A stretch of DNA of 64,000 nucleotides. Source: a virus. Below, piece by piece: positions 1 through 64,000 of this stretch. The stretch lies in IMG/VR virus record IMGVR_UViG_3300045988_132388. One strand, 5' to 3'. How positions within the stretch are numbered: position 1 is the stretch's first letter; every line of letters starts with the position of its first letter. The notes under the pieces were generated by a model, which saw only the letters and a program-made list of their open reading frames with translations, was not told the origin of the DNA and ran no database searches. Both the position numbers and the translations under genes were made by a program.

Positions 1-292
1 GCTGCACCTCTGCAAAGGTAAGATATTCCGAACTGTCACGCTTTACAACGACATTGCCTCCGAGAGGGTGTCTACCGTTCATCATGTTGCGCCACTGCTG
101 ATGGGAGAAGCACTGTGCGTTCACTTGTTGTGTAACGGCATCCGCATTGGACAGGGAGTTGCGCATCAGGAAGTGCTCAGGCATGTACATGTTGAATACT
201 ACAGGCTCGTTCTTGGCAAGAGTTTTGTTCGGGTCACGGTGGCGAAAATACTGACACCGGCTCGTAGGTAGACGAAGATAGATGTTAGGCAT
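1..292 (-). CDS. hypothetical protein, N-terminal part only (gene runs off the left edge)
   Basis: Minus-strand ATG at 292 (MPNIYLRLPTSRCQYFRHRDPNK...) stays open to position 1. Same orientation as the neighbouring genes. Confidence 0.45.
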   Translation of the reverse strand, partial: MPNIYLRLPTSRCQYFRHRDPNKTLAKNEPVVFNMYMPEHFLMRNSLSNADAVTQQVNAQCFSHQQWRNMMNGRHPLGGNVVVKRDSSEYLTFAEVQ

Positions 293-303
293 GAATGAAA
301 AAA

Positions 304-1260
304 TTAATGCTTTGTTTCAAAATATGTTTTCATTATCGCCGTAGTTACGGTAAAGGAGTAGTTAAGGGCATCACGGGCTTCAACCTTGCCTGTTATGCGG
401 TCGATTTTCTTGGCTTTCTCTTCATCGACATTCATGGCAAGAGACATGGTGTCAATATATCTGCCGCCAGACTCGGTATGCTTGATAAACGTCTTGGCGA
501 TTTTCTTGTCAACATCAAAAATCTTGTGTATGGCTTCCACCATATCCTCTTCCGTGCAGAAGCGAGACAACGGATGCAGCTTGCGATATTTCGCAGAGTA
601 GGTCTTCAACCGTTTAGTCATATATTCATTGATGGAATCGGAGTAGTCAAGATACAACTGTGTTTCCGGTCTACAGACATCATCGGGGCGAGAAGACTTG
701 AAGAAACCGCGCAGTTGGGTAAGAACCTGCTGTACGGCATCAAACTGGTTGAACTCTATTGCATTACCGAACACGTTGTACATATTCTGCTTTGCGTCTA
801 CGAGCAGACCTTCAAGCATATCGGCAAGAAAAACAATCTTGTCAAGGCTACTCACTAAAGTTTCAACCTTTTCCATAATTCCATCCTTGGAATAATCGAC
901 ATAATACCTCAGCACATTGCCGAAAGGCAGAAAATCATAGGTTACGTCAGACTGGATATTTGACTGCACTAAGACAGAATATATCAAATCAGCCAACCTG
1001 CGGTCGCGCTGCTGAATGGCGTTGACAATGGCTGCCATTTGCGTAGTATTCTTTGGTATACGTACCGTTGACCTTACCAGGGCGTTGCGCTTTTCCACGG
1101 CTTCAGTAAAATCAGGGTTGGCAAACAGTATTTTTAGTGCCTCGGTATACTTCTGGGCAGGCACGTCTTTCATATCAAACGTATATAACGTAGGCTGCGC
1201 CTTTATTTTCTTTTCTCGAAGCTCGTTGGTCGTCGAGGTAGATTTATTCTTCTTGCTCAT
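304..1260 (-). CDS. hypothetical protein
   Basis: 318-aa ORF, the longest of the overlapping frames and co-oriented with the downstream operon. No family recognised. Confidence 0.7.
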   Translation of the reverse strand: MSKKNKSTSTTNELREKKIKAQPTLYTFDMKDVPAQKYTEALKILFANPDFTEAVEKRNALVRSTVRIPKNTTQMAAIVNAIQQRDRRLADLIYSVLVQSNIQSDVTYDFLPFGNVLRYYVDYSKDGIMEKVETLVSSLDKIVFLADMLEGLLVDAKQNMYNVFGNAIEFNQFDAVQQVLTQLRGFFKSSRPDDVCRPETQLYLDYSDSINEYMTKRLKTYSAKYRKLHPLSRFCTEEDMVEAIHKIFDVDKKIAKTFIKHTESGGRYIDTMSLAMNVDEEKAKKIDRITGKVEARDALNYSFTVTTAIMKTYFETKH

Positions 1261-1307
1261 GGTCTATTTTACATAATATGCGTTATTCATAAAACGGACA
1301 GCCGCTT

Positions 1308-1700
1308 TTAACGGTTGTCTCCGTTACCGTCAATCAAGCCATGCTGCTGACGCGACTGAAGCTTTTCGAGGTTCTGCCGGCAGACATCTTCAAGACTGAA
1401 ACCAAGCACAGAACATACTCCGGCTATCTGCCACATCACGTCGCCACATTTTTTCTCGATGTCCTTGATTTCTTCCTCAGTCATGCCATGGAAGGTCTGT
1501 GTCAAGATGCGCTCTCCGTTCTTGTCACGATCGCTCGTGCCGATAAACAACTTGCCCTTGCGGATTGCTTTTGCAAGTTTGGAGTGTAGTTCACCCACCT
1601 CTCCGCAGAGATTCATTGTCATGTAGGCGATATTGTTACAAGTAGGCATGCAGGTAGTCATTGCCTTCTGCTGATATTCATTCAAAGTAAGATTATCCAT
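1308..1700 (-). CDS. MazG-like nucleoside triphosphate pyrophosphohydrolase
   Basis: 130 aa. GEVGELHSKLAKAIRKGK and DVMWQIAGVCSVLGFSLEDV...NLEKLQSR resemble the small phage-type MazG helices, as remembered. Confidence 0.7.
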   Translation of the reverse strand: MDNLTLNEYQQKAMTTCMPTCNNIAYMTMNLCGEVGELHSKLAKAIRKGKLFIGTSDRDKNGERILTQTFHGMTEEEIKDIEKKCGDVMWQIAGVCSVLGFSLEDVCRQNLEKLQSRQQHGLIDGNGDNR

Positions 1701-1731
1701 AAACTAATTTGCGTTTTATTCAACTTTATGG

Positions 1732-2631
1732 TTATATATCAAAGTCGGGAATATATTCTCGCATTCTTCCTATTATAATTCCGCGTATCACACCGCACAC
1801 GTATTTTGCGTTGGGATGTGCCTTGCCGGTAGTCTCATTGAAGCGTAGGTCAATGATATGTTTCCACTCATTGAGGTTATAGGTGTAGGCAACCACGGTG
1901 TAAGTGTCGAGAGGTAAAATGCCACGTGCGTCCTGCGGTTGCAGTCCGGCTCTCAGCAGACGGGTATATATCCATGAGCTGAAGCGGCAAGCTGTCCGGT
2001 AGAGGAATCGCTGACGGCGTGTACCAGCATGATACCATTCGGGCTCGGCTATCTGTACTCCTCCTTTCTTCTCCAGGTTACAGTAACGGGTACTTTGCTC
2101 GGCAATAGCGTTGGGGGATGTACGGTTGAGCTCTCGCGAGGTGCTTATCTGTGTGGTGACAACGAACGTCATACGCAAGAGCCACAAAGCTGCATTGCAT
2201 TTGGCTTTCACAGCCCGACGAATAAACTCTTCCTCGTCTATCTGGAACGGCATAAGCATGTTCTTCAACTGCTCTTGCTCGCACAAAAACTGCAGATTGG
2301 TACTAATCCATACCTTGCTGCCCTTTACGGCATAGGATATATAAGGCGAGGCAACCATCAAAGACCATACCAGGGTAGTATGCAATTGCTTCTCGTTAGG
2401 CACGAAGAAATATGCGGTAGCATGGCGAAACATGGAGCGGTGTCCGCTTTCCCAGAAACTCTTGCTACGCAACATGTCGCGCTCATGCAAGAAAGCCTTG
2501 CGTTCTTCGCCATCAAGACCTGGATCGGGCAGCTTGCCCTCACTCTTGTAACATATCCTGCCTACATCGGCGATATGTTGTGCAAAATCTTTCATTGGCC
2601 ACCAAGCCACAGAGGGATCTATAAATTTCAT
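1732..2631 (-). CDS. ThyX-like (FAD-dependent thymidylate synthase family) protein, divergent signature
   Basis: 299 aa. HRSMFRH and TSRELNRTSPNAIAEQSTRYCN resemble the ThyX core and the S-x-RY end of its signature. NRT stands where canonical ThyX has RHR. Confidence 0.6.
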   Translation of the reverse strand: MKFIDPSVAWWPMKDFAQHIADVGRICYKSEGKLPDPGLDGEERKAFLHERDMLRSKSFWESGHRSMFRHATAYFFVPNEKQLHTTLVWSLMVASPYISYAVKGSKVWISTNLQFLCEQEQLKNMLMPFQIDEEEFIRRAVKAKCNAALWLLRMTFVVTTQISTSRELNRTSPNAIAEQSTRYCNLEKKGGVQIAEPEWYHAGTRRQRFLYRTACRFSSWIYTRLLRAGLQPQDARGILPLDTYTVVAYTYNLNEWKHIIDLRFNETTGKAHPNAKYVCGVIRGIIIGRMREYIPDFDI

Positions 2632-2657
2632 ATATATATGTATCTTTAAGTTTTTTA

Positions 2658-3239
2658 TTAATCAGTAAAAGTAGACGAGGTTTCGCCAAAGGGACTGAGC
2701 TTATCCATGACAAATGGTATAGTACAGACATATTGCGCTACTTTATAGCGTAGGTCTTCTTTCGACATACCTCCATTGTTAAATATTCTGCGGTCGAATT
2801 TAATCCCCATAGCTGCATTCAGACGCTCCACGTCCCGCAATATACGTGAGAGCTTGACACCTCTTGCCAAACGTGTTACTGTAGAACTTTTGATATAAAA
2901 GGAATATATCTGAATTTCGGGATGACGATCTTTCATGTCTATCAATCCGACTTCATCCACAATATAGATAGCTATATCTTTCACCTGATCTACAGTAGCC
3001 CAATATTCATAGCCACCATACTGTGTATATGCTAACACCTCATCAGGATCCACATTAAACTCTTTTACAAAATGATGCTCTCTGCCTTCCTGTTCTCCTT
3101 CACGCATAGGACGTGTGGTATAGGAACAGATAATAGGCCAGTCTGTCATTTCTGACATTATCCGAGCTACAGTGTCCTTTCCTGCACCGCTCAGACCGGT
3201 AATTGTTATTAGTTTCATATCAATCTTCTTTATATTCAC
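2658..3239 (-). CDS. guanylate-kinase-family (d)NMP kinase
   Basis: 193 aa. P-loop GLSGAGKDT plus TTRPMREGEQEGREHHFV, the guanylate kinase signature block. Confidence 0.7.
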   Translation of the reverse strand: MNIKKIDMKLITITGLSGAGKDTVARIMSEMTDWPIICSYTTRPMREGEQEGREHHFVKEFNVDPDEVLAYTQYGGYEYWATVDQVKDIAIYIVDEVGLIDMKDRHPEIQIYSFYIKSSTVTRLARGVKLSRILRDVERLNAAMGIKFDRRIFNNGGMSKEDLRYKVAQYVCTIPFVMDKLSPFGETSSTFTD

Positions 3240-4326
3240 TCAAAAGAGCGTTGCCGCAGGTTATTCTATCCTCGTCCTCTTCCACAGAAGGAACAAAAAC
3301 AATCACATCCCAACCTGCCTTGACAAGCGGTTGTTCAAACTGTTTGTAAACATCGTATGTGTAATATCCCTCCTCAGTCTGAATGCCATTACTTATAGCC
3401 TCTTTTGTCTCGTGAATAGGAGTTATCTTTACAATGAACTTTTCCTTATCAAAGAGTTTGTCCAAAACGGCAGGGTCTAATATCGTGTCTTTAGTGACAG
3501 GAAAATTCAACGTGTACTTTCTGCCGACCGGCATAGGTAAATCACGGCAAATCTCTGAGATTTCCTGCAAAGTCAAGGATCGACCACGGAACAAATCATT
3601 ACGCTGCTCTTCATCTGTAGAGTTTATAGACAACTGCAATCCGGCTTCACCTCTAAACTCGTAGTTCTTGAGTTGACAGAACTCACCAAGAATACGTTTC
3701 AGAGTTTTGCTTCCCAAAGAACCCGGAAGCATGGTCGTAAATACAGGATGGATAACATCTGCATCCATGAATACGTTGACATCATCCCTGAGATAGCACA
3801 GCAAATATATCTTGATGTTATTCCAGTTGAATGACGGTTCGCCCATACGAGCCAGATGAAGGTTGAAACGCTTGGTGTGCTGACACTCCGAACGAACGAT
3901 AGCCGATATTACTTCTTCTCGCAGATCGCTAACCTTAGCATTACCGTGGAAACCGACTTTAGGGCAGTCACAGAACTTACATTTCATCGGACATCCTTTT
4001 TGAGTGGAAATAGTAACAACCATCTTATCCTCAAGATCTACCTTCTTATGGGTTACACCATTAATTTCCTTAGTCAATCCAAGGAAGTCCGCCTTTATGT
4101 TGGCTTCCTTGCCATAGTCGCCAACATATAAATATTCAAGACATTTTTTAGTATCACTAAAAATTGCTCCAGTACGAGTCTTAGATTCTTTAATCATAAT
4201 AGAAATACATATCGTTTTATTGATATTTTCAATCTTTAATTCAAATGGACGAGAAGTTATAAAACGAGGTGAGCCACATTCTTTATACGGCACTTCTGTG
4301 ATAGTGATGGCGATAGTGATAGCCAC
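3220..4326 (-). CDS. radical SAM enzyme, RlmN/Cfr-like
   Basis: Has CX3CX2C (CPMKCKFC). ARMGEPSFNW, LQLSINSTDEEQR, KITPIHET and C-terminal ITCGNAL parallel the RlmN/Cfr blocks as remembered. The listed start is a GTG at 4326 inside a DNA repeat; the ATG at 4197 is an alternative start. Confidence 0.7.
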   Translation of the reverse strand: MAITIAITITEVPYKECGSPRFITSRPFELKIENINKTICISIMIKESKTRTGAIFSDTKKCLEYLYVGDYGKEANIKADFLGLTKEINGVTHKKVDLEDKMVVTISTQKGCPMKCKFCDCPKVGFHGNAKVSDLREEVISAIVRSECQHTKRFNLHLARMGEPSFNWNNIKIYLLCYLRDDVNVFMDADVIHPVFTTMLPGSLGSKTLKRILGEFCQLKNYEFRGEAGLQLSINSTDEEQRNDLFRGRSLTLQEISEICRDLPMPVGRKYTLNFPVTKDTILDPAVLDKLFDKEKFIVKITPIHETKEAISNGIQTEEGYYTYDVYKQFEQPLVKAGWDVIVFVPSVEEDEDRITCGNALLSEYKED

Positions 4327-4350
4327 CGCAGTCGGGTGATAGTGATAGCG
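4298..4350. repeat. three direct copies of GATAGTGAT(A/G)G
   Basis: Reads gtgatagtgatgg / cgatagtgatagcc / ggtgatagtgatagcg. Lies between the tRNA-like element and the radical SAM gene and overlaps its longest predicted start. Confidence 0.6.
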
Positions 4351-4392
4351 AAATAAAAGATGTTGACTGCGGAGTGATTTTCGCGCAATACT

Positions 4393-4480
4393 TGCTCTAA
4401 CCAGCTGAGCTACTTTTCTTCCGAAAAGAAAAGATAGGATTCGAACCTATGACCTCGTGAGACACGTTTCGGAAAAACGT
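4393..4480 (-). ncRNA. tRNA-like gene with permuted half order (anticodon arm, T arm and 3' acceptor strand lie upstream of the 5' acceptor strand and D arm)
   Basis: Minus strand reads ACGTT-TTTCCGA-AACGT, then a 13-nt segment, then ATAGG-TTCGAAT-CCTAT and CTTTTCT, a short loop, then AGAAAAG-TA-GCTC-AGCTGGTTA-GAGC-A. The T arm and D arm are consensus-quality. The two acceptor strands form a closed 8-bp hairpin. Confidence 0.45.
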
Positions 4481-4585
4481 ATGATTCACTAAAAAGAAAA
4501 CTCCGTATGCTATCAGTGTGAGGGTCAGTTTCACGGTACAAAACCTTCAGTCTGACCTTACCCACCTCGTATTATATTTTATGTT

Positions 4586-5509
4586 TTACAAACCGTTGAC
4601 CTCCGCATATATTCCCTGGAGATTATTAGGGATGATAATGCGCAGAGACGTTATCTCTTTGATTTCTTCCTGTTGCCACTCAACGAACATCGTCTGTAAT
4701 CTCGACATTTCGGTATCGAAATTGTTTCTCTTTTCTTGATGTTCTGCATACTTCTTCTTGTATTCAGCCAATCGCTTGCTGTACTCCTTCTCGGCTTCAA
4801 TGCGGAAACGATGCTCAATACCATTAAACTCAGCTTGCAATGCTCGATATTCGCCCTGAAGCTGAAAGAAGGTCCTGTTCAGTCGGTCGATGGTACCGGG
4901 TTCAACATTATAAGAGAACACGACCATATCGCGGCCTTCACCTTCTATCTCCGTAGGATTAGCCAGACGGTGTGACACTCTCTTCAAGGCCAGAGGCAAC
5001 AGTCCGTCGGGATGAATATACTTACCATACACCGCCATCTTGGTTTTCAACTCAATATAGCGGTTGCGATCCTTTACGTTCAGAATCTCGTTGCCCACCT
5101 TGTCAATATCGGAAACGGGGTCAGGAGCAACCGGCTTTTCAGGAAGAGTAATATTGTGATCGTCAGCCCACACCATGAAGTTGCAGTCTTGCACTGACTT
5201 CAAACCTTTCTCACGTTCATTGATAGCCTCACGCAGCCAACCGATAAGGGCATTGCACTGAGCTACGCGACGTATAACATCGGGAATAGCATCAAGGGTG
5301 TCAAGAGGGGCTTCCACAATCGACGGCTGTGTATCCCCAAGCAGACGTGCGCTCTTGGTGTAAAGACGTAAGGTATCAGCCTGCGCTAAGATGCGCTGCG
5401 CATACTCTTTAGCCATGTTTGCAACATGGTTAGCAGATGTGGCTGTCAAACCTTCTTTCGCAAAAAATACTTTGTTCATATATATCGTTTTTTGTTCGTA
5501 TTTTAACAT
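4586..5509 (-). CDS. hypothetical protein with coiled-coil C-terminus
   Basis: 307-aa ORF; an alternative ATG at 5479 gives MNKVFFAKEG. No family recognised. Confidence 0.65.
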   Translation of the reverse strand: MLKYEQKTIYMNKVFFAKEGLTATSANHVANMAKEYAQRILAQADTLRLYTKSARLLGDTQPSIVEAPLDTLDAIPDVIRRVAQCNALIGWLREAINEREKGLKSVQDCNFMVWADDHNITLPEKPVAPDPVSDIDKVGNEILNVKDRNRYIELKTKMAVYGKYIHPDGLLPLALKRVSHRLANPTEIEGEGRDMVVFSYNVEPGTIDRLNRTFFQLQGEYRALQAEFNGIEHRFRIEAEKEYSKRLAEYKKKYAEHQEKRNNFDTEMSRLQTMFVEWQQEEIKEITSLRIIIPNNLQGIYAEVNGL

Positions 5510-5539
5510 TTTAGCAATCAGTAGAGAATCATAAGACCA

Positions 5540-5567
5540 CCGTAAGACATCCGTAAGCTATCCGTAA
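5540..5567. repeat. three CCGTAA cores at 11-bp phasing
   Basis: Reads caCCGTAAgacatCCGTAAgctatCCGTAAagg. The last two copies read ATCCGTA, the same 7-mer as the core of the origin iterons (caaATCCGTAgg). Confidence 0.5.
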
Positions 5568-5673
5568 AGGACGCATAGAAGGTGTTTTTAGTTAAAAATC
5601 CTTCCGATTTACTGTGTCTGCAACTGTTCTAAAAAGAAACATCTTACTACATATCTTAATCAATTTCGTCACT

Positions 5674-6777
5674 TCAATTCGTTCTTCCATATATTTCCCG
5701 CAGTTCTTCACGTGTAAGGAAAATATCACTCTTATGACACATTTTTATGAAAGTGTTTTCTGTTACTTTCGGATAATTGGCAAACTGCGGCCACATTCTT
5801 CTTAACTCCGACTCACGACGAGCATTAGAATCTGGTGGACGGAAACGTGATATACGTCTCCACATATCCAGTCCTGCCACATGGTCAATGCTATATAAAG
5901 AAATGCCACACTTCACCCACTCTTCATAATTACCCATAATGTCAATACCTTTTGCTTCTATCTTGCTCACCAAACGCTGAGCCTTGAGGTAAACAATATC
6001 GGGAGTATCATCCTCCCAAGAAAATTTGCGGTATCCAGGATTACAACCCGAAGCACCATTCGACACGTGCGAAAAGGTTCGATGATAACATGGCGCTGGT
6101 GTCAGTTCCACTTCGCTTACATTAAGCCCCTTGTACGCCACGGCACCTTTATTTATATATATATGCCCAGGATCATCCCACGAGGCAAAGCGTACACGAC
6201 CAATATTGCCACACTGTCTGTCGAGCATAATACCGAAAGCAGCATACTCTTTTAGTAGGGCTTTAAATTGTTCCTTATGTCGGTCCGGATAAGCAAGACG
6301 TACTAAGCCGAAACATCCCATACCACTACACGAACGCATCAATAAGGCTATCTCAGGGCGGAACTGGCAGACCATGCGGATATTCTCGAAATTGCTCAGT
6401 TGAGCATTATCTGCCAAGTCAATGTCTATGGCGAGCCATCCGGTATGCTGCTTCAGATGGGTTTCACGGCGCGACACAGGGGCGATATATTTGCTTCCGT
6501 CACGACGAGTACATTCGTCGTTGCGTATCTCAAAGAGTCCGCTCAATGTAGCACCAGGTAATCGCTTCTTGGTTTTAATATACTCAGGCATTTTCTTTGC
6601 CTTGGCTCCATACTCCTGGCGCAGGGCGCGAAGATGCTCCACATACGGCTTCCACCTTTCCGTCAGACAAAACTCACGGATAGACATCTGCTGAATACAC
6701 TCCCCTGTCTCTTGGTCTACATATCGACCTACATTGTCAAGTGCGTCAGAATATATGGAACATATCTCGTCGAACAT
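5674..6777 (-). CDS. primase-like protein (VirE/BT4734 N-terminal-domain type), tentative
   Basis: 367 aa. GWLAIDIDL (acidic DxD-like block) and GRVRFASWD resemble the Bacteroides VirE_N/BT4734 family as remembered. Confidence 0.45.
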   Translation of the reverse strand: MFDEICSIYSDALDNVGRYVDQETGECIQQMSIREFCLTERWKPYVEHLRALRQEYGAKAKKMPEYIKTKKRLPGATLSGLFEIRNDECTRRDGSKYIAPVSRRETHLKQHTGWLAIDIDLADNAQLSNFENIRMVCQFRPEIALLMRSCSGMGCFGLVRLAYPDRHKEQFKALLKEYAAFGIMLDRQCGNIGRVRFASWDDPGHIYINKGAVAYKGLNVSEVELTPAPCYHRTFSHVSNGASGCNPGYRKFSWEDDTPDIVYLKAQRLVSKIEAKGIDIMGNYEEWVKCGISLYSIDHVAGLDMWRRISRFRPPDSNARRESELRRMWPQFANYPKVTENTFIKMCHKSDIFLTREELREIYGRTN

Positions 6778-6806
6778 ATCTTTTACACTCCTTATTGTTT
6801 TCGGTT

Positions 6807-6814
6807 ACAAAATT
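6807..6814 (-). promoter_or_regulatory. Bacteroidota -7 box TAATTTTG
   Basis: caaaatta on the plus strand, 30 nt upstream of the start at 6777. Fits the TAnnTTTG consensus. Confidence 0.45.
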
Positions 6815-6966
6815 AAAAAATACATTTCACTCCAACAAACATTTTGTCTTTTTATTTGAGTGTCACATACTTTTTAACTTTTATAGTTCTATTAGTTAAG
6901 GGTTATACCTAATATTAAGCCAAGTAATATTCATAAACATCAGTTTCGCCCCAACCTTTATATATA

Positions 6967-6974
6967 TACCTTTG
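6967..6974 (+). promoter_or_regulatory. Bacteroidota -7 box TACCTTTG
   Basis: Lies 43 nt upstream of the ATG at 7017. Confidence 0.5.
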
Positions 6975-7016
6975 CCACAAGTCCGATAATGGACGAAACT
7001 AAACAACACAAACACT

Positions 7017-7526
7017 ATGCAGATTAAAACGCAAAACGGCGACTATGACGTTGCCAGCAAGGGACTGGGCAATACAGCTCTCGGTCTCGGCATCGCAGGA
7101 TTGGCTACCAGTCTGTTAGGCGGTGGTGCAATGCTCGGTGGTCTTGGAAATGGCAAACAAATGACTGCCAACCCTAACGACCCCGACGCAAGGTTCGTAA
7201 CCAAGAGCGAGACTAACCTGATCCAGGAGAACTCTACTCTCAAAACGGAACTTGCTATCCAGAAGAGTGAAAACTACACAGACAAGAAGCTTGTAGAGGT
7301 GACACAGTATATCGACACGAAGCTGCGCCGTGTGGAAGACAAGGTTGATGCCAACAAGGACGCACAGCAAGCCGTGAACGCACAGCAGATGGCTTACAAT
7401 GCCGCTGCAAATGCAAACATCGACGTGCTGAAGTCACAGGTGGCAGCACTGAACGGTGTCACTAAACTCTTTGTACCGTCATCTAATGTCTGTCAGACGG
7501 GATGCGGTTGTGGTTGCAACGCATAA
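7017..7526 (+). CDS. hypothetical protein with Gly-zipper N-terminus, coiled coil and C-terminal CQTGCGCGCNA
   Basis: 169-aa ORF, first gene after a TAnnTTTG box. Confidence 0.65.
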   Translation: MQIKTQNGDYDVASKGLGNTALGLGIAGLATSLLGGGAMLGGLGNGKQMTANPNDPDARFVTKSETNLIQENSTLKTELAIQKSENYTDKKLVEVTQYIDTKLRRVEDKVDANKDAQQAVNAQQMAYNAAANANIDVLKSQVAALNGVTKLFVPSSNVCQTGCGCGCNA

Positions 7527-7539
7527 AACGTGAAGTGAT

Positions 7540-7962
7540 ATGGAATATTCTAATTCACAAATCTTGGCAGCAGTCGTGTCCGAATGGGCGCGACCTGCCA
7601 TTTCACAGATTGCCGCAGGTAACATCATGCGTCTGCCTATGCTCCAATCGCTGCAAGCTACTATCGGCTCGCTCGGACTGGTAAGCGGAACGTATAACCT
7701 ACAGAAGGATATAGAACCGCTCATCCAACCTGTAGTCAACTCACTGGTTACTCCAATGCTCACGCGCTACTTCAGACAGATACCGGAAGAAAGTATTCCG
7801 CAGATGGCGCACGACATTGTGGAGAAGATTCGCTACAACGGACCGCTATCCGTTCTCGAAGGCGTGATAACGTTTGACGAGGAAGACCTGGATGAACTTG
7901 CTGACCTCTTGCAGAAAAACCTGCCGGTGGAAAGTGTAGACCATTACCAGGTTAAGAGATAA
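7540..7962 (+). CDS. hypothetical protein
   Basis: 140-aa ORF, tightly packed in the plus-strand operon. Confidence 0.6.
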   Translation: MEYSNSQILAAVVSEWARPAISQIAAGNIMRLPMLQSLQATIGSLGLVSGTYNLQKDIEPLIQPVVNSLVTPMLTRYFRQIPEESIPQMAHDIVEKIRYNGPLSVLEGVITFDEEDLDELADLLQKNLPVESVDHYQVKR

Positions 7963-8019
7963 GTTTACTAACATAAGCGTCGGCTCGCATCGTCGCTATA
8001 TTAAAACACAAATAAGAAT

Positions 8020-8442
8020 ATGAACAAACGTACTATTCCGGCTATTATTACAGCCACGCTTGCAGTAGGCGCAACAGCCACTGCTCCCTATTATGACGTG
8101 AATATCACACAGCAGCTCTGTACTCCGGCTTGTGTGGACGAGACACCCGTGTTTACTCCCTCATTCTCGGTAAAGAGTATTGCAAAAGTGGGTACATCGC
8201 AATACCTTGTAGTACTCCATGTGGAAGGTGTTATCAACTATGTTCCGTGTAACTGTGGCACATGCTGCACTCGCTCGCAGATGGTAAGTCAAGATTTCAC
8301 CATTCCGGTATTCAGTGCTACCGACATCAATAGCGTCACACCTACCATCGGCGCGGTACAGAACGGTATCGCCAGGATTGCCTGCTGCTCATGCAGCAAG
8401 ACTTTCGTATCGGATGCACCCCTCACCTTAACCATCGCATAG
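8020..8442 (+). CDS. Cys-rich secreted/exported hypothetical protein
   Basis: 140 aa. N-terminal hydrophobic segment IPAIITATLAVGATATA. Cysteine clusters at CNCGTCC and ACCSCS. Confidence 0.6.
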   Translation: MNKRTIPAIITATLAVGATATAPYYDVNITQQLCTPACVDETPVFTPSFSVKSIAKVGTSQYLVVLHVEGVINYVPCNCGTCCTRSQMVSQDFTIPVFSATDINSVTPTIGAVQNGIARIACCSCSKTFVSDAPLTLTIA

Positions 8443-8443
8443 C

Positions 8444-8740
8444 ATGCCTATGTTCCTGTTGACAAGCATGATCCTGATGGTATCCGTGAATCTCATTCAC
8501 CATCTCGGACTGGCTCAGGCTGTTGCCGAGGTGGTGGATAAGATACTGGGATGCAGCCAATGCTTGACGTTCTGGAGCGTTATTGCCGGACTGACATATC
8601 TCGGTCAGGACATTATTACGGCGGTATTCCTTGCTATCACGATGGCTTACCTATCTAATTGGTTTGGACTGATATTATTGTATCTCCAAAGAAAATTCAC
8701 TACATTGTATGAAAGAGAAAAAGATAAAAAAGCAAGATGA
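8444..8740 (+). CDS. small multi-pass membrane protein
   Basis: 98 aa with about three hydrophobic helices and a basic C-terminus (EREKDKKAR). Starts 1 nt after the upstream stop. Confidence 0.6.
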   Translation: MPMFLLTSMILMVSVNLIHHLGLAQAVAEVVDKILGCSQCLTFWSVIAGLTYLGQDIITAVFLAITMAYLSNWFGLILLYLQRKFTTLYEREKDKKAR

Positions 8741-8855
8741 AAGTAAGCCAATGGAGAAATCTTCCGGCTTTCAACGGCATACAACATTCGCTACTTTGGT
8801 GCCGATAATTCCCAAATTCAAGGGCATCTGCCCTAATTGTTAAAACAAAAAGAAA

Positions 8856-9353
8856 ATGAAATACATTCAATTAATAGAACAGGCTCGCGCCACTGGAGTG
8901 GCGAACGAGAGTAAAATGAACGCGGCCATCGCGCAGATGTCGTGCGACCTTGAAAGCGTAAAGAACGAGAAACCAAACTTGTTTTGGCGTATTATGCGTC
9001 ATCAGCATGCTGTACTCTATGACCGCCACTACAGCGAGAAGTTTGCCAATCATGACGTGAATTGTCTGGAGTATGGTGAACCGGATGAAGAGGGTATGCC
9101 CACCCTGCATGGCGCACATTGGACACGTTCGCAGGTTATGGAAGCTACACGCGACCTTGAGTTTCATCCAAAGGTGAACAACTGGGACAAATATGTAGCC
9201 TTCAATGCCATGTACGCCGACCTCTGCACCGACATGAAAGAGGAAGAGATAATCACGGCAGCATACCTGTTTTACTTCCGTGATGCCGACTGGCAGACGG
9301 ATGATGATTGCACTAAGATATGGGATTACATGTCCTTACATGCAACAATGTAA
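8856..9353 (+). CDS. hypothetical protein
   Basis: 165-aa ORF followed by a hairpin at 9390-9428. Confidence 0.6.
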   Translation: MKYIQLIEQARATGVANESKMNAAIAQMSCDLESVKNEKPNLFWRIMRHQHAVLYDRHYSEKFANHDVNCLEYGEPDEEGMPTLHGAHWTRSQVMEATRDLEFHPKVNNWDKYVAFNAMYADLCTDMKEEEIITAAYLFYFRDADWQTDDDCTKIWDYMSLHATM

Positions 9354-9516
9354 AATGACTTTTTGCTAAAAAGAATAAAGCATCAAAAAAGTCCCTCGCG
9401 CCATTCATTATGCCGCAAAGGGACTTTCATTATGCAACAAAAAACTTATTTTATCTTTCTATTAGTATTTCTTTTTACTAATAAGTCTAACATAAGCGGA
9501 ATTTATCTACCTTTGT

Positions 9517-9524
9517 ATTCATAA
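9517..9524 (+). promoter_or_regulatory. Bacteroidota -7 box TACCTTTG
   Basis: Lies 33 nt upstream of the LysR-family start at 9557. Confidence 0.5.
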
Positions 9525-9556
9525 AACTTACATTCTTTCATTTAAAAACAATAACT

Positions 9557-10462
9557 ATGGAACTACGACATCTACGATCTTTTGTTTATGTGGCGGAAAC
9601 TCTTTCATTTTCTGTCGCCGCCGACCGATGTTGCGTCACGCAATCGGCAATCAGTCAACACATCAAAACCCTGGAGGAAGAGCTGGGATGCAAACTACTA
9701 ATTCGTACCTCGCACGACATTACGCTTACAGAATACGGCGAAGCTCTTTTGCCTCGCGCAAAGGACATACTAAAGCAGACCGCCGACTGTAAAGAACATA
9801 TACATGCACTAAACAACTGCATGACCGGTGAGTTGCGTATTGGTGTTGGTTCGTTTATCGCTCCATATATCCGCGAGGCTGCAATCATTTTTATGGAGCG
9901 TTACCCTAACGTAAGGCTTAATGCTGAAATGACAAAAGCCACCAGCCTGAACCATCTGTTACGCAACCACGAACTCGACATAGCGTTCACGATGAACACA
10001 GCATATAAGAATGAGGGTATTGAATCTATACCGTGCATACCCTTCCATATCTACGCCATAATGCGCAACACCCATCCATTGGCAAAACTGCCGGAGGTGT
10101 CATATAAGGATATGCTCTGCCACAGCGTTATTATGCCGGCTGTGGGGGAACGTGTGTTCAATACCTTTCAGCAATATATGCGACACGACCTTACGAAGCT
10201 CAACATCAAGTGTATAGTAAGTGATCCTGACGAAGACCTTGCTATCGTGGAGGAAAAACAAAGCATAACTTTTATGCCTAAGCTTTATCTGAAGAACCAC
10301 CCTACCCTCGTTGCCAAACCTATTGCTGAACTAAAGACAGCCCTTATGAGTAATGCTCACTATATGCAGGACGTGCCTCTCAAACGCTCCGCACAGATAT
10401 TCCTTGACATTATAAGACAAGAAGCAATACCATATATCCAGGAATTGGAGAAAACCTATTGA
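9557..10462 (+). CDS. LysR-family transcriptional regulator
   Basis: 301 aa. N-terminal MELRHLRSFVYVAETLSFSVAADRCCVTQSAISQHIKTLEEELGCKLLIR is the classic LysR HTH. The length fits a LysR substrate-binding domain. Confidence 0.9.
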   Translation: MELRHLRSFVYVAETLSFSVAADRCCVTQSAISQHIKTLEEELGCKLLIRTSHDITLTEYGEALLPRAKDILKQTADCKEHIHALNNCMTGELRIGVGSFIAPYIREAAIIFMERYPNVRLNAEMTKATSLNHLLRNHELDIAFTMNTAYKNEGIESIPCIPFHIYAIMRNTHPLAKLPEVSYKDMLCHSVIMPAVGERVFNTFQQYMRHDLTKLNIKCIVSDPDEDLAIVEEKQSITFMPKLYLKNHPTLVAKPIAELKTALMSNAHYMQDVPLKRSAQIFLDIIRQEAIPYIQELEKTY

Positions 10463-11007
10463 AGATGCGAGAAACGGCAGAGAAAAATGAACTTTACCGC
10501 TTCTCGTGAACATTTTTGCCCTCAAAAGTTCAAAAATGATTTCTACCCTATTGTTAATTTTCCTTTTATTGTTCAAAAACGCTCTATGGAGTTCACGTCG
10601 TGACCCCCATTTGACCGCTATTTGAATACTCTCAAAAAGGTTTTTTTTGCCTAATTTTCAACTACTTATTATATATAAAGTTCAAAAAATAAATTATTTT
10701 CTTGGTTTTCAGGAGCGTAAAGACAACAAAAAAATATAAAAATATAGAAATATATGGCGAAAAAACCTCTTTTTCGAGCCGTTTGCCTTTCCTCTTAACT
10801 ATCGAAAACGATTTGATTATCAGATGTTTACGGCATAGCCGTGAATGCTACTCACTTATTGTTTGAGGTCGGGGGATTTTGAAAAGGGCAAAATAAAAAT
10901 GGTCGGAAAATTTTAAAGTCAGTAGTGAAACGGGGAGATTTTTGGACTTTTGGACTTCTGTGGGCGAAAAAAGACGCGTTTTCGACGATGGAAGTCCACT
11001 AAAATAA

Positions 11008-11046
11008 AAGACCGTCACGTCATCACGACGGGGCGGTCTTTTTTAA
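11008..11046. terminator. bidirectional hairpin terminator
   Basis: AAAAGACCG...CGGTCTTTTTT, with A-run and T-run on either side. Lies between the converging LysR and tape-measure genes. Confidence 0.6.
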
Positions 11047-11087
11047 TGTTTGCTATATGAAAACTATCGAAATGTTCTTTTTGCGTT

Positions 11088-14000
11088 TTATGCCTTACCT
11101 TTCATAAACTGATAGGCTTTTGTCATGCTGTCATAGAGTTTACCACGGCCATACATATCTATTCTTGCCTCTATTGGCTCGTCGAGACGCACGAGGAGGG
11201 CTCGTACGGCTTGCAGGAGGGCTGCATTGCTGGCGACGCTTGCTGTCAACAGGTCGTCTGCCGCTGACGCGCCAGACGGGAGATTACCTATGGTCTCGCC
11301 AACGTTGCCATTATCAAATGCCCGGCGGGACGCGCTGCGTCCCGAATAGTTGCGGTCGTAATTGACGAGAGCCTTCAGAAGTTGCGGATTGTTCATCATC
11401 ATGGCTTGTGTGGTCTCGCGTCCGATTACCAATTCTGGGCCATTCTCGGCTACTAAGGATGGTTGGCCGTTGATGGTGGTGGCGGTAGGCTGTGTGAGGA
11501 GCGATACGCCATCGTGGGGCTTGTTGTCCTCTGTTGCCCAATAGAGACTGCCATCGTTGCCAACGAACGGTTTCAGGTCTTGCACGTTACCGGAATCGTA
11601 AGTAAGCATGCCGGAGACGATTTTGGTGTTTTTGCCGGAAGAAGATGTGTTTGCCTTATCACCTCCTCCAATCTTACTGATAGCAAAGTTGAGCAAGCCC
11701 ATAAGGGTAGCCATCATTGCACTAAAGGCGATTGGTCCGGCGATAGGTCCGAGAGTGCTGACACACCAGCCGAAGATACCTGCTGAACGAAGGGCTGCCA
11801 TTACTTGCTGATGAATACCTTCAAGTTGCTGTTCGGTCAAATGCGTTGCTTCATCCGCAGCTATCATTGCTTCCCCATTAGCTACCTGTCCTTGAACTTG
11901 TGCCGTACCGAACGCCTGCTGCATAAGGAGCAACTGCGTATAGTGAGCCGTGGTCTGCGCACGGTCTATTTGCTGTTGGCTTATCATCTGAAGGGTGTTG
12001 GTGGCAAACGCTTTTATCATCTGCTTTAAGGCTGTCTTCAATGCCTTGCGTCCTTCAGAAGCGTTTTCGGTCATAGTGGCAAAAGCATCGCCCACCGACT
12101 CGCCGAAGGTTTGCAACGGTCCCATGAAGGTAAGAAGTGAATTATACTGCTCAAACATATCTCCCGTGAGCTTCTTGGCATAGTTAGCCTGTTCTGCCAT
12201 GATTGACTTTCGGGCATCAGCAAGATGTAGCTCACTGGCGTTGTGCTCTTCGAGGAACCTATAATATCGCTCGGCAAACTCCATGCGAGCCTTCATTAGT
12301 TCAAGTTCAGGATCGGAAGCCTGTACCGACTCCATACCCATACGCTGACCGGCATTACGGTAGCCACCCTTGACTGCCACCTCTTGCTCTGCACCAGGTA
12401 GAGCTTTCTGATATTCCTTATAATAATCAGTCTTAGACCATCCGTAATCATTCAGTCTCTTGCGCTCGTCGTCGCCCTTCTTGCTTGCCGACTCGTATTC
12501 GTTGTTATACTTTATCAGTTCGAGATAAAGAGCCTTGAGATTTTGCGCCGAGAGTTTTGAAAAATCGAAGCCCTCATTTGCTACAGACAGGAACTGAAGG
12601 AACTGATTCTGAAATTCCTCGCTTTCCGGATTGAGACTATATAATACAGTAATAGACTCGCGTGCCTTAGTAGTCAGCTTGTCAAAAGCAACATTCATCT
12701 TTTCAAGACCTTCGGGAGAGTCGGTACGAATACCCGCGGCTGGCTGCAGGAAACCTAAGCGATCGAAATTGCTACGGGTGTTGCGGTCAACAGCACCTGT
12801 ATAGTCATGTTCGTTCAAGATCTTCTGTATCTCGCGCTGACGGGCAAGCAACTTCTCTGCTGCCTCGCGCAATTCCTTAGAGCCATTGGCAAATATCTGG
12901 TCGAGCAATGCGCCGAGGTTTTCTGCGAGAGTCTTATTGTTTTCGCGAGAGAGGTCGCCGGACAGTTTGGTGAACAATTTATGAAGTTCGCCCACATCCG
13001 CTTTGCCAATCAAATCGAGCAGTTGCTTAGAAGTTTCCTCATCGTAAACCATCACATCCTCGTCCATGTGGGAATAGAACTCTTTCCAGCCATCGCCAAG
13101 ATTAGTGATAGACTGGCGAGCCGTACCAAGAGCACGATCCATTTGCGATTGTAGATAATCCAACTGTTCCTTCTGCTGACCTTCACTAATCTTCTCCCCA
13201 TCGGCATTCATCTGAACCACCCATTCCAGGTATTTGCGCATTTGTTCCTCATAGAAAGCCTTGATATTAGCGATAAGCGCATTGGCACGGTCTTTTGCTA
13301 TGTTCTTTTCATCACGGTTAGGATTACCACCGGAACCAGTGTTTCCCCCACCTTTACCACCACCAACAATTTTTTCCTTTTTCTTGTCTTTCTTGTCATC
13401 AACAACAAGTTTTGCTCCAAATTCTTTATACAACGCATCCTCTTGTGCAACAATATCTTTATATTCGCGTAGAGCTTTATTACGCGCCCACTCTGCTGCA
13501 TACTTTTGCATCCGTTGTCCGATAGCACCGGATGCCTGTCCACCCATCGCAGCACCACCCGAAGTGACCGGTGTTGCTCCAAAATATTTTTTAGAAGACT
13601 TCGCAAGTTTTTTCGAGTCAAGAGAATATGTAGGGTTAGGTGTACCGGAAAAGGTATTCACATTAGTATTGGCATACGCTTCTGTCTTCTGCTGAAGTTT
13701 AAGGAAAGCATCCACTTTTTTACGTCCAAGTTCGGCAAGTTTAGAGCGAGCACCTTCCAGTTCATAGTAACTCTGCAAACGCGTGAAGTTTTTATCCCAA
13801 GCCTTAGTGTTCTCTTTAACAGCTCCTGTCTCTGAGTTAATCTTTGCGTTAAGGTTAGGAATAGCGCTATTCAACTTTTCCATAGCTTGACGACGAAGAG
13901 CCATAGAGGCTGTAGTATCGTGCATCACGTTGTGCAAACTCTTCAAGGATTCTTGCTCCTCCATAGCTCTGCGCTTACCTTCCTCTTGAACCTCATTGAG

Positions 14001-16556
14001 CACTCGCTGTCCTGCTGACACCTGATAAAGCGAAGCCGTCCACTGGGCAAGTTTCACAACAAGAACTCCAGCAAGACCAATAAGACCGCCCATCACACTC
14101 ATCTGTCCCACAAAAGATAACTTCTTGAAAGACGAAAACATCACATTCCAAGCGTTCGCAAGAGACATTGTTTTGCCAGTCAACCCAGTTGTAAGTTCTG
14201 CTAACTTAGCAAACGCACCGGCTACTCCTGCCGTACCCAACATAGTAACGAGCGTCGGCAACATACTAAGGAACAGCTTCATTGCGGTCATAAGCAGCAT
14301 AATAAGCATACGCACCTCGGTCATAAACGTAATGTTATGAACGAGAGCATCCACCATTTCATACCATGCCTTAGCCAAATCGCGCACCGGACCACTTGCA
14401 GCATCTGCCGAAACGAACTGCTTCTCAAAAAGGTTAGCGGCTCGTTCCATATATGCAGCAGCGGTCTCCTGCTGCATTTCATACTCCGTAGTAACAGCCG
14501 TACCCTCATTGAAAGCCTTGTTAGATTCAGTAACGGCCTTGTCGAGCATACCTACTTTTTCTGCCATCGTAACCATGACCTTAGTAAGACGAGCACCGTC
14601 CTCAGAACCAAGATCCTTGAAGAGAGAGTTTAGCGCAAACACGTTCTTGCTTTCGTGCATCTTATGGAATATAGTTTGAATGGCTTCCATACCTTTGCCT
14701 TCCTCAACCATCTTCTTCAACGATCCTTGCGCAATGCCAAGGTCTTTTTCTATTGAAGAAGTTCCCTTGCGCAACTCTACCACAAGTTTACCAAACGCAG
14801 TAGCTGCCACTTCGGGCTCAAGGGCCATGGAGTCTACAGCAGAACCGATAGCGAGAATGTCAGGTGTCGTAAGGGATGCTGCATCACCAAGCGCAAGCAA
14901 ACGGTTGGAGAAGTCAACGATTTTGCCCGAACTGGCCGTAGATGTAGATGCCAATCGGAAAATGGCAGAGCCAGTTCTCAGCATAGCATCTTCCACGCCA
15001 TACTTATCTATAAGGCCCGACACCTCAGTAATCTTAGCAAGAGCCGTTAACGCTTCAGCGCCCAAATCCTCTTTCAATGCGACGTTTACCTGGTCGGCGG
15101 CACGAACGAAACCTGCTAAATCTTTAGTTGTAACGCCAAGCTTAGCTCCCGCATAGGCCAAGTTGTTTAGCTCTTCTATGCTTGTACGGGTCTCAATTTT
15201 AGAAAGTTCCTTAGACAACTGAGCCACGTCTTCTTGTGAACTTAGCGCAACCTTGCGGATATTGGTAAGCTGTTCTGCAAACTTGGCGTTCAGACGAAAT
15301 ATATCAAAGAGATATGTCTTGAGCATATTGAACGCTGAAAACAATCCGACGTATGCCGTGAGGTTCTTCAGGGCTGTCTGCCATGCCCCGCCCTGCTTGT
15401 GTGCTGCGCCCGTCGCCTCGTCGATATTCTTCTTCAGCTCCTTCATCGACTTCTGTCTGTCAGCAAACTCCTTACTCTTGGTATTAATTTGGTTCAGTTC
15501 CTCTTCGAGTTGCTTGTAAGCACGACGCAGTTCGTCGAGAGAAGCCTTGCCTTGCTTGCTACGAGTGAGAATGTCGTTAAGAGCCATCTGCGACATGCGG
15601 GTACCCTTGAGGGTCTGTTCGAGCATGGAGTATTGGCGACGGAGGTCGGCTACATACTTGCTACCAGCGGGGAGTTGTTGTATCTTCTGTGCGATTACTT
15701 CCATCGTGCGCTTGATGTCTTCACCCGAAGCCTTGTTAGGTTCAGCCAATACCTGCTTCATCTGCTTCCAGCTCATTGATGCTTTCTGAGTCTTACCCGA
15801 CACAGCCTCTAATCGCTTCTCTATCTCCTGGAGCTCGCTGTTGTATTTTGCAATATCAGCCGAATTGCCTGTAGGTGTATTGTCGCGAGCCTCAGTAAGC
15901 GTAGACTTGGCTCGGCGCAAATCAGATGCCGAAGCGTTTTGACTGGTTACGGTCTGACGAGCCTCAGTTACGCTCATCTTACCCTTGCGTCTGTCCTCCT
16001 CGGCTTCAAGCTGCTTCAATGTGGCGAGATTCTGCTGATAGGACGCATCCGATTTTTGCAGCGAACCTACGAGGTCACGCTGTTGCTTGATGGCCTTGTC
16101 GAGCCATTGATCTGACTGGTTGGAGACATTCTTCAGACCATCAGCAATCTTGACGTACTGACCCTCTATAAGGCGTATCTCATCACCCACCTGCTTCATC
16201 TCGCTTCGTATCTGCTCTGCCCTTTTCAGGTCGGCATCCGAGCCGGTAAGTTTAGCGAGAGCCGACTTGCCAGAACCCATAGCGCGGCGCAGATCGCGGA
16301 GCTTAGTATTGGTGAGGTCTTGCACCACCTCGCCCAATCGTTTCGTGTCCTCGATATTGTCGCGCTGCACTTGCGAGAGAGCCTTTAGCGTGCGTTCAGC
16401 CTGCTTACACTCAGCCGTATTAGCCTGACCTGCGGCTGTCATCCTCTGAATGTCGGCAGTATATTTTTGCACAAGATTGTCAATCTCTTCCAACACCTTC
16501 TTGGCTGTAGAGGCATTGGCCGTGATTACTACTTTTGCTAATCTTTGTGTTGCCAT
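11088..16556 (-). CDS. tail tape measure protein (TP901-family core)
   Basis: 1822 aa with long coiled coils. The block NLAYAGAKLGVTTKDLAGFVRAADQVNVALKEDLG...ILAIGSAVDSMALEPEVAATAFGKLV resembles the TP901 tape-measure core. Has central hydrophobic segments. Confidence 0.85.
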   Translation of the reverse strand: MATQRLAKVVITANASTAKKVLEEIDNLVQKYTADIQRMTAAGQANTAECKQAERTLKALSQVQRDNIEDTKRLGEVVQDLTNTKLRDLRRAMGSGKSALAKLTGSDADLKRAEQIRSEMKQVGDEIRLIEGQYVKIADGLKNVSNQSDQWLDKAIKQQRDLVGSLQKSDASYQQNLATLKQLEAEEDRRKGKMSVTEARQTVTSQNASASDLRRAKSTLTEARDNTPTGNSADIAKYNSELQEIEKRLEAVSGKTQKASMSWKQMKQVLAEPNKASGEDIKRTMEVIAQKIQQLPAGSKYVADLRRQYSMLEQTLKGTRMSQMALNDILTRSKQGKASLDELRRAYKQLEEELNQINTKSKEFADRQKSMKELKKNIDEATGAAHKQGGAWQTALKNLTAYVGLFSAFNMLKTYLFDIFRLNAKFAEQLTNIRKVALSSQEDVAQLSKELSKIETRTSIEELNNLAYAGAKLGVTTKDLAGFVRAADQVNVALKEDLGAEALTALAKITEVSGLIDKYGVEDAMLRTGSAIFRLASTSTASSGKIVDFSNRLLALGDAASLTTPDILAIGSAVDSMALEPEVAATAFGKLVVELRKGTSSIEKDLGIAQGSLKKMVEEGKGMEAIQTIFHKMHESKNVFALNSLFKDLGSEDGARLTKVMVTMAEKVGMLDKAVTESNKAFNEGTAVTTEYEMQQETAAAYMERAANLFEKQFVSADAASGPVRDLAKAWYEMVDALVHNITFMTEVRMLIMLLMTAMKLFLSMLPTLVTMLGTAGVAGAFAKLAELTTGLTGKTMSLANAWNVMFSSFKKLSFVGQMSVMGGLIGLAGVLVVKLAQWTASLYQVSAGQRVLNEVQEEGKRRAMEEQESLKSLHNVMHDTTASMALRRQAMEKLNSAIPNLNAKINSETGAVKENTKAWDKNFTRLQSYYELEGARSKLAELGRKKVDAFLKLQQKTEAYANTNVNTFSGTPNPTYSLDSKKLAKSSKKYFGATPVTSGGAAMGGQASGAIGQRMQKYAAEWARNKALREYKDIVAQEDALYKEFGAKLVVDDKKDKKKEKIVGGGKGGGNTGSGGNPNRDEKNIAKDRANALIANIKAFYEEQMRKYLEWVVQMNADGEKISEGQQKEQLDYLQSQMDRALGTARQSITNLGDGWKEFYSHMDEDVMVYDEETSKQLLDLIGKADVGELHKLFTKLSGDLSRENNKTLAENLGALLDQIFANGSKELREAAEKLLARQREIQKILNEHDYTGAVDRNTRSNFDRLGFLQPAAGIRTDSPEGLEKMNVAFDKLTTKARESITVLYSLNPESEEFQNQFLQFLSVANEGFDFSKLSAQNLKALYLELIKYNNEYESASKKGDDERKRLNDYGWSKTDYYKEYQKALPGAEQEVAVKGGYRNAGQRMGMESVQASDPELELMKARMEFAERYYRFLEEHNASELHLADARKSIMAEQANYAKKLTGDMFEQYNSLLTFMGPLQTFGESVGDAFATMTENASEGRKALKTALKQMIKAFATNTLQMISQQQIDRAQTTAHYTQLLLMQQAFGTAQVQGQVANGEAMIAADEATHLTEQQLEGIHQQVMAALRSAGIFGWCVSTLGPIAGPIAFSAMMATLMGLLNFAISKIGGGDKANTSSSGKNTKIVSGMLTYDSGNVQDLKPFVGNDGSLYWATEDNKPHDGVSLLTQPTATTINGQPSLVAENGPELVIGRETTQAMMMNNPQLLKALVNYDRNYSGRSASRRAFDNGNVGETIGNLPSGASAADDLLTASVASNAALLQAVRALLVRLDEPIEARIDMYGRGKLYDSMTKAYQFMKGKA

Positions 16557-16578
16557 TGTTATTATTGTTTTTGTGTTG

Positions 16579-17106
16579 TTAGAGTGTGATATGAATATCC
16601 GAATTCTCGAAAGCCTTAATTATCTGTGCTTCGCCTTGGTAGCCGTAGAAATCAACGAGATAGTTTTGCATACGTGTCTGCAGGTGTCGAAGCTCCATCA
16701 TAATGGCAGGACGCTGTGACCGACCCGCTCCATAGCGTTTCCATGAACGGACGTAGCGTCTTGCGTAGTTGGCCTTTCGTGCGCTATCCACATCGTTGTA
16801 CTTAGTACCGAGACCTACACCCATATCTACAAAGCGCATATAGTCGTTGTAGGTAAACTCGTAGGTCCAGCCTTCGGGAGTGTCGTTCACAATCCTGCCT
16901 TGGAAAGAGTTTACGCCCACTCCTTCGGCGTGCCATTGACCGCGTGCCGCACGAGCCGCATTGACTGCTCTGAATCCGCTATAGATTTCCTTCGGATAGA
17001 TACATTGCGTCTCGGTGTTAATCTTGAGCTGACGCAGAACGTCGCCAAGATACCAACGTGCGGTGTCTTGAAGGTCGAAGGCGGGAGATTGAATAGCTTT
17101 AGCCAT
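16579..17106 (-). CDS. hypothetical protein (position of a tail assembly/tail protein)
   Basis: 175-aa ORF immediately upstream of the tape measure. No slippery frameshift site seen. Confidence 0.6.
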   Translation of the reverse strand: MAKAIQSPAFDLQDTARWYLGDVLRQLKINTETQCIYPKEIYSGFRAVNAARAARGQWHAEGVGVNSFQGRIVNDTPEGWTYEFTYNDYMRFVDMGVGLGTKYNDVDSARKANYARRYVRSWKRYGAGRSQRPAIMMELRHLQTRMQNYLVDFYGYQGEAQIIKAFENSDIHITL

Positions 17107-17117
17107 ACCCTACCCTC

Positions 17118-17708
17118 CTATCCTTTCGTGTTGTCCTTTGGCACGATATACTTGCCGTTGCTGCCACACGCGAAGTTGTAGAGCGGTTGCAGGCTCTTCC
17201 AATCCATGCCCACTACGAGCCATTGTCCGGCATAGATGTCGCCCACCAAACCGAAGGAGATGGAACTGGTGTCGATGCTTTGCAACTCTGCCATCACCAC
17301 GGCATCGTCGGCAAAACTGCGCTTTGTGACGGGGCAGCGGCCTGTGCGTTTCACCTCAAGAAGCCACGACACGAGGTCTTTACAATAGTCCTTCAGACTT
17401 TCGGCTGTCTGTTCTATCTTGCGACCGTCGTAACGGCCAAGGGTCTGCGGTGTGTCTTTTACTTTAGCGAGAAACCACACCTGCTGAGAGACAGATGCCT
17501 TCTTTGCGTCAACGAGTTCGCCAGTGGTAATGATACTGTATAGCATGCAGGGCGAGTGTATGATGTTGGCGTTACGGGAAAAGATGTTCTCAAGGTCGAT
17601 GTAGCGGATGCGGAAGAAACTCTGGTCTTCGAGGCGTTCGCTTTCGGGTTTATGAGAAAGGGGCTTGTAAATGGAAGCCCAATGCTCAAGAATGTTGCTT
17701 ATTGTCAT
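17118..17708 (-). CDS. hypothetical protein
   Basis: 196-aa ORF in the same operon. Confidence 0.6.
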   Translation of the reverse strand: MTISNILEHWASIYKPLSHKPESERLEDQSFFRIRYIDLENIFSRNANIIHSPCMLYSIITTGELVDAKKASVSQQVWFLAKVKDTPQTLGRYDGRKIEQTAESLKDYCKDLVSWLLEVKRTGRCPVTKRSFADDAVVMAELQSIDTSSISFGLVGDIYAGQWLVVGMDWKSLQPLYNFACGSNGKYIVPKDNTKG

Positions 17709-17748
17709 AGTGCTATATATTTATTAACCGCAGAATACGCAGAAACTC

Positions 17749-18279
17749 TTATTTTGCTGACTCATCCGATGTTTCCGATGCTTCAGCTTCCTCCTTATCC
17801 TTCATCAGCTCTTTCAGCTTCACGTTGAAGTGTCGCTCGGTCTTGTCTGCCACAATCTTTTGCAGCACTCTTGCCCAAGCCGCTCCGTTGCAGGTGCTCT
17901 CGTTCTCAAGTATGCTGACGAACTGTACGAGGCAGTACATGGCGGTGAGCTGGTTGGCGAGGTGGGTGTTCATATAGCCCAACACGTTGCGGTCGAGATA
18001 CGAGGCGAGGCAAATGCACATGATGAGCACAGAAAAGGTCCACACCATCTTTGCCATCTTCTTGGAGCGCAGCTTACCATCCATCTTGCACTTTGGGTTG
18101 CGCTTGATGGCTTCGCGGTATCTTTGGTAGATGCGTCGGTTGCACCGCCACGCCGTGTAGCAGTCGATGATGAGAGCGAAGAAGCACACGGTGATAAAAT
18201 TGATCGAGGGCTCTATGTGAACCCACAGCAAGCCGAGCACTGCGGCAATGGCTCGCGAGATGTAGAAGGGGTTGTTCAT
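17749..18279 (-). CDS. holin-like membrane protein (phage_holin_4-like), tentative
   Basis: 176 aa with several TM helices. FVSILENESTCNG resembles the S-I-x-EN block of the holin 4 family as remembered. Confidence 0.5.
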   Translation of the reverse strand: MNNPFYISRAIAAVLGLLWVHIEPSINFITVCFFALIIDCYTAWRCNRRIYQRYREAIKRNPKCKMDGKLRSKKMAKMVWTFSVLIMCICLASYLDRNVLGYMNTHLANQLTAMYCLVQFVSILENESTCNGAAWARVLQKIVADKTERHFNVKLKELMKDKEEAEASETSDESAK

Positions 18280-18409
18280 TTTTGTGTTGTGTTTTATGTG
18301 TTGTTGTTCTGAATTTTATACACAAAGTTACTGATAAACTGCTACGCACAGCGGACATGGTGGGGTGCGTGGAGATGGGGTATGTCCGTATGGGGAAGAA
18401 AGAATATCG

Positions 18410-18417
18410 TAACTTTG
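18410..18417 (+). promoter_or_regulatory. Bacteroidota -7 box TAACTTTG
   Basis: Lies 21 nt upstream of the ATG at 18438. Confidence 0.45.
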
Positions 18418-18437
18418 GCTACATAAAACACAACACT

Positions 18438-19241
18438 ATGTCAGGAATTACGCAAAATACATTGGCTCGCATCGACAAGTGGCTCTCATACGGCACGAGC
18501 ATACAGACGGCTTTTCCGAAGCTGGAGCAACGCTACCGTATGGAGGTGTGCTCGGAGTTCTACAAACGATGGGTGCGAAACAAGGACATCGACCCTCGGA
18601 CCACCTGCTGCAATATTGCCCGACGCGACTATGAGATGTTCTTCAACCGTGCGGCGCAGGGCCACAAGGATGCGCAGGAAATGGTGCTTGCGCTGAAGAT
18701 TACACTCGACGACGAGGGTAATATCCGTCCGCGCACCATTACGGAGCTCAACAACGACGTGATGGTGTGCAACCACCTGATACGTTTCTTTCAGACCGAC
18801 GAGAGTCCACGCCACAGGGCTATGTATCTGAGCAGTGCCGAGTGGTTGATACGCACGGGTAAGCAGCAGAACAACGATCGTGCGGTGGATAAGGGTATGC
18901 AAGCCTTAGCTAATGTGTATGGCAACTTCCAGGAGGAGAAGGACGCTACGGACGAGATGCCGGACATGAGTCGCATTGCCATCACGCAGGACGTGAGTAT
19001 CGTGAAGCGCGACCGCATCAACTACACCGAGGAGGAGAAGCTGCGCATGGCTCGCAAGTATGGTCTCACCACCAAAGACCTGCAGGAGATAGAGGACGAC
19101 GAGATGTTCGGCGACAAGCGCGAGGAGGAGCCGGACTATTTCGAGTATATGGAAGAGAAGGACGAGGAGGATGTGATTAGACACGGGTACATGAAAGAAA
19201 GCAAATTGACGAATCCTGAGCCAACGAATGATGCGGAATAA
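18438..19241 (+). CDS. hypothetical protein with acidic C-terminus
   Basis: The ORF track starts at a TTG at 18282. The in-frame ATG at 18438 (MSGITQNTL...) follows a TAnnTTTG box and is preferred. Confidence 0.6.
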   Translation: MSGITQNTLARIDKWLSYGTSIQTAFPKLEQRYRMEVCSEFYKRWVRNKDIDPRTTCCNIARRDYEMFFNRAAQGHKDAQEMVLALKITLDDEGNIRPRTITELNNDVMVCNHLIRFFQTDESPRHRAMYLSSAEWLIRTGKQQNNDRAVDKGMQALANVYGNFQEEKDATDEMPDMSRIAITQDVSIVKRDRINYTEEEKLRMARKYGLTTKDLQEIEDDEMFGDKREEEPDYFEYMEEKDEEDVIRHGYMKESKLTNPEPTNDAE

Positions 19242-19264
19242 ACAGAAGATATAAAAGAATAGAG

Positions 19265-20320
19265 ATGAAAATAGGACTCATAGACGTGGACGGACGACAC
19301 GGCAAAAAGAAATGGGGAGCTACGATATACCCTAACGTGGCTCTCGGCAAGATTGCACGTTGGCACACGAAGTGGGGCGACAAGGTTGAATGGGCTCAGC
19401 CTACCAACCTTTTCGACAGGCATCATTACGACATACTGTATGCCAGCAAGGTGTTCAACTTTTCGCCCGACATCGACTTTCGACAGTTCTCATTCGGCCG
19501 ACTGGAGAAGGGTGGCACTGGCTATGACATCTATAAGCGCCTGCCTGACGAGATAGACCGACTGCAACCGCTATATGAGTTGTTCCCATGGGTACCAAAG
19601 AACCATGCTTACGGCAAACTGACCGAAGGCTGTCCCAACAAGTGTTTCTGGTGTGTAGTGCCAAAGAAGGAAGGACTCATACGCCCGTACATGGATATAG
19701 AGGAGATAGCCATCGAGGGCAGAACGCACGTTGTGCTGATGGACAACAACATTCTTGCGGCGGGCGACTATGCCAAGAAGCAGCTTCAGAAGATAATCGA
19801 CCTCGGTCTGCATATCGACTTCAATCAGGCGATGGACGCACGGCTTGTCACTCCCGAATATGCCGAGCTGTTAGGCAAGGTGAAATGGATAGACTCCCGC
19901 ATCCGCTTTGGTTGCGACACCACCGCACAGATTGCAGAATGTGAGCGAGCCATGCAACTTATCAATGCGGCAGGATTCCGTGGCGAATATTTCCTATATA
20001 CCATGATAGGCGGAAAGAACGACTTTCGAGAATGTTTCCACCGTCTGCACTACTGGTGGGAGCGACTGCAACGCTTCCGCAAGAACCATGAAGGCAGAGC
20101 CGTGTATGCCTACGCACAACCATACCGCGACCCTACAAATCCCAATCACGCCATCCCCGAATGGCAGAAGGATATGGCCCGATGGTGCAACAAGCGAATG
20201 ATATTCTACGCCACCGATTTCAAGGACTTCATGCCAAGAAAAGGATTCAGGTGCGAGGAATATCTGAGGGAATACGAAGTGAACGGAAACGGAATCGAGG
20301 CATCTACTGCCTGTAGGTGA
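19265..20320 (+). CDS. radical SAM protein (second, unrelated to 3220-4326)
   Basis: 351 aa. CX3CX2C motif CPNKCFWC follows a ~120-aa N-terminal domain. Confidence 0.7.
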   Translation: MKIGLIDVDGRHGKKKWGATIYPNVALGKIARWHTKWGDKVEWAQPTNLFDRHHYDILYASKVFNFSPDIDFRQFSFGRLEKGGTGYDIYKRLPDEIDRLQPLYELFPWVPKNHAYGKLTEGCPNKCFWCVVPKKEGLIRPYMDIEEIAIEGRTHVVLMDNNILAAGDYAKKQLQKIIDLGLHIDFNQAMDARLVTPEYAELLGKVKWIDSRIRFGCDTTAQIAECERAMQLINAAGFRGEYFLYTMIGGKNDFRECFHRLHYWWERLQRFRKNHEGRAVYAYAQPYRDPTNPNHAIPEWQKDMARWCNKRMIFYATDFKDFMPRKGFRCEEYLREYEVNGNGIEASTACR

Positions 20321-20446
20321 TAGGCATCACTTGATGAAGGTAATAGCATTGTTTACATACAACAATGGGTATCGCTTTGTATGCAACTTTATAAAGTTAC
20401 TCCTTGTGAGCTATGGGGCAAGTTTTCATAAAGAAAGGAATGAATT

Positions 20447-20809
20447 ATGATAGAAAAAGAAAATATCAAGGTTGGGTTGGATTTTGTTTTGCCATATAGA
20501 GAGTTCTATGACAAGGCAGAAGAGGAGAAATATCACAATCGTTTGATAAGTGGCAATAGAGAATGGCGTGGTCAGAGATACTATACAGATATACGACTTG
20601 CTGGGGTAGATGATACAGTAATAACGGCATACCAGCCGATTTTTAGAGTTGTTGAAATAACAACAGTGGCTAACATAACTGGCGTGTATGATGTAGTTAG
20701 TATTAAAAATATAAAGAGTGCCAACGGGGATTTTGAGCAGATTGATTTCTCTTTTATAGAAGAATATGGTGAGGTTGTAATGGACAAGAAAAAAATGAAG
20801 ATATTATAA
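20447..20809 (+). CDS. hypothetical protein
   Basis: 120-aa ORF, visibly more AT-rich than its neighbours. Confidence 0.55.
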   Translation: MIEKENIKVGLDFVLPYREFYDKAEEEKYHNRLISGNREWRGQRYYTDIRLAGVDDTVITAYQPIFRVVEITTVANITGVYDVVSIKNIKSANGDFEQIDFSFIEEYGEVVMDKKKMKIL

Positions 20810-20814
20810 AAAAT

Positions 20815-21846
20815 ATGGAGTTAAACATTACGCTTTCTGAAGCATTGGAGCGAGCTTCGGAAGGACTGCGAAAGAAGATGCTTCACTCAGTGGAGCTACT
20901 GCAAAAAGCAGAGAGGATTGCTCTGAACTATGATGCCGAGAATGGATATTACTTAGCGTTTAGTGGTGGAAAGGACTCTCAAACTCTTTTCCACATAACT
21001 CAGTTAGCTGGAGTTAAATTCCACGGTCACATGAGTCTAACAAGCATTGATCCACCCGAAGTGATACGTTTCGCAAAGAAGAACTATCCCGAAGTGGAAC
21101 TGCTAAAGCCTGGCAAATCAATCTTCCAGCACGCTGTAGAAAATCAAATTCTGCCCACTATGCGTGTGCGTTGGTGTTGCGCTGAATACAAGGAGACGGC
21201 AGGTGCTGGCAAGGTTACGCTAATCGGCATCCGCAAGGCAGAGAGCACACGCCGAGCCAAGCGAAATGAGGTGGAAATAAACAACCGAAAGTTTAGCGGC
21301 GATCTTGACGGTCTCGACGAATACCGACAGGAGCAGAAGGCTAAACGTGCTCGTCGCAAATCTAAAGAGCAAGGTGTGAACATCACAAATGCTGATGAAG
21401 AAAAGACGTTAGGTTGCATCCACGGCAAAGAGAGTCTGCTGATCTCGCCCATCATCTATTGGACGGAAAAGGACGTATGGGAGTTCCTCAACGATGTAGT
21501 GAGGGTTCCACATTGCTCGCTTTACGATGAGGGTTGGCATCGCATAGGTTGCATAGGCTGCCCAATGTCGTCTGCAAAGCAGAAGCGCATCGAGAACGAA
21601 CGTTATCCGCACGTAAAACGAAACTGGATTAAGGCGATTAAAGCCATCCGAAACGGGGGGGGTATTCAAAAAAGAATATATCTGGTGGAACATCCGGAAG
21701 GACTGGATGCCTCTCAGAAATGTCAGAGGATTGCTCAGGACGCAGGCGGCTACATCAAGCATTCAGACCCAAAACACTGGATGGGGAGGAAGAATACGAG
21801 GAGCAGCTATGCCAACACCAGGGGTTTCATCCAGCTCCTCTTCTGA
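20815..21846 (+). CDS. PAPS-reductase/DndC-like PP-loop ATPase family protein
   Basis: PP-loop YLAFSGGKDSQ. A G8 tract at 21655-21662 precedes the point where the next frame stays open to 21979. Confidence 0.75.
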   Translation: MELNITLSEALERASEGLRKKMLHSVELLQKAERIALNYDAENGYYLAFSGGKDSQTLFHITQLAGVKFHGHMSLTSIDPPEVIRFAKKNYPEVELLKPGKSIFQHAVENQILPTMRVRWCCAEYKETAGAGKVTLIGIRKAESTRRAKRNEVEINNRKFSGDLDGLDEYRQEQKAKRARRKSKEQGVNITNADEEKTLGCIHGKESLLISPIIYWTEKDVWEFLNDVVRVPHCSLYDEGWHRIGCIGCPMSSAKQKRIENERYPHVKRNWIKAIKAIRNGGGIQKRIYLVEHPEGLDASQKCQRIAQDAGGYIKHSDPKHWMGRKNTRSSYANTRGFIQLLF

Positions 21847-22035
21847 CCGCTTGACAGAGGAGCAAGAGAACGAAATAGCGGAGAATATCTACGATTGGTG
21901 GATTTCGGGCAAATCATACAAACAATGGTATGCCGAGAAATTCCAACAGATGAAATTTGACTTTGGGGAGGAATTATAAACAACACAAAACAACACACAA
22001 TATGAACAACAAACTAAACGGAAAGGAGGTCCACA

Positions 22036-22629
22036 ATGGCTAAGGACTGGGTGGGCGGCTCGGCTGCTGTATTCAAGACATTAGGCGCAAGCAACCATAC
22101 GGATGCGGATCGGCAGCGGGAGGATTACTATGCCACTGAGCCGAAAGCGACGGAATGGCTGTGCAAGCTGGAGCGATTTGAGGGAAGGATATTGGAACCT
22201 TCGTGTGGCGAGGGTCACATGAGCGAGGTGCTGAAAGCAGCAGGGTATGAGGTGGTGAGCCGCGACCTTGTGGATAGAGGTTACGGTGAGGTGGCCGACT
22301 TCCTCGCAATAGACAACTTGGCGTGGAACGGAAACATCGTCACCAATCCGCCCTACAAATTCGCGCAGCAGTTTGTGGAGAAGGCCCTAAGCATCATCCC
22401 CGAAGGAAAGAAGGTGGCGATGTTCCTGAAACTGACTTTCCTTGAAGGCAAGGCGCGACGCGCTCTCTTCCGTTCTACTCCCCCCATTCGTGTTTGGGTA
22501 AGTTCGTCACGACTGAAATGTGCTCCCAACGGAGATTTCAATGCTATTGTTGGCAGCGCAGCGGCATACGCATGGTTCGTATGGGAGAAAGGATATAAAG
22601 GCGAGACAACTGTGAAATGGTTTAACTGA
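22036..22629 (+). CDS. DNA N6-adenine methyltransferase (NPPY type)
   Basis: Motif I ILEPSCGEGHM and motif IV IVTNPPYKF. Confidence 0.75.
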   Translation: MAKDWVGGSAAVFKTLGASNHTDADRQREDYYATEPKATEWLCKLERFEGRILEPSCGEGHMSEVLKAAGYEVVSRDLVDRGYGEVADFLAIDNLAWNGNIVTNPPYKFAQQFVEKALSIIPEGKKVAMFLKLTFLEGKARRALFRSTPPIRVWVSSSRLKCAPNGDFNAIVGSAAAYAWFVWEKGYKGETTVKWFN

Positions 22630-22651
22630 TAGAATTACAAAACGACAAAGC

Positions 22652-23422
22652 ATGATAGAACTGAATAAGATATATAATGAGGACTGCCTGGAAGGGATGA
22701 AACGGATTCCTGACGGGAGCGTGGATTGCATTGTGTGCGATTTGCCGTATGAAGTTCTGAACAAAGGCAATGAAAAAGTACGATGGGATAACATTATCCC
22801 GATAAAGCCTCTATTCAAGGAGTACTGGCGAATAGCGAAAACTAACGCTCCCATTATTCTCTTCGGTCAAGGAATGTTTACGGCACAGCTAATGATGGCA
22901 GAGCCAGACACATGGCGATATAATCTAATTTGGCAAAAAGACAGACCAACAGGCTTTCTTAATGCGAAGCGTATGCCTATGCGAAGCCATGAGGATATTG
23001 CTGTGTTCTACCGTGCGTTACCTACATACAATCCACAAATGAGACAGGGTTCCCCCTCTCATTCACGAGGACATAAACAAGGAAAAGCAAGGGGTAATGC
23101 TTGTTATGGCAACTATAATATTGAGACCTACTCAAAAGAAGCAACAACAGAGAAATATCCTATATCTGTATTGTTATTCGACAAAGAAAAGAATCTTGAT
23201 ATGCACCCCACCCAAAAACCTGTCGCTCTTATTCAGTATCTCATCCGTACCTACTCCAACGAGGGCGACACCATCTTGGACAACTGTATGGGCAGCGGCA
23301 CCACCGCCATTGCTTGTATAAAAGAGAAGCGCAACTTCATCGGCTTCGAGCTCAACAAGGAGTATTACGACAAAGCTTGCAAGCGCATCAAACTGGAGCT
23401 GGCGCAACCCACTCTCTTCTGA
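22652..23422 (+). CDS. DNA methyltransferase, N4/N6 beta class
   Basis: DLPY (DPPY-like) at the N-terminus. TILDNCMGSGTTAIAC...FIGFELNKEYY (AdoMet motif) at the C-terminus. Confidence 0.85.
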   Translation: MIELNKIYNEDCLEGMKRIPDGSVDCIVCDLPYEVLNKGNEKVRWDNIIPIKPLFKEYWRIAKTNAPIILFGQGMFTAQLMMAEPDTWRYNLIWQKDRPTGFLNAKRMPMRSHEDIAVFYRALPTYNPQMRQGSPSHSRGHKQGKARGNACYGNYNIETYSKEATTEKYPISVLLFDKEKNLDMHPTQKPVALIQYLIRTYSNEGDTILDNCMGSGTTAIACIKEKRNFIGFELNKEYYDKACKRIKLELAQPTLF

Positions 23423-23452
23423 CAACACAAAAAACAACACACAAAACAACAC

Positions 23453-23683
23453 ATGAGTAACAAACGGCACAAATACTTCAACAAGATTCCGCCATTCAAG
23501 CCAGATCCCGAGCACTACACTCGCAAGCAGCGCTCATGGAAGGCGAAGGAAGCTTACAAGACCGAGGATGATGCTTGGGAATATCTCAATCAGAACCCGA
23601 AGCTAAGGGCGCAGGGCATGACGGTGTATAGATGCAGGACGTGCAACAAATGGCACATAGGGCATAAGACGCACAGCGAATAA
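23453..23683 (+). CDS. small basic protein with possible zinc ribbon
   Basis: 76 aa containing YRCRTCNKWHIGH. Lies directly upstream of the large terminase. Confidence 0.5.
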   Translation: MSNKRHKYFNKIPPFKPDPEHYTRKQRSWKAKEAYKTEDDAWEYLNQNPKLRAQGMTVYRCRTCNKWHIGHKTHSE

Positions 23684-23710
23684 GGAACACAACACAAAAT
23701 CAGGATAACA

Positions 23711-25705
23711 ATGCAGCAAGCACACAACATTTACTTAACTAAATTCCAGCAGCAGTCGCTTTATATGGGGGCCAAGGACGAACGAGTGATTGCTGCCCGC
23801 CGTGTGGGTAAGACCGACGGATTGGTGGCTCCTTACGTCTGGACGGCATCAAACTCCATGCCTGGTATGCTCGGTGCATGGGTGGCAGTGTCGCGTCAGC
23901 AGGGCTTCGGCAAGACCATACCAAGTACGATGGCGGCCATGGAACGCATGTTCGGATTTACGCAGGGCATCCATTTCGGCTGGGGGCGACCGCCGAAGCA
24001 CGCGCGAGAGAGCATCTTCAAGCCTAAGAACTACGATAATTACATCTGGTTTGCCAATGGTGCCGGATGGGTGCTTATATCACTCTCGCAGACTGCCAGT
24101 GCCAACAGCTACACGTTTAGCGCGCTTGTGGGGGACGAAGCGAGGTTCTTTCCGCTAAAAAAGGTAACTGACGAGTTGCTGCCGGCTCTTTCAGGCCAGA
24201 CGCATCCGTTGGGCGACATCAACTTTACGGAGTATAATCCGATGTATAAGAGCACGCGCTTTCTCTCTGATGCTGCCCTTACAGCCAAAGGGTCGTGGCT
24301 CGAAAGAGAGGAGGAGAAGTTGGACTTGACCGTTGAGACAGGTCCATTCAAGGGCAAGACTTACCGATGGGTACAAGAGCAGTTGGAGGATTACGCCAAC
24401 AAGGTGATACGCTACAACGACCTGCTGTATAACGCCAAGAAGACCAATCACTCGGTTCATGTGGTGCCGAAGGAGCTGTGCACGATGATCCGTGCCGTGG
24501 CTCTGAAGATGATGAAACATGAAGGGCAGTTCAAGATTATGCCCAACCACGGGCAACATGTCACAAAGGGCATGGTGGAAATGGCCGTCAACTATAAGCT
24601 CATTTCGCAGGACGATGCCGAACTGATTTACGATTACGAATATCTGATTACACCGGAAGAGGATTTTGAGATGCAGATGTTCCTGCGCTCAAAGAAATTC
24701 TCTGAAGACTATCTGCGTGAGCTGCGCCGTGTGGCTTTCTGTGTGCGACGTGCGTCATCGCTCGACAATGTAGATATTTTAGGTGAAGACTATATCCGTC
24801 AGATGAAGCGAGATCTTCCGCCATACACTTTCGCGGTCTCAATTCTCAACATAAAAGTGCAGAAGTCGAACGATGGCTTCTACTCCAACCTCGACATTGA
24901 TCATGTCCACGGATATATCCCCGACGAAATAAACCCTTTATCGTCTGCCAACTTTACCACGCAAAAAGTGTCGGGCATCATCGGCGGACGGAAAGTTACA
25001 AGCGAGAGCTATCAACCCGACTTCAAGGAGTTGGGCGAGCGCAACGACTCGCGCCAGGATTCCGACTGCATCAACTCACTCCCTTTATATATAGCCCTCG
25101 ACTACAATGCCAACATCAATACGTTGGTAGTGGGACAAATATACGAGCGTGACGGCATGGAGTGTCTGAATGTCATCAAGAGTTTCTATGTAAAGAACGA
25201 GCGCAAGCTGCGTGAGTTGATTGCCGATTTCTCTGCCTATTACGCACCCAAGCGAGCCATCAACCGCGACGTGACGTATTTCTATGATGCTACGGCAAAG
25301 CAGGGCGCGTCATACGCCACCACCGACGAACGTTTCTACATGACCGTGATTGCCGAACTGGAGAAGCACGGCTGGAACGTGACGGCCATTGACATGGGCG
25401 TGCCGGAGAAGCATGAGGTTAAACATAAGGTAATCAACGATGCCTTGGCGGGTATCGAATATCCTGCCATCCGCATAAACCAGGTGAACAACCCTGACCT
25501 TATCATTGCCATGCAGCTGTGCGAGGTACAGATTTCATATAAAGGTTTCCGCAAGAACAAATCAGGAGAAAAGGAACCCGAGGCGGAAGACAACCTGCCT
25601 CTCCAGCAGCGTACCGATTTTACGGACGCTTTCGACCCCCTGTTTCTCGGCTGCAAATACTTCAGAGGAAGCCTCGGATGGTTCTGTCTGCCGAGCGGAA
25701 GATGA
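23711..25705 (+). CDS. terminase large subunit
   Basis: 664 aa. Walker A-like AARRVGKTD, Walker B-like ALVGDEARF, and a size typical of TerL. Confidence 0.7.
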   Translation: MQQAHNIYLTKFQQQSLYMGAKDERVIAARRVGKTDGLVAPYVWTASNSMPGMLGAWVAVSRQQGFGKTIPSTMAAMERMFGFTQGIHFGWGRPPKHARESIFKPKNYDNYIWFANGAGWVLISLSQTASANSYTFSALVGDEARFFPLKKVTDELLPALSGQTHPLGDINFTEYNPMYKSTRFLSDAALTAKGSWLEREEEKLDLTVETGPFKGKTYRWVQEQLEDYANKVIRYNDLLYNAKKTNHSVHVVPKELCTMIRAVALKMMKHEGQFKIMPNHGQHVTKGMVEMAVNYKLISQDDAELIYDYEYLITPEEDFEMQMFLRSKKFSEDYLRELRRVAFCVRRASSLDNVDILGEDYIRQMKRDLPPYTFAVSILNIKVQKSNDGFYSNLDIDHVHGYIPDEINPLSSANFTTQKVSGIIGGRKVTSESYQPDFKELGERNDSRQDSDCINSLPLYIALDYNANINTLVVGQIYERDGMECLNVIKSFYVKNERKLRELIADFSAYYAPKRAINRDVTYFYDATAKQGASYATTDERFYMTVIAELEKHGWNVTAIDMGVPEKHEVKHKVINDALAGIEYPAIRINQVNNPDLIIAMQLCEVQISYKGFRKNKSGEKEPEAEDNLPLQQRTDFTDAFDPLFLGCKYFRGSLGWFCLPSGR

Positions 25706-25715
25706 AAAACAACAG

Positions 25716-25749
25716 AAAAGGCAGACGTTTCGCAACGGCTGCCTTTTTT
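25716..25749 (+). terminator. rho-independent terminator
   Basis: aaaaGGCAGacg...cggCTGCCtttttt, directly after the terminase stop. Confidence 0.65.
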
Positions 25750-25827
25750 GTCCCCTTCACTAAGGGAACTCAACTATATTTTATTAAACATACCAGGTCA
25801 AACATTCTCTTTTTCTTTGCTCATTGC

Positions 25828-26155
25828 TTATCTTATTTTAAACTGCTTTGATAAAAATGAATCATTCTTTATCAAGTTGATAATTTCTTCTTCCGTATGA
25901 ATGCCTTTCCAAAATAGTTCTGTATGATCGCCAACTCGTTCTTCATCTACAGAGTATGGAACACCATAATTTGTATAAAACTCTCCATGATGTTTGATGA
26001 GATGGCGACCAGGATTCTTCCGAATATTATTTATCCAAGCATCACAGTCGCACTCACACCATATCTCATATTCTGCATTTGTCAGTGTTTTGTCAATGCC
26101 GATTGGATAATGTCCGGAACACCCATTTGTTCCAAAGTAAATAATCTCTGCCATA
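25828..26155 (-). CDS. hypothetical protein
   Basis: ORF 25828-26190 trimmed to the ATG giving MAEIIYFGTNGCSGH. Confidence 0.55.
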
Positions 26156-26205
26156 TTCTCTTCTTTTAATCCTCTCCCTGCTGTCACCAAGGAGAGGAGG
26201 GTTAG

Positions 26206-26361
26206 TTACTCTACTTCTGCAGTCTTCCAGTCTGGGTAGCCGCCCAAGTCCTTCTCTTCACCACAATTCATTTCAAGCCACTCTTGCAGACAATCCTTAA
26301 CTTCTTCTCTGTCTTCTGTGTCGTCATACGATTCAATGACAACTGTAAATTTGTATTTCAT
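26206..26361 (-). CDS. small acidic hypothetical protein (51 aa)
   Basis: Hand-translated MKYKFTVVIESYDDTEDREEVKDCLQEWLEMNCGEEKDLGGYPDWKTAEVE. Fills a gap in a co-oriented gene string. Confidence 0.35.
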   Translation of the reverse strand: MKYKFTVVIESYDDTEDREEVKDCLQEWLEMNCGEEKDLGGYPDWKTAEVE

Positions 26362-26397
26362 ATTATTACTATTTATATCCTTTGCAGGATGGGTTAA

Positions 26398-26535
26398 TTA
26401 ATCTTCTACAATAAATCCATTTTCTGTGCAAGTATCAATAGCTCTAATTGCTACCCAAATAGCTTGCCTCTGTTCATCGTCTGTAAGACTACTCCTAATC
26501 TCACACAACTTTCTCTTTGCTTCTGTTGCTTTCAT
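26398..26535 (-). CDS. small hypothetical protein (45 aa)
   Basis: Hand-translated MKATEAKRKLCEIRSSLTDDEQRQAIWVAIRAIDTCTENGFIVED. Confidence 0.35.
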   Translation of the reverse strand: MKATEAKRKLCEIRSSLTDDEQRQAIWVAIRAIDTCTENGFIVED

Positions 26536-26561
26536 ATTATTATTTTTTTGCCCGAAGGCGG

Positions 26562-26960
26562 TTAAACGCCCAACATTCTATCAATAAATTTATGCACAAC
26601 TTCTACAGCCTTGTATTCTTCTACCCTTATTTTTTTTTCATATCTGTTGCAAAGTAAGGTCAATGCGCCTCTAAGATTAATTAATTCATCTTCCGCAAGC
26701 ATCTCTTTACTTACCAAACCTTTAATAGAAGTCGAGTTGAGTTTTAAAACTTTGCTATTTACAACTTGTCTGTCTAATCCACAAAAACGTATTGCTTTAT
26801 CTATTGCATCAAACGTTGCTTCATGACAAATACAAGCATCATCATCATCCAGATATGCCATTGTATGCCACCGACATGGTATTCCACAAAAGGTATTTTT
26901 CTGAACCGAGTAACGTATTTCTCCATTAGCAAGAGTTTCTTCAACTATTCTCTTAGCCAT
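26562..26960 (-). CDS. hypothetical protein
   Basis: 132-aa ORF. Confidence 0.6.
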   Translation of the reverse strand: MAKRIVEETLANGEIRYSVQKNTFCGIPCRWHTMAYLDDDDACICHEATFDAIDKAIRFCGLDRQVVNSKVLKLNSTSIKGLVSKEMLAEDELINLRGALTLLCNRYEKKIRVEEYKAVEVVHKFIDRMLGV

Positions 26961-26962
26961 AT

Positions 26963-27139
26963 CTACACCTCCATTTCGTGATTAATTCCAAATCCAAAGA
27001 GAAGATGCTGTAATTGGTGGACGTATCGTAACTTTAGACGGAGACCATCAACTATAAAATAATTCGATTCGGGATATATTGCTATTGGTGCTGTCCCGAA
27101 AGTCAGTTCTTCTATTTTCTTGTTGTCAGTCATACTCAT
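26963..27139 (-). CDS. small hypothetical protein (58 aa)
   Basis: Hand-translated MSMTDNKKIEELTFGTAPIAIYPESNYF.... Its stop lies 2 nt before the next start. Confidence 0.35.
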   Translation of the reverse strand: MSMTDNKKIEELTFGTAPIAIYPESNYFIVDGLRLKLRYVHQLQHLLFGFGINHEMEV

Positions 27140-27141
27140 AA

Positions 27142-27837
27142 TTATTTTGTTTGCTTTTCTTTATCTTCGTCTGCAAGTATGCTCTCGACATACCTCACAA
27201 CTCTTTCATATTCTCTGCCCGACTTCTCGCCATCGGCATAAGCTTTTTTTATCAGTTCTTCGCCTGTGCCATAGAAACAGCCTACTTTCCATTTTTTATT
27301 AGAACGAGTCCATGTGAAATACCGTCCACTGCTCCAGAAATTCTTAAAGACGATGTAGTCTGTATCGTTATAGACCGTCGCATAGCCACAGACCACCGCA
27401 TTGCCATATACCTCTGCATTGCCACAGATTCTTACATTGCCATGTACCTCTGCAATGCCATAGATCATTGCGTTGCCATAGACCTCTGCATTGCCATGTA
27501 CCTCTGCAATGCCATAGATCCTTGCGTTGCCATAGACCTTTGCATAGTTATAGACATTTGCGTTACCATAGACACATGCGTTGCCATAGACCTCTGCATT
27601 GCCATAGACCTCTGCATTGCCATAGATCCCTGCGTTGCCATAGACCTTTGCATGGATATAGACCTTTGCGTTACCATAGACCCATGCGCTGCCAACGTGT
27701 GAAAGGTTTTCCTCCTTCTCTATCCAACCGCCAAGTTCTCCGGCTTTAACAGAGCCAAAATCCTTTAATGCTTTAATTCTATACAATCTGTGACCTACAT
27801 GTACAATAAATTCAGAGGTTAATTCGTACTTTTTCAT
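27142..27837 (-). CDS. hexapeptide tandem-repeat protein (about 18 x xVYGNA)
   Basis: 231 aa. A unique N-terminal domain, 18 consecutive 6-residue units (beta-helix-like periodicity) and a unique C-terminal domain. Confidence 0.75.
   Translation of the reverse strand: MKKYELTSEFIVHVGHRLYRIKALKDFGSVKAGELGGWIEKEENLSHVGSAWVYGNAKVYIHAKVYGNAGIYGNAEVYGNAEVYGNACVYGNANVYNYAKVYGNARIYGIAEVHGNAEVYGNAMIYGIAEVHGNVRICGNAEVYGNAVVCGYATVYNDTDYIVFKNFWSSGRYFTWTRSNKKWKVGCFYGTGEELIKKAYADGEKSGREYERVVRYVESILADEDKEKQTK
27360..27695. repeat. in-frame 18-nt tandem repeat array (about 18 units)
   Basis: Units such as gccatagacctctgcatt repeat head-to-tail with point variants inside CDS 27142-27837. Confidence 0.8.
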
Positions 27838-28046
27838 AATTCACTGTTGTTTTCTATATTTACTAATTACCGTCTTTATTTGTTCATTCCTGCCCCCCAA
27901 AGCCTTGGATACCATTTAGGAGAGACGGTCAATCGGTGTAGTAGTTATCTTCTTTGCAAGTCTTGCTTTCATGATCTTTTTAAATTCTTCCAAATTACCA
28001 CAACTCATCGACTATATTTTTGAGTGTAGCCATTACGGTTTTCTTA

Positions 28047-28280
28047 TCAGGATAAAGGCGGGTTTTTTTGCCGGACTATCCTAATTATATTAGAACGAGA
28101 AAGAAGAGATCCTTCTTCTTTGTTCCCACTTATAACCAAATAGCCTTGCTCTTCCAAATAATCTTTTATATCGTCGTTATCGAGACGAGCGAGAATATCA
28201 TCCGTGTTAATTCCGTCGTCCAATATCATATCTATAAGGTCGGCAACTTCGATTTCTCTTTGGATTGTTACTGTACTCAT
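28047..28280 (-). CDS. small acidic hypothetical protein
   Basis: ORF 28047-28379 trimmed to the ATG giving MSTVTIQREIEVADLIDMILDDG. Confidence 0.5.
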   Translation of the reverse strand: MSTVTIQREIEVADLIDMILDDGINTDDILARLDNDDIKDYLEEQGYLVISGNKEEGSLLSRSNIIRIVRQKNPPLS

Positions 28281-28359
28281 AATTCTTTGTCTTTGTTCCC
28301 TCCCGACAGCACACAGAAGATGAACGCTGCGAGGAGAAAGATGGTTAGTATTAGGATTG

Positions 28360-29544
28360 TCATGGCTGCACCTCCTCAAATTTTCCGTCGATTAACTGAT
28401 ACCATGTGTCAGACTTGATTCTCTCTCCGTCCACGAACTCGGTTTTAACACAGATTGGGATATTATATCTCTTAGTTTCATCCCATCTCCATTCGGAGAG
28501 CGTTATCCATGAGCCAACCTTTGCTTTTGCTATAGAATTATTGCCAGCACACATAATAACAGAATCTTCTCCTGTGCTATCAATCTTAGCAGAGTCGCCT
28601 GATGAGCCAATCTTAGCAGAGTCGCCTGATGAGCCAATCTGAGCAAAGTCGCCTGATGAGCCAATCTGAGCAGAGTCGCCCGATGAGCCAATCTGAGCAG
28701 AGTCGCCCGATGAACCAATCTTAGCATAGTCGCCCGATGAGCCAATCTGAGCAGAGTAGCCCGATGAGCTAATCTGAGCAGAGTCGCCCGATGAACCAAT
28801 CTTAGCATAGTCGCCCGATGAACCAATCTTAGCATAGTCGCCTGATGAGCCAATCTTAGCAGAGTAGCCCGATGAGCCAATCTGAGCAGAGTAACCTGAT
28901 GAACCAATCTGAGCAGAGTCGCCCGATGAGCCAATCTTAGCAAAGGTGCCTGATGAACCTATCTGAGCAGAGTCGCCCGATGAGTCAATCTGAGCATAGT
29001 AACCTGATGAACCTATCTGAGCAGAGTCGCCCGATGAGTCAATCTGAGCATAGTAACCTGATGAACCTATCTGAGCAGAGTCGCCCGATGAGTCAATCTG
29101 AGCATAGTAACCCGATGAACCAATCTTAGCAGAGTTGCCTGATGAGCCAATCTTAACAGAGGCGTCTGATGAGCCAATCTGAGCATAGTCGCCTGATGAG
29201 CCAATCTGTTTTCTTCTTTCTTTGTTGTCGTTCAACGCACCATCTGCCTTAATTTTAGATGGTGATGTAATATCTTTCAGCCACTCGATACCTATATTAA
29301 TGATGTCAGTCAGCTTCAACTCAGCCTTAATCTTGATACAAGAAGAGCATACCTTTGTTGAATCTTCTTCTTCTTCAATCTTACCAGACTGTTCTACCTC
29401 TGCAAAGCGAGAGTTGAGCATATCGTAGTAGTCCCATATTTCCATTGGAAACTTGCAAGCATAGAAACCTCGTTTACAACACTCGATTTCCCCGTTCATT
29501 TCGTATTCTTTTCCGACTTCGTATTGAAAGTCTCGACATTTCAA
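28360..29544 (-). CDS. nonapeptide tandem-repeat protein (about 24 x IGSSGDxAx) with Cys-rich N-terminal domain
   Basis: 394 aa. N-terminal CCKRGFYACKFPMEIWDYY block, 24 consecutive 9-residue units and a unique C-terminal domain. Confidence 0.75.
   Translation of the reverse strand: MKCRDFQYEVGKEYEMNGEIECCKRGFYACKFPMEIWDYYDMLNSRFAEVEQSGKIEEEEDSTKVCSSCIKIKAELKLTDIINIGIEWLKDITSPSKIKADGALNDNKERRKQIGSSGDYAQIGSSDASVKIGSSGNSAKIGSSGYYAQIDSSGDSAQIGSSGYYAQIDSSGDSAQIGSSGYYAQIDSSGDSAQIGSSGTFAKIGSSGDSAQIGSSGYSAQIGSSGYSAKIGSSGDYAKIGSSGDYAKIGSSGDSAQISSSGYSAQIGSSGDYAKIGSSGDSAQIGSSGDSAQIGSSGDFAQIGSSGDSAKIGSSGDSAKIDSTGEDSVIMCAGNNSIAKAKVGSWITLSEWRWDETKRYNIPICVKTEFVDGERIKSDTWYQLIDGKFEEVQP
28580..29210. repeat. 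in-frame 27-nt tandem repeat array (about 24 units)
   Basis: Units such as ccaatctgagcagagtcgcccgatgag repeat head-to-tail with variants inside CDS 28360-29544. Confidence 0.8.
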
Positions 29545-29594
29545 GTTTCTGTCGAAGCCTTTATAGGCTATTATTTTGTTCTATTCTGCCATAA

Positions 29595-30329
29595 TCAATC
29601 CTCCTTATATGGTTCGGTTGTACCGAGAAGATGTTTGGTCTCCTCGTTGTAGGGAATACATTGAGCATAGCAACAGGATAATGTTGCGTAAGGGTAATCA
29701 TCATCTTCTTCCTTGCTCTTGAATCCGAAAAGATTCGGCTTCCAATAATCCTGTTCACTATCCCTTACAAGGACCTTGTCGAAGGGCTGCAGCATGTGGT
29801 CGGAGGAATTAGCGGCCTCTTTTCCCCTGAGAAGTTCGTCGATTTTCTCTTTTACCTCACGAACACGGGATTCATTTTCCACCTTGGTGTACAACAAGGT
29901 GTCCTGAAAACAGTGTGTTATAAGTTTTTCAGAGGTGGTAATGCCTCTGGATGCCTCAAATTTCATGTACCCGTCATCCAAAAACCTCTCAAACATAAGG
30001 AATTTCGGGAATAAGCTATCTGAGGCATCTTCGAGAATATCACCTTTCTTCCATGCGAATTTAGACCAGTCCTGCATTTCCTTTGAAGGAAAGAGGGTTG
30101 TTTCCGCGCCATCATCTTCATAACCGGTATTATATTTACCCTCTTTCGTAAAATAATGAACGTTTTGTTTTCTTACCGCAATAAGACTTCCCGAGACACA
30201 AGGAACGGTTACTTCCACCAGTGATAAGCTACCAAAGACTGGAGACCACAATTTAGTTTCATAAGGTTTCCCCTCAAGTATTTTTGCGATATTCAAATTA
30301 TCTGTTTCCATATTCTTATTGTTTTTCAA
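29595..30329 (-). CDS. hypothetical protein
   Basis: 244-aa ORF. Confidence 0.6.
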   Translation of the reverse strand: MKNNKNMETDNLNIAKILEGKPYETKLWSPVFGSLSLVEVTVPCVSGSLIAVRKQNVHYFTKEGKYNTGYEDDGAETTLFPSKEMQDWSKFAWKKGDILEDASDSLFPKFLMFERFLDDGYMKFEASRGITTSEKLITHCFQDTLLYTKVENESRVREVKEKIDELLRGKEAANSSDHMLQPFDKVLVRDSEQDYWKPNLFGFKSKEEDDDYPYATLSCCYAQCIPYNEETKHLLGTTEPYKED

Positions 30330-30351
30330 AAGTTAATTGTTCAATATACAT

Positions 30352-30726
30352 CTATACGGACAGCGAAGGATTGCCTATCTTGTCGGGCAGTATATTATGT
30401 CTGCAACCGTTTATCCAGGAATACAGGTTGATATAACCCTTACGCTCCATATTGTCAACGTTAGCGTCGCGCCATTCAGCATACTGTTCATAAGATAATC
30501 CCGACCGAAGGATAAGCACCATTTCTTCAGGAGTAAGAAAATCGCTATCCGCGAAATCGCAAGTGCCACCCGGCTCGTCGCCTATCCAGTACCAGTTGTC
30601 ACGACCGCCATTAAACAGTACCTTATTGGTAATCCGTGCAAGGTCGTTACACGCATCGTTGAAACGCTGGATAACCGAAACGACATCGGCTGTAAGTTTA
30701 TCATTCTTTTTGTTCATAGTTGTCAC
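30352..30726 (-). CDS. hypothetical protein
   Basis: 124-aa ORF. Confidence 0.6.
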   Translation of the reverse strand: MTTMNKKNDKLTADVVSVIQRFNDACNDLARITNKVLFNGGRDNWYWIGDEPGGTCDFADSDFLTPEEMVLILRSGLSYEQYAEWRDANVDNMERKGYINLYSWINGCRHNILPDKIGNPSLSV

Positions 30727-30837
30727 ATTCGTTTTCAGTTCTATATTCTACATATTGTTTCTTAGACAGGCAATACCCGCCGTTTATCATGTTGCGGACA
30801 TGCCTGCATACCGGACAGAGATTGTTTCGCATAACGC

Positions 30838-31386
30838 TCACTCTCTATTCAGTAAATTCTGCTTTATATCCTCATACATTGCCATTTCAACCTTCTTTCC
30901 GTCATAATGTCCCACGGCAAGCAGCTGTCCGTTCTCCTCGGTAGCATGCTTCGCCGATGGCGCATTAGAGCGGATGATGAAGATGTCGAACTCGTGGATG
31001 CAGTCAAGTTGCTCAGGGGGAATCGGCTTCATGTTTGTACGTGCCTCCTGCCGTATGCGGCGAATGTCGTTTTTGTCGATGTCGGGATATTTCTTCTGTG
31101 CCTCACGCACCACCTTTGTTTCGGTGTCGATACGCCGACGTTCATAGTCCTCACTGATAAGATTGAAATTCTGCCATTCCACCAGAATATCGAGAAAGTT
31201 TCTGAAGCCTTTCTCGCCTTGAGTCATTTGTGCAACGGCAAGGCTCTCCTCGATAAGCAGTATTTTCTCCTTTACCTGCCAATGAACCATCCCCCGGCGG
31301 TTAAGCATCGTGACGAGAGCGAGAGCCTTTGAAAGCCTACGCAAGTTACGCTGCTCTTTCTTTTGTTTACTAAAAGGATTCCACAT
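30838..31386 (-). CDS. hypothetical protein
   Basis: 182-aa ORF. Confidence 0.6.
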   Translation of the reverse strand: MWNPFSKQKKEQRNLRRLSKALALVTMLNRRGMVHWQVKEKILLIEESLAVAQMTQGEKGFRNFLDILVEWQNFNLISEDYERRRIDTETKVVREAQKKYPDIDKNDIRRIRQEARTNMKPIPPEQLDCIHEFDIFIIRSNAPSAKHATEENGQLLAVGHYDGKKVEMAMYEDIKQNLLNRE

Positions 31387-31398
31387 GATATTTATATT

Positions 31399-31713
31399 TT
31401 AATGAGTTATAAACCGTGTTCCGTCTACCTCCAATACCAGGATGTCGTTCACCACACGTATCTCTCCCGATGGAATGAACTGCACCTTACGTTGGTGGGT
31501 CAATGTGTTTACCGAGAGGCACACACATTGACCCTCATCGACATGCCCTGTCTTTGTGACAAACTTGATATAGAACGGATGCCGCGCCACCTGGGTGGCG
31601 GTCTGAGGATGCACATAGCCCGTGACGAGCTGCTTGCTGCGCGGGTCTATCCACTGCCATTTCTCTGTGTATGCCCGCAGATTGGTATATGACTGTTTTG
31701 GATTCTCTCTCAT
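31399..31713 (-). CDS. hypothetical protein
   Basis: 104-aa ORF. Confidence 0.55.
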   Translation of the reverse strand: MRENPKQSYTNLRAYTEKWQWIDPRSKQLVTGYVHPQTATQVARHPFYIKFVTKTGHVDEGQCVCLSVNTLTHQRKVQFIPSGEIRVVNDILVLEVDGTRFITH

Positions 31714-31718
31714 AAGGC

Positions 31719-32393
31719 TTAGATGTTAGTAAATGAATAATGATCGTGTGGTCCGTCAGACTCTCCCTCCTCCTTATAGGGTGGAAACCGGCAGTCGAGA
31801 AAGAGACGAAGGTGAGTATTCGTCACCTTGCGCTTATCCTTATTCACTTGCTGTCGATGGCGCAGTACGTCGGGCAGGAGAATGTTACGGAGAGGATTAC
31901 CCCAATCAAGCGTTTGCGACGCAAGGCGATAGTTGGGGTAGAACATCAACACGTAACGCTCAAGGGCAGGACAGGGGCGGTCGGACATGACTCCGCTTAT
32001 CGTGAGTGCTCTATCCTTATTATATAGCACCAGGTGAGCGGTGGTGTCCGACACGTCCTTTGTTCGGGTGTACAGAATCCTGTCCGAGTATTCTGCCAAA
32101 CACTTCTTGATTATATCGTCGCACTTCCTCGCCGTGGAGAGCACGAGAGTAGTTATCCATTTTCGTTCAAAGCACTGCTGAAGAAAAACGCAGGTGTCGG
32201 TGTTCATTGTAGGCATGGCGAGCACCATTACGTGCGGATCGATAAGCAGATAACTCACGGCGCGATAGAACTTCTCCATCGTCACGTCGCCGTGGGTATA
32301 GAACGTTAGCATGCGCTGCGGAGCCTGCATCACAGCCTTGGGGAGTTTCTTGTCTACACAGCAGGGGGGAATGAAAAGAAGAGTATCGTCCAT
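31719..32393 (-). CDS. hypothetical protein
   Basis: 224-aa ORF. Confidence 0.6.
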   Translation of the reverse strand: MDDTLLFIPPCCVDKKLPKAVMQAPQRMLTFYTHGDVTMEKFYRAVSYLLIDPHVMVLAMPTMNTDTCVFLQQCFERKWITTLVLSTARKCDDIIKKCLAEYSDRILYTRTKDVSDTTAHLVLYNKDRALTISGVMSDRPCPALERYVLMFYPNYRLASQTLDWGNPLRNILLPDVLRHRQQVNKDKRKVTNTHLRLFLDCRFPPYKEEGESDGPHDHYSFTNI

Positions 32394-32431
32394 GAGATTT
32401 TACTATTTATTAGTTATTAATTATTAATTGA

Positions 32432-33613
32432 TTAGTCGTTAATTACGACGGGCATTATGAGCGCAAGCACTGATGGCGATGGCTCATCGGCGGTAAGCAC
32501 GGCAGCACGGGTCTTGTCGGAGAGCTCCATGCGGATGGCGTCTCCCGGCACCGCACTTATCGTTGAGCGGAGGTGAACACCGTTGAAGGCTATATAGAAG
32601 CCATCCTCGCATTGGGAGTTATGAAGCAGCACCTGGTCGGATGCCGAAAGTGAAAAGTCTGCATTGTCGGCAGAGATATTGAAGAACATACCGTCCTTGC
32701 GCAAGATGACGCTATTGTCCGCTTCAGAAGCAAACAGTCCTACTCTCTTCAGGATAGCAAGCATTTCCCTTTTGTCGAAGACGACAAAGAACGGATTGCC
32801 ACGCGGAATTACAGCGTTATAGTTGGGGTATCTGCTCTCCAACGCCTTGCAGATATACTCTATGTTGCCGGAAGTAAAGCGGATAATGTGGTTGTCGCTC
32901 TCAACGGTTATCTCCTCGCAATTCTGGAAGGCCGCAAAAGGTTTGAAATAACTCATGTGGAGGATTATCTTCTCCGGCTTGCCACTACGGAAGAAGTCGT
33001 AACCGTTCTTTGCGGGGTCGTTGCTAAGAGTTTGTTTGAAGAGCCTATGACCGTCGGAACCCACGAAATATACAGAAGAAAGATCGTCGGAAACATCAAT
33101 ACACAGACTGCTCAATGCCGGACGGATTTCGTCGTTTGCCAAGAAGTCCGTCACTTTTGACAGGACGTCGCCGAACAATGCCATCGGCAGGACTATCTTT
33201 ATGGCATCTTCGCCTGGTGTAGTAATCTGTGGAAACTCGTCGGCATCCAGCCATGTGAGCTGTGCTTTACCGGTCTTCACGTTGTCGTCAGCACCATGAC
33301 AATACTCTACCGCGAGCGAATGGTCGTCGTTGAAGGTGAAGTTTACGGTGCAGTCCGGCAATGTGGCGAGGAACGGCATGATGAACTTGATAGGCAGCAC
33401 GACGGACTTGAATGTGCCTTCCACGATACTCAGAGGGGCAGGGATGGTAAGACGTGAGTCCGATGTTGCCGAGGTGAAATAGAACCCACCGTCAGCATGC
33501 TGCGTCAGAAGCACATTGTCAAGAATGGCAATGGTATTTTTGCTTGCGATACAACGTGCTGACTTCTGAAAAGCGATGTTGAGCTCGCATGATGATTTAG
33601 CTTGAAGTTTCAT
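32432..33613 (-). CDS. dnaN: DNA polymerase III beta sliding clamp-like protein
   Basis: 393 aa. N-terminus SKNTIAILDNVLLTQHADGGFYFTSATSDSRLTI follows the DnaN pattern (piL.nvll....l.l.atD.e..i). The size is right for a three-domain clamp. Confidence 0.65.
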   Translation of the reverse strand: MKLQAKSSCELNIAFQKSARCIASKNTIAILDNVLLTQHADGGFYFTSATSDSRLTIPAPLSIVEGTFKSVVLPIKFIMPFLATLPDCTVNFTFNDDHSLAVEYCHGADDNVKTGKAQLTWLDADEFPQITTPGEDAIKIVLPMALFGDVLSKVTDFLANDEIRPALSSLCIDVSDDLSSVYFVGSDGHRLFKQTLSNDPAKNGYDFFRSGKPEKIILHMSYFKPFAAFQNCEEITVESDNHIIRFTSGNIEYICKALESRYPNYNAVIPRGNPFFVVFDKREMLAILKRVGLFASEADNSVILRKDGMFFNISADNADFSLSASDQVLLHNSQCEDGFYIAFNGVHLRSTISAVPGDAIRMELSDKTRAAVLTADEPSPSVLALIMPVVIND

Positions 33614-33642
33614 ATTTGTTTATTCTTATCGTTTATAATGTT

Positions 33643-34251
33643 TTAGAACGGCAGGTCGTCTTCGCCATATCCGTCTCCGTCAAACGGAGTGTTCTGCTGT
33701 CCGTCAGCCGGTGCCACATACGCCGTAGCACTACCTGCAGTCTGATAAGCCTGCTGCGGATAAGGAGTCTGCTGTGCGGTTGGCTGTGGTTGATAGAGCA
33801 TTGCTAACCGTTTGTTCATCCTGTTGCGGATAGCCTTGAAGAGATGGGTGTTCTCGTCGGTAGGGTCCTGGTTGACAATATCCGCATCGCGCTCCTTGTT
33901 TGCCTCCTTCACCTGCTCCACAAGTTTAGGGAATCTTGCTACTATTGCCTTGATATAGTCTGCGGAGAACGACAGCTGCATTTCGTGTGTCGGCACTGTC
34001 ACGTCGCTGTCGCCACGCTCCTGTGCCGAACGGCGTACAGCGTTTTTGTACTGTTCATTGAGAGGCCAAATGCTTACACGCATCTTAGCTAACGTACGGT
34101 CCGGATTCTTAGGATGCTGCTCCACTTTGATTTCATTCAGGTCTGCCGGAATGCAGACGTACACTCTCTTAGGGTTGTTCTTGTCGATACCCTTGAACAC
34201 CTGCGCTCCGTTTAGCGAGAGCAGGTCGATGTTGCCATTGTAACTTGCCAT
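33643..34251 (-). CDS. SSB-like protein with canonical acidic C-terminal tip
   Basis: 202 aa. A Q/P/Y-rich linker is followed by ...GYGEDDLPF (compare the bacterial SSB tip DDDIPF). I do not recognise the N-terminal domain as a standard OB SSB. Confidence 0.55.
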   Translation of the reverse strand: MASYNGNIDLLSLNGAQVFKGIDKNNPKRVYVCIPADLNEIKVEQHPKNPDRTLAKMRVSIWPLNEQYKNAVRRSAQERGDSDVTVPTHEMQLSFSADYIKAIVARFPKLVEQVKEANKERDADIVNQDPTDENTHLFKAIRNRMNKRLAMLYQPQPTAQQTPYPQQAYQTAGSATAYVAPADGQQNTPFDGDGYGEDDLPF

Positions 34252-34324
34252 TTTTTAGTTATTAATTATTAGTGATTAATGATTAGCTATTGGTGATTAT
34301 TGATTAATTGTTGGTGATTATTTA

Positions 34325-34559
34325 CTAAAATAATCTTGCTCTGCTGTCTTCCATATCATCCATCGTGCGCACCTTGTGCCATTTCTTGATTCTGTTTTTC
34401 GGTGCATACACCGTTGACAGACTGAGATATTTACCGCAAGCGAGGTGCAGCGGACTGATATTGCCGCCGTACAGCGGAGAACTCTGCTCCCTACAACTGC
34501 AATTTATCTGGTCGTAGGAAAGGCAAAATTCACATTTAGGGGGGGGTGAATGTTCGCAT
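34325..34559 (-). pseudogene. small Cys-rich ORF interrupted at a C8 (plus-strand G8) tract
   Basis: ATG at 34559 gives MRTFTPP then a stop. With 7 instead of 8 C the frame continues KCEFCLSYDQINCSCREQ... to the TAG at 34325 (78 codons, hand-translated, no stops). Confidence 0.4.
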
Positions 34560-34570
34560 AATAGAAATCT

Positions 34571-34996
34571 TTATCTGAAATTAACAATAAAAGGAGGTAG
34601 AGGATTTCTCTCCAATGCCTCAATCCGTTCTATATCGTCAAGAGAATAACTCTCAGCACAATATTCATCGAAGAACCTGTTCGGCGTCTCTCTCGGATAA
34701 TCCGCAACAGTCTTTCCTTCTGCATCAATTTTGTCATAATCGGTATAACGACCTTTACAAGGCGTAAACTTCTTTATGTCTTTAGGCGTAAAAACAACCA
34801 GAATCTCGGTATTGACGATACCTCTCAATCGACGTATATCTTTTTCTGCCTGTTTTTCATCACCTATTCCGAAGCAGAAGCCTTTTGCCGTAGTTGCCGA
34901 ACCTCGCTTTATTCTATGGTCGGTGGTATTCAATAAGGTCCAACCTTTGGCTAACTGGGAAAACTCCCCATAAGACATATATCGGTATAATTTCAT
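34571..34996 (-). CDS. hypothetical protein
   Basis: 141-aa ORF. Confidence 0.6.
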   Translation of the reverse strand: MKLYRYMSYGEFSQLAKGWTLLNTTDHRIKRGSATTAKGFCFGIGDEKQAEKDIRRLRGIVNTEILVVFTPKDIKKFTPCKGRYTDYDKIDAEGKTVADYPRETPNRFFDEYCAESYSLDDIERIEALERNPLPPFIVNFR

Positions 34997-35152
34997 ACTC
35001 TAAAATATTTTAAGTTAAACAGTTCTTTCGGTTGTCGAAACGGCAACAAGAAATCACCCTTTATCTGTTTTATCATCTATTTTCAGTTTCATTCTTTCGT
35101 CCTCAATATACTCATTACAGTATTCTGCCGGAACATAGGTGTGGGCGAAGAA

Positions 35153-35914
35153 CTATGACGCTCCTACCACACGCAATGTTTCACGCTCATTGAGCACTGT
35201 ATGGAACTTTTTCTTTATGAATCCAAAGATAATGTCTTTTGCCGTTACCACATCATAAGCCCACACAACAAAAATGTCGCCTTTGTGGATTCCCGACGGG
35301 TGCTTGTCGGTAGGTTCGTAATGGTCGGCGTCAATAAAGGTAGCCTTCACCTTAAACGGCTCCTTCTTAGGCGCATCGGAATCTTCAGCAAGAGCTTTTT
35401 CCTCTTTTTCAATATCCTCGTTCGTCCTTCCAATAAAACGGATGTTATTCAATACTTCAACCTTGGTAATATAGAAGTAATTCGTTAAATCACTATCGTT
35501 AAACACCTGCTCAAACGCTCCTTCGGCATAATCTGCGGCAAGATCTACGGCGCGACGCAAAGAGTTGGAGCGAACAATCAGTACAGCGTTACGTCCATTG
35601 GTGCAATGCAGCGTAACCTTAACATGGCGAACGATGTGCCACTCGGTAAATTCTTTGGCTCTGAGAAGTCCGTCCGTAACGGTCACTTCCTTTACGCCTG
35701 CGGCTTGCAGGTCTTTCACGTTCTCCTCGTCGAGTATTTTTCCTCGCTCAAAGATAACCTCACTACGCTCAATATCTACCTTCTCTTCGGTGTCCTCGTC
35801 AATAAAGGTCTCCATCTGGGTGTTGCATGCTCTCTCCACGAGGGTTTTACCAACAGCCTTTTCTACAGGCAGTGTCTCCACCACGTAATCCTTACGCAAA
35901 ATAATCTTCTCCAT
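35153..35914 (-). CDS. hypothetical protein
   Basis: 253-aa ORF. Confidence 0.6.
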   Translation of the reverse strand: MEKIILRKDYVVETLPVEKAVGKTLVERACNTQMETFIDEDTEEKVDIERSEVIFERGKILDEENVKDLQAAGVKEVTVTDGLLRAKEFTEWHIVRHVKVTLHCTNGRNAVLIVRSNSLRRAVDLAADYAEGAFEQVFNDSDLTNYFYITKVEVLNNIRFIGRTNEDIEKEEKALAEDSDAPKKEPFKVKATFIDADHYEPTDKHPSGIHKGDIFVVWAYDVVTAKDIIFGFIKKKFHTVLNERETLRVVGAS

Positions 35915-35939
35915 AAATCATTTTCTTTTAATGTTAATA

Positions 35940-38900
35940 TTAGAATGGCAAATCCTTGTCTTTTATCTGACTGACGGTATTTGCCGCATTATTAATCTCA
36001 CTGCTTCCGCCATAACGTTTCCCCTGCTTGCGCGACATAAAGTTCTCCCAACGGGTTTGTTCTTCGTCGGTAAGGGAAACTATATTACCATTGTCATCAC
36101 GATATGGCAGTGGATCGGGTTGCTCCGCGTAAGCACGGGCAATGCGCTTCAGCTCTTTATAGTCTTTCGGTATTTCGTCCTTGCCGGGGCGGTAGAAGAA
36201 GAACACATGCTTAGAGGTCTGAAGATAACGAATACATTTCATTTCTACCGTCTTGTCATTCTCCCACTCTCGACCTGAGAAGTACTCCTGTGTAACCCAC
36301 GCCTGTAACTTGAAACACTTGCGGTGCTTGTCAGCATCGTTCTCGAAAAGATGCTTAGGGTTGCAGGTGATACCCATATTCTCGCAATAGTCGTATATCT
36401 TCTTCTTGAAGGTGGCTCGGCTATACTCCTTCGATTTACCCTCGGAGGCATCAGCCCACTCACGCATAAACTCGTTAAACATATCGTCGGTACAGATAGG
36501 CACTCCATAAACCTCGTTGCGAGAAAAGAAAAACTCGAAATAGTTCACGATAGTCTCGGTGAGCTTCTGTACCATCTGACGGCGACGCACATTCTCCTGT
36601 GGTGCAATGGCAAAGGTATGGTAGCGCATGAGGAACTGAACTGCCAAGGCACAGATATAGATAATCTGATTGCGGTCAGCATCGGACAGGTCTTCGGGGT
36701 TCTTGCTAAAGCCTTTCAGTATATCGCTCATCATGCGTGCCGGTTGTCGTTTTTGCGGATTCTCACGTGCAAAACGGTTTGAGAAACTAACCAGCGGAAA
36801 ACGACCTATCGTAGACGAAGCATCATTAGACAATGGATAGTTTGATGTAATAACGTGTAGAGGCGAATCCTTCATCTTAAAGGAGATAGCATCACTATTC
36901 TTCCGCTCGGCATTCGTTCCACCAGTTATCTGAACATAGAAGTAATCCAACGGAAAACTTCTCGGTTTGTCTTCCCAATGAACCACTCTGAACTTGCCCG
37001 GATATTTTATAATGTCCGTCAAAACAAAACGAGCATCACCAATATCCTTAAAGTGTCGCATATCGACTCTGAACACATTGACGGCAGTACCGACGAAAGT
37101 ATTTATAACCCATGACTTGCCGGAGCCACCTGTTGCCTGTTTCTCGTCAGGAATAGAGTCTTCCAACAAGTAAGGACAGACATTCTCCATTTTATCCCAA
37201 GTGCGGAAACACACACGACCGATACCCGAAATCATATTCACAAAATGGCTGTTGATAACCGTCATATCGTCCACAGACATCTTTTGCTTGTTGCGAATAA
37301 CATCCTGCTCCTGTTCCCACAAAGTGTTGGCGCAACCACGAATGATACGCAATACCGGCCATAGGTCCTGCTCACGCTTACCGTTCCAATCCACTTGCCA
37401 ACGATATGTCTGCGCCCACTCAGCCAGTTCTGCTTTCATCTGTCCTATCTCTATGATAGAGAACACCGGCAAACCGTCCTCGTTGCGCATAGCCTCCTTG
37501 GCTTCAATAGACTTCTTCTTGTCAATATATTCCTGACTCTCCCTTATGGAGAATGGAGGGCTGAACACGCGCATCGTGAAGTCGTATGGCTTACGAGCCA
37601 AAGCCGGAATAAAAAAGTTGATATTGTCGTAATCGACAGGCAAAATCATATCGGGAGTAATCTTCAGAGCTACATTACGGAAATAGAAATATTCCGTCTT
37701 GGCATCAAAAGCGTCGGCAAAATCAATCACCATAGATAGCAAACCGCCCGCGCTCTTTTCAGAAAAAGTCTTGTCTACCATATTGGCACAATCCGACATA
37801 AGGCGTCGCTCGGTGTCACTGTGTCGCCAACACTGCTCGATAAAGTCAAGTAACAAATCTTTCATTGCCTGAATAATGCTACTACTGACGATATACTCAA
37901 CAAAGCAACGGTCGAGGTGTATATACTGTCCTACGAGGTCGGTACTCTCCGGATCCACCATGCGGTAATATCCGTGCGCACTCATAAAAAGCCACACCTT
38001 AGAGGGCGACACCTTACATGTAGGCGGTTTCGGTTTTCCACTACGAGGGTCGCGTGGATATTCTATCTCGAATGGGTTAGTATTCTTGGCTCCACGCAAA
38101 CGGCTATATAACGGTATGCGAATGTCATGGTCGAACTTAAAGTTATCCTCGTCAGTCATGTGGTAGGCAATCATATAGTCACGCACACTACGAGGCGAAC
38201 AACCATATAGCCATTGCCACCGTTGGTTATAACGTGAGCGGAACGCTTCGGGTAGCATTGCATAACAGAGATCACCGAACTTAGTGGCTATCGCTCCACA
38301 ATCTCGCTGCGAGGCGATATCATTCGGATAGAGCATTACAATACGCTCGGCAAAGCGATTCATTTTTTGATACTGGATAGGCTTAAAATCGATAGGGTCC
38401 AACTTCCACTTTCCATGGTCGATATACCAGAAATTGTTTCGCCCTATAGAGAATGCCACATGATACCAACAGTTGTATTGAAAATGCTGGTCTTCTGCCT
38501 TGTCGATACGCAAGGAGCGCATAGCATAATACACGCTCAATGCGTCTTCGGGTGTGCGACAAAACACGATATTACGAGCCTTTATCTCGTTAACGGGTAT
38601 CTTGACTTCTATTCTCCTAAACGTGCCTTTCGGTTCTCCATCCTTTGTCTCGTTTTCTCTCCAGTCCTCATAGGTCTGTGTGTATCTTTCTTCTGGTTCA
38701 AACTTTTCAATGGCTGCATGAACGGCAGTCGTTGAGCTATCACGATGATCCATAGCATAAGTGAACACCCTGTCGCCCATAAGCCAACGGCTCACCTTGC
38801 GTACACTGTGCTCTTCGCAAGTAGAGAACACTATCGGTTCGCCTTTCATTGCCGGACGGAACAGGCAGCCGCAAGAACCTTGTGGTGCTATCACGTCGGT

Positions 38901-39629
38901 GGCGAAACATACAAATAAAGGATTCCATGGTGTGCCGTAGATTATCTCGCTCACCTGTTTACCCTCACGCACCACATGGGGCAGCGTTACGCTATCTACA
39001 GCATAGATGCGGAAATCCCTGTTGAGCATGTCCGTAGTAAAGTCCTTGCCGAAACCAAAGGTAGGCAGACCTTTTACCAGTGTCACCTCACAGCCCAACG
39101 CAGCAAGTTCCTGTGGGTTGAAGTCCATCTTCGGCATGAACGAGAAGGTATCTATAGTCTGTGGCGCAATAGTACGATAATCCATCTTGCCAAAGAGCAT
39201 AGGGAAAGCAGCTCTCGTATCTTCCTTGTCGCCATAAACCCTTACCGCCAAATCCCGGCAAAGACGCAACAGACTGGCTCCGTGCATCGGCAAGTTGCGC
39301 ATGGCTGCATAAAGTTCCAATGCGCCATACCCCTGCTTGCCAGTCTTCGTACACTTCCAATGTACCGCACCATGCTTTGCCTGGGTATCATCATCAACCC
39401 CTACCCCATTATACAGGCCACCACGCTCATCATTATAAATGATGAAATGTGGCGTTTGTCCAGCATTCGCACTGCCATCAAACTGTAGGGCGTCATCCTC
39501 CGCACCCTTCTTCTGGCAGAAGGGACAGAAGCACGCTGTCTGACCTTGGAAGTGTTGCTCGTCGGCTGGCTTCACAAGGAAAGTCAGGTCGATATTGGCA
39601 AGACGGTTTATAATTGGATGGAATTGCAT
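35940..39629 (-). CDS. bifunctional DNA primase/helicase (Zn finger + TOPRIM-like + P-loop NTPase)
   Basis: 1229 aa. CFCPFCQKKG near the N-terminus. IVFCRTPEDALSV and VMLYPNDIASQRDCG are TOPRIM-like. Walker A ATGGSGKSW lies in the C-terminal third, as in P4-alpha/D5-type proteins. Confidence 0.6.
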   Translation of the reverse strand: MQFHPIINRLANIDLTFLVKPADEQHFQGQTACFCPFCQKKGAEDDALQFDGSANAGQTPHFIIYNDERGGLYNGVGVDDDTQAKHGAVHWKCTKTGKQGYGALELYAAMRNLPMHGASLLRLCRDLAVRVYGDKEDTRAAFPMLFGKMDYRTIAPQTIDTFSFMPKMDFNPQELAALGCEVTLVKGLPTFGFGKDFTTDMLNRDFRIYAVDSVTLPHVVREGKQVSEIIYGTPWNPLFVCFATDVIAPQGSCGCLFRPAMKGEPIVFSTCEEHSVRKVSRWLMGDRVFTYAMDHRDSSTTAVHAAIEKFEPEERYTQTYEDWRENETKDGEPKGTFRRIEVKIPVNEIKARNIVFCRTPEDALSVYYAMRSLRIDKAEDQHFQYNCWYHVAFSIGRNNFWYIDHGKWKLDPIDFKPIQYQKMNRFAERIVMLYPNDIASQRDCGAIATKFGDLCYAMLPEAFRSRYNQRWQWLYGCSPRSVRDYMIAYHMTDEDNFKFDHDIRIPLYSRLRGAKNTNPFEIEYPRDPRSGKPKPPTCKVSPSKVWLFMSAHGYYRMVDPESTDLVGQYIHLDRCFVEYIVSSSIIQAMKDLLLDFIEQCWRHSDTERRLMSDCANMVDKTFSEKSAGGLLSMVIDFADAFDAKTEYFYFRNVALKITPDMILPVDYDNINFFIPALARKPYDFTMRVFSPPFSIRESQEYIDKKKSIEAKEAMRNEDGLPVFSIIEIGQMKAELAEWAQTYRWQVDWNGKREQDLWPVLRIIRGCANTLWEQEQDVIRNKQKMSVDDMTVINSHFVNMISGIGRVCFRTWDKMENVCPYLLEDSIPDEKQATGGSGKSWVINTFVGTAVNVFRVDMRHFKDIGDARFVLTDIIKYPGKFRVVHWEDKPRSFPLDYFYVQITGGTNAERKNSDAISFKMKDSPLHVITSNYPLSNDASSTIGRFPLVSFSNRFARENPQKRQPARMMSDILKGFSKNPEDLSDADRNQIIYICALAVQFLMRYHTFAIAPQENVRRRQMVQKLTETIVNYFEFFFSRNEVYGVPICTDDMFNEFMREWADASEGKSKEYSRATFKKKIYDYCENMGITCNPKHLFENDADKHRKCFKLQAWVTQEYFSGREWENDKTVEMKCIRYLQTSKHVFFFYRPGKDEIPKDYKELKRIARAYAEQPDPLPYRDDNGNIVSLTDEEQTRWENFMSRKQGKRYGGSSEINNAANTVSQIKDKDLPF

Positions 39630-39769
39630 ATAGTTCTTTTTATATATAAAAGGACTGTCGGCAATGTGTCTGTATCAGACATAAACGCCCCGAAGCCTTT
39701 AATCCTTAGCGAAATATAAGATACGTGATATATTATCACCCACACTGCCTTCAGTCCTCTTTTTTTAGT

Positions 39770-40198
39770 TTATAGATTTACGAAAGTATTGAGCTTATAG
39801 TATCTAACCTTGCAGTTGCAGATTCTCTTTATGTGAGCTACCAGCAATACAGTAAGCTCACTGAAGGAGATAAACTGCTCGTTGATGCCGATAATTCGTA
39901 CCGCCACCCTCCAGTAACATTTTCCATTGCGTCGGCGACAGGAATGTTCGTTGCTGATAATCATATCCTGGACACTGCCGTTCATCACGTTAAAGATAAA
40001 CTGACAAGCATCTCTTATCAACTCAAACGGCGCTTGAAAAAGTAATACCCGCTCGTCGTAATTGTCCCCACGCAAAGCCTCGGTATAGGCAATACGATGG
40101 ATAAGAGCATAGGGCGAGGTACGTCCGTCCCGTTTTATATTTTCACGGTTAGGAGTGTAGGGCTTTGAGAAGATGTGACTATAGACCCGCTTTCCCAT
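39770..40198 (-). CDS. hypothetical protein
   Basis: 142-aa ORF. Confidence 0.55.
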   Translation of the reverse strand: MGKRVYSHIFSKPYTPNRENIKRDGRTSPYALIHRIAYTEALRGDNYDERVLLFQAPFELIRDACQFIFNVMNGSVQDMIISNEHSCRRRNGKCYWRVAVRIIGINEQFISFSELTVLLVAHIKRICNCKVRYYKLNTFVNL

Positions 40199-40199
40199 T

Positions 40200-40859
40200 T
40201 TATGCTTTTTCAGAAATGTTCAAACTGCTCAGATATTTCATTATTTGCCACGTTGAATAGATACTACGTTTGCAATCATAGACAGGATTGTGCGGCTCGC
40301 CAGGTCCGTCGTATTCATCAACCAACCTGCAAGCCCTGCTGCAATCAAACTCCCCACCTGCCTTGTCGCAGACAATTTTCGCACCTTCCATAAAGAATGT
40401 GCGGTGGTCGCGGAAATTCTTGTAGCTGACAGGACTCTCGATACCATATTTGCTGCATATATTCTTTAATATGGCAATATCAAAATCAGAACCTTGTGAC
40501 CACAACTTTACTTCTTTGGTAGAAGTTTCGTCTTGCACATACGCGATAAAACTAAAAAAATCCTCTATGACGCTATCTATCGACTGTAGAGGTTTTTCGT
40601 CGTAATCCAACAATGACTTTTTTACATCATCGCCCTGTGTTGCCCACCATTCCGATGTCTTTCTATCAAAGGTTAGTCCATCAATAAATGATGATCGCAG
40701 GTCAACGTGACGATAAAAAAAGTAACCGTCGGAAAGACCGTCCGTAAAAGGATCGTCTTCCGCCGCGGCATTCCATGCCACAGCTCCGATGCTCATCACG
40801 GCAGCCGTGGGGCACAAGGCACAGGTTTCTAAGTCAAAGGTTATATTCAATTCACCCAT
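40200..40859 (-). CDS. DEDDh 3'-5' exonuclease
   Basis: ExoI FDLET, ExoII WSQGSDFDIAIL, ExoIII HNPVYDC. Confidence 0.7.
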   Translation of the reverse strand: MGELNITFDLETCALCPTAAVMSIGAVAWNAAAEDDPFTDGLSDGYFFYRHVDLRSSFIDGLTFDRKTSEWWATQGDDVKKSLLDYDEKPLQSIDSVIEDFFSFIAYVQDETSTKEVKLWSQGSDFDIAILKNICSKYGIESPVSYKNFRDHRTFFMEGAKIVCDKAGGEFDCSRACRLVDEYDGPGEPHNPVYDCKRSIYSTWQIMKYLSSLNISEKA

Positions 40860-40874
40860 AAAATACTCTATTTT

Positions 40875-41345
40875 TTAATTAACAAATTCTTCGATAATGG
40901 CTTTCACGCCCTTTAATTCCCAAGGTTTCCAGTCATCCGCCTTGAAACGGGTACGGACTGTCATCTGGGAAGACATGCCCAGTTCCGACATCCTATCACA
41001 AAGAACCTTTCCCATCTTTAGGTTTGTGACAAGTTCGTAAAACTTTCTGTCGTTATATTCTGAAGAGAGTGCAAGCACAGCACCATATCCTCTGCTGCCT
41101 TCCTCTCCTTCCGGTATATTATCGGTATTACTCTTCTCTTTTACAAGAAAAGAGTCTTTTATATGCGACACTCCCATAATCTCCCACTTGCAGAATCCTT
41201 TGTTGAAGAACCTGTTATAGCAGGTTGATTTAGGCATGCCATACCCCTCAAACAAGACGTATAGCCTTTTTTTCTCTTCGGGGGTAAGTTCTGTAGCAGA
41301 TAATATACCGCCGTCAAATATTTTCTTCCAAATATTCTTGGTCAT
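40875..41345 (-). CDS. hypothetical protein (first gene of the leftward replication operon)
   Basis: 156-aa ORF, divergent from the HTH gene at 41466. Confidence 0.6.
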   Translation of the reverse strand: MTKNIWKKIFDGGILSATELTPEEKKRLYVLFEGYGMPKSTCYNRFFNKGFCKWEIMGVSHIKDSFLVKEKSNTDNIPEGEEGSRGYGAVLALSSEYNDRKFYELVTNLKMGKVLCDRMSELGMSSQMTVRTRFKADDWKPWELKGVKAIIEEFVN

Positions 41346-41372
41346 TCAAATGATAAATTTTATATTTGTATG

Positions 41373-41380
41373 CAAAGATA
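41373..41380 (-). promoter_or_regulatory. Bacteroidota -7 box TATCTTTG
   Basis: caaagata on the plus strand, 28 nt upstream of the start at 41345. Confidence 0.45.
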
Positions 41381-41465
41381 GCGCATATTACACGACTATC
41401 CAATAATATTACCATTTTTAACATAAAAAATTATTCGAATATCATACAATTTAAAATTTAACAAA

Positions 41466-42068
41466 ATGAAAGAGCATAACATCGTGTACAATTATGGGTT
41501 TCTCGCCGACTGGATGCAGGCTAACCCATCTATTAAGAGAAACGAGATTCTTCAAAGCATGGAGATGAGTGACTACAACACCTTGCGCAACTGGGTGGAT
41601 GGTATAACAATGCTCCCGCTTACACAGCTGATGAAATTCTGCAACCGCTTCAATATTCCCATTACTGCATTCTTTCTGGATGAGAAAGCCGACGACACAT
41701 CAATCATAGCACCTATCACACCAAGCTCTATGATTGAACCTGCCAGAGGATGGCCCGACTCCAACCGGAAGGCAGGTATCAAGGTGTGCGACCCACGCTC
41801 TAACGTCCACATGATTACGAACATGCCTGACTATATAAGAGAAAGGGACACTACGGATATTTGCGAACAGACCTCAGATAATATTAGTAGTGTGCCAGAG
41901 AAAGAACGAATGCGTTACATTGATATAATAGAGAAGCTCAACGACCGGTTAATGGCTCTGTCCGAAGAGAATATCAAACTGAATAAACAGATAAACAAGA
42001 TGAAAAAAGAAAGGAAGGGAAATATTTACGGCTACGGCATGGTTGCAGAAACCGACCCTCATATATAA
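41466..42068 (+). CDS. putative HTH regulator (repressor-like), coiled-coil C-terminus
   Basis: 200 aa. The N-terminal ~70 aa (NEILQSMEMSDYNTLRNWVDGITMLPLTQLMKFCNRFNIPITAFF) has XRE-like HTH architecture. The gene is divergently transcribed. Confidence 0.5.
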   Translation: MKEHNIVYNYGFLADWMQANPSIKRNEILQSMEMSDYNTLRNWVDGITMLPLTQLMKFCNRFNIPITAFFLDEKADDTSIIAPITPSSMIEPARGWPDSNRKAGIKVCDPRSNVHMITNMPDYIRERDTTDICEQTSDNISSVPEKERMRYIDIIEKLNDRLMALSEENIKLNKQINKMKKERKGNIYGYGMVAETDPHI

Positions 42069-42073
42069 CAAAA

Positions 42074-42105
42074 GCATCCGCCTATCTTCGCAGACTGGCG
42101 GATGC
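42074..42105. terminator. hairpin terminator between converging genes
   Basis: GCATCCGCC...GGCGGATGC, flanked by A/T runs. Confidence 0.6.
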
Positions 42106-42165
42106 AACAAAAACAAAAAACTAAAAACGTCTTTTTAAATAAACCTATGATTAACTAACTTAAAC

Positions 42166-42687
42166 CTATGTCTCGTTTATAGCCGCCATACGACGGTGGT
42201 AAAACTCCTTTTTTTCTATCGGAGTAACTGATATGTCTGCTGTCAGATACGGAACACTAATGTACCAATATCCGTGATGTAGGAATACCATTGGTGTCTC
42301 ATTGCCGAAAGAGAACGGCAAGGAAAGTCCGTCTTTATTCTTCTGTGGGATGAAATTCAGTATACCTATCAGTTCTGACTCGCTTACCACCGGCAATGAA
42401 TACATTTCTTTTTCCAACTCGGAGCCTTCCTCTGGTAAAAAGAACGTGCGACCATCCGGTGTGGCTATCTTCTCCCATCCGTCTTTAATGACGGTATTGT
42501 CAAACTCCACGGCGCCTACTCCTCCTGCCATTCCTTCAGCAGACTCGTAATAGTGGCTTGCGCCTACTTTCTCTGCCCACTGTCGAGCGGTTTCTTCTGC
42601 TTCGGCGCAACGCTTCATAAATTCCTGTAGTTTCATGCCTACCTGACTTTCGCCGGATGTCTTGTAATAATAATGTGGCTTACTCAT
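42166..42687 (-). CDS. hypothetical protein
   Basis: 173-aa ORF. Confidence 0.6.
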   Translation of the reverse strand: MSKPHYYYKTSGESQVGMKLQEFMKRCAEAEETARQWAEKVGASHYYESAEGMAGGVGAVEFDNTVIKDGWEKIATPDGRTFFLPEEGSELEKEMYSLPVVSESELIGILNFIPQKNKDGLSLPFSFGNETPMVFLHHGYWYISVPYLTADISVTPIEKKEFYHRRMAAINET

Positions 42688-42749
42688 AATCTTATAGTAA
42701 TTATTTATTAATGATTATTTATTAGGGATTAATTGCTGGTGATTAGTGG

Positions 42750-43043
42750 TTATCTCAGTCTGCAATAGATGACGGGTTCGCCGCATTCATCATTCCGCAT
42801 TTTAAAGCCTCGCAACTCCAATTCTTTGAGATACAATGCTAACGGATCACCCAGGGGACAAACTACAGCCTTGAAGTATGTACGCAACTGATAGTCGGTA
42901 TACATATCGCAATCCTCCGTCCAATGATCCTGCGGCTTGTACCGTTCACAGAACGCCTGTATCTTGGATGGTATAACGAAGTCCTGAAGTGTTACTTCCG
43001 GCTGCACGGAAATTGCTATTTCATCCTTTTTCTTTTGTCCCAT
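42750..43043 (-). CDS. hypothetical protein
   Basis: 97-aa ORF. Confidence 0.55.
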   Translation of the reverse strand: MGQKKKDEIAISVQPEVTLQDFVIPSKIQAFCERYKPQDHWTEDCDMYTDYQLRTYFKAVVCPLGDPLALYLKELELRGFKMRNDECGEPVIYCRLR

Positions 43044-43048
43044 AACAG

Positions 43049-43639
43049 TTACTCGTTTTTATGTTTCCTTGCGTCAGACCAAGCTATAAAGGCAACGATT
43101 GCCGTCACAAACAGGAAAAAGAGTGTTCTTAGCCACCACGGTACAACAGTTTCGTTCTTCGTGCTCTTCTCTTTCACTATATTCGTACTATCATTCTGCA
43201 TCCAATGTGTCCAATAGGAATCGAAATAATGGTTTGCAACGCTATCCATGTAGTTTAGAAGTAATGCTGTCTGTTCCTCCTTGTGTCGCTGCAGCATCTG
43301 TGTGTCTGCCTGTTTGCTAAAGCTATTCTTGCGCTTAATGGTTCTGTCGGTTGTCGTGGTCTTGTTGCCGAACGAATCCTGACTTTCAACGATACGCTCG
43401 GTAATGGTTTCCTCGTAATCGCCGTTCTCCATTGTGGAGGTGAAAACGTGAGAGCTGTCTGACACTGCACCCGACACTACATTTAAATCCTTTCTGACTG
43501 AGGCTGTAGTGTCATACGCAGCAACCGTCACGCTATCTCTTACCTTTTTCGATATACCGACCGCAGCCTTTTGTGAGGTGGCACATGCCGACAATAGCGT
43601 AAATGCTATCAATACCCATATAACTTTATAAATCTTCAT
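43049..43639 (-). CDS. lipoprotein with C-terminal TM anchor
   Basis: Signal plus lipobox MKIYKVIWVLIAFTLLSAC. C-terminal hydrophobic LFFLFVTAIVAFIAW. Confidence 0.65.
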   Translation of the reverse strand: MKIYKVIWVLIAFTLLSACATSQKAAVGISKKVRDSVTVAAYDTTASVRKDLNVVSGAVSDSSHVFTSTMENGDYEETITERIVESQDSFGNKTTTTDRTIKRKNSFSKQADTQMLQRHKEEQTALLLNYMDSVANHYFDSYWTHWMQNDSTNIVKEKSTKNETVVPWWLRTLFFLFVTAIVAFIAWSDARKHKNE

Positions 43640-43663
43640 TGCCGTTATTTTTTATTTCCGTTA

Positions 43664-43671
43664 CAAAGGTA
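43664..43671 (-). promoter_or_regulatory. Bacteroidota -7 box TACCTTTG
   Basis: caaaggta on the plus strand, 25 nt upstream of the start at 43639. Confidence 0.45.
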
Positions 43672-43754
43672 CGTAAAACTAAAATAACGAACAGGACATG
43701 CTAAAACACCGCCCTACCCTATCCAAGGTAAGACGGTGTGTAAAAAAATATGTA

Positions 43755-45350
43755 TTACTTGATTTTTCTATATTGCAATACAATTTTTTTTCGCTTGTCG
43801 TTCTTGAAACAATGTCCAAGAAGCTGACTTAACTTATTGAAAGAAATGTCATCTTTTATGGCATTCTCCATACCTTCTATCTGCTCCTGTGTAACAACAA
43901 GCTGAACGGTGTTGCCATCGTATTGATCAAACGTCATCTTTCTCAACAAGCCTGACAATTCACAACCCAACCACTCGCCTGTTTCGCCATCAAGCATGGC
44001 GATAAGCTGCTGCCATTCCTTTTCGCCCGGCTTAGGCTTTACATCTTCGGTACCAGCAAACAGGAGGAGTTGCTGCTGCACCTCGGTTTTCTTACTATGC
44101 TGCTTTATCCATTGCTCCATAATATAAAAGATAAAGTTCTCTGTCGTGCCACTCCAACTGTGCGGCTGCTCCACCGCCTTTGGCACACCATTATAGGCAT
44201 ACGTCTTAAAATCGCTCCAGAGGTCTTCGGGAACATCGGCAACAAATGCTTTGAGCTGTTCTTTGTCGAGTGTGGGGTATAGCGACATCAACTTGGCGCA
44301 TAAACGCTTTTCTGACGAACCGCGATGCAGCTCTATTTCTCGCGCTACGCCCAACGGTGTGCGCTTGATGTGAAACTTTATCTTCTCAGGATTGCCTCGT
44401 TTTGCACTGCCTCTATAAATCGGTTCGTAGCCTTTTTTGTCAGGATCGGTACATGCCAGCATTATCTCAATCTTGTTTTCCTCACAGAGTCGCTCCATGT
44501 CACCACGTGCTACGTCCAACACCTGTTTGCGAAACTGCGAGAACTTCTGATACTTCTCAGTAGTCACAACTTTTGCGGGCTGCATATCGTCACCTTTCTC
44601 AACATCAACTTTGAACATCCCCAATGCTTCCTTCAGTTCGCGATAATCAATAGAAGGGTGCATCTGGCCCTTGCTCGCATATTTCATCAGAAGAAGGTAA
44701 AGACGTGACGTATAAGCCGAATTGCAGAAGTAAGCTATACGTTCAAGATGGTTGAAATATCCGTCTGCCATATCAAACACGGCTTTTGCCACCTCTATAT
44801 TAATTGTTACCTCAATATACCCGTCACGACGAAACTTGCGCACTTCCAGTCCGTCCTCGTCTATCTTTGTATCGCCGTCTCTGGAATAGTTGAAGTCTCC
44901 TCCTTCTCGCGACGTGAAGTTTTTCGGAATAAATATCTTACTGAAGATAGGCATATAGTCCTCACCTTTTCTAAGTCCTGTCTCCGGATCGAAACGCGGC
45001 AGGTGAAACTCTATCTTCTTCATCTGGTTTATCACCTTTACCGATTCGTCATAATGGCTGCTGTCTATACCAAAATCAGCCAGGCGCAGACGTATGGGTC
45101 CCATCTTCAACAGGTCTTCTTTCGTGATTCCTCCGTTAGGACGTTCTTTGCTTAGATATCGGTGTTCGTTCAAGAACTTGGCGAAATGGTCTTGCAGTCG
45201 TCCGCTTACCAGCAACATAACGTCCTGTTGTATGAGAGAATAACTTTTAGCGTATGACGCATAGTTGACAGGTGTGTTTATCCAACGCAATTCGTTCAGG
45301 GCTATTTGAAGTTTGCCTTCTTTGTCTTCTTTTTTTGCTTTCTTTGCCAT
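43755..45350 (-). CDS. plasmid-type replication initiator (Rep_3-like), tentative
   Basis: 531 aa. Its start codon abuts the iteron arrays. The N-terminal YSLIQQDVMLLVSGRLQ resembles the Rep_3 opening helix pattern. Confidence 0.55.
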   Translation of the reverse strand: MAKKAKKEDKEGKLQIALNELRWINTPVNYASYAKSYSLIQQDVMLLVSGRLQDHFAKFLNEHRYLSKERPNGGITKEDLLKMGPIRLRLADFGIDSSHYDESVKVINQMKKIEFHLPRFDPETGLRKGEDYMPIFSKIFIPKNFTSREGGDFNYSRDGDTKIDEDGLEVRKFRRDGYIEVTINIEVAKAVFDMADGYFNHLERIAYFCNSAYTSRLYLLLMKYASKGQMHPSIDYRELKEALGMFKVDVEKGDDMQPAKVVTTEKYQKFSQFRKQVLDVARGDMERLCEENKIEIMLACTDPDKKGYEPIYRGSAKRGNPEKIKFHIKRTPLGVAREIELHRGSSEKRLCAKLMSLYPTLDKEQLKAFVADVPEDLWSDFKTYAYNGVPKAVEQPHSWSGTTENFIFYIMEQWIKQHSKKTEVQQQLLLFAGTEDVKPKPGEKEWQQLIAMLDGETGEWLGCELSGLLRKMTFDQYDGNTVQLVVTQEQIEGMENAIKDDISFNKLSQLLGHCFKNDKRKKIVLQYRKIK

Positions 45351-45352
45351 AT

Positions 45353-45434
45353 CTACGGATTTGTTTACTTAAACCTACGTTTTTATGTACCAAAACCTAC
45401 GGATTTGTTTACTTAAACCTACGGATTTGTTTAC
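45353..45434 (+). repeat. iteron array, 4 x CTACGGATTTGTTTAC at exact 22-bp spacing
   Basis: Copies start at 45353, 45375 (degenerate), 45397 and 45419. Confidence 0.85.
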
Positions 45435-45603
45435 TTCGTATGCTCTAACTCGTTGATTTTCAACTCCTCCAAATCTCCTTAATATAATTATAATATAAAC
45501 TATTATTTTATTCCTTTTGAAAACGAATAAATCCATATCTTATAATTATATTATATTAAGAGGTTTTGGACATATTGATTATCAGTTAGTTATCTACGGC
45601 GAG

Positions 45604-45685
45604 GTAAACAAAAACGTAGGTTTTGGTAAACAAATCCGTAGGTTTAAGTAAACAAATCCGTAGGTTTTGGTAAACAAATCCGTAG
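45604..45685 (-). repeat. iteron array in inverted orientation, 4 x at 22-bp spacing
   Basis: GTAAACAAATCCGTAG starts at 45604 (degenerate), 45626, 45648 and 45670. A ~170-bp AT-rich spacer with its own inverted repeat lies between the two arrays. Confidence 0.85.
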
Positions 45686-45751
45686 GTATTATAAGCCAAA
45701 AACAGCACACCTTTGTAGTGACTTGGTAAAAAACTTTAGTAGGATTTTACC

Positions 45752-46189
45752 TTACTTGTTTCTATCCAAGAACTCTATCACAGCCTGTAGCGCCAAATCC
45801 TTGATAGGTATACCCGTGCGCATTTTCATCAGGGCAATGCGCTCGTAATACTCCATAGGCACGTAAATAGTAATACCGTTCTCGGTCTTTCTGCCCTTCG
45901 GCTTGCGCATGTTCACAGCAATATCGTTACTAAACGATGTTGTTGCCGGCTGATCTGCTACATTTGTCGGTATCTCTGTCTCAGTTGTTGTAGGAGCAGT
46001 CGGCTTGTCTGTACCCAGAGTGTCTGAGGATGGCGCTGGGGCGGTACCCGCCGCTTCCCTACTCTCCTTTTTCTCTCTGTTCTCCTTACGCTGTTGTCTT
46101 CCCGTCTCCAGTATGCGCTCGTTTTCGTCTATTGCGTCCGAATTCTCCAAATCGAAAGGTAAAACTCGCTTTTTCATTTCTCTTGCCAT
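45752..46189 (-). CDS. ribbon-helix-helix partition adaptor (ParG/CopG-like), tentative
   Basis: 145 aa. Disordered N-terminus. C-terminal ITIYVPMEYYERIALMKMRTGIPIKDLALQAVIEFL fits a strand-helix-helix pattern. Lies immediately downstream of parA. Confidence 0.5.
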   Translation of the reverse strand: MAREMKKRVLPFDLENSDAIDENERILETGRQQRKENREKKESREAAGTAPAPSSDTLGTDKPTAPTTTETEIPTNVADQPATTSFSNDIAVNMRKPKGRKTENGITIYVPMEYYERIALMKMRTGIPIKDLALQAVIEFLDRNK

Positions 46190-46204
46190 ACCTTATATAA
46201 TATA

Positions 46205-47080
46205 TTAAAACGTGAAACTGTTGATTATTTCCTTAGTAAAACGCTCATAGTCCTGCCCCACCCTACAATATGGTGCATAAGAAAAAATATCCTCACGCAT
46301 AGCCTGAGCTTCCACCATCTTCGTATCGCGACGTGTGTAAGCGTCAAACATATAGTCCTGGTACTTCTCACCCAGGTATGCTTTAAACTCCTTTGTGGCG
46401 TTCGTCTGGTCGTTACTCATAACCATCAGCAAGCCACGAATATCAAGGTCAGGATTCAAATCCTCGCGCGTCTCCTCGATGGCATTGATAATCTCGGCAA
46501 TACCTTTTGTCGCCAATACTTCGAGCTGCACGGGCAATACCACGCTTGTGGCTGCTGTCAGTGCGTTGTACGTGAGCAACGACATGGCAGGGGGACAGTC
46601 TATCAGCACGTAGTCGAAAGCTTCCGTAACGGTCGTTACGCCCTCGTCTGCCAGTTCTGTACCGCTCAACTCGTTCAGTGGTTTTGTGAGCAACTTATAA
46701 AGTGCCTTGCGGGGCATGGCTCTCTGGTTTAGGAAGGGTTCGATGGATATAAGTTGTGAAGCTGCCGGAGCGAGATAGATGCCATCGCGTACCTGATAGA
46801 TGGGCAGATTGCTCTGCTGTACCAATGCGTCGTAGACGGTAGGCTTGCCAACGTTCTGAGTCTCGCTCCATCCGAAGAGGAACGATGCACATGCCTGGGG
46901 ATCGAGGTCTATGATGAGCACACGCGGTAAACGCTTGTGTCCGTCGGCATCCGTGCCAAATTTTCCCTTACCAAAGATGCGCAGTCCTGCTGCCAAGCTC
47001 TGTACTGTTGTTGTCTTACCTACTCCCCCCTTATGGTTTACGAAGGCAAGAACTTCTCTTAGTCTTTCCATATTCTTCAA
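46205..47080 (-). CDS. parA: ParA/Soj partition ATPase
   Basis: Deviant Walker A NHKGGVGKTTT; 291 aa. Confidence 0.9.
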   Translation of the reverse strand: MKNMERLREVLAFVNHKGGVGKTTTVQSLAAGLRIFGKGKFGTDADGHKRLPRVLIIDLDPQACASFLFGWSETQNVGKPTVYDALVQQSNLPIYQVRDGIYLAPAASQLISIEPFLNQRAMPRKALYKLLTKPLNELSGTELADEGVTTVTEAFDYVLIDCPPAMSLLTYNALTAATSVVLPVQLEVLATKGIAEIINAIEETREDLNPDLDIRGLLMVMSNDQTNATKEFKAYLGEKYQDYMFDAYTRRDTKMVEAQAMREDIFSYAPYCRVGQDYERFTKEIINSFTF

Positions 47081-47194
47081 GTTTTAAAATGTTTATATTG
47101 TCTATTCCAGTCTTCAGAAACACTATGCTTTCTGTAAGACGTTACAAATTTAAGAATTATAATCCACATTCGCAAACATTCACGCACATTTATT

Positions 47195-47375
47195 TGTTTA
47201 TTTGTTGATTTCTTCCTTTATTTGTGACTTTATTTGTTGATTTCTTTGTTTGTTAATGTATGAATTTATGTGTTTGTGGATTTGTGTATTTATGTATGGA
47301 TGTATTTGTGTCTATCCATAAATACACAAATGTGGTTTTATGGTTTTGTGGAAATGTGGAAACACACAAAAACAT
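47195..47375. repeat. repeat-rich region upstream of parA (candidate centromere/operator)
   Basis: Many TTTGT(G/T)/ATTTGTG units plus the inverted repeat GTGTATTTATG-ATGGAT (47284-47301) / ATCCATAAATACAC (47314-47327). A TAAATTTG -7 box lies at 47146-47153 (minus strand). Confidence 0.5.
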
Positions 47376-47386
47376 TGTGCTCATTA

Positions 47387-48081
47387 TCAGTCCCATTCAT
47401 CATTTACAGTAATATCCACGCCTTCCTTTTCTCTTATACGTTCCGACCGAAGGGGCAGGACGCAATACTTCGTCTTCATTCCGGCGCGCGTCACGGTGGA
47501 GTGAGGCGTGAAGGTATAGTATTCGCCCGTGCCATACTGTGTGCCTCTTGCCTTGGCATCTGCATCCGCAGGAGTATCGTAGCACAATATGCGCTGCTTG
47601 CTATACCAGTAGCCTTCGGGCAAGTCGGCATACTTCAACACCTGCGCAGCCTCCAATCTCGTAGGCAGTCTGTAGCGAGAGTCGGTAATCAGCACCGATG
47701 GGGTGGGGCAGTCTTCTACAGGCGTGAGCACGTTCGCCGTTACCGTCCATGGTGCTGACGTAGCATCGAGTAGGGTAGGGTTGTCGCTCCTTGTTGCCAC
47801 CACCTTCAGCACGTGCTCACCATAGTCGAGCGTCAGGTCAGGCTCGGCAAAGTCCGTTGCCGTGCTCGTCTGATGGAGCACCTGCAGCAGCTTACCCGTC
47901 GCCTTGTCGTAGTCCATGACATAGAGGTCTGTCAGCATGCTGCCGTTAGCAGAAAGTGCGGCACGGGTGCCTTGCCTGTCGGTTGTCCGCTCTCTACTAA
48001 ATCTTCGTTGTCACCGTTGCATGATACAATCGTCATGCCTGCGGCTGCAATGGCAGCAATCATCATCAAATTAGATTTCAT
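47387..48081 (-). pseudogene. lipoprotein gene split by a frameshift (signal peptide and body in different frames)
   Basis: ATG at 48081 gives MKSNLMMIAAIAAAGMTIVSCNGDNEDL... and stops at 47 aa. The 183-aa ORF 47387-47938 is open upstream in another frame (..GTRAALSANGSMLTD..). The body contains YRLPTRLEAAQVL (DUF1566-like). Confidence 0.5.
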
Positions 48082-48201
48082 AATCTTTAGATTTTAGTTA
48101 GTAAATTGATTTTGAAGCCAACAGAAAACACAAAATCCACAGAATATTTTAATAGACAAATTCCGTTCATTCCGTACCTTCTGTTGGCTTATAACAGTGG
48201 C

Positions 48202-48432
48202 TTACCCTACAAGCGAACGGACAAGGTTTGATCCCTTCTCTGTCAGCTCATACACATCCTCATTGAACATTCGCTGATACCACTTTGTAAGATAACCTGC
48301 TTCAACAAGCTCCTCCAGCTCGGGGCACGCTGCCGTTCCGTCGCTTCTACGATGATACCCTGCGAAGCCTTTGTTCCGGATATGCTTCATTTCCATAATC
48401 TGCTCACTTGAAAATTTCTCTGTTTCTGCCAT
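48202..48432 (-). CDS. hypothetical protein
   Basis: 76-aa ORF. Confidence 0.5.
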   Translation of the reverse strand: MAETEKFSSEQIMEMKHIRNKGFAGYHRRSDGTAACPELEELVEAGYLTKWYQRMFNEDVYELTEKGSNLVRSLVG

Positions 48433-48499
48433 AATTATATAAAGTTAAAGTTTAAAATGTTATATTATGTCTATAAAAGAGGCAGTCCTTATAGTTGTT

Positions 48500-48814
48500 T
48501 CACCTCTTCTTTACCTTCTTCTCTGAAAGAGAGACTGCCTGTTTCTTCTTCAACCAGGGATAGAGCCAATACCCCTCATAGGGCTGTTGAGCTCTAATGA
48601 TAGCATATTCTTCGTTATGCTGAAACAAATCGCTTGGAATCTTCTCTATCACCTTCCCTTCCAGCTCGAAATAATGCGTCACCCTGCACTCCTTCAGGAG
48701 TTCATAAAACGGATCGTCGAAATAATCGGCGAAGATATGCTCCTGAGTGTCAAGATTCAGAAACTCAAACGAGCAAAAAGGGGCGTCAAAGAAGGCTTTT
48801 AGTATTTTGTACAT
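48500..48814 (-). CDS. hypothetical protein
   Basis: 104-aa ORF. Confidence 0.55.
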   Translation of the reverse strand: MYKILKAFFDAPFCSFEFLNLDTQEHIFADYFDDPFYELLKECRVTHYFELEGKVIEKIPSDLFQHNEEYAIIRAQQPYEGYWLYPWLKKKQAVSLSEKKVKKR

Positions 48815-48876
48815 TGCTCTTACATTAATGAAAATTATTATTCATTCCTCTGCGCATTCTGCGTATTCTGCGGTTA

Positions 48877-50406
48877 TTATTTACTGAACGCACCTCCAAG
48901 AAGCGGTAGCAAGAAAACTCCTGCACCAAGCAGTGAGAACAGCAATACACATGCGGCTGCAATCAGCAGGGCTGCCAACGCATAGGTCAGAATTTTCTGG
49001 GCGCTGAAAGGAGAACTTTTCGACATCAACACGGTGCCATCGTTGTTTACTCGCAGCGTCGGCTCGCCTACCTGCGGATAGTTACGCTTGCGCTTCGGCT
49101 TCGGCTGGGGTATAGGTTCCGACTCTACTTCTAACTCTACATCCGACTTTGCTTCCGGCTCCTTACTCTGATTGAAATCCTGCTCTATAACGTGAGGCTC
49201 CGGATGATGAACAATACCCGATTCTTCCTCCACCTTACCATCCACACACACGATAACGTCGCCGTGCAAGCTGACCTCTATCTTGCAGCCCGGCACAAGG
49301 TCCTTTTGGTTGAAGGTCTTTTCGCTTCCGCAGTTGGCATGGGCAAAGCAGTGACCGTTCATCTCCACTTCGTCGAAGTCGGCTACATACGTCACCTTGC
49401 CAGTCTTCTCGCCTACCGTGGTATGATGGCCGCGATAAGTGGTAACAGCCTTGAATACGGGACGAAACTTAAACGCGCAGTTATATTTAGCGTCATGGTC
49501 GGTCTGTCCGATGCGGTCGTAATAGTCGTAGTTGTCAAACTTGAATACGAGTCCGTCGGTAGGGTAGGGCAGCTTCTCGCGCTTCACCTCGGCAGCACAC
49601 ACGACGTTCTCGATGTCCTGCTCCAGCTCGGCATCCGTCTTTTCGAGATTGAGAGCCGACACGAAGCCCGAAGTCTTAAAGCCGTTACGCTCCAAGGCTT
49701 GCATCGCCGGCATGTGTCTTGTCACTCCATCCATGATAAGACGGAAGGGATGAAACTCCAGACGCTTGCACTCGTCCTTTACAGCCACCTTCTTGGACAT
49801 GATGCCGTTGCTCGTAGAACGGGGTGATTTGCCAGCCTTGCTATAACGGACAAACTCCTCAAGCGAGATAATAACCTCACCTCTCACCTCCACTCGGTCG
49901 TACTGGCTCCATGTGTCCACATGGGCAGGGACACCCTGCACATGCTTTATATGGTCCAGGCAGTCGTTGCCAAACAGCTCCTTGCCATGCCCATAGGTGG
50001 CTTCTGCCAACACTCCCTGGCGATATACTAAGCTCACGGTCTCGCCGTCAAACTTCCATTCTACAGCTACCTCCGTGCCCTTGCTGCTGATGTTTGCGGC
50101 TCTCTGCTGCGCTCTCAGGTATTTCACCACCGCCTTGGCATCATGCAACTTCTTCATGGAGAGGCATGCCGTGCGACGTGCCACGGTACGCTTGCCGTTG
50201 CCGTTCTCGCTGTAGCACTGCTGAGTAGGAGAGTCGGGCAATATCTCGTCCGCGTGCTGCTCTTCGTACTCCTGCAAGGCAAAGTACATCGCGTCGTATT
50301 CCTCGTCGCTGATGGTCGGACAGTTCAGCCCGAAGTATCTATAGTCGTGCATCTTCACCACGTCCACCAACGCACGATAATCGTCAAAATCCTTAATCTT
50401 AGCCAT
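48877..50406 (-). CDS. ligA: NAD-dependent DNA ligase (LigA-type adenylation + OB) lacking HhH/BRCT, with C-terminal TM segment
   Basis: N-terminus YRYFGLNCPTISDEEYDAMYFALQEYEEQHADEILPDSPTQ. KxDG motif EWKFDGETVSLVY. Only 509 aa. The last ~40 aa (ILTYALAALLIAAACVLLFSLLGAGVFLLPLLGGAFSK) are hydrophobic. Confidence 0.75.
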   Translation of the reverse strand: MAKIKDFDDYRALVDVVKMHDYRYFGLNCPTISDEEYDAMYFALQEYEEQHADEILPDSPTQQCYSENGNGKRTVARRTACLSMKKLHDAKAVVKYLRAQQRAANISSKGTEVAVEWKFDGETVSLVYRQGVLAEATYGHGKELFGNDCLDHIKHVQGVPAHVDTWSQYDRVEVRGEVIISLEEFVRYSKAGKSPRSTSNGIMSKKVAVKDECKRLEFHPFRLIMDGVTRHMPAMQALERNGFKTSGFVSALNLEKTDAELEQDIENVVCAAEVKREKLPYPTDGLVFKFDNYDYYDRIGQTDHDAKYNCAFKFRPVFKAVTTYRGHHTTVGEKTGKVTYVADFDEVEMNGHCFAHANCGSEKTFNQKDLVPGCKIEVSLHGDVIVCVDGKVEEESGIVHHPEPHVIEQDFNQSKEPEAKSDVELEVESEPIPQPKPKRKRNYPQVGEPTLRVNNDGTVLMSKSSPFSAQKILTYALAALLIAAACVLLFSLLGAGVFLLPLLGGAFSK

Positions 50407-50441
50407 ATTCTATAAAGTATTTAAAATGTTATTATTTATTT

Positions 50442-51002
50442 TCACTTCTCTACTTGCGCCAATACGCCTACGACCCGTGCTTTGTCGTCGATGTACCTAT
50501 TAACCAGACAATAGTCGCCTGTCTTCACCTGCTCGTAAGTAATACGCTTATAATCCCCGAAGCTTCCCGACGGTCTGTAATAACGTCGCTTACTTTCGTC
50601 TTCAGGGCATTCTGACGGTGAACTAATAACAAGGGAGCCAATGTTATTGCGGAAAACGCCATCTTTCCACGTTCCTTCCTTGTAAACATGGTAAGTCTCA
50701 GGCTCTTTTACCTCCGACAATATCATGTCGCGAGCCTTCAATCCTAAGTCAGCATAAGGCTCGGTAAGGTCTACCTCAAAATCAAAGCAGGTTGCAGCGC
50801 GAAGAATGCACATCGCATAATCTGTCACAGCACCCTTGCCTCCGCTCGTAACGCGCACACAGCGCATGGTCTCCGTGATATACTGGCCGCCTCCGTGCTG
50901 GATGATCCACTCATGCACATCGTCGGCTACGATATACCGCCGTGTCCTGCCCTCCATGGCAGGGCGACCGGCTCTTGTATTTTCAGTCTTTATAATTTCC
51001 AT
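50442..51002 (-). CDS. hypothetical protein
   Basis: 186-aa ORF. Confidence 0.6.
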   Translation of the reverse strand: MEIIKTENTRAGRPAMEGRTRRYIVADDVHEWIIQHGGGQYITETMRCVRVTSGGKGAVTDYAMCILRAATCFDFEVDLTEPYADLGLKARDMILSEVKEPETYHVYKEGTWKDGVFRNNIGSLVISSPSECPEDESKRRYYRPSGSFGDYKRITYEQVKTGDYCLVNRYIDDKARVVGVLAQVEK

Positions 51003-51014
51003 ATTTCCGTCGTT

Positions 51015-51665
51015 TTAATCCTCGTCTATAATACCGTTGTATGTAGCCTCTTTCACTTTCAGCTCCGCAGGCAGCCATGCAGGCCACCAGGTAACATCTA
51101 ACGCCCATTGGTGCATATCGCAACCCTCTGTACGATAACTCCAAAACACGTGCAAGATACTGAACACTTCCCAAGCCTCGCTGTCGGTCAGCTCCGACAA
51201 CACGCCTCTCAGATTCTCCTCTTCGGCTTTCGTCATATCCACACTTTTCTCCATCTCCAACCAGTCGCACACCTCGGCATACAACATACAAGCAGCGTGC
51301 ACCGAGTCCACATCCGTCAACAGCAGACTGTTTGTAGCCGCAGCCATAGCGAGCCAGTAGTTTTCATTGCTCAACTTCCAAATAGCAGAGCGACGATCGT
51401 CCCAGTCATCACACAATGCTACCTCTGCATGATTCTCTGCCATCCAGTCGCCTATCTCTCGCATGATACATGCCATTCCCGACGCATCGGAAGGGTCGAA
51501 GTCGGCGGGGATTTTTACCTCCTGACTTTCATTAAACAAACCTTCGCGAAACTCAATCGCGATGCCACTCTCATTGTCCTTCACCGTCCACATCAGATTC
51601 TTGCCCGATGTCAACTCAAATCTTTCTTTTGCCATAATATTTCTTTTTATTTTTTTACTTTTCAA
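51015..51665 (-). CDS. hypothetical protein
   Basis: 216-aa ORF. Confidence 0.6.
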   Translation of the reverse strand: MKSKKIKRNIMAKERFELTSGKNLMWTVKDNESGIAIEFREGLFNESQEVKIPADFDPSDASGMACIMREIGDWMAENHAEVALCDDWDDRRSAIWKLSNENYWLAMAAATNSLLLTDVDSVHAACMLYAEVCDWLEMEKSVDMTKAEEENLRGVLSELTDSEAWEVFSILHVFWSYRTEGCDMHQWALDVTWWPAWLPAELKVKEATYNGIIDED

Positions 51666-51879
51666 TCATTTTCAGTTCCGCGCCTAACGCTCCTGCAATC
51701 TTGTTGAGAACGTCGATATTAACGGCATACTTGCCGGCTTCCACACTGCGGACGTTGGCAGGAGTGATACCCGCGATCTGGGCGAGCTGCTCCTGCTCCC
51801 AACCCTGGGCGGTGCGCATCGCACGGATGCTCTCGCCCATGGCCTTACGCTTGTCATAAATTATTTGGTCTTTTTCCAT
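51655..51879 (-). CDS. XRE-family HTH protein
   Basis: IRAMRTAQGWEQEQLAQIAGITPANVRSVEAGKYAVNIDVLNKIAGALG is a typical HTH_3 domain. Confidence 0.75.
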   Translation of the reverse strand: MEKDQIIYDKRKAMGESIRAMRTAQGWEQEQLAQIAGITPANVRSVEAGKYAVNIDVLNKIAGALGAELKMIEK

Positions 51880-51898
51880 ATTGTCTATAATAAATCAA

Positions 51899-52678
51899 TT
51901 ATTTGTCGTTCTTTTCTGCCTCCTCCAGCTTCATGTATATCAGCGTGTACTTGTCGTAATACTGACGCGGTGCAGCCGAAGAGTAATATGTGTTCCGGCT
52001 CTCCTTGATGCAGGGAGCTGCATCCACAATACGCTTGCCGAAGCCCTGAATGGCGTGAGTCTTGCCGATGATGGAGATACCAGACAGGTATGCTTCGCGC
52101 ACCTTCACGGCAAAACGATGTAAAGCGGCTTTACTATTCTTCTCCTCCTTCATCACCTTTGCCAACACCTTCAGATGGTCGGTCGTTCGTGCTTTCGTGC
52201 GCAGCTCCACCGTGCCCTTCTTCTTATAGTTGATGCAAACGGCATACTCACCAGGCTTCAGTTGTTCCAGGTGCTCCTCCAGTTGGTCGTACCGCTGCAG
52301 CACTTCAATAGGCTTGACAATCACGCTGTCCTTTGTGCCGGCAAGTGCAGCCCTGATTTCCCGGGCTTCCTGTAAAGCCTTTGCTTTCGCTTCTGCTTCC
52401 GCTTTCAGGCGCTGCTCCTCACGCTCTCGCTGTGCTGTCTCCTCGGCTATCTCGCGATCCACGGAAGCGCGTATCTCAGCAACATCGTTGCCCATGTCCC
52501 TGCAAGCTGCCCAAAGACCGCCGCCGAACGTTTTATGGCTGTTGATTAGTCTTTTTTCATTGTCACACCTACTGCCATCCATCCGAGTGACACGCAGCCT
52601 CCCCGTCTGCTCGTCTCGATATACAAGCAAATATGTGGAACGCAGTTTCTTCGACTTCCAAACTCTGATTTTTTCCAT
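51899..52678 (-). CDS. hypothetical protein with central coiled coil
   Basis: 259-aa ORF. Confidence 0.6.
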   Translation of the reverse strand: MEKIRVWKSKKLRSTYLLVYRDEQTGRLRVTRMDGSRCDNEKRLINSHKTFGGGLWAACRDMGNDVAEIRASVDREIAEETAQREREEQRLKAEAEAKAKALQEAREIRAALAGTKDSVIVKPIEVLQRYDQLEEHLEQLKPGEYAVCINYKKKGTVELRTKARTTDHLKVLAKVMKEEKNSKAALHRFAVKVREAYLSGISIIGKTHAIQGFGKRIVDAAPCIKESRNTYYSSAAPRQYYDKYTLIYMKLEEAEKNDK

Positions 52679-52690
52679 AATTCTCTGTGA

Positions 52691-53050
52691 TTATAAATGC
52701 ACACTATAATAAGGCAATGCTTCAAATACTTCGCGCTCTATAACGTGATAGTATTGCGATTCATCCTCTGGCTCAATTCCGAGCAAATCGAAGCAGTCGC
52801 CAGACTCATTAGGTTCAGCCTTGATATACTGGCGTATGCTATACCATGATGATCCGTTTATGTTGTCGAGCAACATCTGACGTGTAGCCTCGGTATCACC
52901 ACCACCAAGGAAGTATTGTGCCTTCTTGCTCTTGAATACGAAATCGGCTGTAAGCTCTCTTGTCGCAAACAGGTAACGCTTGCCATTCTTGACGGAATAA
53001 TTATCGTCTGTCAAATCGTGAGGATTTCTTTCTACTTCGTAAATTTTCAT
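52691..53050 (-). CDS. hypothetical protein
   Basis: 119-aa ORF. Confidence 0.55.
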   Translation of the reverse strand: MKIYEVERNPHDLTDDNYSVKNGKRYLFATRELTADFVFKSKKAQYFLGGGDTEATRQMLLDNINGSSWYSIRQYIKAEPNESGDCFDLLGIEPEDESQYYHVIEREVFEALPYYSVHL

Positions 53051-53070
53051 ATCGTTTCCGCTTTACAGAA

Positions 53071-53475
53071 TTACCTGTTCTCTTTATATATATTCGCCTG
53101 GTCTTCAATGGCCTTCTTCAATGTCCAGTCAGACTTCGGATAAACGCCATCACTAAGGCCGGCATTAAAATTCACGTAGAAGTCTTCTCTGTCCTCTCTT
53201 ACTGTAATGGTCCTACCATCATACTCAATATCCTGTCCATCATTATCGCAGACTTCCCATCCTTCAGAGGTATAAGACAAAATCTTATCGCCGTCAGTAA
53301 CATAATCTTCGTCGTCATACTCTATGTCATCAGAATCATCCGTATAAAGCCAATACGTACTATCCTCGCATATTTCACGCACAAGTCCGCAGCAATCGTC
53401 TTCAGGATTCTTCTCACAATATTCTGTCAAAAACTCTTTCAAGTCGTCTAATGTCTTAATGTCTGATTTTTTCAT
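53071..53475 (-). CDS. strongly acidic hypothetical protein
   Basis: 134 aa with long D/E-rich stretches (DDSDDIEYDDEDYVTDGD). Confidence 0.6.
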   Translation of the reverse strand: MKKSDIKTLDDLKEFLTEYCEKNPEDDCCGLVREICEDSTYWLYTDDSDDIEYDDEDYVTDGDKILSYTSEGWEVCDNDGQDIEYDGRTITVREDREDFYVNFNAGLSDGVYPKSDWTLKKAIEDQANIYKENR

Positions 53476-53507
53476 ATTGCTATACGTTTTTAGTTTTATA
53501 TTTTAAT

Positions 53508-53990
53508 TTATCTCAATTCTTCGTCATAAATATACGACACATCATGCCACTCGCGGCAGAAATAGCCGCGCTTGCCGTATTCGTAGGCGAAGGAGAAGAT
53601 ACGAGACACGTCCCAGCAATCATCGTCAAGCTGTAATTTTTTCTTTGCTGCCATAAACTCCTCGCAGTCCGTGACTTCCTGGGCTGTACCGTTGTTGAAT
53701 TTCGCTGCATAGCGCAGCGCGGTTTCCTCATCGTCAATCATCTCGCAATCTCCATCTGTCACCACCCAGGTAGTAGGCAGGGTGTACCAAGGGAACTGCT
53801 TCGCGTTCTCCTCTTCGATATAGGCAGCCATGCGGTCTGCCACTTCGTCTATGTCGCCGTAGAAGTCTCCACACGCCGAATCATCCAATACGACATAATC
53901 GCCGTATGTCAAAATAAAACAGTTAGAATCATCCAAACTTTCGCGAACTTCAAAATCTCTTCCGTTTAATGTGATTTCCTTGATTTTCAT
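53508..53990 (-). CDS. acidic hypothetical protein
   Basis: 160-aa, D/E-rich ORF. First gene after a TACCTTTG box. Confidence 0.6.
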   Translation of the reverse strand: MKIKEITLNGRDFEVRESLDDSNCFILTYGDYVVLDDSACGDFYGDIDEVADRMAAYIEEENAKQFPWYTLPTTWVVTDGDCEMIDDEETALRYAAKFNNGTAQEVTDCEEFMAAKKKLQLDDDCWDVSRIFSFAYEYGKRGYFCREWHDVSYIYDEELR

Positions 53991-54058
53991 AATTTTTCTG
54001 CCGCTTATAGGTTGCCGCCCTGTTTAAGTTAGAAATAATGTTTTTTCTTTATCTGTTG

Positions 54059-54066
54059 CAAAGGTA
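54059..54066 (-). promoter_or_regulatory. Bacteroidota -7 box TACCTTTG
   Basis: caaaggta on the plus strand, 69 nt upstream of the start at 53990. Confidence 0.4.
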
Positions 54067-54240
54067 GTGATAATTTTTGAAACTACCAAATAAAAAGCCG
54101 TTTTATTTCAAGTAAAATGTACTTTTATTGTTTTTCTACCTTTTTACACCGGATTCCCCATATCTTCTGCGTCATCTGATGTTTTTTTAACAACAAATAT
54201 CACATATTAGTGCGATTAGTGTCATTCGTTGTTTTCTCAT

Positions 54241-54415
54241 TGTCGCCCATCCAGGAGCTCGAACCTGGCGCCACGCCTTGCCGTGGTGGGCGTTGCGCTG
54301 TGGCTATCCTCACGGACCGCCAGCAGCTAAAAAAATACTCTGAGTATCATTATGCAAGATCCCGCCGAAGGAGTCGAACCGTCGCAAAGGCCGTGCCGGA
54401 CGCGGGATGGGGTGC
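54241..54415 (-). ncRNA. structured RNA-like element, copy A (two tRNA-elbow-like modules plus a GNRA hairpin)
   Basis: Minus strand: a 7-bp closing stem ATCCCGC/GCGGGAT around a T-arm-like GACGG-TTCGACT-CCTTC; an A/T spacer ending in T7; the hairpin GCTG-C-TGGC-G-GTCC-GTGA-GGAT-A-GCCA-CAGC; then CGCCCA/TGGGCG closing a 4-bp D-like hairpin and CCAGG-TTCGAGCT-CCTGG. Confidence 0.5.
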
Positions 54416-54418
54416 GTT

Positions 54419-54598
54419 TTAGAACGTCTGACGGAGGCAAGAGAACAGTACATCAAGTCCTGAGTTGTACTCTATACGCTCCTTGCTGCTGAACTCGTCG
54501 AGGTTGGGAGGTGTCAGGGTGATGTACTCGATAATGCGTGTCATTGCCTCACGGAGGCTCTCTTTATCCATATCTATTGTTATAACTGTCTTTTCCAT
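54419..54598 (-). CDS. small hypothetical protein (59 aa)
   Basis: Hand-translated MEKTVITIDMDKESLREAMTRIIEYITLTPPNLDEFSSKERIEYNSGLDVLFSCLRQTF. Confidence 0.45.
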   Translation of the reverse strand: MEKTVITIDMDKESLREAMTRIIEYITLTPPNLDEFSSKERIEYNSGLDVLFSCLRQTF

Positions 54599-54624
54599 TG
54601 TTGTTTTAATTTTTATTTATATCG

Positions 54625-54753
54625 TTATTTGTTCGTAAATGCTCCTCCCAACAGAGGGAGGAAGAAAACGGCTGCTCCTAACAAGGAAAACAGCACTACA
54701 CACACGCTGGCTATCACCAAGGCTGCGATGATATAGGTTAACGCCTTCTTCAT
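54625..54753 (-). CDS. 42-aa single-pass membrane peptide, paralog of the ligase C-terminal tail
   Basis: MKKALTYIIAALVIASVCVVLFSLLGAAVFFLPLLGGAFTNK. Its ATG overlaps the upstream stop (ATGA). About 29 of 40 residues are identical to the end of ORF 48877-50406. Confidence 0.55.
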   Translation of the reverse strand: MKKALTYIIAALVIASVCVVLFSLLGAAVFFLPLLGGAFTNK

Positions 54754-55379
54754 CTGAGGAAATGATTACCCTCCAGCTTCGCCATCGTCTCCAGATATAC
54801 CATCTGCGAGGTATAGTAACAGAGATTTGTGTATGTAGTTATCCAGTTGTTATATTCTTTTTTCACTCGGTCGCTACGGTTTGAAAGGTCGAAGAGTCTC
54901 TTCCAACGCTGATAAATCTCGTCTGTATAGTCTCTCAGCGGTCTGAGAGACGTTTCCAAGTCGCAAGGCTTAGAGTATACGGGTGCCGGATAAGTAATCT
55001 CACCACTTGCCACCTTGTGAAATACTTGGCGGTAGACCTCGAACACTGCGCGAACCTTACGAGCGATGAAAAACTCAAGGCAAGGGACGGAGAGCATGTA
55101 GATGTTAGTCGGGCGACCTCCTTGAGGTTTTGCGCATCTTTGCGGAAAACTATCAGAGTTTTCCGCATTTCTGCGTAAAACTTGATAATCAATGTCTTCG
55201 ACAAACAATCTGTCGTTTTTCAAGGCTCTCACTGCCTCTTCTTTTCTGCCGAATACTAACGGCCACACATCATCGAGATTAACGGGAAATTCCTCGCTGT
55301 CTCTTGTCAATCTTAATACTTCCTCGAAGTACGCCTTAATCTCTTGATCGGTACTTTGTTTTGTTAATTGTAAAATCAT
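54750..55379 (-). CDS. hypothetical protein (possibly KilA/antirepressor-like DNA-binding)
   Basis: 209-aa ORF. The N-terminal FPVNLDDVWPLVFGRKEEAVRAL...DIDYQVL weakly recalls phage antirepressor-type domains. Confidence 0.55.
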   Translation of the reverse strand: MILQLTKQSTDQEIKAYFEEVLRLTRDSEEFPVNLDDVWPLVFGRKEEAVRALKNDRLFVEDIDYQVLRRNAENSDSFPQRCAKPQGGRPTNIYMLSVPCLEFFIARKVRAVFEVYRQVFHKVASGEITYPAPVYSKPCDLETSLRPLRDYTDEIYQRWKRLFDLSNRSDRVKKEYNNWITTYTNLCYYTSQMVYLETMAKLEGNHFLR

Positions 55380-55437
55380 ATTGTTTTGATAAAAAAAATG
55401 AAATCCTCAATATTTTATACACTATATAAAGAGGCGT

Positions 55438-55719
55438 TTACCACTTGATAGAAACTATCATTGCCACGAACATTACCACCACGCCGAAGCCGAGGTATTG
55501 CCACCCCGTCATTATTACGGGGTCTTCCTGGTCGGTGAAGTTGTGGCGACTGTTGAGCCACTGGCATACGCTCAGGGCTGCACGCTGTGCAAATCCGAAA
55601 GCTTTCGCCATGCACTGCAAAAGGAACACAAGACAAAGCGTCAGGCACTTGCAAAAAGATCGTGCTACGTCCGCTGCGCTCACCTGGGGCGCGGTCGGTG
55701 TTGTTGCTGTTGCTTTCAT
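55438..55719 (-). CDS. small membrane protein
   Basis: 93 aa with two hydrophobic helices. Confidence 0.5.
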   Translation of the reverse strand: MKATATTPTAPQVSAADVARSFCKCLTLCLVFLLQCMAKAFGFAQRAALSVCQWLNSRHNFTDQEDPVIMTGWQYLGFGVVVMFVAMIVSIKW

Positions 55720-55750
55720 ATCTTTCTAATTTTTATAGGGTTTATAATAT

Positions 55751-55930
55751 TGTCGCCCACCCAGGAGCTCGAACCTGGTGCCACGCCTTGCCGTGGTGGG
55801 CGTTGCGCTGTGGCTATCTTCACAGACTGCCAGCAGCAAAAAAATACTCTGATTATGATTATGCAAGATCCCGCCGATGGGGTCGAACCATCGTAGAGCC
55901 ATGCCGGGCGCGGGAGAAGAAGAGGTGGGG
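55751..55930 (-). ncRNA. structured RNA-like element, copy B
   Basis: Same architecture as copy A, with high identity by eye. The T-like arm is a perfect GATGG-TTCGACC-CCATC. The closing stem CGCCCAC/GTGGGCG is a perfect 7 bp. The GNRA hairpin carries a compensatory C:G to T:A change relative to copy A. Confidence 0.5.
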
Positions 55931-56113
55931 TTATCGTTGTACACTCAATTCTACGGTTTCGCATTGACGAATACACTTCTTCCTGAACTTGCAGCGACTA
56001 TGCTTCTTCAGGTATCTCAGCTCCTGGTCGGCTTCTTTTTCTGTATACTCTATTCCGTTGTACTCACGCCAATCACCTTCAATAAAGGCGTAAATGCTAT
56101 AAAATTTTGTCAT
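55931..56113 (-). CDS. small hypothetical protein
   Basis: 60-aa ORF preceded by the CTATAATATAG motif. Confidence 0.45.
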   Translation of the reverse strand: MTKFYSIYAFIEGDWREYNGIEYTEKEADQELRYLKKHSRCKFRKKCIRQCETVELSVQR

Positions 56114-56136
56114 AATTCCGTCGTTTTTTAAAGGTT

Positions 56137-56147
56137 CTATAATATAG
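56137..56147. promoter_or_regulatory. palindromic motif CTATAATATAG
   Basis: Lies 24 nt upstream of the minus-strand start at 56113. Confidence 0.5.
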
Positions 56148-56155
56148 GGATGCTT

Positions 56156-56428
56156 CTAAGATATTTCATACTTGCCAACCTTCACGGCATAGCCGATGTA
56201 TGTCAGCTTTGTGCGCCCGAAGGCTCTCACGTCGCTATACCATGGCGTGTAAGTCAGGAATATGCTGTCATCCTTCAAGGTACAGCCGTGTATGTCACAG
56301 CTTACACAATGACCTTGCTGCTTGTGCTTTATATAAGCGGCCTTCGCCTCTCGTAATGTTTTATAACATTCGCCGCCGAATTTATACGGTTCATAAACGC
56401 CAAACTTATAATAATCTATTCTTATCAT
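56156..56428 (-). CDS. hypothetical protein
   Basis: 90-aa ORF. Confidence 0.55.
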   Translation of the reverse strand: MIRIDYYKFGVYEPYKFGGECYKTLREAKAAYIKHKQQGHCVSCDIHGCTLKDDSIFLTYTPWYSDVRAFGRTKLTYIGYAVKVGKYEIS

Positions 56429-56445
56429 AAAATTCTAATAAAAGT

Positions 56446-56456
56446 CTATAATATAC
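56446..56456. promoter_or_regulatory. palindromic motif variant CTATAATATAC
   Basis: Lies 18 nt upstream of the start at 56428. Confidence 0.4.
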
Positions 56457-56695
56457 TATTCGACAATAATTTCAATCCGTGACAAATCATTGTCTACATT
56501 GATTGCATACCCCTTATAATTGATGCCGTAGCCTATGCAGCCATAACTACAAAATAAAGGTTCACAAATCATTCGGGAGCCATACCAAGTGAAGCCTCTT
56601 GGATCTCGATTATATCCATTAAGCCAATTTTCACAATCGCCTGAACGTTTCACAATAGCATTGATTAAACGCCTCAATTCATTAGGTATTCTCAT
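56456..56695 (-). CDS. hypothetical protein
   Basis: 79-aa ORF. Confidence 0.55.
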   Translation of the reverse strand: MRIPNELRRLINAIVKRSGDCENWLNGYNRDPRGFTWYGSRMICEPLFCSYGCIGYGINYKGYAINVDNDLSRIEIIVE

Positions 56696-56718
56696 AATTT
56701 TCTAATATTTTACACGTT

Positions 56719-56729
56719 CTATAATATAG
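56719..56729. promoter_or_regulatory. palindromic motif CTATAATATAG
   Basis: Lies 24 nt upstream of the start at 56695, followed by the shared leader AAAATATTAGAAAATT-ATG (minus strand). Confidence 0.5.
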
Positions 56730-56733
56730 GGTG

Positions 56734-57081
56734 TTACTTGCTTTGTGTCCCAGCCGAGCGACGGTGCGCCATTCCCGACTTGACAAAAATTTGGGGGACG
56801 GAGAGGTGGCGGCCGGCAGAGGCAGGCGCGGCACACACGGCTGCGCCGTAGTATATAAGAAGGCGAGAAAGGTAATCAAGGGAGGAGCACCAGAGGGGCA
56901 GCGGGGTGGCGTGAGAAACAGATAGCGCGACATTCACGGCTTTAAAATCGGCATCGGCAGGGATAGTGTCGCAGTCTGCGGTGGGCGCGTTGTGGGCGAT
57001 CCACTCGCGTATATTTTCGTTCAGACTGGCGGGGGCATTGTACCGCACGCCCAGAATTGAAAAAGTTCTTTTCTTATTCAT
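56734..57081 (-). CDS. hypothetical protein (C-terminal half doubtful)
   Basis: 115-aa ORF. The N-terminal ~55 aa look protein-like. The GC-rich 3' half encodes low-complexity sequence and may not be coding. Confidence 0.4.
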   Translation of the reverse strand: MNKKRTFSILGVRYNAPASLNENIREWIAHNAPTADCDTIPADADFKAVNVALSVSHATPLPLWCSSLDYLSRLLIYYGAAVCAAPASAGRHLSVPQIFVKSGMAHRRSAGTQSK

Positions 57082-57104
57082 AATTTTCTAATATTTTGAA
57101 AGGT

Positions 57105-57115
57105 CTATAATATAG
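57105..57115. promoter_or_regulatory. palindromic motif CTATAATATAG
   Basis: Lies 24 nt upstream of the start at 57081, with the same leader as at 56695. Confidence 0.5.
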
Positions 57116-57128
57116 GGGGTATCTCCTG

Positions 57129-57163
57129 AGCGTGTGCGGAATCCTTAATATTTCGCACACGCT
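57129..57163 (-). terminator. 10-bp hairpin after the 805-aa gene
   Basis: AGCGTGTGCG...CGCACACGCT, flanked on both sides by CTATAATATAG copies (57105 and 57162). No U-tract. Confidence 0.4.
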
Positions 57164-57176
57164 ATAATATAGGAGT

Positions 57177-59594
57177 TTATGCGGCGGTGTGCTGCTTTGG
57201 ATGTGGCGTGCCGAACAGGTAGCGCCATTCTTCAGGCGTGAGCGCTTCGGCGGCTCTGCGGTCGGCGGTGCTGCTTAACCTCTGGATGGCCTCCAGTGCG
57301 CAAGATGTGGCCGACCGTTCGCCCACGCTTTCGGGCGATATGCTCGCGGCTAACGTCATGAGGTCGTACACCTCCACGCCTAAAGCGTTGAGGGCATGCA
57401 GCCTGGCGCGTAATGCGTCCAGCGGGTTTTTATTCCTGCCGTTCTGGCGAAGGTCGGCGGCGACGTAACGCAATAGGGCGAGGCGTTCAGCGGGTGCCGT
57501 GATTTCATCGGCTGTGGAATCGGGCGGCGTGCTCTCGCCTTTCTCGGTGCTGTCTTCCGGCTGCTCCTCCTTGCTGAAGCCGTACAGCGTGCGGAACTCG
57601 TCAGCCGTGAGCACGGCGGCGGCACGCTGTCGGGCGCGTTGGTCGGCCTTATAGTCGGCACGTTGCACGAGGTCGGCAACGTCCACGCCACACACAAAGA
57701 GGGCGGAAAGTCTCGCGTTTATGGCGGCTATGTGCTCCCCTGCTTGCGTCAATCGGTCGAAGTCTTCGGCGGCACTACGCAACAGCTCCAGGCGGTCAGA
57801 TGCCAGCACGTCCGCGAAGTCTTCCGCGTTGTCGGTCGGTGCGGTTGCCGTGATTTCGGCGGCCTCGTATAACGTAGCATCTGCGCCCGTCTGGGCGGTT
57901 GTGCTGTCTTCTTCGGCGGTCTGGGCATCAGCTACCACGAACCACTCGCGCAGGCGTTCCACGGCCTCGGGTTCGCGTGCTTGCCACTGCTGGGCGGTTT
58001 TGTTCCAGGTCGCACCGTGTGCCTTGATTGCCTTACGGTTGCGGTAGGTGGTGCGGCTGTCGCCTACCACTGCCACGCCCTCGGCAGTCTCCAACAACTG
58101 CAGACCCTCGGCGGGTGCGTCGGTGTCGGTCTGTGCTGCATCCTGAGCGTGTGCGGCTTCGGTGTGCTTGGTCGGTGTCGGGTCGGTAGGCTCTGGCGTT
58201 GTGGTCTTGGTGTAGCTGCGCACATTCCAAGCACGGCGGGCGATGGTCTCGGCGTTCTCGGCGTAACCGTGTGCGAAGATGTCGCACACGTCCACGCCCA
58301 GGGCTGCGGCCACGGCCTCGGCCTCCTTGTTGGCGTATGTGTACGCGTCAGTATAACCGTATTTATTGCGATTGTCGGCGGCTGGCACGGCTGCGAAGAT
58401 CTGCGCCAATATCTCGGCGCGTGCCTCGTCCGACATTTCGCGGCTTGTCTTAATATCGCCGCCGTTGCTGCCCATGGTCAGGCGTGCGAAGTCGGCAAAC
58501 TCGGCGTAATCTACGCCCGTACTGTCGTCCCATCCGTTGAAGGTGTCACGGCAACGGCAGAACAACGAAAGATCGGTTTTTTCGTTGAACTCCTCAACGG
58601 TCGGGCCGTCGGTCCATGACAATTCAAAATCGGCGCCCCAGCCGTGGCGAACCTTCAAAGAGAATTTAACGCCGGGGAAGGCGGCGCGACACATTGCTAA
58701 AATATTAGCCTTCCGCGCGTTCATTAGCTGGCGGCTTGTGGTCTTCGGGTCAGCCTCTAACGGGCGCACATCCTGCATCAGGTGCGCCCACTTGGCGCAA
58801 CGTGCGCGATACTTTGCGCGGCGCTGCGCTCTCTTCTCTGCTGCCTGTCGCTCCTCTTCCGCCTTGCGGGCTTCTTCGGCTGCCTTAACGCTTGCCACCT
58901 CGTCGGCGAGCATTACGGGCCACTCTATAGGTACATATATATAACGGGCGTAATTGTAGCCCTCGGAATCTATAAGATAGTATTTGCCCGATGGTGACAC
59001 GACGAGCGCGCCGACGGTATAAAAAGTACCCAATTTTTCAGGGTCGTTATAGTATGTATCGCCTTCGTCCACGTCCTCAGAACGTGAAAAGCCCTGCAGG
59101 TTGTGACGTGTTACCAGTTCATCGGCAAGTCCCGGGCGTACAAAATCCGCCTCCGATACATTTATAATTTGCTCAACACAACATAAGCGGGCGGGCTTCT
59201 CGGCTGCGTGTGTGTAGTAGTTGAGGTTGTGCAGCTCCTCCATCAGGCCGCGGCCTCCGTCACACTTTAGGCCGCTATTATCAGCCCAGAAGAAGCCACC
59301 AACGGCGGGCACTCCTTCGAGGCGGTCGGCCTCCTGCGCGTGCTGTGCGTACTTGGTGCGCTGGTGTGCGGCCTTCTTCTCTGCGATGATCTCGCGGGCT
59401 TTTGCTTCTGCTTGCTCGGTCGTGTCCTTGCCGAAGGTTTTAATATATGCCGGACGTGATACGGGCGACATGGTGCCGCACCATCCGCACAAGCAAATAT
59501 ATTGCTCGTTGTCGCTGTAATACTGTGCGCTCTCGGCCTTGTCGGCAAATACTTTTACTAAATTCTCGACTATCTCGTTAAATGTTGCTTTCAT
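57177..59594 (-). CDS. large Ala/Glu-rich protein with internal domain duplication (polyvalent-protein-like), function unknown
   Basis: 805 aa and visibly GC-rich. N-terminal CLCGWCG. The block KAIKAHGATWNKTAQQWQA resembles the KxxGAxWdxxxKxW module of plasmid/phage polyvalent proteins. Two ~90-aa C-terminal repeats (..RLELLRSAAEDF.. / ..RLALLRYVAADL..). Confidence 0.65.
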   Translation of the reverse strand: MKATFNEIVENLVKVFADKAESAQYYSDNEQYICLCGWCGTMSPVSRPAYIKTFGKDTTEQAEAKAREIIAEKKAAHQRTKYAQHAQEADRLEGVPAVGGFFWADNSGLKCDGGRGLMEELHNLNYYTHAAEKPARLCCVEQIINVSEADFVRPGLADELVTRHNLQGFSRSEDVDEGDTYYNDPEKLGTFYTVGALVVSPSGKYYLIDSEGYNYARYIYVPIEWPVMLADEVASVKAAEEARKAEEERQAAEKRAQRRAKYRARCAKWAHLMQDVRPLEADPKTTSRQLMNARKANILAMCRAAFPGVKFSLKVRHGWGADFELSWTDGPTVEEFNEKTDLSLFCRCRDTFNGWDDSTGVDYAEFADFARLTMGSNGGDIKTSREMSDEARAEILAQIFAAVPAADNRNKYGYTDAYTYANKEAEAVAAALGVDVCDIFAHGYAENAETIARRAWNVRSYTKTTTPEPTDPTPTKHTEAAHAQDAAQTDTDAPAEGLQLLETAEGVAVVGDSRTTYRNRKAIKAHGATWNKTAQQWQAREPEAVERLREWFVVADAQTAEEDSTTAQTGADATLYEAAEITATAPTDNAEDFADVLASDRLELLRSAAEDFDRLTQAGEHIAAINARLSALFVCGVDVADLVQRADYKADQRARQRAAAVLTADEFRTLYGFSKEEQPEDSTEKGESTPPDSTADEITAPAERLALLRYVAADLRQNGRNKNPLDALRARLHALNALGVEVYDLMTLAASISPESVGERSATSCALEAIQRLSSTADRRAAEALTPEEWRYLFGTPHPKQHTAA

Positions 59595-59639
59595 AATCTT
59601 TGTATTTTTGTTACTAATTCAGTGAATAAAAAGGGGGTG

Positions 59640-59650
59640 CTATAATATAA
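59640..59650. promoter_or_regulatory. palindromic motif variant CTATAATATAA
   Basis: Lies 46 nt upstream of the start at 59594. Confidence 0.4.
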
Positions 59651-59782
59651 CGTTATAGTCTGTTTTCTGCCAGACACTCATTATATCCGTAGTCCTTTTG
59701 CTGATACATCAGGGCGGCTGTGATAGTCTGGGGGGTAGCGGTGATTGTCTTCATAATCTATAGGGTGTTATATGGTTAGTAA

Positions 59783-60568
59783 TCAGGCGCGAAACATACG
59801 ACGCCAAAAGCTGAAGATCTCGAACGGCATACAAACAGGGAAAGAGCCAGGGAACAGACGGGCAACCACTGCCAAGGCGTTACATTCCACATTGATTCCA
59901 AGTTCAAGCGCAGGGCCAAACATGACGAGGAGAGAGAGAAAGAAGCGCACGCGCCCAGTGATGCCGAATGCGTCGAAGATCGCGAGCAAGCCCGCAACAC
60001 AGCCGAACGCGGCAGAAAATGCAAGGATGAGAACGACGAGGAGCGAGAGGAGGAGAGCGGCACGCCTGGCGGCCTTGGCTGCGTATGTCTTGCCGCTTGC
60101 TGCTACCTTTGCGGCTGTCTGGGTGAAGCGTGACGGCTCGGCGGGTGTCTGGTTGCCCTCGTTGCTCTCGTCGCTCTGTGTGTCGTTGTTGTCGTTCTCT
60201 ACTGTCTGCCAGTTCTCGGCGGTGTACTGTGTTGTATTGCTTATAACAACAAAATCAAACGCGCTGCGCTCGTTGGTGTATTCGTCCAAGCTCTTACGGC
60301 TTGTTATATATACCTGTTCTGTCTTATAGGTGCCACCTATCGTATGATCGTATATTTCCACGCGGCGGACACCCTGCCAGTTAATTGTGGCTTTCACATC
60401 GTCGAGGTCGTCGCCTGCCTGGACGGTCCACAATATTTCGTCGTACTTGTCAAACGCCATTACATAAGCGTTACAAGTTGATGCGCTCATACTTGCAATA
60501 GTGTTTGCATAGTTGCGAACTGCAGCGCGGTTGCCGTTGAGATTAAAAATATAAACTTCTGTTTTCAT
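59783..60568 (-). CDS. hypothetical protein with C-terminal TM helices
   Basis: 261-aa ORF. A TATCTTTG box (60597-60604, minus strand) lies 29 nt upstream. Confidence 0.6.
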   Translation of the reverse strand: MKTEVYIFNLNGNRAAVRNYANTIASMSASTCNAYVMAFDKYDEILWTVQAGDDLDDVKATINWQGVRRVEIYDHTIGGTYKTEQVYITSRKSLDEYTNERSAFDFVVISNTTQYTAENWQTVENDNNDTQSDESNEGNQTPAEPSRFTQTAAKVAASGKTYAAKAARRAALLLSLLVVLILAFSAAFGCVAGLLAIFDAFGITGRVRFFLSLLVMFGPALELGINVECNALAVVARLFPGSFPVCMPFEIFSFWRRMFRA

Positions 60569-60700
60569 AATCTAAGTATTTATTTGTTTACGCTTGCAAA
60601 GATATGAAGATATATTTATACTAACAAATAAAAATACAAAGAAATATTCATATTTAACACTCATTAATATAAATATCTCTTTATATTATATATATGTATG

Positions 60701-60708
60701 TATCTTTG
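60701..60708 (+). promoter_or_regulatory. Bacteroidota -7 box TATCTTTG
   Basis: Lies 27 nt upstream of the ATG at 60735. Confidence 0.5.
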
Positions 60709-60734
60709 CATCATCAAAATATAAATAGAATCTT

Positions 60735-61082
60735 ATGAAAGTATATATAAAAGAATTGTTAGCAGCAAAAGGGCTAACACAAAAGGATGTTGCAAAAAAA
60801 ATAGGCGTGACACAATCTAATATATCCGCTACTATCTCGCGCCCCTCGTTCCCGACCTTGGAGCGCATCGCCGCCGCCTTAGAGGTGGAATCCTGGCAGC
60901 TCCTCGCCCCTCCTGCTGTTGTTGAGGAGCTGAAGCAAGCCAGGGCGCAGCGTTCAAGCGTTAGCGGTGGTGGCTTGGTGGGTGTCGTGCGTGTAGGCTG
61001 TGAGATATACACCGCCGACACCGTGCAGCAACTCCGCGCCATCGTGGAGCGTCTGGAGCGTGACGAAGCAACAAAGAGGTAA
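60735..61082 (+). CDS. XRE-family HTH protein
   Basis: IKELLAAKGLTQKDVAKKIGVTQSNISATISRPSFPTLERIAAAL. Confidence 0.75.
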   Translation: MKVYIKELLAAKGLTQKDVAKKIGVTQSNISATISRPSFPTLERIAAALEVESWQLLAPPAVVEELKQARAQRSSVSGGGLVGVVRVGCEIYTADTVQQLRAIVERLERDEATKR

Positions 61083-61086
61083 AAAG

Positions 61087-61124
61087 CAAAAAAAATCCCG
61101 ACAGGGTGCAAACCTTGTCGGGAT
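61087..61124 (-). terminator. rho-independent terminator of hicAB
   Basis: ATCCCGACA...TGTCGGGAT, followed on the minus strand by a T8-9 run. Confidence 0.6.
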
Positions 61125-61167
61125 AACTTCGGCTAAATTCCTAAGCTGTCAAACAAATAAATATAAC

Positions 61168-61575
61168 CTAAAGTATAACGGCCGCCGCCAACTCACGGGC
61201 GAAACGGTGCAAAGCGTTTGTTATCTTCTCTTTCTGTGCCTGTCGCGGTTTCTTGCGTCCGTGCATGTAGGCCCAAAGTTGTTTTTGATTAATGCCCGTA
61301 ATACGCTCCATACCTGCAAGAGAAATAAAGCTACCGTAATAATATAAAAAGCTTTCGGTATCATACCGCCATGTTATTGTATATTCGCCAGCTTTCAAAG
61401 GTTCGGGCCAATCCTCGCGGGGCATGTTCTTTTTTATTAACTCGATGGCTTGCACGGTGTCGGCCTTGCATGCTTCCACGGTGTCACCAGCCGCCCAAAT
61501 ACCGGGGCAATTCTCAGAGCATGCGCCGAAACTGTCGGCACTTGCCGAAATAAGCATTATAATTTCGTTTGCCAT
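61168..61575 (-). CDS. hicB: HicB-family antitoxin
   Basis: 135 aa. The N-terminal HicB fold pattern (SFGACSENCPGIWAAGDTVEACKADTVQAIEL) plus a C-terminal DNA-binding tail. Lies directly downstream of hicA. Confidence 0.7.
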   Translation of the reverse strand: MANEIIMLISASADSFGACSENCPGIWAAGDTVEACKADTVQAIELIKKNMPREDWPEPLKAGEYTITWRYDTESFLYYYGSFISLAGMERITGINQKQLWAYMHGRKKPRQAQKEKITNALHRFARELAAAVIL

Positions 61576-61636
61576 ATCTTTATATTATATCGTTTTTTGT
61601 TAAAGGAAAGGGGCGCGCCCCTCTCCTCTTTGTCTG

Positions 61637-61816
61637 TTAAATACTCATCGCTTTCGCTATGCTCCGCCGTAATGGCTCGGGCATCTCCTTTGCCCCATGG
61701 TAGGGGACAGGGGGCGAGAGCTTGCCGCCCTGAGTATAAAAGTAGTGCGAGCCTTCGGCGTGGTCGAACTTCCAGCCCTTGGCCTTAATTCTTCGATGAA
61801 ATTCCGTGTACTTCAT
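61637..61816 (-). CDS. hicA: HicA-family mRNA interferase toxin
   Basis: MKYTEFHRRIKAKGWKFDHAEGSHYFYTQGGKLSPPVPYHGAKEMPEPLRRSI matches the HicA pattern (GW....GSH......vP.H). The ORF-track start at 61849 is a TTG; the ATG at 61816 is preferred. Confidence 0.8.
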   Translation of the reverse strand: MKYTEFHRRIKAKGWKFDHAEGSHYFYTQGGKLSPPVPYHGAKEMPEPLRRSIAKAMSI

Positions 61817-61846
61817 TGTTATATATATTTTATTTGTTTGACATTG

Positions 61847-61854
61847 CAAAGGTA
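61847..61854 (-). promoter_or_regulatory. Bacteroidota -7 box TACCTTTG
   Basis: caaaggta on the plus strand, 31 nt upstream of the hicA ATG. Confidence 0.5.
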
Positions 61855-62421
61855 GTAATATTTCTACCTTTTACCAAATGTTTTTGCAATTATTTTTGCT
61901 TTTATCATTATTTTTTTCTTTTTACCTTGATTATATAGGCGCACGGCTGCACCTCTGCGCCACCGTTCAGGCATCCACAGCAGCCACCCGACGAGCAACA
62001 GCACACCCGACCGCCCCACCCTCGACCGCTTCAGGCGAGCGAGGGGCACACCTCGCCCCGTCTGGGGCGTGCGTCAGCATATATGCAGCCGATCGCCCAG
62101 GCGGGCACACGCAAGGCTCCTCAGTGCGGTGGACGCTCTCGCGTCAGAATCGAGGTTTTGAGATTTTTTCCAAAAGGTGATTGCTCTATCTATCAATTAT
62201 TTAGGTTCTCCGTTGGGCTATGACGTACAAGTAGAATAATGCTCTAATACGTTTATTATCAACAATTTATCGGGGTAAAACAATAATTCGCACACATAAA
62301 AACAAGACAATATCACTATAATTCAATACAAAAGGAACAAAAAACGACGTATTTTTTATTAGAAAACAAATATATATATAAATAATATATTAAAAAACTT
62401 GTATATATGAAATAAATATAT

Positions 62422-62429
62422 TACCTTTG
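62422..62429 (+). promoter_or_regulatory. Bacteroidota -7 box TACCTTTG
   Basis: Lies 39 nt upstream of the ATG at 62468. Confidence 0.5.
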
Positions 62430-62467
62430 CGCCAAAATACAAATAATCATATAATCAATATATATTT

Positions 62468-62821
62468 ATGACAACAGAAAAAAGACCAAAATCAGAAATT
62501 AACCTCCGCAAACTCATGCAGAAGTTAGGAATGGGAACAAATGCTTTTGCAGAGGCATGTGGGGTTTCTTCTCAGTCAATGGCACAGTTTCTTCGCACAA
62601 AATCACTAACCACTGCGTCAATATACAAGATGGCAACAGCTCTCGACATCGACCCTCGCGATATGTTCTTTCCAACTGACGAAGAAGACGATCGTGACTT
62701 GTTTGCCAAAAGCGAGTTACCCGCAAATAGCGAAAGCGAAGACCAAAACATCAACACCACAACCTTCTGTCCCCACTGTGGAGCAAAGGTTAGGGTTGGG
62801 GTAGTGCTACTCCCCGAATAA
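62468..62821 (+). CDS. XRE-family HTH protein with C-terminal zinc-ribbon-like tail
   Basis: LRKLMQKLGMGTNAFAEACGVSSQSMAQFLRTKSLTTASIYKMATAL, then ...FCPHCGAKV. Confidence 0.7.
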   Translation: MTTEKRPKSEINLRKLMQKLGMGTNAFAEACGVSSQSMAQFLRTKSLTTASIYKMATALDIDPRDMFFPTDEEDDRDLFAKSELPANSESEDQNINTTTFCPHCGAKVRVGVVLLPE

Positions 62822-62980
62822 GGCGCAACACAACAAAAATCCTCGCCACGCATCCCCTTTCTCTTTCCCATATAACACAATATACGAGAAAGCGAGGGGC
62901 GAGATGCATAGCGAGGGTTGCGAGGTAAAGGTCGGCAGAAATTAGTCAGCCGGCCGTTGGGTATGGGCAGACGGGGGCGC

Positions 62981-63220
62981 TTACGACTCCAGCTCGCCAC
63001 TGCCACCAGGCTTCTGACCAACACCCCCGGTAGAGCCGCCAGGAGCAACCACGCCACCCGTGAGGTTGTTGCCAGCGAAGAGCACCTTCAGGGCATCGGT
63101 AACGAGCGAGCGCAGGAAAGAGTAGGGGTTGCCAATCTTGCGCTGCGCCTTGTAGGCCTTCATCACAGAGAGGTAAGCCTCGCTACCCTTAGCCGACGTA
63201 GAGGACGGACGGTTTATCAT
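62981..63220 (-). CDS. small hypothetical protein with Gly-rich C-terminus
   Basis: 79-aa ORF in a GC-rich patch. The N-terminal half looks helical; the C-terminus is GGVVAPGGSTGGVGQKPGGSG. Confidence 0.4.
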   Translation of the reverse strand: MINRPSSTSAKGSEAYLSVMKAYKAQRKIGNPYSFLRSLVTDALKVLFAGNNLTGGVVAPGGSTGGVGQKPGGSGELES

Positions 63221-63399
63221 CGGATGAACAAGATAAGGGGAATCGTCGAATGAAGCAAATGAAAACTAACGATTCGTATTATTTGTGTCATTAGATGATT
63301 TTCATCGGATAAACCGGATTTTTCTGTTGTTTCTGCGTCACCTGATGACTAAAAGAAATACAAACCTACGAATGTATTAACGTATAAAAATATCGAAGT

Positions 63400-63858
63400 A
63401 TGAAGAAATCAATCAAAATGATGGTACTGTTGGCAATGATGCTCGTTGCCCATACAGTAAAAGCACAAGTCGTGTTCTCGGCCTTTAAGTTAAAACCTAC
63501 CATCCTCTACACGTCCAAGGCACTATACGCCAGTTTTACGTGCGACGGAGAGAAGAAGGTGAAGTATGTCAAAGTGGAGTGGTGTGCCGTGAACGAGGTG
63601 GGCGACGTGTCAGTAGGCATGACACCAAACCTTCAGTTGCGCAAGGTATCGTCAACAGGACCTTTTGACCCGCATAAGAAGTATAAGCGTGTAGCTAACG
63701 CTGCCTTCATCGGAGTGGAGAAGGTGCATGCCATGCCCGTCAGCATCTGTATAGAGTATATGGACGGCACCGACTGGGAGCAGGACGTGACGAAGGACAA
63801 CTATCAGCAGTTCTTTCCTAACTTGAAGTGGATTGACTTCACTGTGCCTGGTGAATAA
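63400..63858 (+). CDS. secreted hypothetical protein
   Basis: Signal peptide MKKSIKMMVLLAMMLVAHTVKAQ; 152 aa. Confidence 0.65.
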   Translation: MKKSIKMMVLLAMMLVAHTVKAQVVFSAFKLKPTILYTSKALYASFTCDGEKKVKYVKVEWCAVNEVGDVSVGMTPNLQLRKVSSTGPFDPHKKYKRVANAAFIGVEKVHAMPVSICIEYMDGTDWEQDVTKDNYQQFFPNLKWIDFTVPGE

Positions 63859-63880
63859 GCAACAAGAACGAAACAAAAAA

Positions 63881-63911
63881 GGCGAGCCGCTTTTGTTGTC
63901 TCGCCTTTTTA
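63881..63911 (+). terminator. rho-independent terminator
   Basis: GGCGAG...CTCGCC followed by TTTTT. Confidence 0.7.
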
Positions 63912-64000
63912 TTGTACCTTTGCAAAAGTATTTTATTAGAATCTCATATTCTATAAAGTATTTAAAATGTTATTGCCGCTCTTGGTCCGCGAGGATGAAG

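Follow-up and report, generated by a model that had tools for sequence, protein, structure and literature searches.

Gene order and features of the locus

The window, that is, the whole stretch of 64,000 nucleotides analysed here (IMG/VR virus record IMGVR_UViG_3300045988_132388), carries close to its beginning four open reading frames, which its ORF list confirms to be co-oriented and all located on the minus strand. In the order of transcription they code for a radical SAM (rSAM) protein, a guanylate-kinase-like, a ThyX-like and a MazG-like protein. Together with the features located upstream these are:

3220..4197, minus strand: RlmN/Cfr-like rSAM protein, 325 aa (mechanical ORF 3220-4326; PHROG 24834)
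2658..3218, minus strand: guanylate-kinase-fold NMP kinase, 186 aa from ATG (193 aa from GTG at 3239)
1732..2631, minus strand: ThyX-like protein of the crAss-like phage type, 299 aa
1308..1700, minus strand: small MazG-like all-alpha NTP pyrophosphatase, 130 aa (Pfam and phrog_229)
4364..4475, minus strand: putative Y-RNA-like (YrlA) element, core 4394-4448 (RF02553 match below the gathering score)
4586..5509, minus strand: orf307, no family assigned (Pfam/PHROG searches, sister-locus comparison)
5674..6777, minus strand: primase-like protein, BT4734-like N-terminal domain and PriCT-2 (domain matches)

The spacers between the four genes measure 1 nt (TGA-T-ATG), 26 nt and 31 nt, the kinase gene starting 1 nt past the rSAM stop. 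This bears out the tight packing described in a sequence-only reading of this DNA. The same reading let the cassette end in the rSAM gene, which on the coding strand is instead the first of the four. The ATG at 4197 is likely to be the true rSAM start, since homologues measure about 323 aa and the alignments begin there. The GC content is 41% for the rSAM and kinase genes and 47-49% for the ThyX-like and MazG genes. Because of their common lower GC content and the 1-nt junction, a functional coupling of rSAM and kinase is possible in this lineage. Upstream, the locus is anchored by the conserved primase-like gene; between it and the kinase gene orf307, like rSAM, is a variable insert in related phages.

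The radical SAM protein and its relatives

RlmN and Cfr are class A radical SAM methyltransferases acting on C2 or C8 of adenine in RNA (COG0820). Profile searches and structure prediction both placed the rSAM protein nearest to these enzymes, as had been proposed from the sequence, though far below the cut-offs of the respective models. The best NCBIfam match is to RlmN (TIGR00048, E 7e-11, 41.7 bits versus a cut-off of 290), the Cfr models NF000424 and TIGR04432 yielded 16-18 bits versus cut-offs of 530-550, and the match to Pfam Radical_SAM (E 2.7e-5) is under the gathering score. The protein matches phrog_24834 with E 2.7e-98, a family listed by PHROG as 'unknown function'. A profile of the rSAM family aligned to RlmN/Cfr structures over the whole catalytic domain (E 3e-22 to 3e-18), and in Foldseek the predicted structure (pLDDT 87) matched RlmN/Cfr with E-values of 7.5e-11 to about 1e-8 and a TM-score of about 0.6.

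The protein has the cluster motif CPMKCKFC, an extra Cys within CDC, an invariant C174 and an invariant C-terminal RITCGNAL. The CX3CX2C [4Fe-4S]/SAM motif, through which it would bind a [4Fe-4S] cluster, is located in an SSQxGC context (ISTQKGCPMKCKFC, aligned to SSQVGCALECKFC of RlmN). RITCGNAL was aligned with AACGQL of 4pl1 and 6fz6, so that its Cys, to which the earlier reading had already pointed, falls on the position of the RlmN methyl-carrier Cys355. This residue (C314) and the three cluster Cys are invariant in both alignments A1 and A2, and the C-terminal Cys-Gly pair is invariant in homologues down to 24% identity. Because the methyl-carrier Cys is kept, the enzyme probably performs RlmN-type chemistry on an sp2 carbon. 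The 26 sampled homologues share 58-81% identity with the window protein, and the family comprises thousands of proteins, with 336 IMG/VR hits and 525 GTDB species. It is a large, highly conserved and mostly phage-borne sister of RlmN/Cfr.

With RlmN and Cfr as the nearest structures and profiles and with the methyl-carrier Cys conserved, one might expect an RNA methylase acting on A2503 of the host 23S rRNA, on tRNA A37 or on the phage tRNA mimic, for instance in resistance to ribosome- or anticodon-targeting defences. A tRNA mimic is indeed located about 170 nt upstream of rSAM in the window, and tRNA-repair genes are found near some rSAM homologues (see below). We nevertheless regard an RNA methylase as unlikely, if possible for host rRNA or tRNA as target. 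In RlmN, Cys118 is the second catalytic Cys, which resolves the covalent intermediate and is needed for product release. The rSAM protein has no equivalent of it: Thr62 takes its place in the alignment and does not vary among 27 family members, and the wider family alignment shows no conserved Cys at this position. Furthermore, the N-terminal accessory (HhH-like) domain by which RlmN recognizes RNA is missing. The profile alignments begin only at RlmN residue ~88-105, some 60 aa fewer than in RlmN precede the cluster motif, and the modelled N-terminus consists of short beta-strands with a low-confidence loop at residues 39-50. The low score against the RlmN model and the acidic character of the family (median pI 5.75) also speak against RNA as substrate, and fusions to membrane ECF S-components as well as NAD-salvage clusters point elsewhere.

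The tRNA mimic itself does not follow the rSAM gene. What had been called a tRNA-like RNA appears to be a YrlA-type element resembling Y RNAs, in which the T-arm and D-arm of the tRNA mimic are permuted. It matches Rfam RF02553 over the full model length with 33.6 bits (E 2e-4), below the gathering score of 69, and its permuted arms are conserved in sister phages. Among related phages this RNA travels with orf307 and not with rSAM. The orf307 of L192, where rSAM is absent, is 88.6% identical, rSAM is present in L004-L007 without a match to orf307, and the position of rSAM relative to orf307 and the RNA differs between the window and L008. The proposal that the enzyme modifies the adjacent tRNA-like RNA is not supported by this co-variation.

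Neighbouring genes within 5 kb were surveyed for 163 rSAM loci, which were dereplicated to 84 groups (85% identity or more). A kinase, ThyX or MazG neighbour was found in 4 of the 84 groups (guanylate kinase in 3, ThyX-like in 2, MazG in 2). The commonest neighbours are DNA methyltransferases (C5 in 14 groups, N6/N4 in 9), and RtcB and Thg1-like tRNA-repair genes occur in 5 groups each; these neighbours would fit DNA or tRNA as substrates of rSAM. An FMN-reductase gene is located directly downstream of rSAM in 5 groups. Elsewhere the gene sits in NAD-salvage clusters consisting of NAPRTase, isochorismatase, rSAM, NadE, DUF5662 and NrtR. In bacteria it is fused to an ECF S-component (QueT-like) together with an MTA/SAH-nucleosidase-type domain, and other fusions are to isochorismatase or to a flavin reductase-type domain. 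Bacteroides phage Versailles, the nearest relative in culture (50.6% identity), carries rSAM among recombination genes. The arrangement of guanylate kinase, rSAM and a YfbR-like 5'-nucleotidase recurs in one unrelated lineage (L031), the sole recurrence of this kind with the kinase.

The acidic pI, the fusions (ECF, nucleosidase, isochorismatase, flavin reductase), the NAD-salvage clusters, the FMN-reductase neighbours and the recurrence in L031 together let us lean towards a small molecule: a free nucleotide, a dinucleotide or a similar small heteroaromatic compound appears more likely as substrate than rRNA. The pI and the fusions are indirect arguments on the substrate class. Because of the repeated contexts with NAPRTase, PncA-like proteins, NadE and NrtR, intermediates of the NAD pathway may be considered as candidates. 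One might tentatively go further and see in the family a 'single-cysteine' branch of the class A methylases, working not on RNA but on a free adenine nucleotide or cofactor or on an imported heteroaromatic compound, in auxiliary metabolism or counter-defence, with a phage flavin reductase as electron donor; this is possible, if doubtful. Once identified, the substrate would define a novel chemistry of radical SAM enzymes and, for gut phages, a novel auxiliary function.

A proposed composite locus: conserved nucleotide module and inserted gene

The family calls for the other three proteins, too, were corroborated by profiles and motifs. The kinase matches Pfam Guanylate_kin (E 1e-8, 35.5 bits versus a cut-off of 25.2), its N-terminal half alone being aligned, as well as guanylate kinases in the PDB (E 1.6e-7 to 1e-3) and phrog_1815 (E 3e-27). 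It possesses the P-loop GLSGAGKDT and the NMP-binding motif S-Y-TTRPMREGE, and it scores below the equivalog cut-off of TIGR03263 (43.6 bits versus 160). A by-eye alignment suggests that the guanine-contacting Glu of guanylate kinases is replaced by Ala. The small MazG-like protein matches Pfam PF03819 (E 5.5e-9, 36.6 bits versus a cut-off of 22) and phrog_229 (E 4.5e-24), and the acidic ExxE...ExxD metal-binding helices are seen in its sequence as GEVGEL and EKKCGD.

The ThyX-like protein is divergent, as had been noted before. It matches Pfam Thy1 (PF02511, E 4e-22, 79.4 bits versus a cut-off of 24.8) and remains below the equivalog cut-off of TIGR02170 (54.5 versus 87.9 bits). The top 50 Foldseek matches listed for its predicted structure (pLDDT 86) are all ThyX or PolB, and among PDB entries PolB, a C5-methylase of UMP/dUMP with altered specificity, matches best. 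The signature RHRxxxxxxxS(x)RY is lacking: the sequence reads RTSPNAIAEQSTRY, so that RHR has become RTS, with His79 and Arg80 replaced by T and S, invariantly in 28 homologues. R166, R170, S180, R182 and Y183 are retained. The protein most likely methylates dUMP, and we assume a thymidylate synthase activity. The invariant change from RHR to R(T/V)S, which is common with crAss-like phages, merits a direct activity test.

Conservation of gene order separates these genes from rSAM. In the 80 best-matching viral IMG/VR loci that carry the ThyX-like gene, primase, kinase and ThyX-like genes follow each other in this order without exception (80/80). The slot after ThyX-like is occupied by MazG in 45 of these loci and by a dUTPase in 10, with neither in the remaining 25, and only 3 of the 80 contain rSAM. 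Co-inheritance as one unit therefore fails. On balance we favour, with some caution, a composite locus: a nucleotide module for the supply of dTMP and an independently mobile accessory rSAM gene. Within the module, the ThyX-like enzyme would make dTMP from dUMP and the kinase would phosphorylate its product. The small MazG-like pyrophosphatase would take the role of the dUTPase of the sister phages, that is, conversion of dUTP to dUMP and pool sanitation. Gene identities, homology, motifs and synteny counts are direct results; the substrate dUMP, most likely as it is, the specificity of the kinase, the role of MazG and the chemistry and substrate class of the rSAM protein are deduced. The rSAM gene would then be an accessory inserted between primase and kinase, the product of which works independently of the thymidylate module.

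Kinase and ThyX-like protein, together with MazG or dUTPase and apart from rSAM, might alternatively make a pyrimidine nucleotide other than that of thymine and thus replace thymidine or cytidine throughout this lineage of Bacteroidota phages and in crAss-like phages. The invariant change of the RHR motif, the sub-cut-off equivalog score, the altered specificity of PolB as best PDB match and a dedicated kinase which is always adjacent to the ThyX-like gene in the 80 loci would be in line with this. However, most of the Arg, Ser and Tyr residues that bind dUMP are kept, a dUTPase in the third slot suits an ordinary dUMP supply, and the literature consulted does not mention DNA modification in these phages, which makes such a replacement distinctly improbable.

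The sequence-only reading had, as one of two possibilities, joined the four genes into a single base-modification pathway. In such a pathway MazG would clear the canonical dNTP, ThyX-like protein and kinase would build a modified nucleotide, and rSAM would C-methylate this nucleotide or the DNA. We consider this very unlikely. The co-oriented, tightly packed genes with their 1-nt rSAM/kinase junction, the non-canonical active-site motif of the ThyX-like protein, the recurrence of guanylate kinase, rSAM and 5'-nucleotidase in L031 and the DNA methyltransferases as most frequent rSAM neighbours would all suit it. Yet 77 of the 80 sister loci keep kinase and ThyX-like genes without rSAM, MazG is swapped for a dUTPase or missing, and in most rSAM groups no kinase, ThyX-like or MazG gene lies within 5 kb. 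In addition, neither a transglycosylase nor a DNA glycosyltransferase nor a DNA polymerase of the phage's own turned up in the window. Thus, from the earlier reading the assignments of folds and families stood, while neither the single pathway nor the adjacent tRNA-like RNA as target was supported. Adjacency alone would suggest an exotic DNA-modification pathway, which the comparative data do not support; for this reason it matters that the cassette is largely ordinary phage nucleotide metabolism. The remaining point of interest in the locus is an rSAM protein which keeps the methyl-carrier Cys of RlmN without the Cys for product release.

Comparison with known systems

The queuine lyase QueL (solved structure 6p78) is likewise a radical SAM enzyme, and its associations in bacteria, too, include an ECF S-component and a nucleosidase. 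A role of rSAM as a non-orthologous analogue of this lyase, or elsewhere in the salvage of 7-deazaguanines, providing preQ1 for the modification of tRNA or DNA, is highly improbable: Firmicutes fusions of about 815 aa, in which a QueT-family S-component, an rSAM domain (~40% identity) and a nucleosidase-type domain are joined, do mirror the queK-qrtT-queL operon of C. difficile, but 6p78 (230 aa) belongs to a different rSAM family, no preQ1 riboswitch was found on the contigs of the fusion genes (L029 and L030) and no TGT/DpdA or QueC/D/E in the window, and the nucleosidase domain resembles MTA/SAH nucleosidase and may simply clear rSAM by-products. An identity of rSAM with queuine lyase was rejected, as phmmer gave no match to 6p78 and Foldseek ranked it 19th (E 6e-3, TMq 0.40), a generic fold similarity alone.

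With RlmN/Cfr the rSAM protein has in common the fold and the core motifs SxQxGC-x3-C-x2-C, (R/G)MGEPxxN and C-terminal CG(Q/N)L. It differs by the invariant Thr in place of Cys118, by a short beta-rich segment instead of the helical N-terminal RNA-recognition domain, by its acidity and its scores far under the model cut-offs, and by the contexts of its family, which comprise accessory regions of phages, NAD-salvage clusters and fusions to transporters.

Modification cassettes of phages comprise the SPO1/T4 type, with a thymidylate synthase homologue, a dNMP kinase and a dNTPase, and clusters of the M6/ViI type with radical SAM isomerases. The window resembles these hypermodification and dNTP-replacement cassettes in that a thymidylate synthase homologue, an NMP kinase and an NTP pyrophosphatase lie side by side with rSAM adjacent. 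In contrast to them, the homologue is of the ThyX and not of the ThyA type, the rSAM protein is RlmN-type and dispensable in sister phages, and no genes for a 5-hmdU kinase/PPK, a glycosyl- or aminoacyl-transferase, a glycosylase fold or a DNA kinase were seen in the window.

Canonical ThyX proteins (T. maritima, M. tuberculosis, PBCV-1) and PolB share with the window protein the fold, a Thy1 score over the gathering threshold, the equivalents of R74, R78, S88, R90 and Y91, and the DARG...LP and LR motifs. The window protein differs from them by H79 to T and R80 to S, is about 80 aa longer, reaches TM-scores of only 0.35-0.55 and scores below the TIGR02170 cut-off. The protein which records of crAss-like phages annotate as 'flavin-dependent thymidylate synthase', for example gp28 of Carjivirus communis, is 27-35% identical over ~93% of the window protein. 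Both have the extended architecture of about 290-300 aa and the motif TQISTSRELNR(T/V)SPN.IAE.STRY, with RVS in crAssphage gp28, and in crAssphage dNMP-kinase and dUTPase genes are located in the region of the ThyX-like gene. The window protein comes from another phage lineage, in which the third gene is MazG instead of Dut and the kinase, of guanylate-kinase fold, is directly adjacent.

Organization of the locus and its surroundings

The four genes of the nucleotide-metabolism run are co-oriented and tightly packed, as had been described from the sequence alone, and all lie on the minus strand. The RlmN/Cfr-like radical SAM gene, however, is the first of them on the coding strand and not, as stated there, the last.

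Features of the locus (protein-coding entries 1308-4326 are ORF calls)
1308-1700, minus strand: MazG-like ORF
1732-2631, minus strand: ThyX-like ORF
2658-3239, minus strand: guanylate-kinase-like ORF
3220-4326, minus strand: radical SAM ORF
4364-4475, minus strand: YrlA-like (Y RNA-like) element; its Rfam match is full-length yet sub-threshold (33.6 bits against a gathering score of 69, E 2e-4)
4586-5509, minus strand: orf307, a 307-aa ORF, no family assignment, YrlA-like RNA directly downstream

Since the homologues of the radical SAM protein have a length of about 323 aa and their alignments begin at the internal ATG 4197 of the window ORF, the gene was taken as 3220-4197 (325 aa). The kinase gene most likely starts with the ATG at 3218, one base behind the radical SAM stop codon (TGA-T-ATG), and the remaining spacers within the four-gene run measure 26 and 31 nt. 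The fold assignments proposed earlier for the four proteins are upheld by profile searches, both against Pfam (MazG, E 5.5e-9; Thy1, E 4e-22; Guanylate_kin, E 1e-8; Radical_SAM, E 2.7e-5, slightly under its gathering score) and against PHROGs, where the MazG-like, ThyX-like and kinase proteins match families 229, 85 and 1815 and the radical SAM protein matches PHROG 24834 (labelled 'unknown function') with E 2.7e-98. The radical SAM and kinase genes (2658-4197) have a GC content of about 41% (GC3 36–42%) and the ThyX-like and MazG-like genes (1308-2631) one of 47–49% (GC3 55–57%), a contrast too weak to be taken as a sign of a recent insertion. Scans for sigma-70 promoters, terminators and the Bacteroides -7 motif all remained at chance level and were uninformative.

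The window looks like a tailed phage. Its gene set includes a BT4734-like/PriCT-2 primase, a holin, a sliding clamp, an NAD-dependent ligase, a ParA-type ATPase (AAA_31/CbiA), a DNA methylase and a PAPS-reductase-like protein; a DNA polymerase was not recognised in the window. Its relatives are phages from gut metagenomes with Bacteroidota affinities, and a megablast search found no near-identical known phage.

Further genes of the window
32432-33613: sliding clamp
35940-39629: 1229-aa ORF, no Pfam match, by eye a putative primase-helicase
40200-40859: Rv2179c-like exonuclease
46205-47071: ParA-type ATPase
48877-50406: NAD-dependent ligase with a hydrophobic C-terminal tail

A second radical-SAM-like ORF, unrelated to the first one, is located at 19265-20320 on the plus strand (CPNKCFWC motif, Pfam Radical_SAM only at E 1.5e-3). 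A gap of 0.5 kb separates it from the downstream gene of a PAPS-reductase-like PP-loop protein (20815-21846, plus strand, E 8e-17), behind which an ORF with an NPPY motif (22036-22629) and a DNA methylase of the N6/N4 type with Pfam support (22652-23422) are located. The genes from 19265 to 23422 could be a DNA-modification island of their own. Furthermore, the window encodes a full-length LysR-type transcriptional regulator (9557-10462, plus strand, HTH_1 and LysR_substrate), which is unusual in a phage, and two highly repetitive ORFs on the minus strand (27142-27837 and 28360-29499). One of these consists of (V/I)YGNAxVYGNA beta-solenoid-type repeats with a weak match to the YdcK repeat, the other one of about 25 tandem IGSSGDSAQ-like nonapeptides.

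A conserved module with two variable inserts

Comparison with related loci speaks against the idea, put forward in the sequence-only reading, that the four genes constitute one pathway. Among the 80 best-matching ThyX-like loci in IMG/VR (60–76% identity) the order primase, kinase, ThyX-like gene is found in all 80; the third slot is taken by MazG in 45, by a dUTPase in ten and by neither in 25. A radical SAM gene occurs in only three of these loci, and these are the contigs L004-L006, which had already been retrieved as its closest relatives. The reverse survey, for which neighbours within 5 kb were counted per group in 163 radical SAM loci forming 84 dereplicated groups, gave the same picture: the genes of the triad accompany the radical SAM gene in two or three groups each.

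Genes near the radical SAM gene, number of 84 groups, within 5 kb
C5 DNA methylase: 14
N6/N4 DNA methylase: 9
any NAD-salvage gene: 8
FMN reductase-type flavoprotein: 5, always directly downstream
RtcB: 5
Thg1-like: 5
kinase: 3
ThyX-like: 2
MazG: 2

Bacteroides phage Versailles, the closest relative in culture, encodes a 50.6% identical radical SAM protein among ParB-like, recombination and resolvase genes and lacks the triad. The only independent hint of a link to nucleotides comes from contig L031, where a different guanylate-kinase-fold gene is followed by a 62% identical radical SAM gene and this one by a YfbR-like 5'-deoxynucleotidase. At its C-terminus the homologue at L031 7001-8542 (protein P0274) is longer by about 190 aa, and this extra part has no Pfam match.

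The RNA element, too, goes its own way. ARAGORN found no tRNA in the window, and the element shows the permuted T-arm/D-arm that is typical of the YrlA tRNA mimic. The related loci L008/L036/L162, L192 and L214 have it too, in every case immediately downstream of orf307, and in the sister phages L008, L192 and L214 the two are kept as a unit. It occurs with or without the radical SAM gene: L192 has the order primase, orf307, YrlA-like RNA, kinase, ThyX-like gene, MazG and no radical SAM gene, and the radical SAM-positive contigs L004-L007 have neither an orf307 match nor the RNA motif. The position is variable as well: the radical SAM gene of the window lies behind orf307 and the RNA, that of L008 ahead of both. 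In L194, primase, kinase, ThyX-like gene and dUTPase follow each other, again without a radical SAM gene. The suggestion that the enzyme acts on the adjacent tRNA-like RNA is thus not borne out, as the occurrence of this YrlA-like element follows that of orf307 and not that of the radical SAM gene; it is an accessory unit separate from the latter. A Ro/Rsr homologue was not found among the ORFs scanned. Summarizing, a conserved module, probably for thymidylate/dNTP supply, is interrupted between primase and kinase by two variable inserts, one being orf307 with its Y-RNA-like element, the other the radical SAM gene.

The radical SAM family and its possible substrate

When a single sequence was searched, the match to RlmN was confined to the surroundings of the cluster motif. 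The family profile, in comparison, spans the whole catalytic domain of the RlmN and Cfr structures (E 3e-22 to 3e-18). Using the AlphaFold model (pLDDT 87, pTM 0.87), Foldseek returned RlmN-type structures as the sole strong PDB neighbours (6fz6, E 7.5e-11; E. coli RlmN, E about 1e-9; TM about 0.6), and the BFVD matches are phage 'COG0820' proteins and a radical SAM protein of Pseudomonas phage 201phi2-1. The parallel drawn earlier between the cysteine in ITCGNAL and the catalytic one of RlmN/Cfr is confirmed: in the profile alignment C314 falls on the methyl-carrier Cys of CGQL, and it is invariant even in relatives at only 24% identity. However, the position of Cys118 is occupied by an invariant Thr, the N-terminal RNA-recognition domain is replaced in the model by short beta-strands and a disordered loop, and the curated model scores stay far below their cut-offs (RlmN, 41.7 versus 290; Cfr, about 17 versus about 540). 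Judged by sequence and predicted structure, the protein therefore uses an RlmN-like scaffold yet is neither RlmN nor Cfr but a member of a sister family. Without an equivalent of Cys118, the canonical two-Cys mechanism cannot run unchanged.

This mostly phage-borne family is large (6764 matches at E <=1e-3, 644 clusters at 50% identity, 336 IMG/VR stretches and 525 GTDB species), and its proteins are acidic (median pI 5.75). Conservation is strong: the window protein shares 58–81% identity with 26 homologues taken from the two homologue searches. Two further homologues, P0140 (CX3CX2C and C-terminal Cys both missing) and P0144 (C-terminal Cys missing), look catalytically degenerate despite 36–39% identity to it. 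A literature search on phage RlmN-like enzymes or C-methyladenine in phage DNA yielded nothing relevant, and the phiPDS1 paper mentions a radical SAM gene speculatively only.

Several genomic contexts bear on the substrate. Several Firmicutes proteins of about 815 aa (L112-L118, L168, from Clostridia/Bacilli MAGs; proteins P0128, P0129, P0135) combine in one chain a QueT-family ECF S-component, a radical SAM domain (about 40% identical) and a nucleosidase domain of the PNP_UDP_1 type; they are membrane-tethered forms of the family, and their architecture mirrors the C. difficile queK-qrtT-queL operon. By its sequence, the fused nucleosidase looks like an MTA/SAH nucleosidase, which would clear both by-products of RlmN-type chemistry, SAH and 5'-deoxyadenosine. 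In gut Alphaproteobacteria MAGs (L136, L142, L145, L147, L149, L166) and also in L120 and L140, the gene sits in an apparent NAD-salvage cluster of NAPRTase, isochorismatase (PncA-like), radical SAM protein, NAD synthase (NadE), DUF5662 and a Nudix/NrtR winged helix protein; NadD was not found within it. Several phages show the order radical SAM gene, FMN reductase, NAD synthase, and further fusions exist with isochorismatase and with a pyridine-nucleotide-disulphide oxidoreductase. Because of these fusions, the NAD-salvage and flavin-reductase contexts and the acidic pI taken together, we lean toward a self-contained enzyme whose RlmN-like radical chemistry would act on a small substrate, nucleotide-like or heteroaromatic, flavoproteins serving as its reductants. 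RNA is a serious rival substrate, as RlmN and Cfr are the closest homologues and RtcB and Thg1 occur as neighbours; DNA, suggested by the neighbouring DNA methylases, is a weaker one. A queuine lyase, which the QueT/nucleosidase fusions brought to mind, was rejected, as the solved QueL (6p78, 230 aa) is a different, smaller radical SAM protein of generic similarity (Foldseek rank 19, E 6e-3), the fusion-gene contigs L029 and L030 have no preQ1 riboswitch, and neither TGT/DpdA nor QueCDE occurs in the window.

The probable thymidylate module and crAss-like phages

A ThyX fold is indicated for the ThyX-like protein by Foldseek, whose top matches are only ThyX and PolB (E about 1e-6). The signature RHR is changed to RTS, which is invariant in 28 homologues. 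The other substrate-binding positions are kept (equivalents of R74, R78, S88, R90 and Y91), as are the DARG and LR motifs. Because of these retained positions and the interchange of MazG and dUTPase, the simplest reading of the triad is that of a dTMP supply line: MazG or Dut would convert dUTP to dUMP, the ThyX-like enzyme would turn this into dTMP, and the kinase would raise dTMP to the diphosphate. Since the activity of this ThyX subtype is deduced and its equivalog score is sub-threshold, a non-thymine product is kept as a minority possibility beside the dTMP supply line. A literature search on crAss ThyX or crAss DNA modification yielded nothing relevant.

Over about 93% of its length the ThyX-like protein is 27–35% identical to the 'flavin-dependent thymidylate synthase' of crAss-like phages. 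In crAssphage, gp28 has RVS where the window protein has RTS, and genes for a dNMP kinase and a dUTPase lie nearby. By this comparison, the replacement of RHR is not peculiar to the window protein, and a module of this type is also found in crAss-like phages.

What the first reader, a model, noticed from the sequence alone, without database searches (positions are those of the whole stretch)
4370..4505. tRNA-like gene with circularly permuted half order
Read on the minus strand, the order of elements is as follows.
- An anticodon-type arm, ACGTT-TTTCCGA-AACGT: 5 bp, a 7-nt loop, U33, and UCC in the anticodon position.
- A 13-nt segment.
- A perfect T arm, ATAGG-TTCGAAT-CCTAT.
- The acceptor 3' strand, CTTTTCT.
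- A 5-7 nt loop.
- The complementary acceptor 5' strand, AGAAAAG.
- UA plus a perfect D arm, GCTC-AGCTGGTTA-GAGC.

The 3' half therefore precedes the 5' half, and the acceptor stem is closed into an 8-bp hairpin. No purine-rich partner for CTTTTCT exists upstream, so a normal tRNA cannot be drawn. The flanks are complementary: CGGAGT-TTTTC (4496-4505) pairs with GAAAA-tc-ACTCCG (4370-4382), giving 11 bp with a 2-nt bulge. That could hold the two ends together. I know of permuted tRNA genes only in a few eukaryotic algae and split tRNAs in archaea, not in a bacterial virus. The neighbour is an RlmN/Cfr-like enzyme, and RlmN modifies tRNA A37 as well as rRNA. A 48-nt bulged hairpin (4518-4565) lies just upstream on the same strand.
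Basis: partly seen in the sequence, partly recalled or inferred. Interest (0 to 1): 0.75.

Follow-up and report, generated by a model that had tools for sequence, protein, structure and literature searches.

The report
Capped tRNA mimic inside phage RNA
The "permuted tRNA" is real, but it is a tRNA-shaped module with a hairpin-capped acceptor stem (the layout known from bacterial YrlA Y RNAs), and it sits inside a roughly 310-base structured phage RNA that always follows one uncharacterised protein gene and that I could not match to any described RNA family.

Summary
It is not a tRNA gene. ARAGORN finds nothing, and the "anticodon arm" is an ordinary hairpin whose loop is 4-9 nt in relatives.

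[quoted passage not shown] Rfam YrlA matches below threshold (33.6 bits, cut-off 69).

Across 19 such modules from related phages, 93% of cells pair and 14 of 17 pairs show compensatory changes. The tertiary 15:48 pair also covaries (UA 10, CG 8).

Three defining YrlA features fail: no Ro60/TROVE gene in 64 kb, no GNCGAA motif, and a sub-threshold score.

The module is embedded in a ~310-nt RNA (4570→4257) closed by nested long-range helices with compensatory changes. This RNA lies directly after a 297-aa protein gene whose family has 1169 representative clusters and no annotation. Most family members lack the tRNA-like module.

Function is inferred, not shown.

The parts
4257..4570 (-). Whole structured non-coding RNA-like region (~310 nt) that contains the finding. 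It runs from the 5' strand of closing helix P1 to the U run after its 3' strand.
   Evidence: RNAalifold on 13 sequences gives 67 pairs, 10 of them with compensatory changes. Pairing is 98% against 35-51% for slid controls. MFE z-score is -3.6. No Rfam family matches.
4586..5479 (-). Gene for a 297-aa protein of unknown function. The RNA always lies directly downstream of it on the same strand.
   Evidence: The linkage is seen in all relatives examined. There is no Pfam, PHROG, NCBIfam or PDB match. AF2 gives pLDDT 79, a helical coiled-coil, with no informative Foldseek hit. The family has 1169 representative clusters.
4560..4570 (-). P1 5' strand, ACGAGGUGGGU.
   Evidence: It pairs with 4264-4274. 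Four of the 11 pairs are compensatory between the window clade and the L005 clade.
4264..4274 (-). P1 3' strand, GCUCACCUCGU, running into UUUU (4264-4261).
   Evidence: Analogous closing helices followed by a U run are seen in L108, L111, L172 and L197.
4523..4557 (-).
   Evidence: The motif is found 15-58 nt (once 78) after the stop codon in 40 of 153 distinct loci, with 13 different complementary stems. The regex used required at least 5 paired bases.
4503..4509 (-). P4 5' strand, CAUACGG (long-range).
   Evidence: It pairs with 4284-4290. Pairing is 97.8% across 13 sequences.
4284..4290 (-). P4 3' strand, CCGUAUA.
4464..4480 (-).
   Evidence: A hairpin is kept but loop size and sequence are not (4, 4, 7, 9 nt; a different hairpin in L026). 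It corresponds to the YrlA 'V' stem-loop.
4451..4463 (-). Linker ending in GAGGUC, the equivalent of tRNA positions 44-48. C4451 is position 48.
   Evidence: Position 48 covaries with D-loop position 15: UA 10, CG 8, other 1 in 19 modules.
4434..4450 (-). T arm, AUAGG-UUCGAAU-CCUAU.
   Evidence: three of 5 pairs compensatory, G53-C61 invariant. A 22-23-nt stretch is identical to real phage tRNAs.
4413..4433 (-). AS, the closed acceptor-like hairpin: CUUUUCU - UUUCGGA - AGAAAAG.
   Evidence: All 7 pairs show compensatory changes across modules. Stem length varies from 4 to 8 bp in relatives, with GNRA caps in L047 and L196.
4394..4412 (-). U8-A9 plus the D arm, GCUC-AGCUGGUUA-GAGC.
   Evidence: A 24-nt stretch is identical to phage tRNA-Asn and tRNA-Met.
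4365..4372 (-). P7 5' strand, CCGCAGUC.
   Evidence: It pairs with 4326-4333. Two pairs are compensatory and pairing is 100%.
4326..4333 (-). P7 3' strand, GACUGCGG.
4336..4349 (-). First block of 6-nt periodic repeats (GCUAUCACUAUCAC), in the P7 loop.
4298..4322 (-). Second block of 6-nt periodic repeats (CUAUCA CUAUCG CCAUCA CUAUCA C), predicted to be mostly single-stranded.
   Evidence: The lag-6 signal is family-wide: 17.4/30 against 14.0-14.7 for other lags and for shuffles.

Best explanation
Window 4393-4456 (minus strand), together with the hairpin at 4464-4480, is a non-decoding tRNA mimic. A T arm, a hairpin-capped acceptor-like stem and a D arm follow one another on one strand, so the module can fold into the tRNA L-shape with a normal D-loop/T-loop elbow. 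It has no free CCA end and, in this phage, no anticodon arm. This is the topology of the tRNA-like domain of bacterial YrlA Y RNAs.

The module is one domain of a ~310-nt structured RNA (4570→4257). That RNA is closed by nested long-range helices, ends in a U run, and always lies just downstream of a conserved 297-aa phage protein gene.

Shown:
- The helices and their covariation, including the tertiary 15:48 pair.
- The nested architecture.
- The genetic linkage to the protein gene.
- The absence of Ro60.
- The module is optional within the RNA family.

Inferred:
- The RNA is transcribed, probably together with the upstream gene.
- Its single-stranded 6-nt repeats bind the adjacent protein.
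- The tRNA-shaped module serves as a handle or decoy for host factors that recognise the tRNA elbow. Candidates are RNase P, TruB, Dus, the CCA-adding enzyme, or a tRNA-directed defence nuclease.
- It most likely arose by capture of neighbouring tRNA genes.
For: - The YrlA model matches full length at 33.6 bits, E=1.1e-5. Relatives score 32-38 bits.
- In 19 modules, 93.1% of cells pair against 39-49% for slid controls, and 14 of 17 pairs have changes on both sides. The Levitt pair 15:48, which was not used to select modules, is UA 10 / CG 8 / other 1.
- U8, A14, G18G19, T54-T55-C56, A58 and G53-C61 are present.
- Model R1 gives a single window hit. It detects untrained modules in L193, L196, L197 and L174 at 48-66 bits, always 130-230 nt after the protein gene.
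- The embedding RNA pairs at 98% against 35-51% for controls, with 10 compensatory pairs.
- A distant clade without the module keeps the same architecture, with 30 of 40 pairs compensatory.
- UUCG and GNRA caps occur on the hairpins, which are RNA-type features.
- Acceptor-hairpin length varies from 4 to 8 bp, so the acceptor end is not the selected part. The elbow is invariant.
- The literature reports that YrlA has a tRNA fold, is modified by TruB and DusA, and has an elbow proposed as the effector site (PMC4201824; bioRxiv 10.1101/312249).
Against: - There is no expression data.
- No sigma-70-like promoter or simple terminator is found on the minus strand.
- The Rfam score is below the gathering threshold.
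- How the module joins the rest of the RNA is unresolved. AGUG at 4490-4487 has three possible CAC partners and none covaries.
- Most covariation inside the window's own clade rests on one deep split, the window clade against the L005 clade.
- Part of the pairing percentage is by construction, because several modules were picked with a pairing-based pattern.
- The function (handle or decoy) and the binding of the adjacent protein are pure inference.
Confidence: 0.7

Rival explanations
1. It is a bona fide Y RNA (YrlA family member) that works by binding a host-encoded Ro60/Rsr protein, as the known phage YrlA RNAs are assumed to do.
For: The best Rfam match is YrlA over the full model. The order V, T, AS, D is the same. 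YrlA RNAs are known in 22 phages.
Against: - The score is 33.6 bits against a gathering score of 69.
- No TROVE domain is found in any of 50 window ORFs of about 130 aa or more.
- The GNCGAAN0-1G motif is absent from the window RNA and from 21 of 22 relatives.
- The module is optional within a larger RNA that is linked to a different protein.
Confidence: 0.1
2. RNase P and a 3' processing activity cut the capped acceptor hairpin, and CCA is added, as happens with M. smegmatis YrlA. This would split the large RNA into two base-paired pieces, in the manner of two-piece tmRNA. The module would then be mainly a processing signal or an acceptor-bearing tRNA-like end.
For: - The window's stem is exactly 7 bp stacked on a 5-bp T stem, the RNase P determinant cited for M. 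smegmatis YrlA.
- Real tRNA genes abut the RNA in relatives, so RNase P probably already acts on these transcripts.
- Some relatives keep anticodon-like arms.
Against: - The stem is 4-6 bp with GNRA or 3-nt caps in L047, L196 and L108. Processing therefore cannot be the family-wide role.
- A -1:73 A-U pair extends the window stem to 8 bp.
- The window has no anticodon arm.
- ARAGORN, which detects permuted tmRNA, finds nothing. Position 3:70 is A-U, not G-U.
Confidence: 0.07
3. It is a genuine circularly permuted tRNA gene. The ends are joined through the flank helix, the acceptor loop is removed, and a decoding tRNA-Gly(UCC) results.
For: In the window alone the hairpin 4480-4464 has a 7-nt loop with U33 and UCC, and the flanks can pair.
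Against: - Loop size and sequence are not conserved.
- The flank helix is broken in relatives.
- A 13-nt spacer precedes the T arm and no 26/27 junction can be drawn.
- No bulge-helix-bulge motif is present. Bacteria lack the splicing endonuclease used by the algal system (own knowledge).
Confidence: 0.02
4. It is a decayed junction of two tandem tRNA genes, an attP fragment, or an assembly artefact with no function.
For: BLAST hits of 67 nt at 75% identity straddle adjacent tRNA genes in Campylobacter and Vibrio phages. Tandem tRNAs are the known false positives of YrlA searches. My model also hits such junctions, at 46 bits or less.
Against: - The two acceptor strands are complementary to each other and covary: CUUUUCU/AGAAAAG, CGUUUCU/AGAAAUG, CGUUUCC/GGAAAUG, and unrelated sequences in distant clades.
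- No flanking tRNA halves are present.
- The same arrangement occurs in at least 13 independent contigs.
Confidence: 0.02
5. The region acts as DNA, for example as a replication origin or protein-binding iterons next to the primase and replication genes, and the RNA-like features are incidental.
For: There are short direct repeats with 6-nt periodicity. The region sits in a replication and nucleotide-metabolism module: primase, ThyX and guanylate kinase.
Against: - Helices 200-300 nt apart show compensatory changes.
- A tertiary RNA pair covaries.
- Conserved T-loop and D-loop sequences and UUCG/GNRA caps have no meaning in duplex DNA.
- A 6-bp period does not match the DNA helical repeat.
Confidence: 0.04

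Closest known systems
YrlA Y RNAs (Rfam RF02553; Chen et al. 2014, PMC4201824; Wang et al. 2018, bioRxiv 10.1101/312249)
   Same: - The order is V hairpin, T arm, closed acceptor-like hairpin, UA, D arm.
- The tRNA tertiary nucleotides are present and 15:48 covaries.
- Acceptor-hairpin length is variable.
- Occurrence in phages and next to tRNA genes.
- A presumed tRNA origin.
   Different: - No Ro60/TROVE gene nearby.
- No GNCGAAN0-1G motif.
- The Rfam score is half the gathering score.
- The module is embedded in a three-fold larger RNA with its own conserved helices and 6-nt repeats.
- Relatives carry two modules in series, class II (Leu/Ser-type) D arms and closed anticodon-like arms.
- The linked protein is a 297-aa coiled-coil protein of unknown function.
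M. smegmatis YrlA, cleaved by RNase P with CCA added (PMC4201824)
   Same: A seven-base-pair acceptor-like stem closed by a loop, as in the window.
   Different: Cleavage is untested here. Relatives with 4-6 bp capped stems argue that it is not the conserved role.
Circularly permuted tRNA genes of Cyanidioschyzon merolae and other algae (own knowledge; reviewed in PMC4090602)
   Same: The 3' half is encoded upstream of the 5' half, with the acceptor strands joined by an intervening loop.
   Different: The algal genes mature, via a bulge-helix-bulge motif, a circular intermediate and RNase P/Z, into ordinary decoding tRNAs. Here there is no conserved junction helix, no BHB, and no anticodon arm in the window.
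Two-piece (permuted) tmRNA (own knowledge)
   Same: A T arm and 3' acceptor strand are encoded upstream of the 5' acceptor strand, within a larger RNA.
   Different: There is no ARAGORN or Rfam tmRNA hit, no G3-U70, and no tag reading frame was identified. The D arm is complete, unlike tmRNA.
GOLLD and ROOL large 'ornate' RNAs (PMC5737381; PMC12286853)
   Same: A large structured RNA of unknown function, found in phages and prophages and often beside tRNA genes.
   Different: No sequence or structure match is found in Rfam. It is smaller (~250-450 nt) and strictly linked to one protein gene.

Membership tests
YrlA / bacterial Y RNA (RF02553) | T stem-loop, closed acceptor-like stem-loop and D stem-loop in that order, with a V stem-loop upstream | tested here: met
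YrlA / bacterial Y RNA (RF02553) | tRNA tertiary-interaction nucleotides, including compensatory 15:48 (Levitt) changes | tested here: met
   15:48 is UA 10 / CG 8 / other 1. G18G19, T54-T55-C56, A58, U8 and A14 are present.
YrlA / bacterial Y RNA (RF02553) | GNCGAAN0-1G motif near the 5' end (presumed Ro60 contact) | tested here: not met
   Absent in the window RNA and in 21 of 22 relatives. The single hit lies inside an acceptor hairpin.
YrlA / bacterial Y RNA (RF02553) | Encoded within about 4 kb of a Ro60/TROVE gene on the same strand | tested here: not met
   No TROVE domain is found in 50 ORFs of the 64-kb window. None is found among the called genes of L193, L196 or L197.
YrlA / bacterial Y RNA (RF02553) | Reaches the Rfam gathering score (69 bits) | tested here: not met
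   33.6 bits. Nothing is reported at gathering thresholds.
YrlA / bacterial Y RNA (RF02553) | Bound by Ro60/Rsr in vivo | not testable with these tools
   Needs immunoprecipitation.
Canonical tRNA gene | Cloverleaf in which the acceptor stem is formed by the 5' and 3' ends | tested here: not met
   ARAGORN finds 0 genes. Rfam tRNA scores 17.3 bits against 29.
Canonical tRNA gene | Conserved 7-nt anticodon loop on a 5-bp stem | tested here: not met
   Loop sizes of 4, 4, 7 and 9 nt, and a replaced hairpin, are seen in relatives.
Permuted tRNA gene (algal type) | 3' half upstream of 5' half, joined by an intervening sequence at the acceptor | tested here: met
Permuted tRNA gene (algal type) | Conserved leader-trailer helix (BHB) that allows circularisation into a complete tRNA | tested here: not met
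   The flank helix is 81% paired, with three pairs broken and uncompensated. It competes with the conserved P4 and P7 helices.
Two-piece tmRNA | Detected as tmRNA; G3-U70 alanine identity; tag reading frame | tested here: not met
   No tmRNA is found by ARAGORN or Rfam. Position 3:70 is A-U.
GOLLD / ROOL | Match to the family covariance model | tested here: not met
   No hit even at E<=10 on the locus, nor in 22 related loci.

The most novel reading that the evidence does not exclude
The module belongs to a previously undescribed class of structured RNAs (~250-450 nt) in phages of Bacteroidales. These RNAs would form a ribonucleoprotein with the adjacent ~290-aa coiled-coil protein, through the 6-nt periodic repeats. 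They would have repeatedly absorbed neighbouring tRNA genes as capped, circularly permuted tRNA modules: one or two per RNA, of class I and class II types, some still carrying anticodon arms, including a CUA loop. On this reading it is a Ro60-independent counterpart of Y RNAs that presents tRNA elbows to host tRNA-handling or tRNA-targeting factors during infection.
Probability: 0.45. Interest if true: 0.8.

Novelty: new variant of a known kind. Interest (0 to 1): 0.62.

Why it matters
tRNA mimicry with a capped acceptor stem has so far been tied to Ro60 and Y RNAs, and the job of the tRNA-like domain is still unknown. Here the same module appears without Ro60 and in a different RNA scaffold. 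It is linked to a large unannotated phage protein family, and it is present in some clades and absent in others.

That gives natural gain-and-loss comparisons for asking what a capped tRNA elbow is for: processing signal, protein handle, or decoy against tRNA-directed defences. It also flags a widespread structured RNA plus protein pair in gut and rumen Bacteroidales phages that has no Rfam model or annotation.

Tried and rejected
- ARAGORN and Rfam at gathering thresholds on the whole window found nothing.
- Megablast of 2 kb against 50,697 phage records found no match.
- I used the radical-SAM neighbour to find relatives. This gave 18 loci, but only one carried the element, and there it lay elsewhere. 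That showed the linkage was to the other neighbour.
- The RlmN link was rejected. The match covers only the radical-SAM core and the adjacency is not conserved.
- The search for Ro60/TROVE, RtcB or other RNA-repair partners among the window ORFs found none.
- PHROGs, NCBIfam, the PDB sequence profile, and Foldseek against PDB and BFVD for the 297-aa protein gave nothing informative.
- The two INPHARED records with a homologue annotate it as hypothetical, or are unannotated.
- A naive count of 8-bp-or-longer closing helices did not discriminate from shuffles: 152 against 152. I replaced it with alignment-based covariation.
- A hammerhead reading of ACUGA...GAAAC was considered and dropped, because the CUGANGA core is not kept in relatives.
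- I tried to decide which CAC pairs with AGUG 4490-4487. This remains unresolved.
- One possibly relevant 2026 preprint on non-coding element mining could not be opened.
Full report
**Observation.** On the minus strand the window reads as follows:
- hairpin ACGTT-TTTCCGA-AACGT, 4480-4464
- GTCTCACGAGGTC, 4463-4451
- T arm ATAGG-TTCGAAT-CCTAT, 4450-4434
- CTTTTCT, 4433-4427
- TTTCGGA, 4426-4420
- AGAAAAG, 4419-4413
- TA, 4412-4411
- D arm GCTC-AGCTGGTTA-GAGC, 4410-4394

The flank complementarity is there too, as 10 bp with a 3-nt bulge. No cloverleaf can be drawn: ARAGORN reports no tRNA or tmRNA in 64 kb, Rfam at gathering thresholds reports nothing, and the Rfam tRNA model reaches only 17.3 bits.

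Pieces of the element are nonetheless tRNA sequence. A 24-nt stretch over the D arm and a 22-23-nt stretch over the T arm are identical to real phage tRNAs. Longer, weaker matches straddle the junction of two adjacent tRNA genes.

**What it resembles.** A permissive Rfam scan of 4250-4650 gives one meaningful hit: YrlA (RF02553), full model, 33.6 bits, E=1.1e-5, at 4475-4364 on the minus strand. The YrlA consensus is an outer stem, then a T arm, a closed hairpin and a D arm. This is the 'permuted' order.

Chen et al. 2014 (PMC4201824) described YrlA RNAs next to Ro60 genes in 254 bacterial species and 22 phages. They named the parts V, T, AS (the acceptor-like stem-loop) and D. They showed TruB and DusA modification, and they showed RNase P cleavage plus CCA addition for the M. 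smegmatis RNA, whose AS has 7 bp.

Wang et al. 2018 (bioRxiv 10.1101/312249) solved the fold.

**Relatives and linkage.** Relatives found through the radical-SAM neighbour mostly lack the element. The one that has it (L005) carries it after a different gene.

The constant neighbour is the upstream gene 4586-5479(-), which encodes a 297-aa protein. Every locus recovered through that protein at 57-97% identity has the element directly downstream on the same strand. The next gene is usually guanylate kinase.

The radical-SAM protein matches RlmN only over the radical-SAM core (41.7 bits, cut-off 290). Its listed GTG start (4326) overlaps the RNA. Relatives align from residue ~37-50, so ATG 4212 is the likely start.

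**The 'anticodon arm'.** In close relatives the loop is UUCG (L022) or UCCG (L023). In L026 the hairpin is replaced by another one. In L005 the loop has 9 nt, and in L193 it is a different 7-nt loop. Only 'a hairpin here' is conserved, which is the V stem-loop of YrlA-type RNAs. UCC is not an anticodon.

**Is the module a selected RNA structure?** I collected 19 modules from the window clade and from relatives whose protein is 30-65% identical (A4). With the T, AS and D helices imposed:
- 93.1% of cells pair, against 39-49% when partners are slid by 1-3 columns.
- 14 of 17 pairs carry changes on both sides.
- All seven AS pairs covary.
- The tertiary Levitt pair 15:48 is U-A in 10 modules, C-G in 8 and other in 1.

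Several modules were picked with a pattern that demanded pairing, so the percentage is partly by construction. The 15:48 pair was not part of any selection.

A covariance model built from A4 (R1) finds one hit in the window, 4393-4456(-), at 75 bits. It also finds untrained modules in L193, L196, L197 and L174 at 48-66 bits. All true modules lie 130-230 nt after the protein gene. Weaker hits (46 bits or less) are junctions in tRNA arrays. These are the false-positive class that Chen et al. warned about.

**The module is part of a larger RNA.** The whole intergenic region aligns across 13 sequences from two clades at ~71% identity (A3). RNAalifold predicts nested long-range helices:
- P1: 4570-4560 with 4274-4264 (11 bp, four compensatory pairs), followed by UUUU.
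- P3: 4518-4516 with 4277-4275 (two compensatory pairs).
- P4: CAUACGG 4509-4503 with CCGUAUA 4290-4284.
- P7: CCGCAGUC 4372-4365 with GACUGCGG 4333-4326 (two compensatory pairs).
- The 5' hairpin P2 (4557-4523).
- The T, AS and D helices.

Overall 98% of cells pair, against 35-51% for slid controls, and 10 pairs are compensatory against 0-3 in the controls. The MFE z-score is -3.6.

It is 81% paired, three of the six CGGAG(U) pairs are broken and uncompensated in the L005 clade, and its terminal C-G pair exists in the window sequence alone. Its strands are used by P4 and P7.

Its ACUGA...GAAAC internal loop, flanked by 13 different complementary stems, recurs in 40 of 153 distinct loci.

The 3' half carries 6-nt periodic repeats: CUAUCA in the window and NNCUUG in other clades. 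The lag-6 signal is 17.4/30, against about 14 for other lags and for shuffles.

**The wider family.** The protein family has 1169 representative clusters at E<=0.001, nearly all ~290 aa. Its members sit in phage contigs and in Bacteroidales MAGs (Prevotella, Muribaculaceae).

A distant clade (protein ~31-34% identical) keeps the same layout: a 5' hairpin, a 16-bp closing helix, a P7-like helix around the first repeats, and then further repeats. There, 30 of 40 predicted pairs are compensatory. That clade has no tRNA-like module, and a real tRNA gene starts right after the RNA.

tRNA-like modules occur only in some clades:
- the window clade
- L193 (65% protein identity)
- L005 (57%)
- L196 (53%)
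- L197 (46%, two modules)
- L047 (36%)
- the ~30% clade L108-L111 and L172-L179 (two modules each)

In these the AS is 4-8 bp, with GCAA or GGAA caps in L047 and L196. Some D arms are of the class II (Leu/Ser) type. Several modules keep a closed anticodon-like arm, with loops UUGCUAA, UUCAAAA, CUCUAAA or UUUUGGU. The window clade has lost this arm through a 12-nt gap.

In the ~30% clade and in L197, the class I modules have flanks that form a 4-5 bp anticodon-stem analogue, as in YrlA. This is by direct reading. In the window no such stem is evident, and the partner of AGUG 4490-4487 is unresolved.

No Rfam family matches the large RNA in 22 related loci. The annotated phage records that hold a homologue call the protein hypothetical and annotate nothing in the gap.

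**Partner proteins.** No TROVE/Ro60 domain, RtcB or RNA ligase is found among 50 window ORFs, nor among the called genes of L193, L196 and L197. The Ro60-associated GNCGAAN0-1G motif is absent.

The 297-aa protein has no Pfam, PHROG, NCBIfam or PDB relative. AlphaFold2 (pLDDT 79) predicts long helices with small sheets. Foldseek finds only one uncharacterised phage protein.

**Most likely mechanism.**
- Shown: a tRNA-shaped, capped, non-decoding module embedded in a larger structured RNA that is genetically coupled to one protein family.
- Inferred, with moderate confidence: the selected feature is the elbow. The T-loop, D-loop and 15:48 are invariant or covarying, whereas the acceptor length, the V hairpin and the anticodon arm are free to vary or disappear. 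The tRNA elbow is the docking site of RNase P, TruB, the ribosome and other factors. The module is therefore best seen as a handle or decoy that brings a tRNA-recognising factor to the RNA-protein complex, or diverts it.
- Speculative: the periodic single-stranded repeats are the obvious candidate site for the adjacent, probably oligomeric, protein.
- RNase P processing at 4420/4419 is possible in this phage, which has a 7-bp stem. It cannot be the general role.
- Proximity to tRNA arrays and a tmRNA in relatives suggests that the modules arose by capture of neighbouring tRNA genes.

**Classification and score.** By topology and tertiary signature it works like a YrlA tRNA-like domain. It fails three defining tests of that family: Ro60 linkage, the GNCGAA motif and the gathering score. 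I therefore file it as a new variant of a known kind, not as a member.

The embedding RNA and its protein partner appear undescribed, within the limits of Rfam 15 and the literature library I could search.

Interest is 0.62. The headline claim ('permuted tRNA gene in a phage') reduces to a known architecture. The Ro60-independent context, the multi-module relatives and the new RNA-protein pair are surprising and testable.

Noticed in passing
window 4298-4322 and 4336-4349 (-); the same region in L046, L053, L066, L090, L099, L197: The 3' half of the RNA carries 6-nt periodic, pyrimidine-rich repeats: CUAUCA in the window clade and NNCUUG or NUUUUG in other clades. The best lag-6 self-match is 17.4/30, against 14.0-14.7 for lags 4, 5, 7, 8 and 9 and for shuffles, over 154 sequences.
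   Followed up: partly
window 3220-4326 (-): The mechanical GTG start of the radical-SAM ORF (4326) overlaps the 3' part of the RNA. Relatives align only from residue ~37-50, so ATG at 4212 is the likely start. The RlmN similarity is confined to the radical-SAM core.
   Followed up: partly
L005 6148-6164, L193 ~7090-7106, L172 ~3930-3946, L196 ~5441-5455: A hairpin with the loop UUGCUAA recurs in distant clades, with compensatory stems, at different places relative to the tRNA-like module. It follows the D arm in most and precedes the T arm in L196.
   Followed up: no
L197 ~3315-3333; L196 ~5530-5548; L109 and L190 ~3806-3824: Anticodon-like arms follow class II D arms in relatives. Their loops are CUCUAAA (a CUA, amber-suppressor-like triplet), UUCAAAA (CAA) and UUUUGGU. 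The L109/L190 stems differ by compensatory changes.
   Followed up: no
L053 1689-2073; L110 2192-2262; tRNA arrays in L053, L066, L090, L092, L099: Relatives carry a tmRNA gene (61.7 bits, GA 47), a near-threshold RAGATH-1 hammerhead (55.2 bits, GA 56.3) and arrays of tRNA genes, all within 2 kb of the 297-aa gene homologue.
   Followed up: no
L172, L174 and L179 ~4105-4190; clade A5 (L064, L066, L069 and others) ~3655-3690: A genuine tRNA gene begins within about 15 nt of the 3' strand of the RNA's closing helix. This suggests co-transcription, with the RNA's 3' end made by RNase P.
   Followed up: no
window 9557-10462 (+): A LysR-type transcriptional regulator (HTH_1 plus LysR_substrate) is encoded in an otherwise phage-like window that also has terminase, tape measure, holin, sliding clamp, ligase and ParA genes.
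   Followed up: no
window 19265-20320 (+) and 20815-21846 (+): A second radical-SAM protein (phrog_9298) and a PAPS-reductase-like protein lie together. ThyX, guanylate kinase and MazG are also present, which may point to a nucleotide or DNA modification module.
   Followed up: no
window 4487-4490 (-) with 4457-4459, 4374-4376 or 4304-4306: AGUG upstream of the V hairpin has three mutually exclusive CAC partners. Each is 82-92% paired in relatives and none covaries, so how the tRNA-like module is joined to the scaffold is unresolved.
   Followed up: yes

Follow-up and report, generated by a model that had tools for sequence, protein, structure and literature searches.

The block at 43755-47375 is best explained, on sequence evidence, as a complete low-copy plasmid maintenance cassette on a tailed phage of ~100 kb that infects Prevotella/Segatella of the human gut. 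The window, that is, the whole stretch analysed, comprises 64,000 nt of the IMG/VR record IMGVR_UViG_3300045988_132388. All genes of the block lie on the minus strand, and it holds a Rep_3-type initiator, an iteron origin, a small ParA, a ribbon-helix-helix (RHH) partner and repeats upstream of parA. Plasmid replication and partition genes are found on a phage genome, and structural, packaging (probable terminase) and lysis genes share the same replicon; both are features of phage-plasmids. We consider it fairly probable that, in Prevotella/Segatella, the element is a circular plasmid prophage resembling that of P1.

Replication and partition modules of the cassette

The cassette consists of the following features.

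43755-45350, minus strand: rep, iteron-type (Rep_3/RepE/pi-like) initiator, 531 aa; assigned by homology, profile and fold match
45353-45440: Rep-proximal iteron array, four 22-bp units with the core CTACGGATTTGTTTAC, second unit degenerate; repeat search
45441-45597: A+T-rich spacer, putative DNA-unwinding element; composition
45598-45691: Rep-distal iteron array, four 22-bp units in inverted orientation; repeat search
45752-46189, minus strand: predicted ParG-like centromere-binding protein, 145 aa; profile of the C-terminal RHH domain
46205-47071, minus strand: parA, small Walker-type partition ATPase, 288 aa from ATG; AAA_31 2e-36, KGGVGKT
47145-47152, minus strand: TAAATTTG, Bacteroidota-type -7 promoter box upstream of parA; motif and conservation
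47185-47375: centromere/operator-like array, ~23 consecutive 8-bp units with an inverted segment; autocorrelation

Rep comprises an N-terminal winged-helix core of ~335 aa and a C-terminal domain of ~195 aa that is specific to the phage family. Its residues ~20-336 (~315 aa) are 30-33% identical to annotated plasmid Reps of Segatella copri/hominis. The family profile matches pi, the initiator of R6K (PDB 2nra, E=5e-5), and in the fold comparison with the PDB RepE ranks first (2z9o, probability 1.0), with a TM of 0.38 by target length and 0.18 by query length for an AF2 model of moderate quality (pLDDT 70). The Pfam Rep3_N score is 19.7 bits, under the threshold of 22.4, and the NCBIfam RepM match (5e-6) is also sub-threshold; several Rep homologues bear precomputed PF01051/PF21205. 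Assignment of Rep to the Rep_3, or tandem winged-helix (WH1-WH2), class is thus supported by convergent weak-to-moderate evidence from sequence and model, and not by a curated threshold.

The origin consists of 4+4 iteron copies spaced at 22 bp in two arrays that are inverted to each other. The core CTACGGATTTGTTTAC has seven matches with up to two mismatches against 0.02 expected, all confined to 45353-45685. Together with the Segatella Rep homology and the pi and RepE matches, this bears out the claim of the preliminary description that a Rep-like initiator adjoins iteron arrays. The first iteron begins 3 nt from the rep ATG, and the Rep-proximal array is therefore a likely site of autoregulation. 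The A+T content of the spacer core (45470-45560) is 85%, compared with 54% for the window, and the spacer holds an 18-nt inverted repeat (45480-45497 / 45536-45553). A genome that is 99.98% identical has just two units in the Rep-distal array. No DnaA box (TTATCCACA-like, up to one mismatch) was detected in 45350-45750, and the sole TTATCCACA-like site in the block lies at 47160, near parA. DnaA boxes are not universal among Rep_3 or iteron-type origins.

The partition ATPase matches AAA_31 (2e-36), CbiA (3e-12) and phrog_164, a family of ParA-like partition proteins (2.5e-46), and its best NCBIfam families are plasmid partition ATPases. It is of the deviant-Walker-A type and has no N-terminal HTH domain; an alternative TTG start is present at 47080. 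The gene for the RHH protein begins 15 nt past the parA stop. The protein begins with a basic peptide that is conserved (MAREMKKR...), continues with a disordered linker rich in S, T, P and A, and ends in the ribbon-helix-helix domain; many of its variants have both the N-terminal peptide (MAREMxKK...ENERIL) and the low-complexity linker. A Pfam search with the RHH protein of the window alone gave no match. The profile of its C-terminal domain, however, matches the RHH protein pRN1 ORF56 (2k9i, E=4.5e-4), and the divergent variant of locus L219 passes Pfam RHH_1 (23.2 vs 20.5). The proposed pair of a ParA ATPase and a downstream RHH adaptor therefore stands. In the HMM checks of the three families, ParA and RHH were recovered, the latter through the profile and the variant, whereas the Rep hit in Pfam stayed below threshold and its call has the other support given above.

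The repeat-rich DNA reported upstream of parA proved to be an array of ~190 bp, composed of 8-bp units such as ACACAAAT, ACATAAAT, CCACAAAC and similar. The lag-8 autocorrelation of 47185-47375 is 0.62 vs 0.34+/-0.03, a value reached in none of 2000 shuffles. The TAAATTTG box sits in the promoter-like sequence TTATAATTCTTAAATTTGTAACG, kept in four of the six relatives with upstream sequence examined. It is one of just two TAnnTTTG boxes on the coding strand of the block. The promoter boxes of this type that had been described for the element hold upstream of parA, but none was found upstream of rep.

Genome context and host

The window is 99.98-100% identical to two independent assemblies of 99,779 and 100,056 bp, which are circular permutations of one another. 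The MEGAHIT contig k119_216065 terminates within the large terminase gene, at window position 25473, and this end supports circular permutation. The ~100-kb genome maps as a circle, with no host flanks, which answers the check on circularity and flanks proposed in the preliminary description. Outside the cassette, the window carries the following genes.

11088-16556, minus strand: tape-measure-like protein, 1822 aa; PhageMin_Tail domain, PF10145 above threshold
17749-18279, minus strand: holin (Phage_holin_4_1); above threshold
23711-25705, plus strand: probable large terminase, 664 aa; phrog_2 2e-4 with Walker A, Walker B and nuclease motifs
61168-61575, minus strand: HicB-like antitoxin candidate; UPF0150-like, sub-threshold (20.4 vs 27.3)
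61637-61816, minus strand: HicA toxin, candidate plasmid-addiction component; HicA_toxin 36.1 bits vs threshold 27

The tape measure and holin named earlier are thus secure by their thresholds, while the terminase is probable; likewise the toxin of the HicAB module is confirmed, and its antitoxin neighbour remains a candidate. A tail fibre gene also lies within the window, and a head maturation protease, a tail protein and a lysozyme in the flanks. The structural modules are mosaic among relatives. The rep gene is placed within the phage DNA-replication module, with a ligase, an exonuclease, a 1229-aa protein and a clamp, and Rep could therefore be the general initiator of the phage, including in lytic growth. 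Besides HicA, the content of temperate type comprises three Cro/CI-type HTH proteins and one LysR regulator. Neither a repressor of the CI/LexA type (S24) nor an antirepressor was identified, and no other lysis-lysogeny switch could be recognised.

The host signal is Prevotella/Segatella, in agreement with the Bacteroidota host suggested before: contigs are binned in Prevotella MAGs. The repeated binning suggests host-like coverage. All matches in the genome collections searched are MAGs, and no isolate carrying the element was found there. The gut phage family to which it belongs is very prevalent and apparently undescribed.

Reassortment of the two modules across the phage family

Gene order was compared in the loci long enough to display it, 55 from IMG/VR and two from MAGs. 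The order parA, rhh, ori, rep is kept in nearly all of them; at locus L218 no ParA was seen. Most loci examined have two inverted arrays of 3-5 iterons each at 22-bp spacing, with array starts ~190-250 bp apart. This architecture is retained even where Rep identity has fallen to 31%, and every Rep variant has an iteron sequence of its own.

The modules have been exchanged between relatives. Locus L220 encodes a ParA of 96% identity with a Rep of 37%, and locus L196 a Rep of 80% with a ParA of 45%, both of which indicate reassortment. We compared proteins and repeats by Spearman correlation over 903 pairs from 43 related phage loci. Rep identity correlates with the k-mers of the origin (0.88) and not with those upstream of parA (0.05), whereas the identity of the RHH domain correlates with the parA-upstream k-mers (0.77) and not with the origin (-0.04). 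In pairs with ParA above 90% identity and the RHH domain below 70%, the upstream similarity drops from 0.54 to 0.13. The iterons track the Rep variant, the parA-upstream repeats track the RHH variant, and the two modules reassort independently. By analogy, this resembles the behaviour of plasmid incompatibility determinants, and such a pattern would be expected from incompatibility selection among co-resident plasmids. The co-variation of each half of the cassette with its own DNA repeats, and their reassortment across the family, go beyond the earlier reading of this DNA.

Lifestyle of the element and comparison with known systems

We infer DNA binding, autoregulation, handcuffing, partition activity and the plasmid-prophage lifestyle, which would combine as follows. 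Rep monomers would bind both inverted 22-bp iteron arrays and melt the intervening DNA (85% A+T). This would start theta replication with host enzymes, and the clamp, ligase and primase-like protein of the phage probably assist. Since the proximal array adjoins the rep start codon, the rep gene is probably repressed by its own product, and paired iterons probably restrict copy number through handcuffing. The array of 8-bp repeats upstream of parA would be bound by the RHH protein and would act as centromere and operator at once. The basic N-terminal tail of the RHH protein, which is conserved, would stimulate ATP hydrolysis by ParA, and ParA would distribute the plasmid copies along the nucleoid in the manner of type Ib partition systems. 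Cells that had lost the element would be killed by HicAB. Lysogeny as a free circular plasmid, like that of P1, is proposed because no integrase was found in ~84 kb, and the lytic switch would be under the Cro/CI-type regulators.

The absence of an integrase from the ~84 kb read, combined with a cassette like that of Segatella plasmids, suggests that the element most likely persists as a free circular plasmid. No recombinase or integrase family was found among the listed Pfam families of called genes in ~84 of the ~100 kb, including the entire 64-kb window, nor was any tRNA gene (att-type site) found, in agreement with the reported lack of an integrase and a tRNA-type attP. An ordinary integrating temperate phage, with accessory or transient plasmid genes, would have to keep its integrase and attP in the remaining ~16 kb (k119_216065 positions 35170-51401). 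Relatives do not bridge this part cleanly and, since the structural modules are mosaic, they do not prove its content. We nevertheless regard integration as improbable. A relative's 21.7 kb that continues from the window-start flank contains no recombinase; tblastn with Bacteroidota integrases over 3.86 Mb gave no match in 135 family loci, although it found integrases in unrelated control phage loci; and among the best 120 homologue clusters listed in each search (from totals of 199 for Rep, 1130 for the marker protein and 1791 for the terminase), no contig exceeds 116 kb and none shows host flanks. A prophage of the N15 type, which is a linear plasmid, would likewise be expected to yield circularly permuted assemblies, as the virion and prophage forms of N15 are permuted. 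We consider this form very improbable: no protelomerase family was matched among the listed Pfam families of called genes in ~84 kb, and both the Rep_3-iteron origin and the homologues on Segatella plasmids are systems of circular plasmids. An assembly chimera of a plasmid and a phage is effectively refuted, since both independent assemblies (99.98-100% identity) have the same junctions and gene order, as do more than 55 contigs obtained independently from many samples.

The main competing reading, which we judge unlikely, is that of a strictly lytic or carrier-state phage. The Rep-iteron region would then be a plain replication origin, and ParA and the RHH protein would position or segregate genomes during pseudolysogeny, with no repressed prophage. 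Numerous iteron origins are known in lytic or integrative phages, for example lambda O/ori; the location of rep within the replication gene module, the lack of a recognised S24-type immunity repressor or lysogeny switch, and the lack of cultured lysogens in the collections searched also fit this reading. Against it stand a partition operon that is complete and has a centromere-like array to itself, a toxin-antitoxin module (HicA with the HicB-like candidate), the many specificity types into which rep and par cassettes reassort independently, the synteny with resident Segatella plasmids and the repeated binning of contigs with Prevotella MAGs. Lysogeny as an extrachromosomal replicon, as first proposed for this element, is supported in that every prediction testable in silico held, and it is the lifestyle that we favour.

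The best matches of both ParA and Rep among 72,556 plasmids are Segatella plasmids. The plasmids of S. copri/hominis are true plasmids without phage genes, with ParA 36-39.5% and the Rep core 29-33% identical to those of the phage. Their iterons have a TGTTTAC-type element in common with the phage iterons, and they also carry repeats of 8-bp units upstream of parA; their Rep (431 aa) is without the C-terminal ~195-aa domain of the phage Rep. Plasmid unnamed2 of S. copri DSM 18205 (NZ_CP085934.1) has the same order and orientation of parA (39.5% identity), a small RHH-type gene (100 aa, RHH-like C-terminus), iterons and rep (30%). Its iterons are spaced at 22 bp in an asymmetric set of at least seven direct and two inverted copies, compared with 4+4 in the phage. 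The plasmid NZ_CP137558.1 of S. copri HDE06 encodes a ParA of 36% identity, a 92-aa RHH-like partner and a Rep of 32%, the latter away from parA. By sequence comparison, the phage cassette is homologous to and syntenic with a genuine S. copri plasmid replicon, a relationship that the preliminary description had not recognised.

Type Ib partition systems (TP228 ParF/ParG-parH; pSM19035 delta/omega) pair a small deviant-Walker ParA with a downstream dimeric RHH protein that has a flexible N-terminal tail, and their centromere consists of short close repeats upstream that also serve as operator. The phage resembles them in its small ParA, downstream RHH protein and short-repeat array upstream of parA. 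Its RHH protein has distant or no sequence similarity to ParG and omega, with pRN1 ORF56 as the best RHH structure match, and, at 145 aa, exceeds them in length and includes a long linker of low complexity; the ~8-bp repeat unit has its own consensus. The replication module is similar to those of R6K pi, F RepE and pPS10 RepA (Rep_3) in the profile match to pi WH2, the RepE fold and the 22-bp iterons beside an A+T-rich region. It differs in the sub-threshold Pfam score, the extra C-terminal domain of ~195 aa and an origin with symmetric inverted iterons around an A+T core and no detected DnaA box.

The P1 plasmid prophage combines RepA and iterons, ParA/ParB-parS and Phd-Doc, and the functional logic proposed for this phage is the same. 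P1, however, has a large type Ia ParA with ParB/parS, in contrast to the small ParA and RHH partner seen here, and its host belongs to a phylum other than Bacteroidota; it also has Cre-lox, whereas no multimer-resolution recombinase was found in this phage. Neither megablast nor tblastn with Rep gave a match in 50,697 phage records that would indicate relatedness to P1, N15 or SSU5-type phages. P1 is described as a tailed phage with non-integrative lysogeny, kept by an iteron-binding initiator, ParA partition and an addiction module (PMC10983915).

The suggestion that few phage-plasmids have been described for Bacteroidota has to be qualified by crAssphage (Carjivirus communis), a gut Bacteroidota phage without integrase already proposed to be an extrachromosomal phage-plasmid; two RepL-type initiators make up its plasmid genes, and partition is mentioned for P1 alone (PMC10983915). 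CrAssphage is a podovirus-like member of the Crassvirales to which the present phage is unrelated in sequence, and the latter combines a Rep_3-iteron origin with a full ParA-RHH partition operon.

Replication origin and partition genes

The maintenance block (window 43755–47375) has the gene order parA, rhh, origin, rep, with everything on the minus strand:

43755–45350, minus strand: rep, 531 aa
45752–46189, minus strand: rhh, the RHH protein gene, 145 aa, starting 15 nt past the parA stop
46205–47071, minus strand: parA, with an AAA_31 match (2e-36) and the motif KGGVGKT
47145–47152, minus strand: promoter box TAAATTTG of the Bacteroidota type, upstream of parA

Rep scores slightly below the Pfam Rep3_N threshold. 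Its residues ∼20–336 share 29–33% identity with Rep proteins annotated on plasmids of Segatella copri and S. hominis, and a profile of 21 Rep sequences matches the iteron-binding WH2 domain of the R6K pi initiator (E=5e-5). The top PDB match of the AF2 model (pLDDT 70) is RepE of the F plasmid, with a probability of 1.0, and PF01051/PF21205 are present on some of the homologues. These several independent lines agree on the Rep family call despite the sub-threshold Pfam score.

Nothing in the plasmid Rep proteins corresponds to the C-terminal ∼195 aa of Rep. This region (residues ∼340–531, window 43755–44340) forms a phage-family-specific domain in which some motifs are invariant (VPKAVEQPH.W.GT, for example). 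When the full-length Rep model is searched by fold, RepE is followed by a chain of the SirA–DnaA domain I complex (4tps) and by small RbfA-type alpha/beta proteins; these matches cover ∼87 aligned columns, with the query region not reported. If they lie in the C-terminal domain, it might serve as a helicase-recruitment module. Directly downstream of rep (43049–43639, minus strand) lies the gene of a predicted 196-aa lipoprotein, with a signal peptide ending in LLSAC and a C-terminal hydrophobic segment. It is found in almost all relatives, yet with only 25–42% identity, and could be a superinfection-exclusion or membrane-tethering factor.

The rep-proximal array consists of four 22-bp units with the core CTACGGATTTGTTTAC, beginning 3 nt upstream of the rep ATG; four further 22-bp units, inverted, form the rep-distal array beyond a spacer of 160 nt. 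The 16-nt iteron core occurs in 7 copies with at most 2 mismatches in the 64 kb, against 0.02 expected, and is confined to the origin. The middle of the spacer (45470–45560) is 85% A+T, compared to 54% window-wide, and contains an 18-nt inverted repeat. No DnaA box was found in the origin. The number of rep-distal iterons differs between near-identical assemblies: four in the window (45598–45691) and two in the 99.98%-identical k119_216065 (9700–9760 of its stretch L001), a difference of 44 nt. A single AGTCACTACAAAGGTG is present in the gap from the rhh stop to the iteron array (45708–45723, minus strand). It closely resembles TCACTACAAAAGTG, the iteron of Rep variants that are only 33–37% identical, and may be left over from a cassette swap or be a conserved site.

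The family call of ParA is unambiguous: the protein matches phrog_164 (ParA-like partition protein, 2.5e-46), and its top NCBIfam families are plasmid partition ATPases. The 145-aa protein encoded next to it has no Pfam match on its own. A family profile of its C-terminal domain (GITIYVPMEYYERIALMKMRTGIPIKDLALQAVIEFLDRNK) matches the RHH protein ORF56 of pRN1 (E=4.5e-4), and a divergent variant scores above the Pfam RHH_1 threshold. A conserved basic N-terminal peptide is followed by a low-complexity linker and the C-terminal RHH domain, which is the layout of ParG-type centromere-binding proteins.

Past the promoter box, ∼190 bp upstream of parA are composed of 8-bp units (ACACAAAT, ACATAAAT, CCACAAAC and similar). 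The lag-8 autocorrelation of this array is 0.62 against 0.34±0.03 in shuffled sequences, with none of 2000 shuffles reaching 0.62, and the motif [AC]A[CT]AAA[TC] is found in 12 copies against 0.17 expected. A scan for sigma-70 promoters and terminators was uninformative.

Reassortment of the cassette within the phage family

The phage family is large: searches for relatives returned 1791 terminase clusters, 1130 clusters of the marker protein (a 586–610-aa family protein used as query) and 146 IMG/VR stretches. The order parA, rhh, origin, rep is retained in nearly all of the 55 IMG/VR and two MAG loci that are long enough; one locus (L218) shows no ParA. Most loci examined share a common origin layout: two inverted arrays of 3–5 units with 22-bp spacing, the array starts being ∼190–250 bp apart. 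Every Rep variant comes with iterons of a distinct sequence (CCTCCCTTTTTGT, CCTCTCATTTTGTTTAC, TCACTACAAAAGTG, ACCATCTTGTTTAC and others). The two halves of the cassette reassort: in three related stretches (L220–L222) ParA is 96% and the RHH protein 84% identical to those of the window and Rep only 37%; in another (L196) Rep is 80% and ParA 45% identical.

The 903 locus pairs that we compared are not phylogenetically independent, and the Spearman coefficients between protein identity and DNA k-mers therefore describe modular linkage and are not probabilities: Rep identity gives 0.88 with origin k-mers and 0.05 with parA-upstream k-mers, and identity of the RHH domain gives −0.04 and 0.77, respectively. 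In pairs with ParA more than 90% identical and the RHH domain less than 70%, the similarity of the upstream DNA is 0.13 instead of 0.54. The array therefore follows the DNA-binding protein and not the ATPase. A role of the RHH protein as a CopG-like copy-control repressor of Rep was rejected, as its variants are linked to ParA and the parA-upstream repeats and not to Rep or the iterons. Such a pattern would be expected if Rep reads the iterons and the RHH protein reads the 8-bp array, with diversifying selection on both specificities. Diversification of this kind is typical of the incompatibility determinants of plasmids meeting in one cell.

Genome map, phage genes and mode of persistence

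The window is 99.98–100% identical to two independent assemblies, k119_216065 (99,779 bp) and BRIT16-1 scaffold_95 (100,056 bp). The former stops within the terminase gene (window 25473), a point that the window and scaffold_95 read through, and extends 10 kb past each end of the window. The ∼100-kb map is hence circular or terminally redundant, without attached host DNA. In the Rep, marker-protein and terminase searches, the best 120 listed matches of each include contigs of up to 116 kb. Integrase, recombinase, transposase and protelomerase are absent from the Pfam families listed for genes called in ∼84 of the ∼100 kb, and ARAGORN found no tRNA gene. A tblastn search with three Bacteroidota tyrosine integrases had no match in the window or in 135 family loci, and did pick up integrases of unrelated phages. 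Structural and tail modules are mosaic among relatives, which therefore do not bridge the remaining ∼16 kb. One relative continues for 21.7 kb from the flank past the window start with methylases, an acetyltransferase and unannotated genes without family match, and no recombinase; this sequence may or may not correspond to the remaining ∼16 kb. Prevotella/Segatella is indicated as host by the binning of family contigs in Prevotella MAGs, by the Segatella origin of the closest plasmid relatives of Rep and ParA, and by the Bacteroidota-type box of the parA promoter; the phage was found in MAGs only and in no isolate genome, and the NCBI assemblies matched look like MAGs too.

Structural genes of the window with their Pfam matches:

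11088–16556: tape-measure-like protein, 1822 aa, PF10145 above threshold
28360–29544: collagen-like tail fibre, 394-aa ORF, DUF7666 and Collagen

A holin, a sliding clamp, a NAD-dependent ligase and a primase-like protein are also encoded, together with a 1229-aa replication-module protein for which no annotation was obtained. The large terminase is probable from a phrog_2 match (2e-4) and its motifs (Walker A AARRVGKT, Walker B LVGDE, nuclease-type ALDYN); phmmer against PDB gave no match, and an AF2 model with 14 homologues has a pLDDT of 36. A near-identical contig supplies the flanks, where genes for a head maturation protease, tail proteins and a lysozyme are accompanied by a diversity-generating retroelement (DGR).

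The DGR (RVT_1 reverse transcriptase and bAvd; 11493–13388 of the flanking stretch L006) lies just past the window end at 64000 and adjoins the tail genes and lysozyme. The contigs L090/L097 and L253 have this whole tail/DGR module, at 90–97%, and otherwise no detectable similarity in the stretches compared. The 1822-aa tape-measure-like gene adjoins the holin, at a distance from the tail genes; in contigs with the same tail module, a different tape-measure-like gene of ∼1850–1940 aa is found directly upstream of these tail genes (L097 9794–15613, L253 66–5642). The window genome may have two tape-measure-like proteins, or an unusual layout. The collagen-like tail-fibre region (27390–29210) contains repeats whose content differs between two near-identical assemblies. 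A cluster of genes for nucleotide metabolism or DNA modification (1308–4326 and 19265–23422) encodes MazG, ThyX, guanylate kinase, two radical-SAM proteins, a PAPS-reductase-like protein and an N6/N4 methyltransferase, and may point to modified DNA.

The marker protein has no PHROG match, and a portal label was not adopted for it. It is one of several large conserved family proteins without PHROG match (586–610, 321, 372, 930 and 348 aa; L180 12629–19343, L100 10001–11806), nearly all of which are also without Pfam match, apart from one weak DUF6712. In structure, the lineage stands far from described phages. An exact 45-nt pattern from the end of stretch L004 had no match in IMG/VR.

Several putative regulators are encoded. 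A full-length LysR-family protein (HTH_1 and LysR_substrate; 9557–10462, plus strand) lies on the opposite strand to the adjacent tape-measure-like gene. Three small Cro/CI-type HTH proteins (60735–61082 and 62468–62821, plus strand; 51655–51879, minus strand) are candidates for an immunity switch; two of their genes, on either side of the HicAB pair, point in the direction opposite to their neighbours.

By homology to RepE/pi, ParF/ParG-type systems and HicAB, Rep would bind the iterons, open the A+T-rich core and begin theta replication, with the rep-proximal array beside the start codon mediating rep autorepression and iteron pairing limiting copy number. On the 8-bp array, the RHH protein would form the partition complex and repress the par operon, its N-terminal tail activating ParA. 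HicA (61637–61816, minus strand) and its HicB-like neighbour (61168–61575, minus strand) would provide post-segregational killing.

The main rival explanation is a lytic or carrier-state phage using Rep as a general initiator, which would agree with the location of rep among replication genes and with the fact that no S24-type repressor was found. However, the three Cro/CI-type HTH proteins, the LysR regulator and the rep-adjacent lipoprotein gene are content typical of temperate phages, and the co-variation of each DNA-binding protein with its repeats argues for a plasmid phase; a purely lytic origin would not predict this pattern. We give an even chance to the reading that these globally prevalent, uncultured tailed phages of Prevotella/Segatella (∼90–106 kb) are obligate plasmid prophages, which captured the native Segatella plasmid replicon (Rep_3-iteron and ParA-RHH) and then diversified into many incompatibility types by independent rep/iteron and RHH/centromere swaps.

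Prevotella/Segatella is a dominant genus in non-industrialised gut microbiomes, and to our knowledge has almost no characterised phages. Many abundant gut phages lack an integrase, which leaves their persistence to be explained; for Prevotella/Segatella, this family provides a specific explanation that can be tested. If the plasmid-prophage reading is true, cassette swapping implies frequent co-residence and competition within host cells, and the family would be the first P1-style Bacteroidota phage-plasmid lineage with a full partition system. It would also provide S. copri, which is genetically difficult, with a replicon and partition toolkit that is ready to use. Candidate vector backbones for the genetics of this species are the 3.6-kb cassette and its plasmid homologues. 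The reassorting cassettes are a natural series of specificity variants for studying plasmid incompatibility.

Relation to described phages and Segatella plasmids

A megablast search of window 40000–50000 against phage and plasmid collections had no match, nor did tblastn of Rep against phages. A protein of 'Siphoviridae sp. ctMOb8' is 86% identical to Rep, and family members are already in public databases. In the literature we found no described Prevotella/Segatella phage-plasmid, S. copri phages or account of this family. Flandersviridae, Quimbyviridae and Gratiaviridae were considered as named groups and are different phages according to the text of the papers; LoVEphage also appears to be a different phage, judging by titles and abstracts. 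The phage-plasmid concept and both modules, Rep-iteron and ParA-RHH, are already known. CrAssphage has been reported as a Bacteroidota phage-plasmid on the basis of RepL genes, in a paper that mentions partition only where P1 is described (PMC10983915).

Among 72,556 plasmids, the closest relatives of Rep and ParA are from Segatella. The plasmid unnamed2 of the S. copri type strain DSM 18205 (NZ_CP085934.1) has the same order of parA, a small RHH-type gene, iterons and rep. Its parA is 39.5% identical to that of the window and its rep 30% over the core, and the gene after parA encodes 100 aa with an RHH-like C-terminus. The intergenic iterons number at least 7 direct and 2 inverted copies with 22-bp spacing (GTAAATAnnnnnnGTGGTTT), and repeats of 8-bp units are found upstream of parA. 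A second S. copri plasmid (HDE06, NZ_CP137558.1) encodes a ParA of 36% identity followed by a 92-aa RHH-like protein; the gene of its Rep homologue (32% identity) has another location on the plasmid, away from parA. From this synteny and homology, the phage cassette is a diverged copy of a replicon with demonstrable plasmid maintenance in the host genus.
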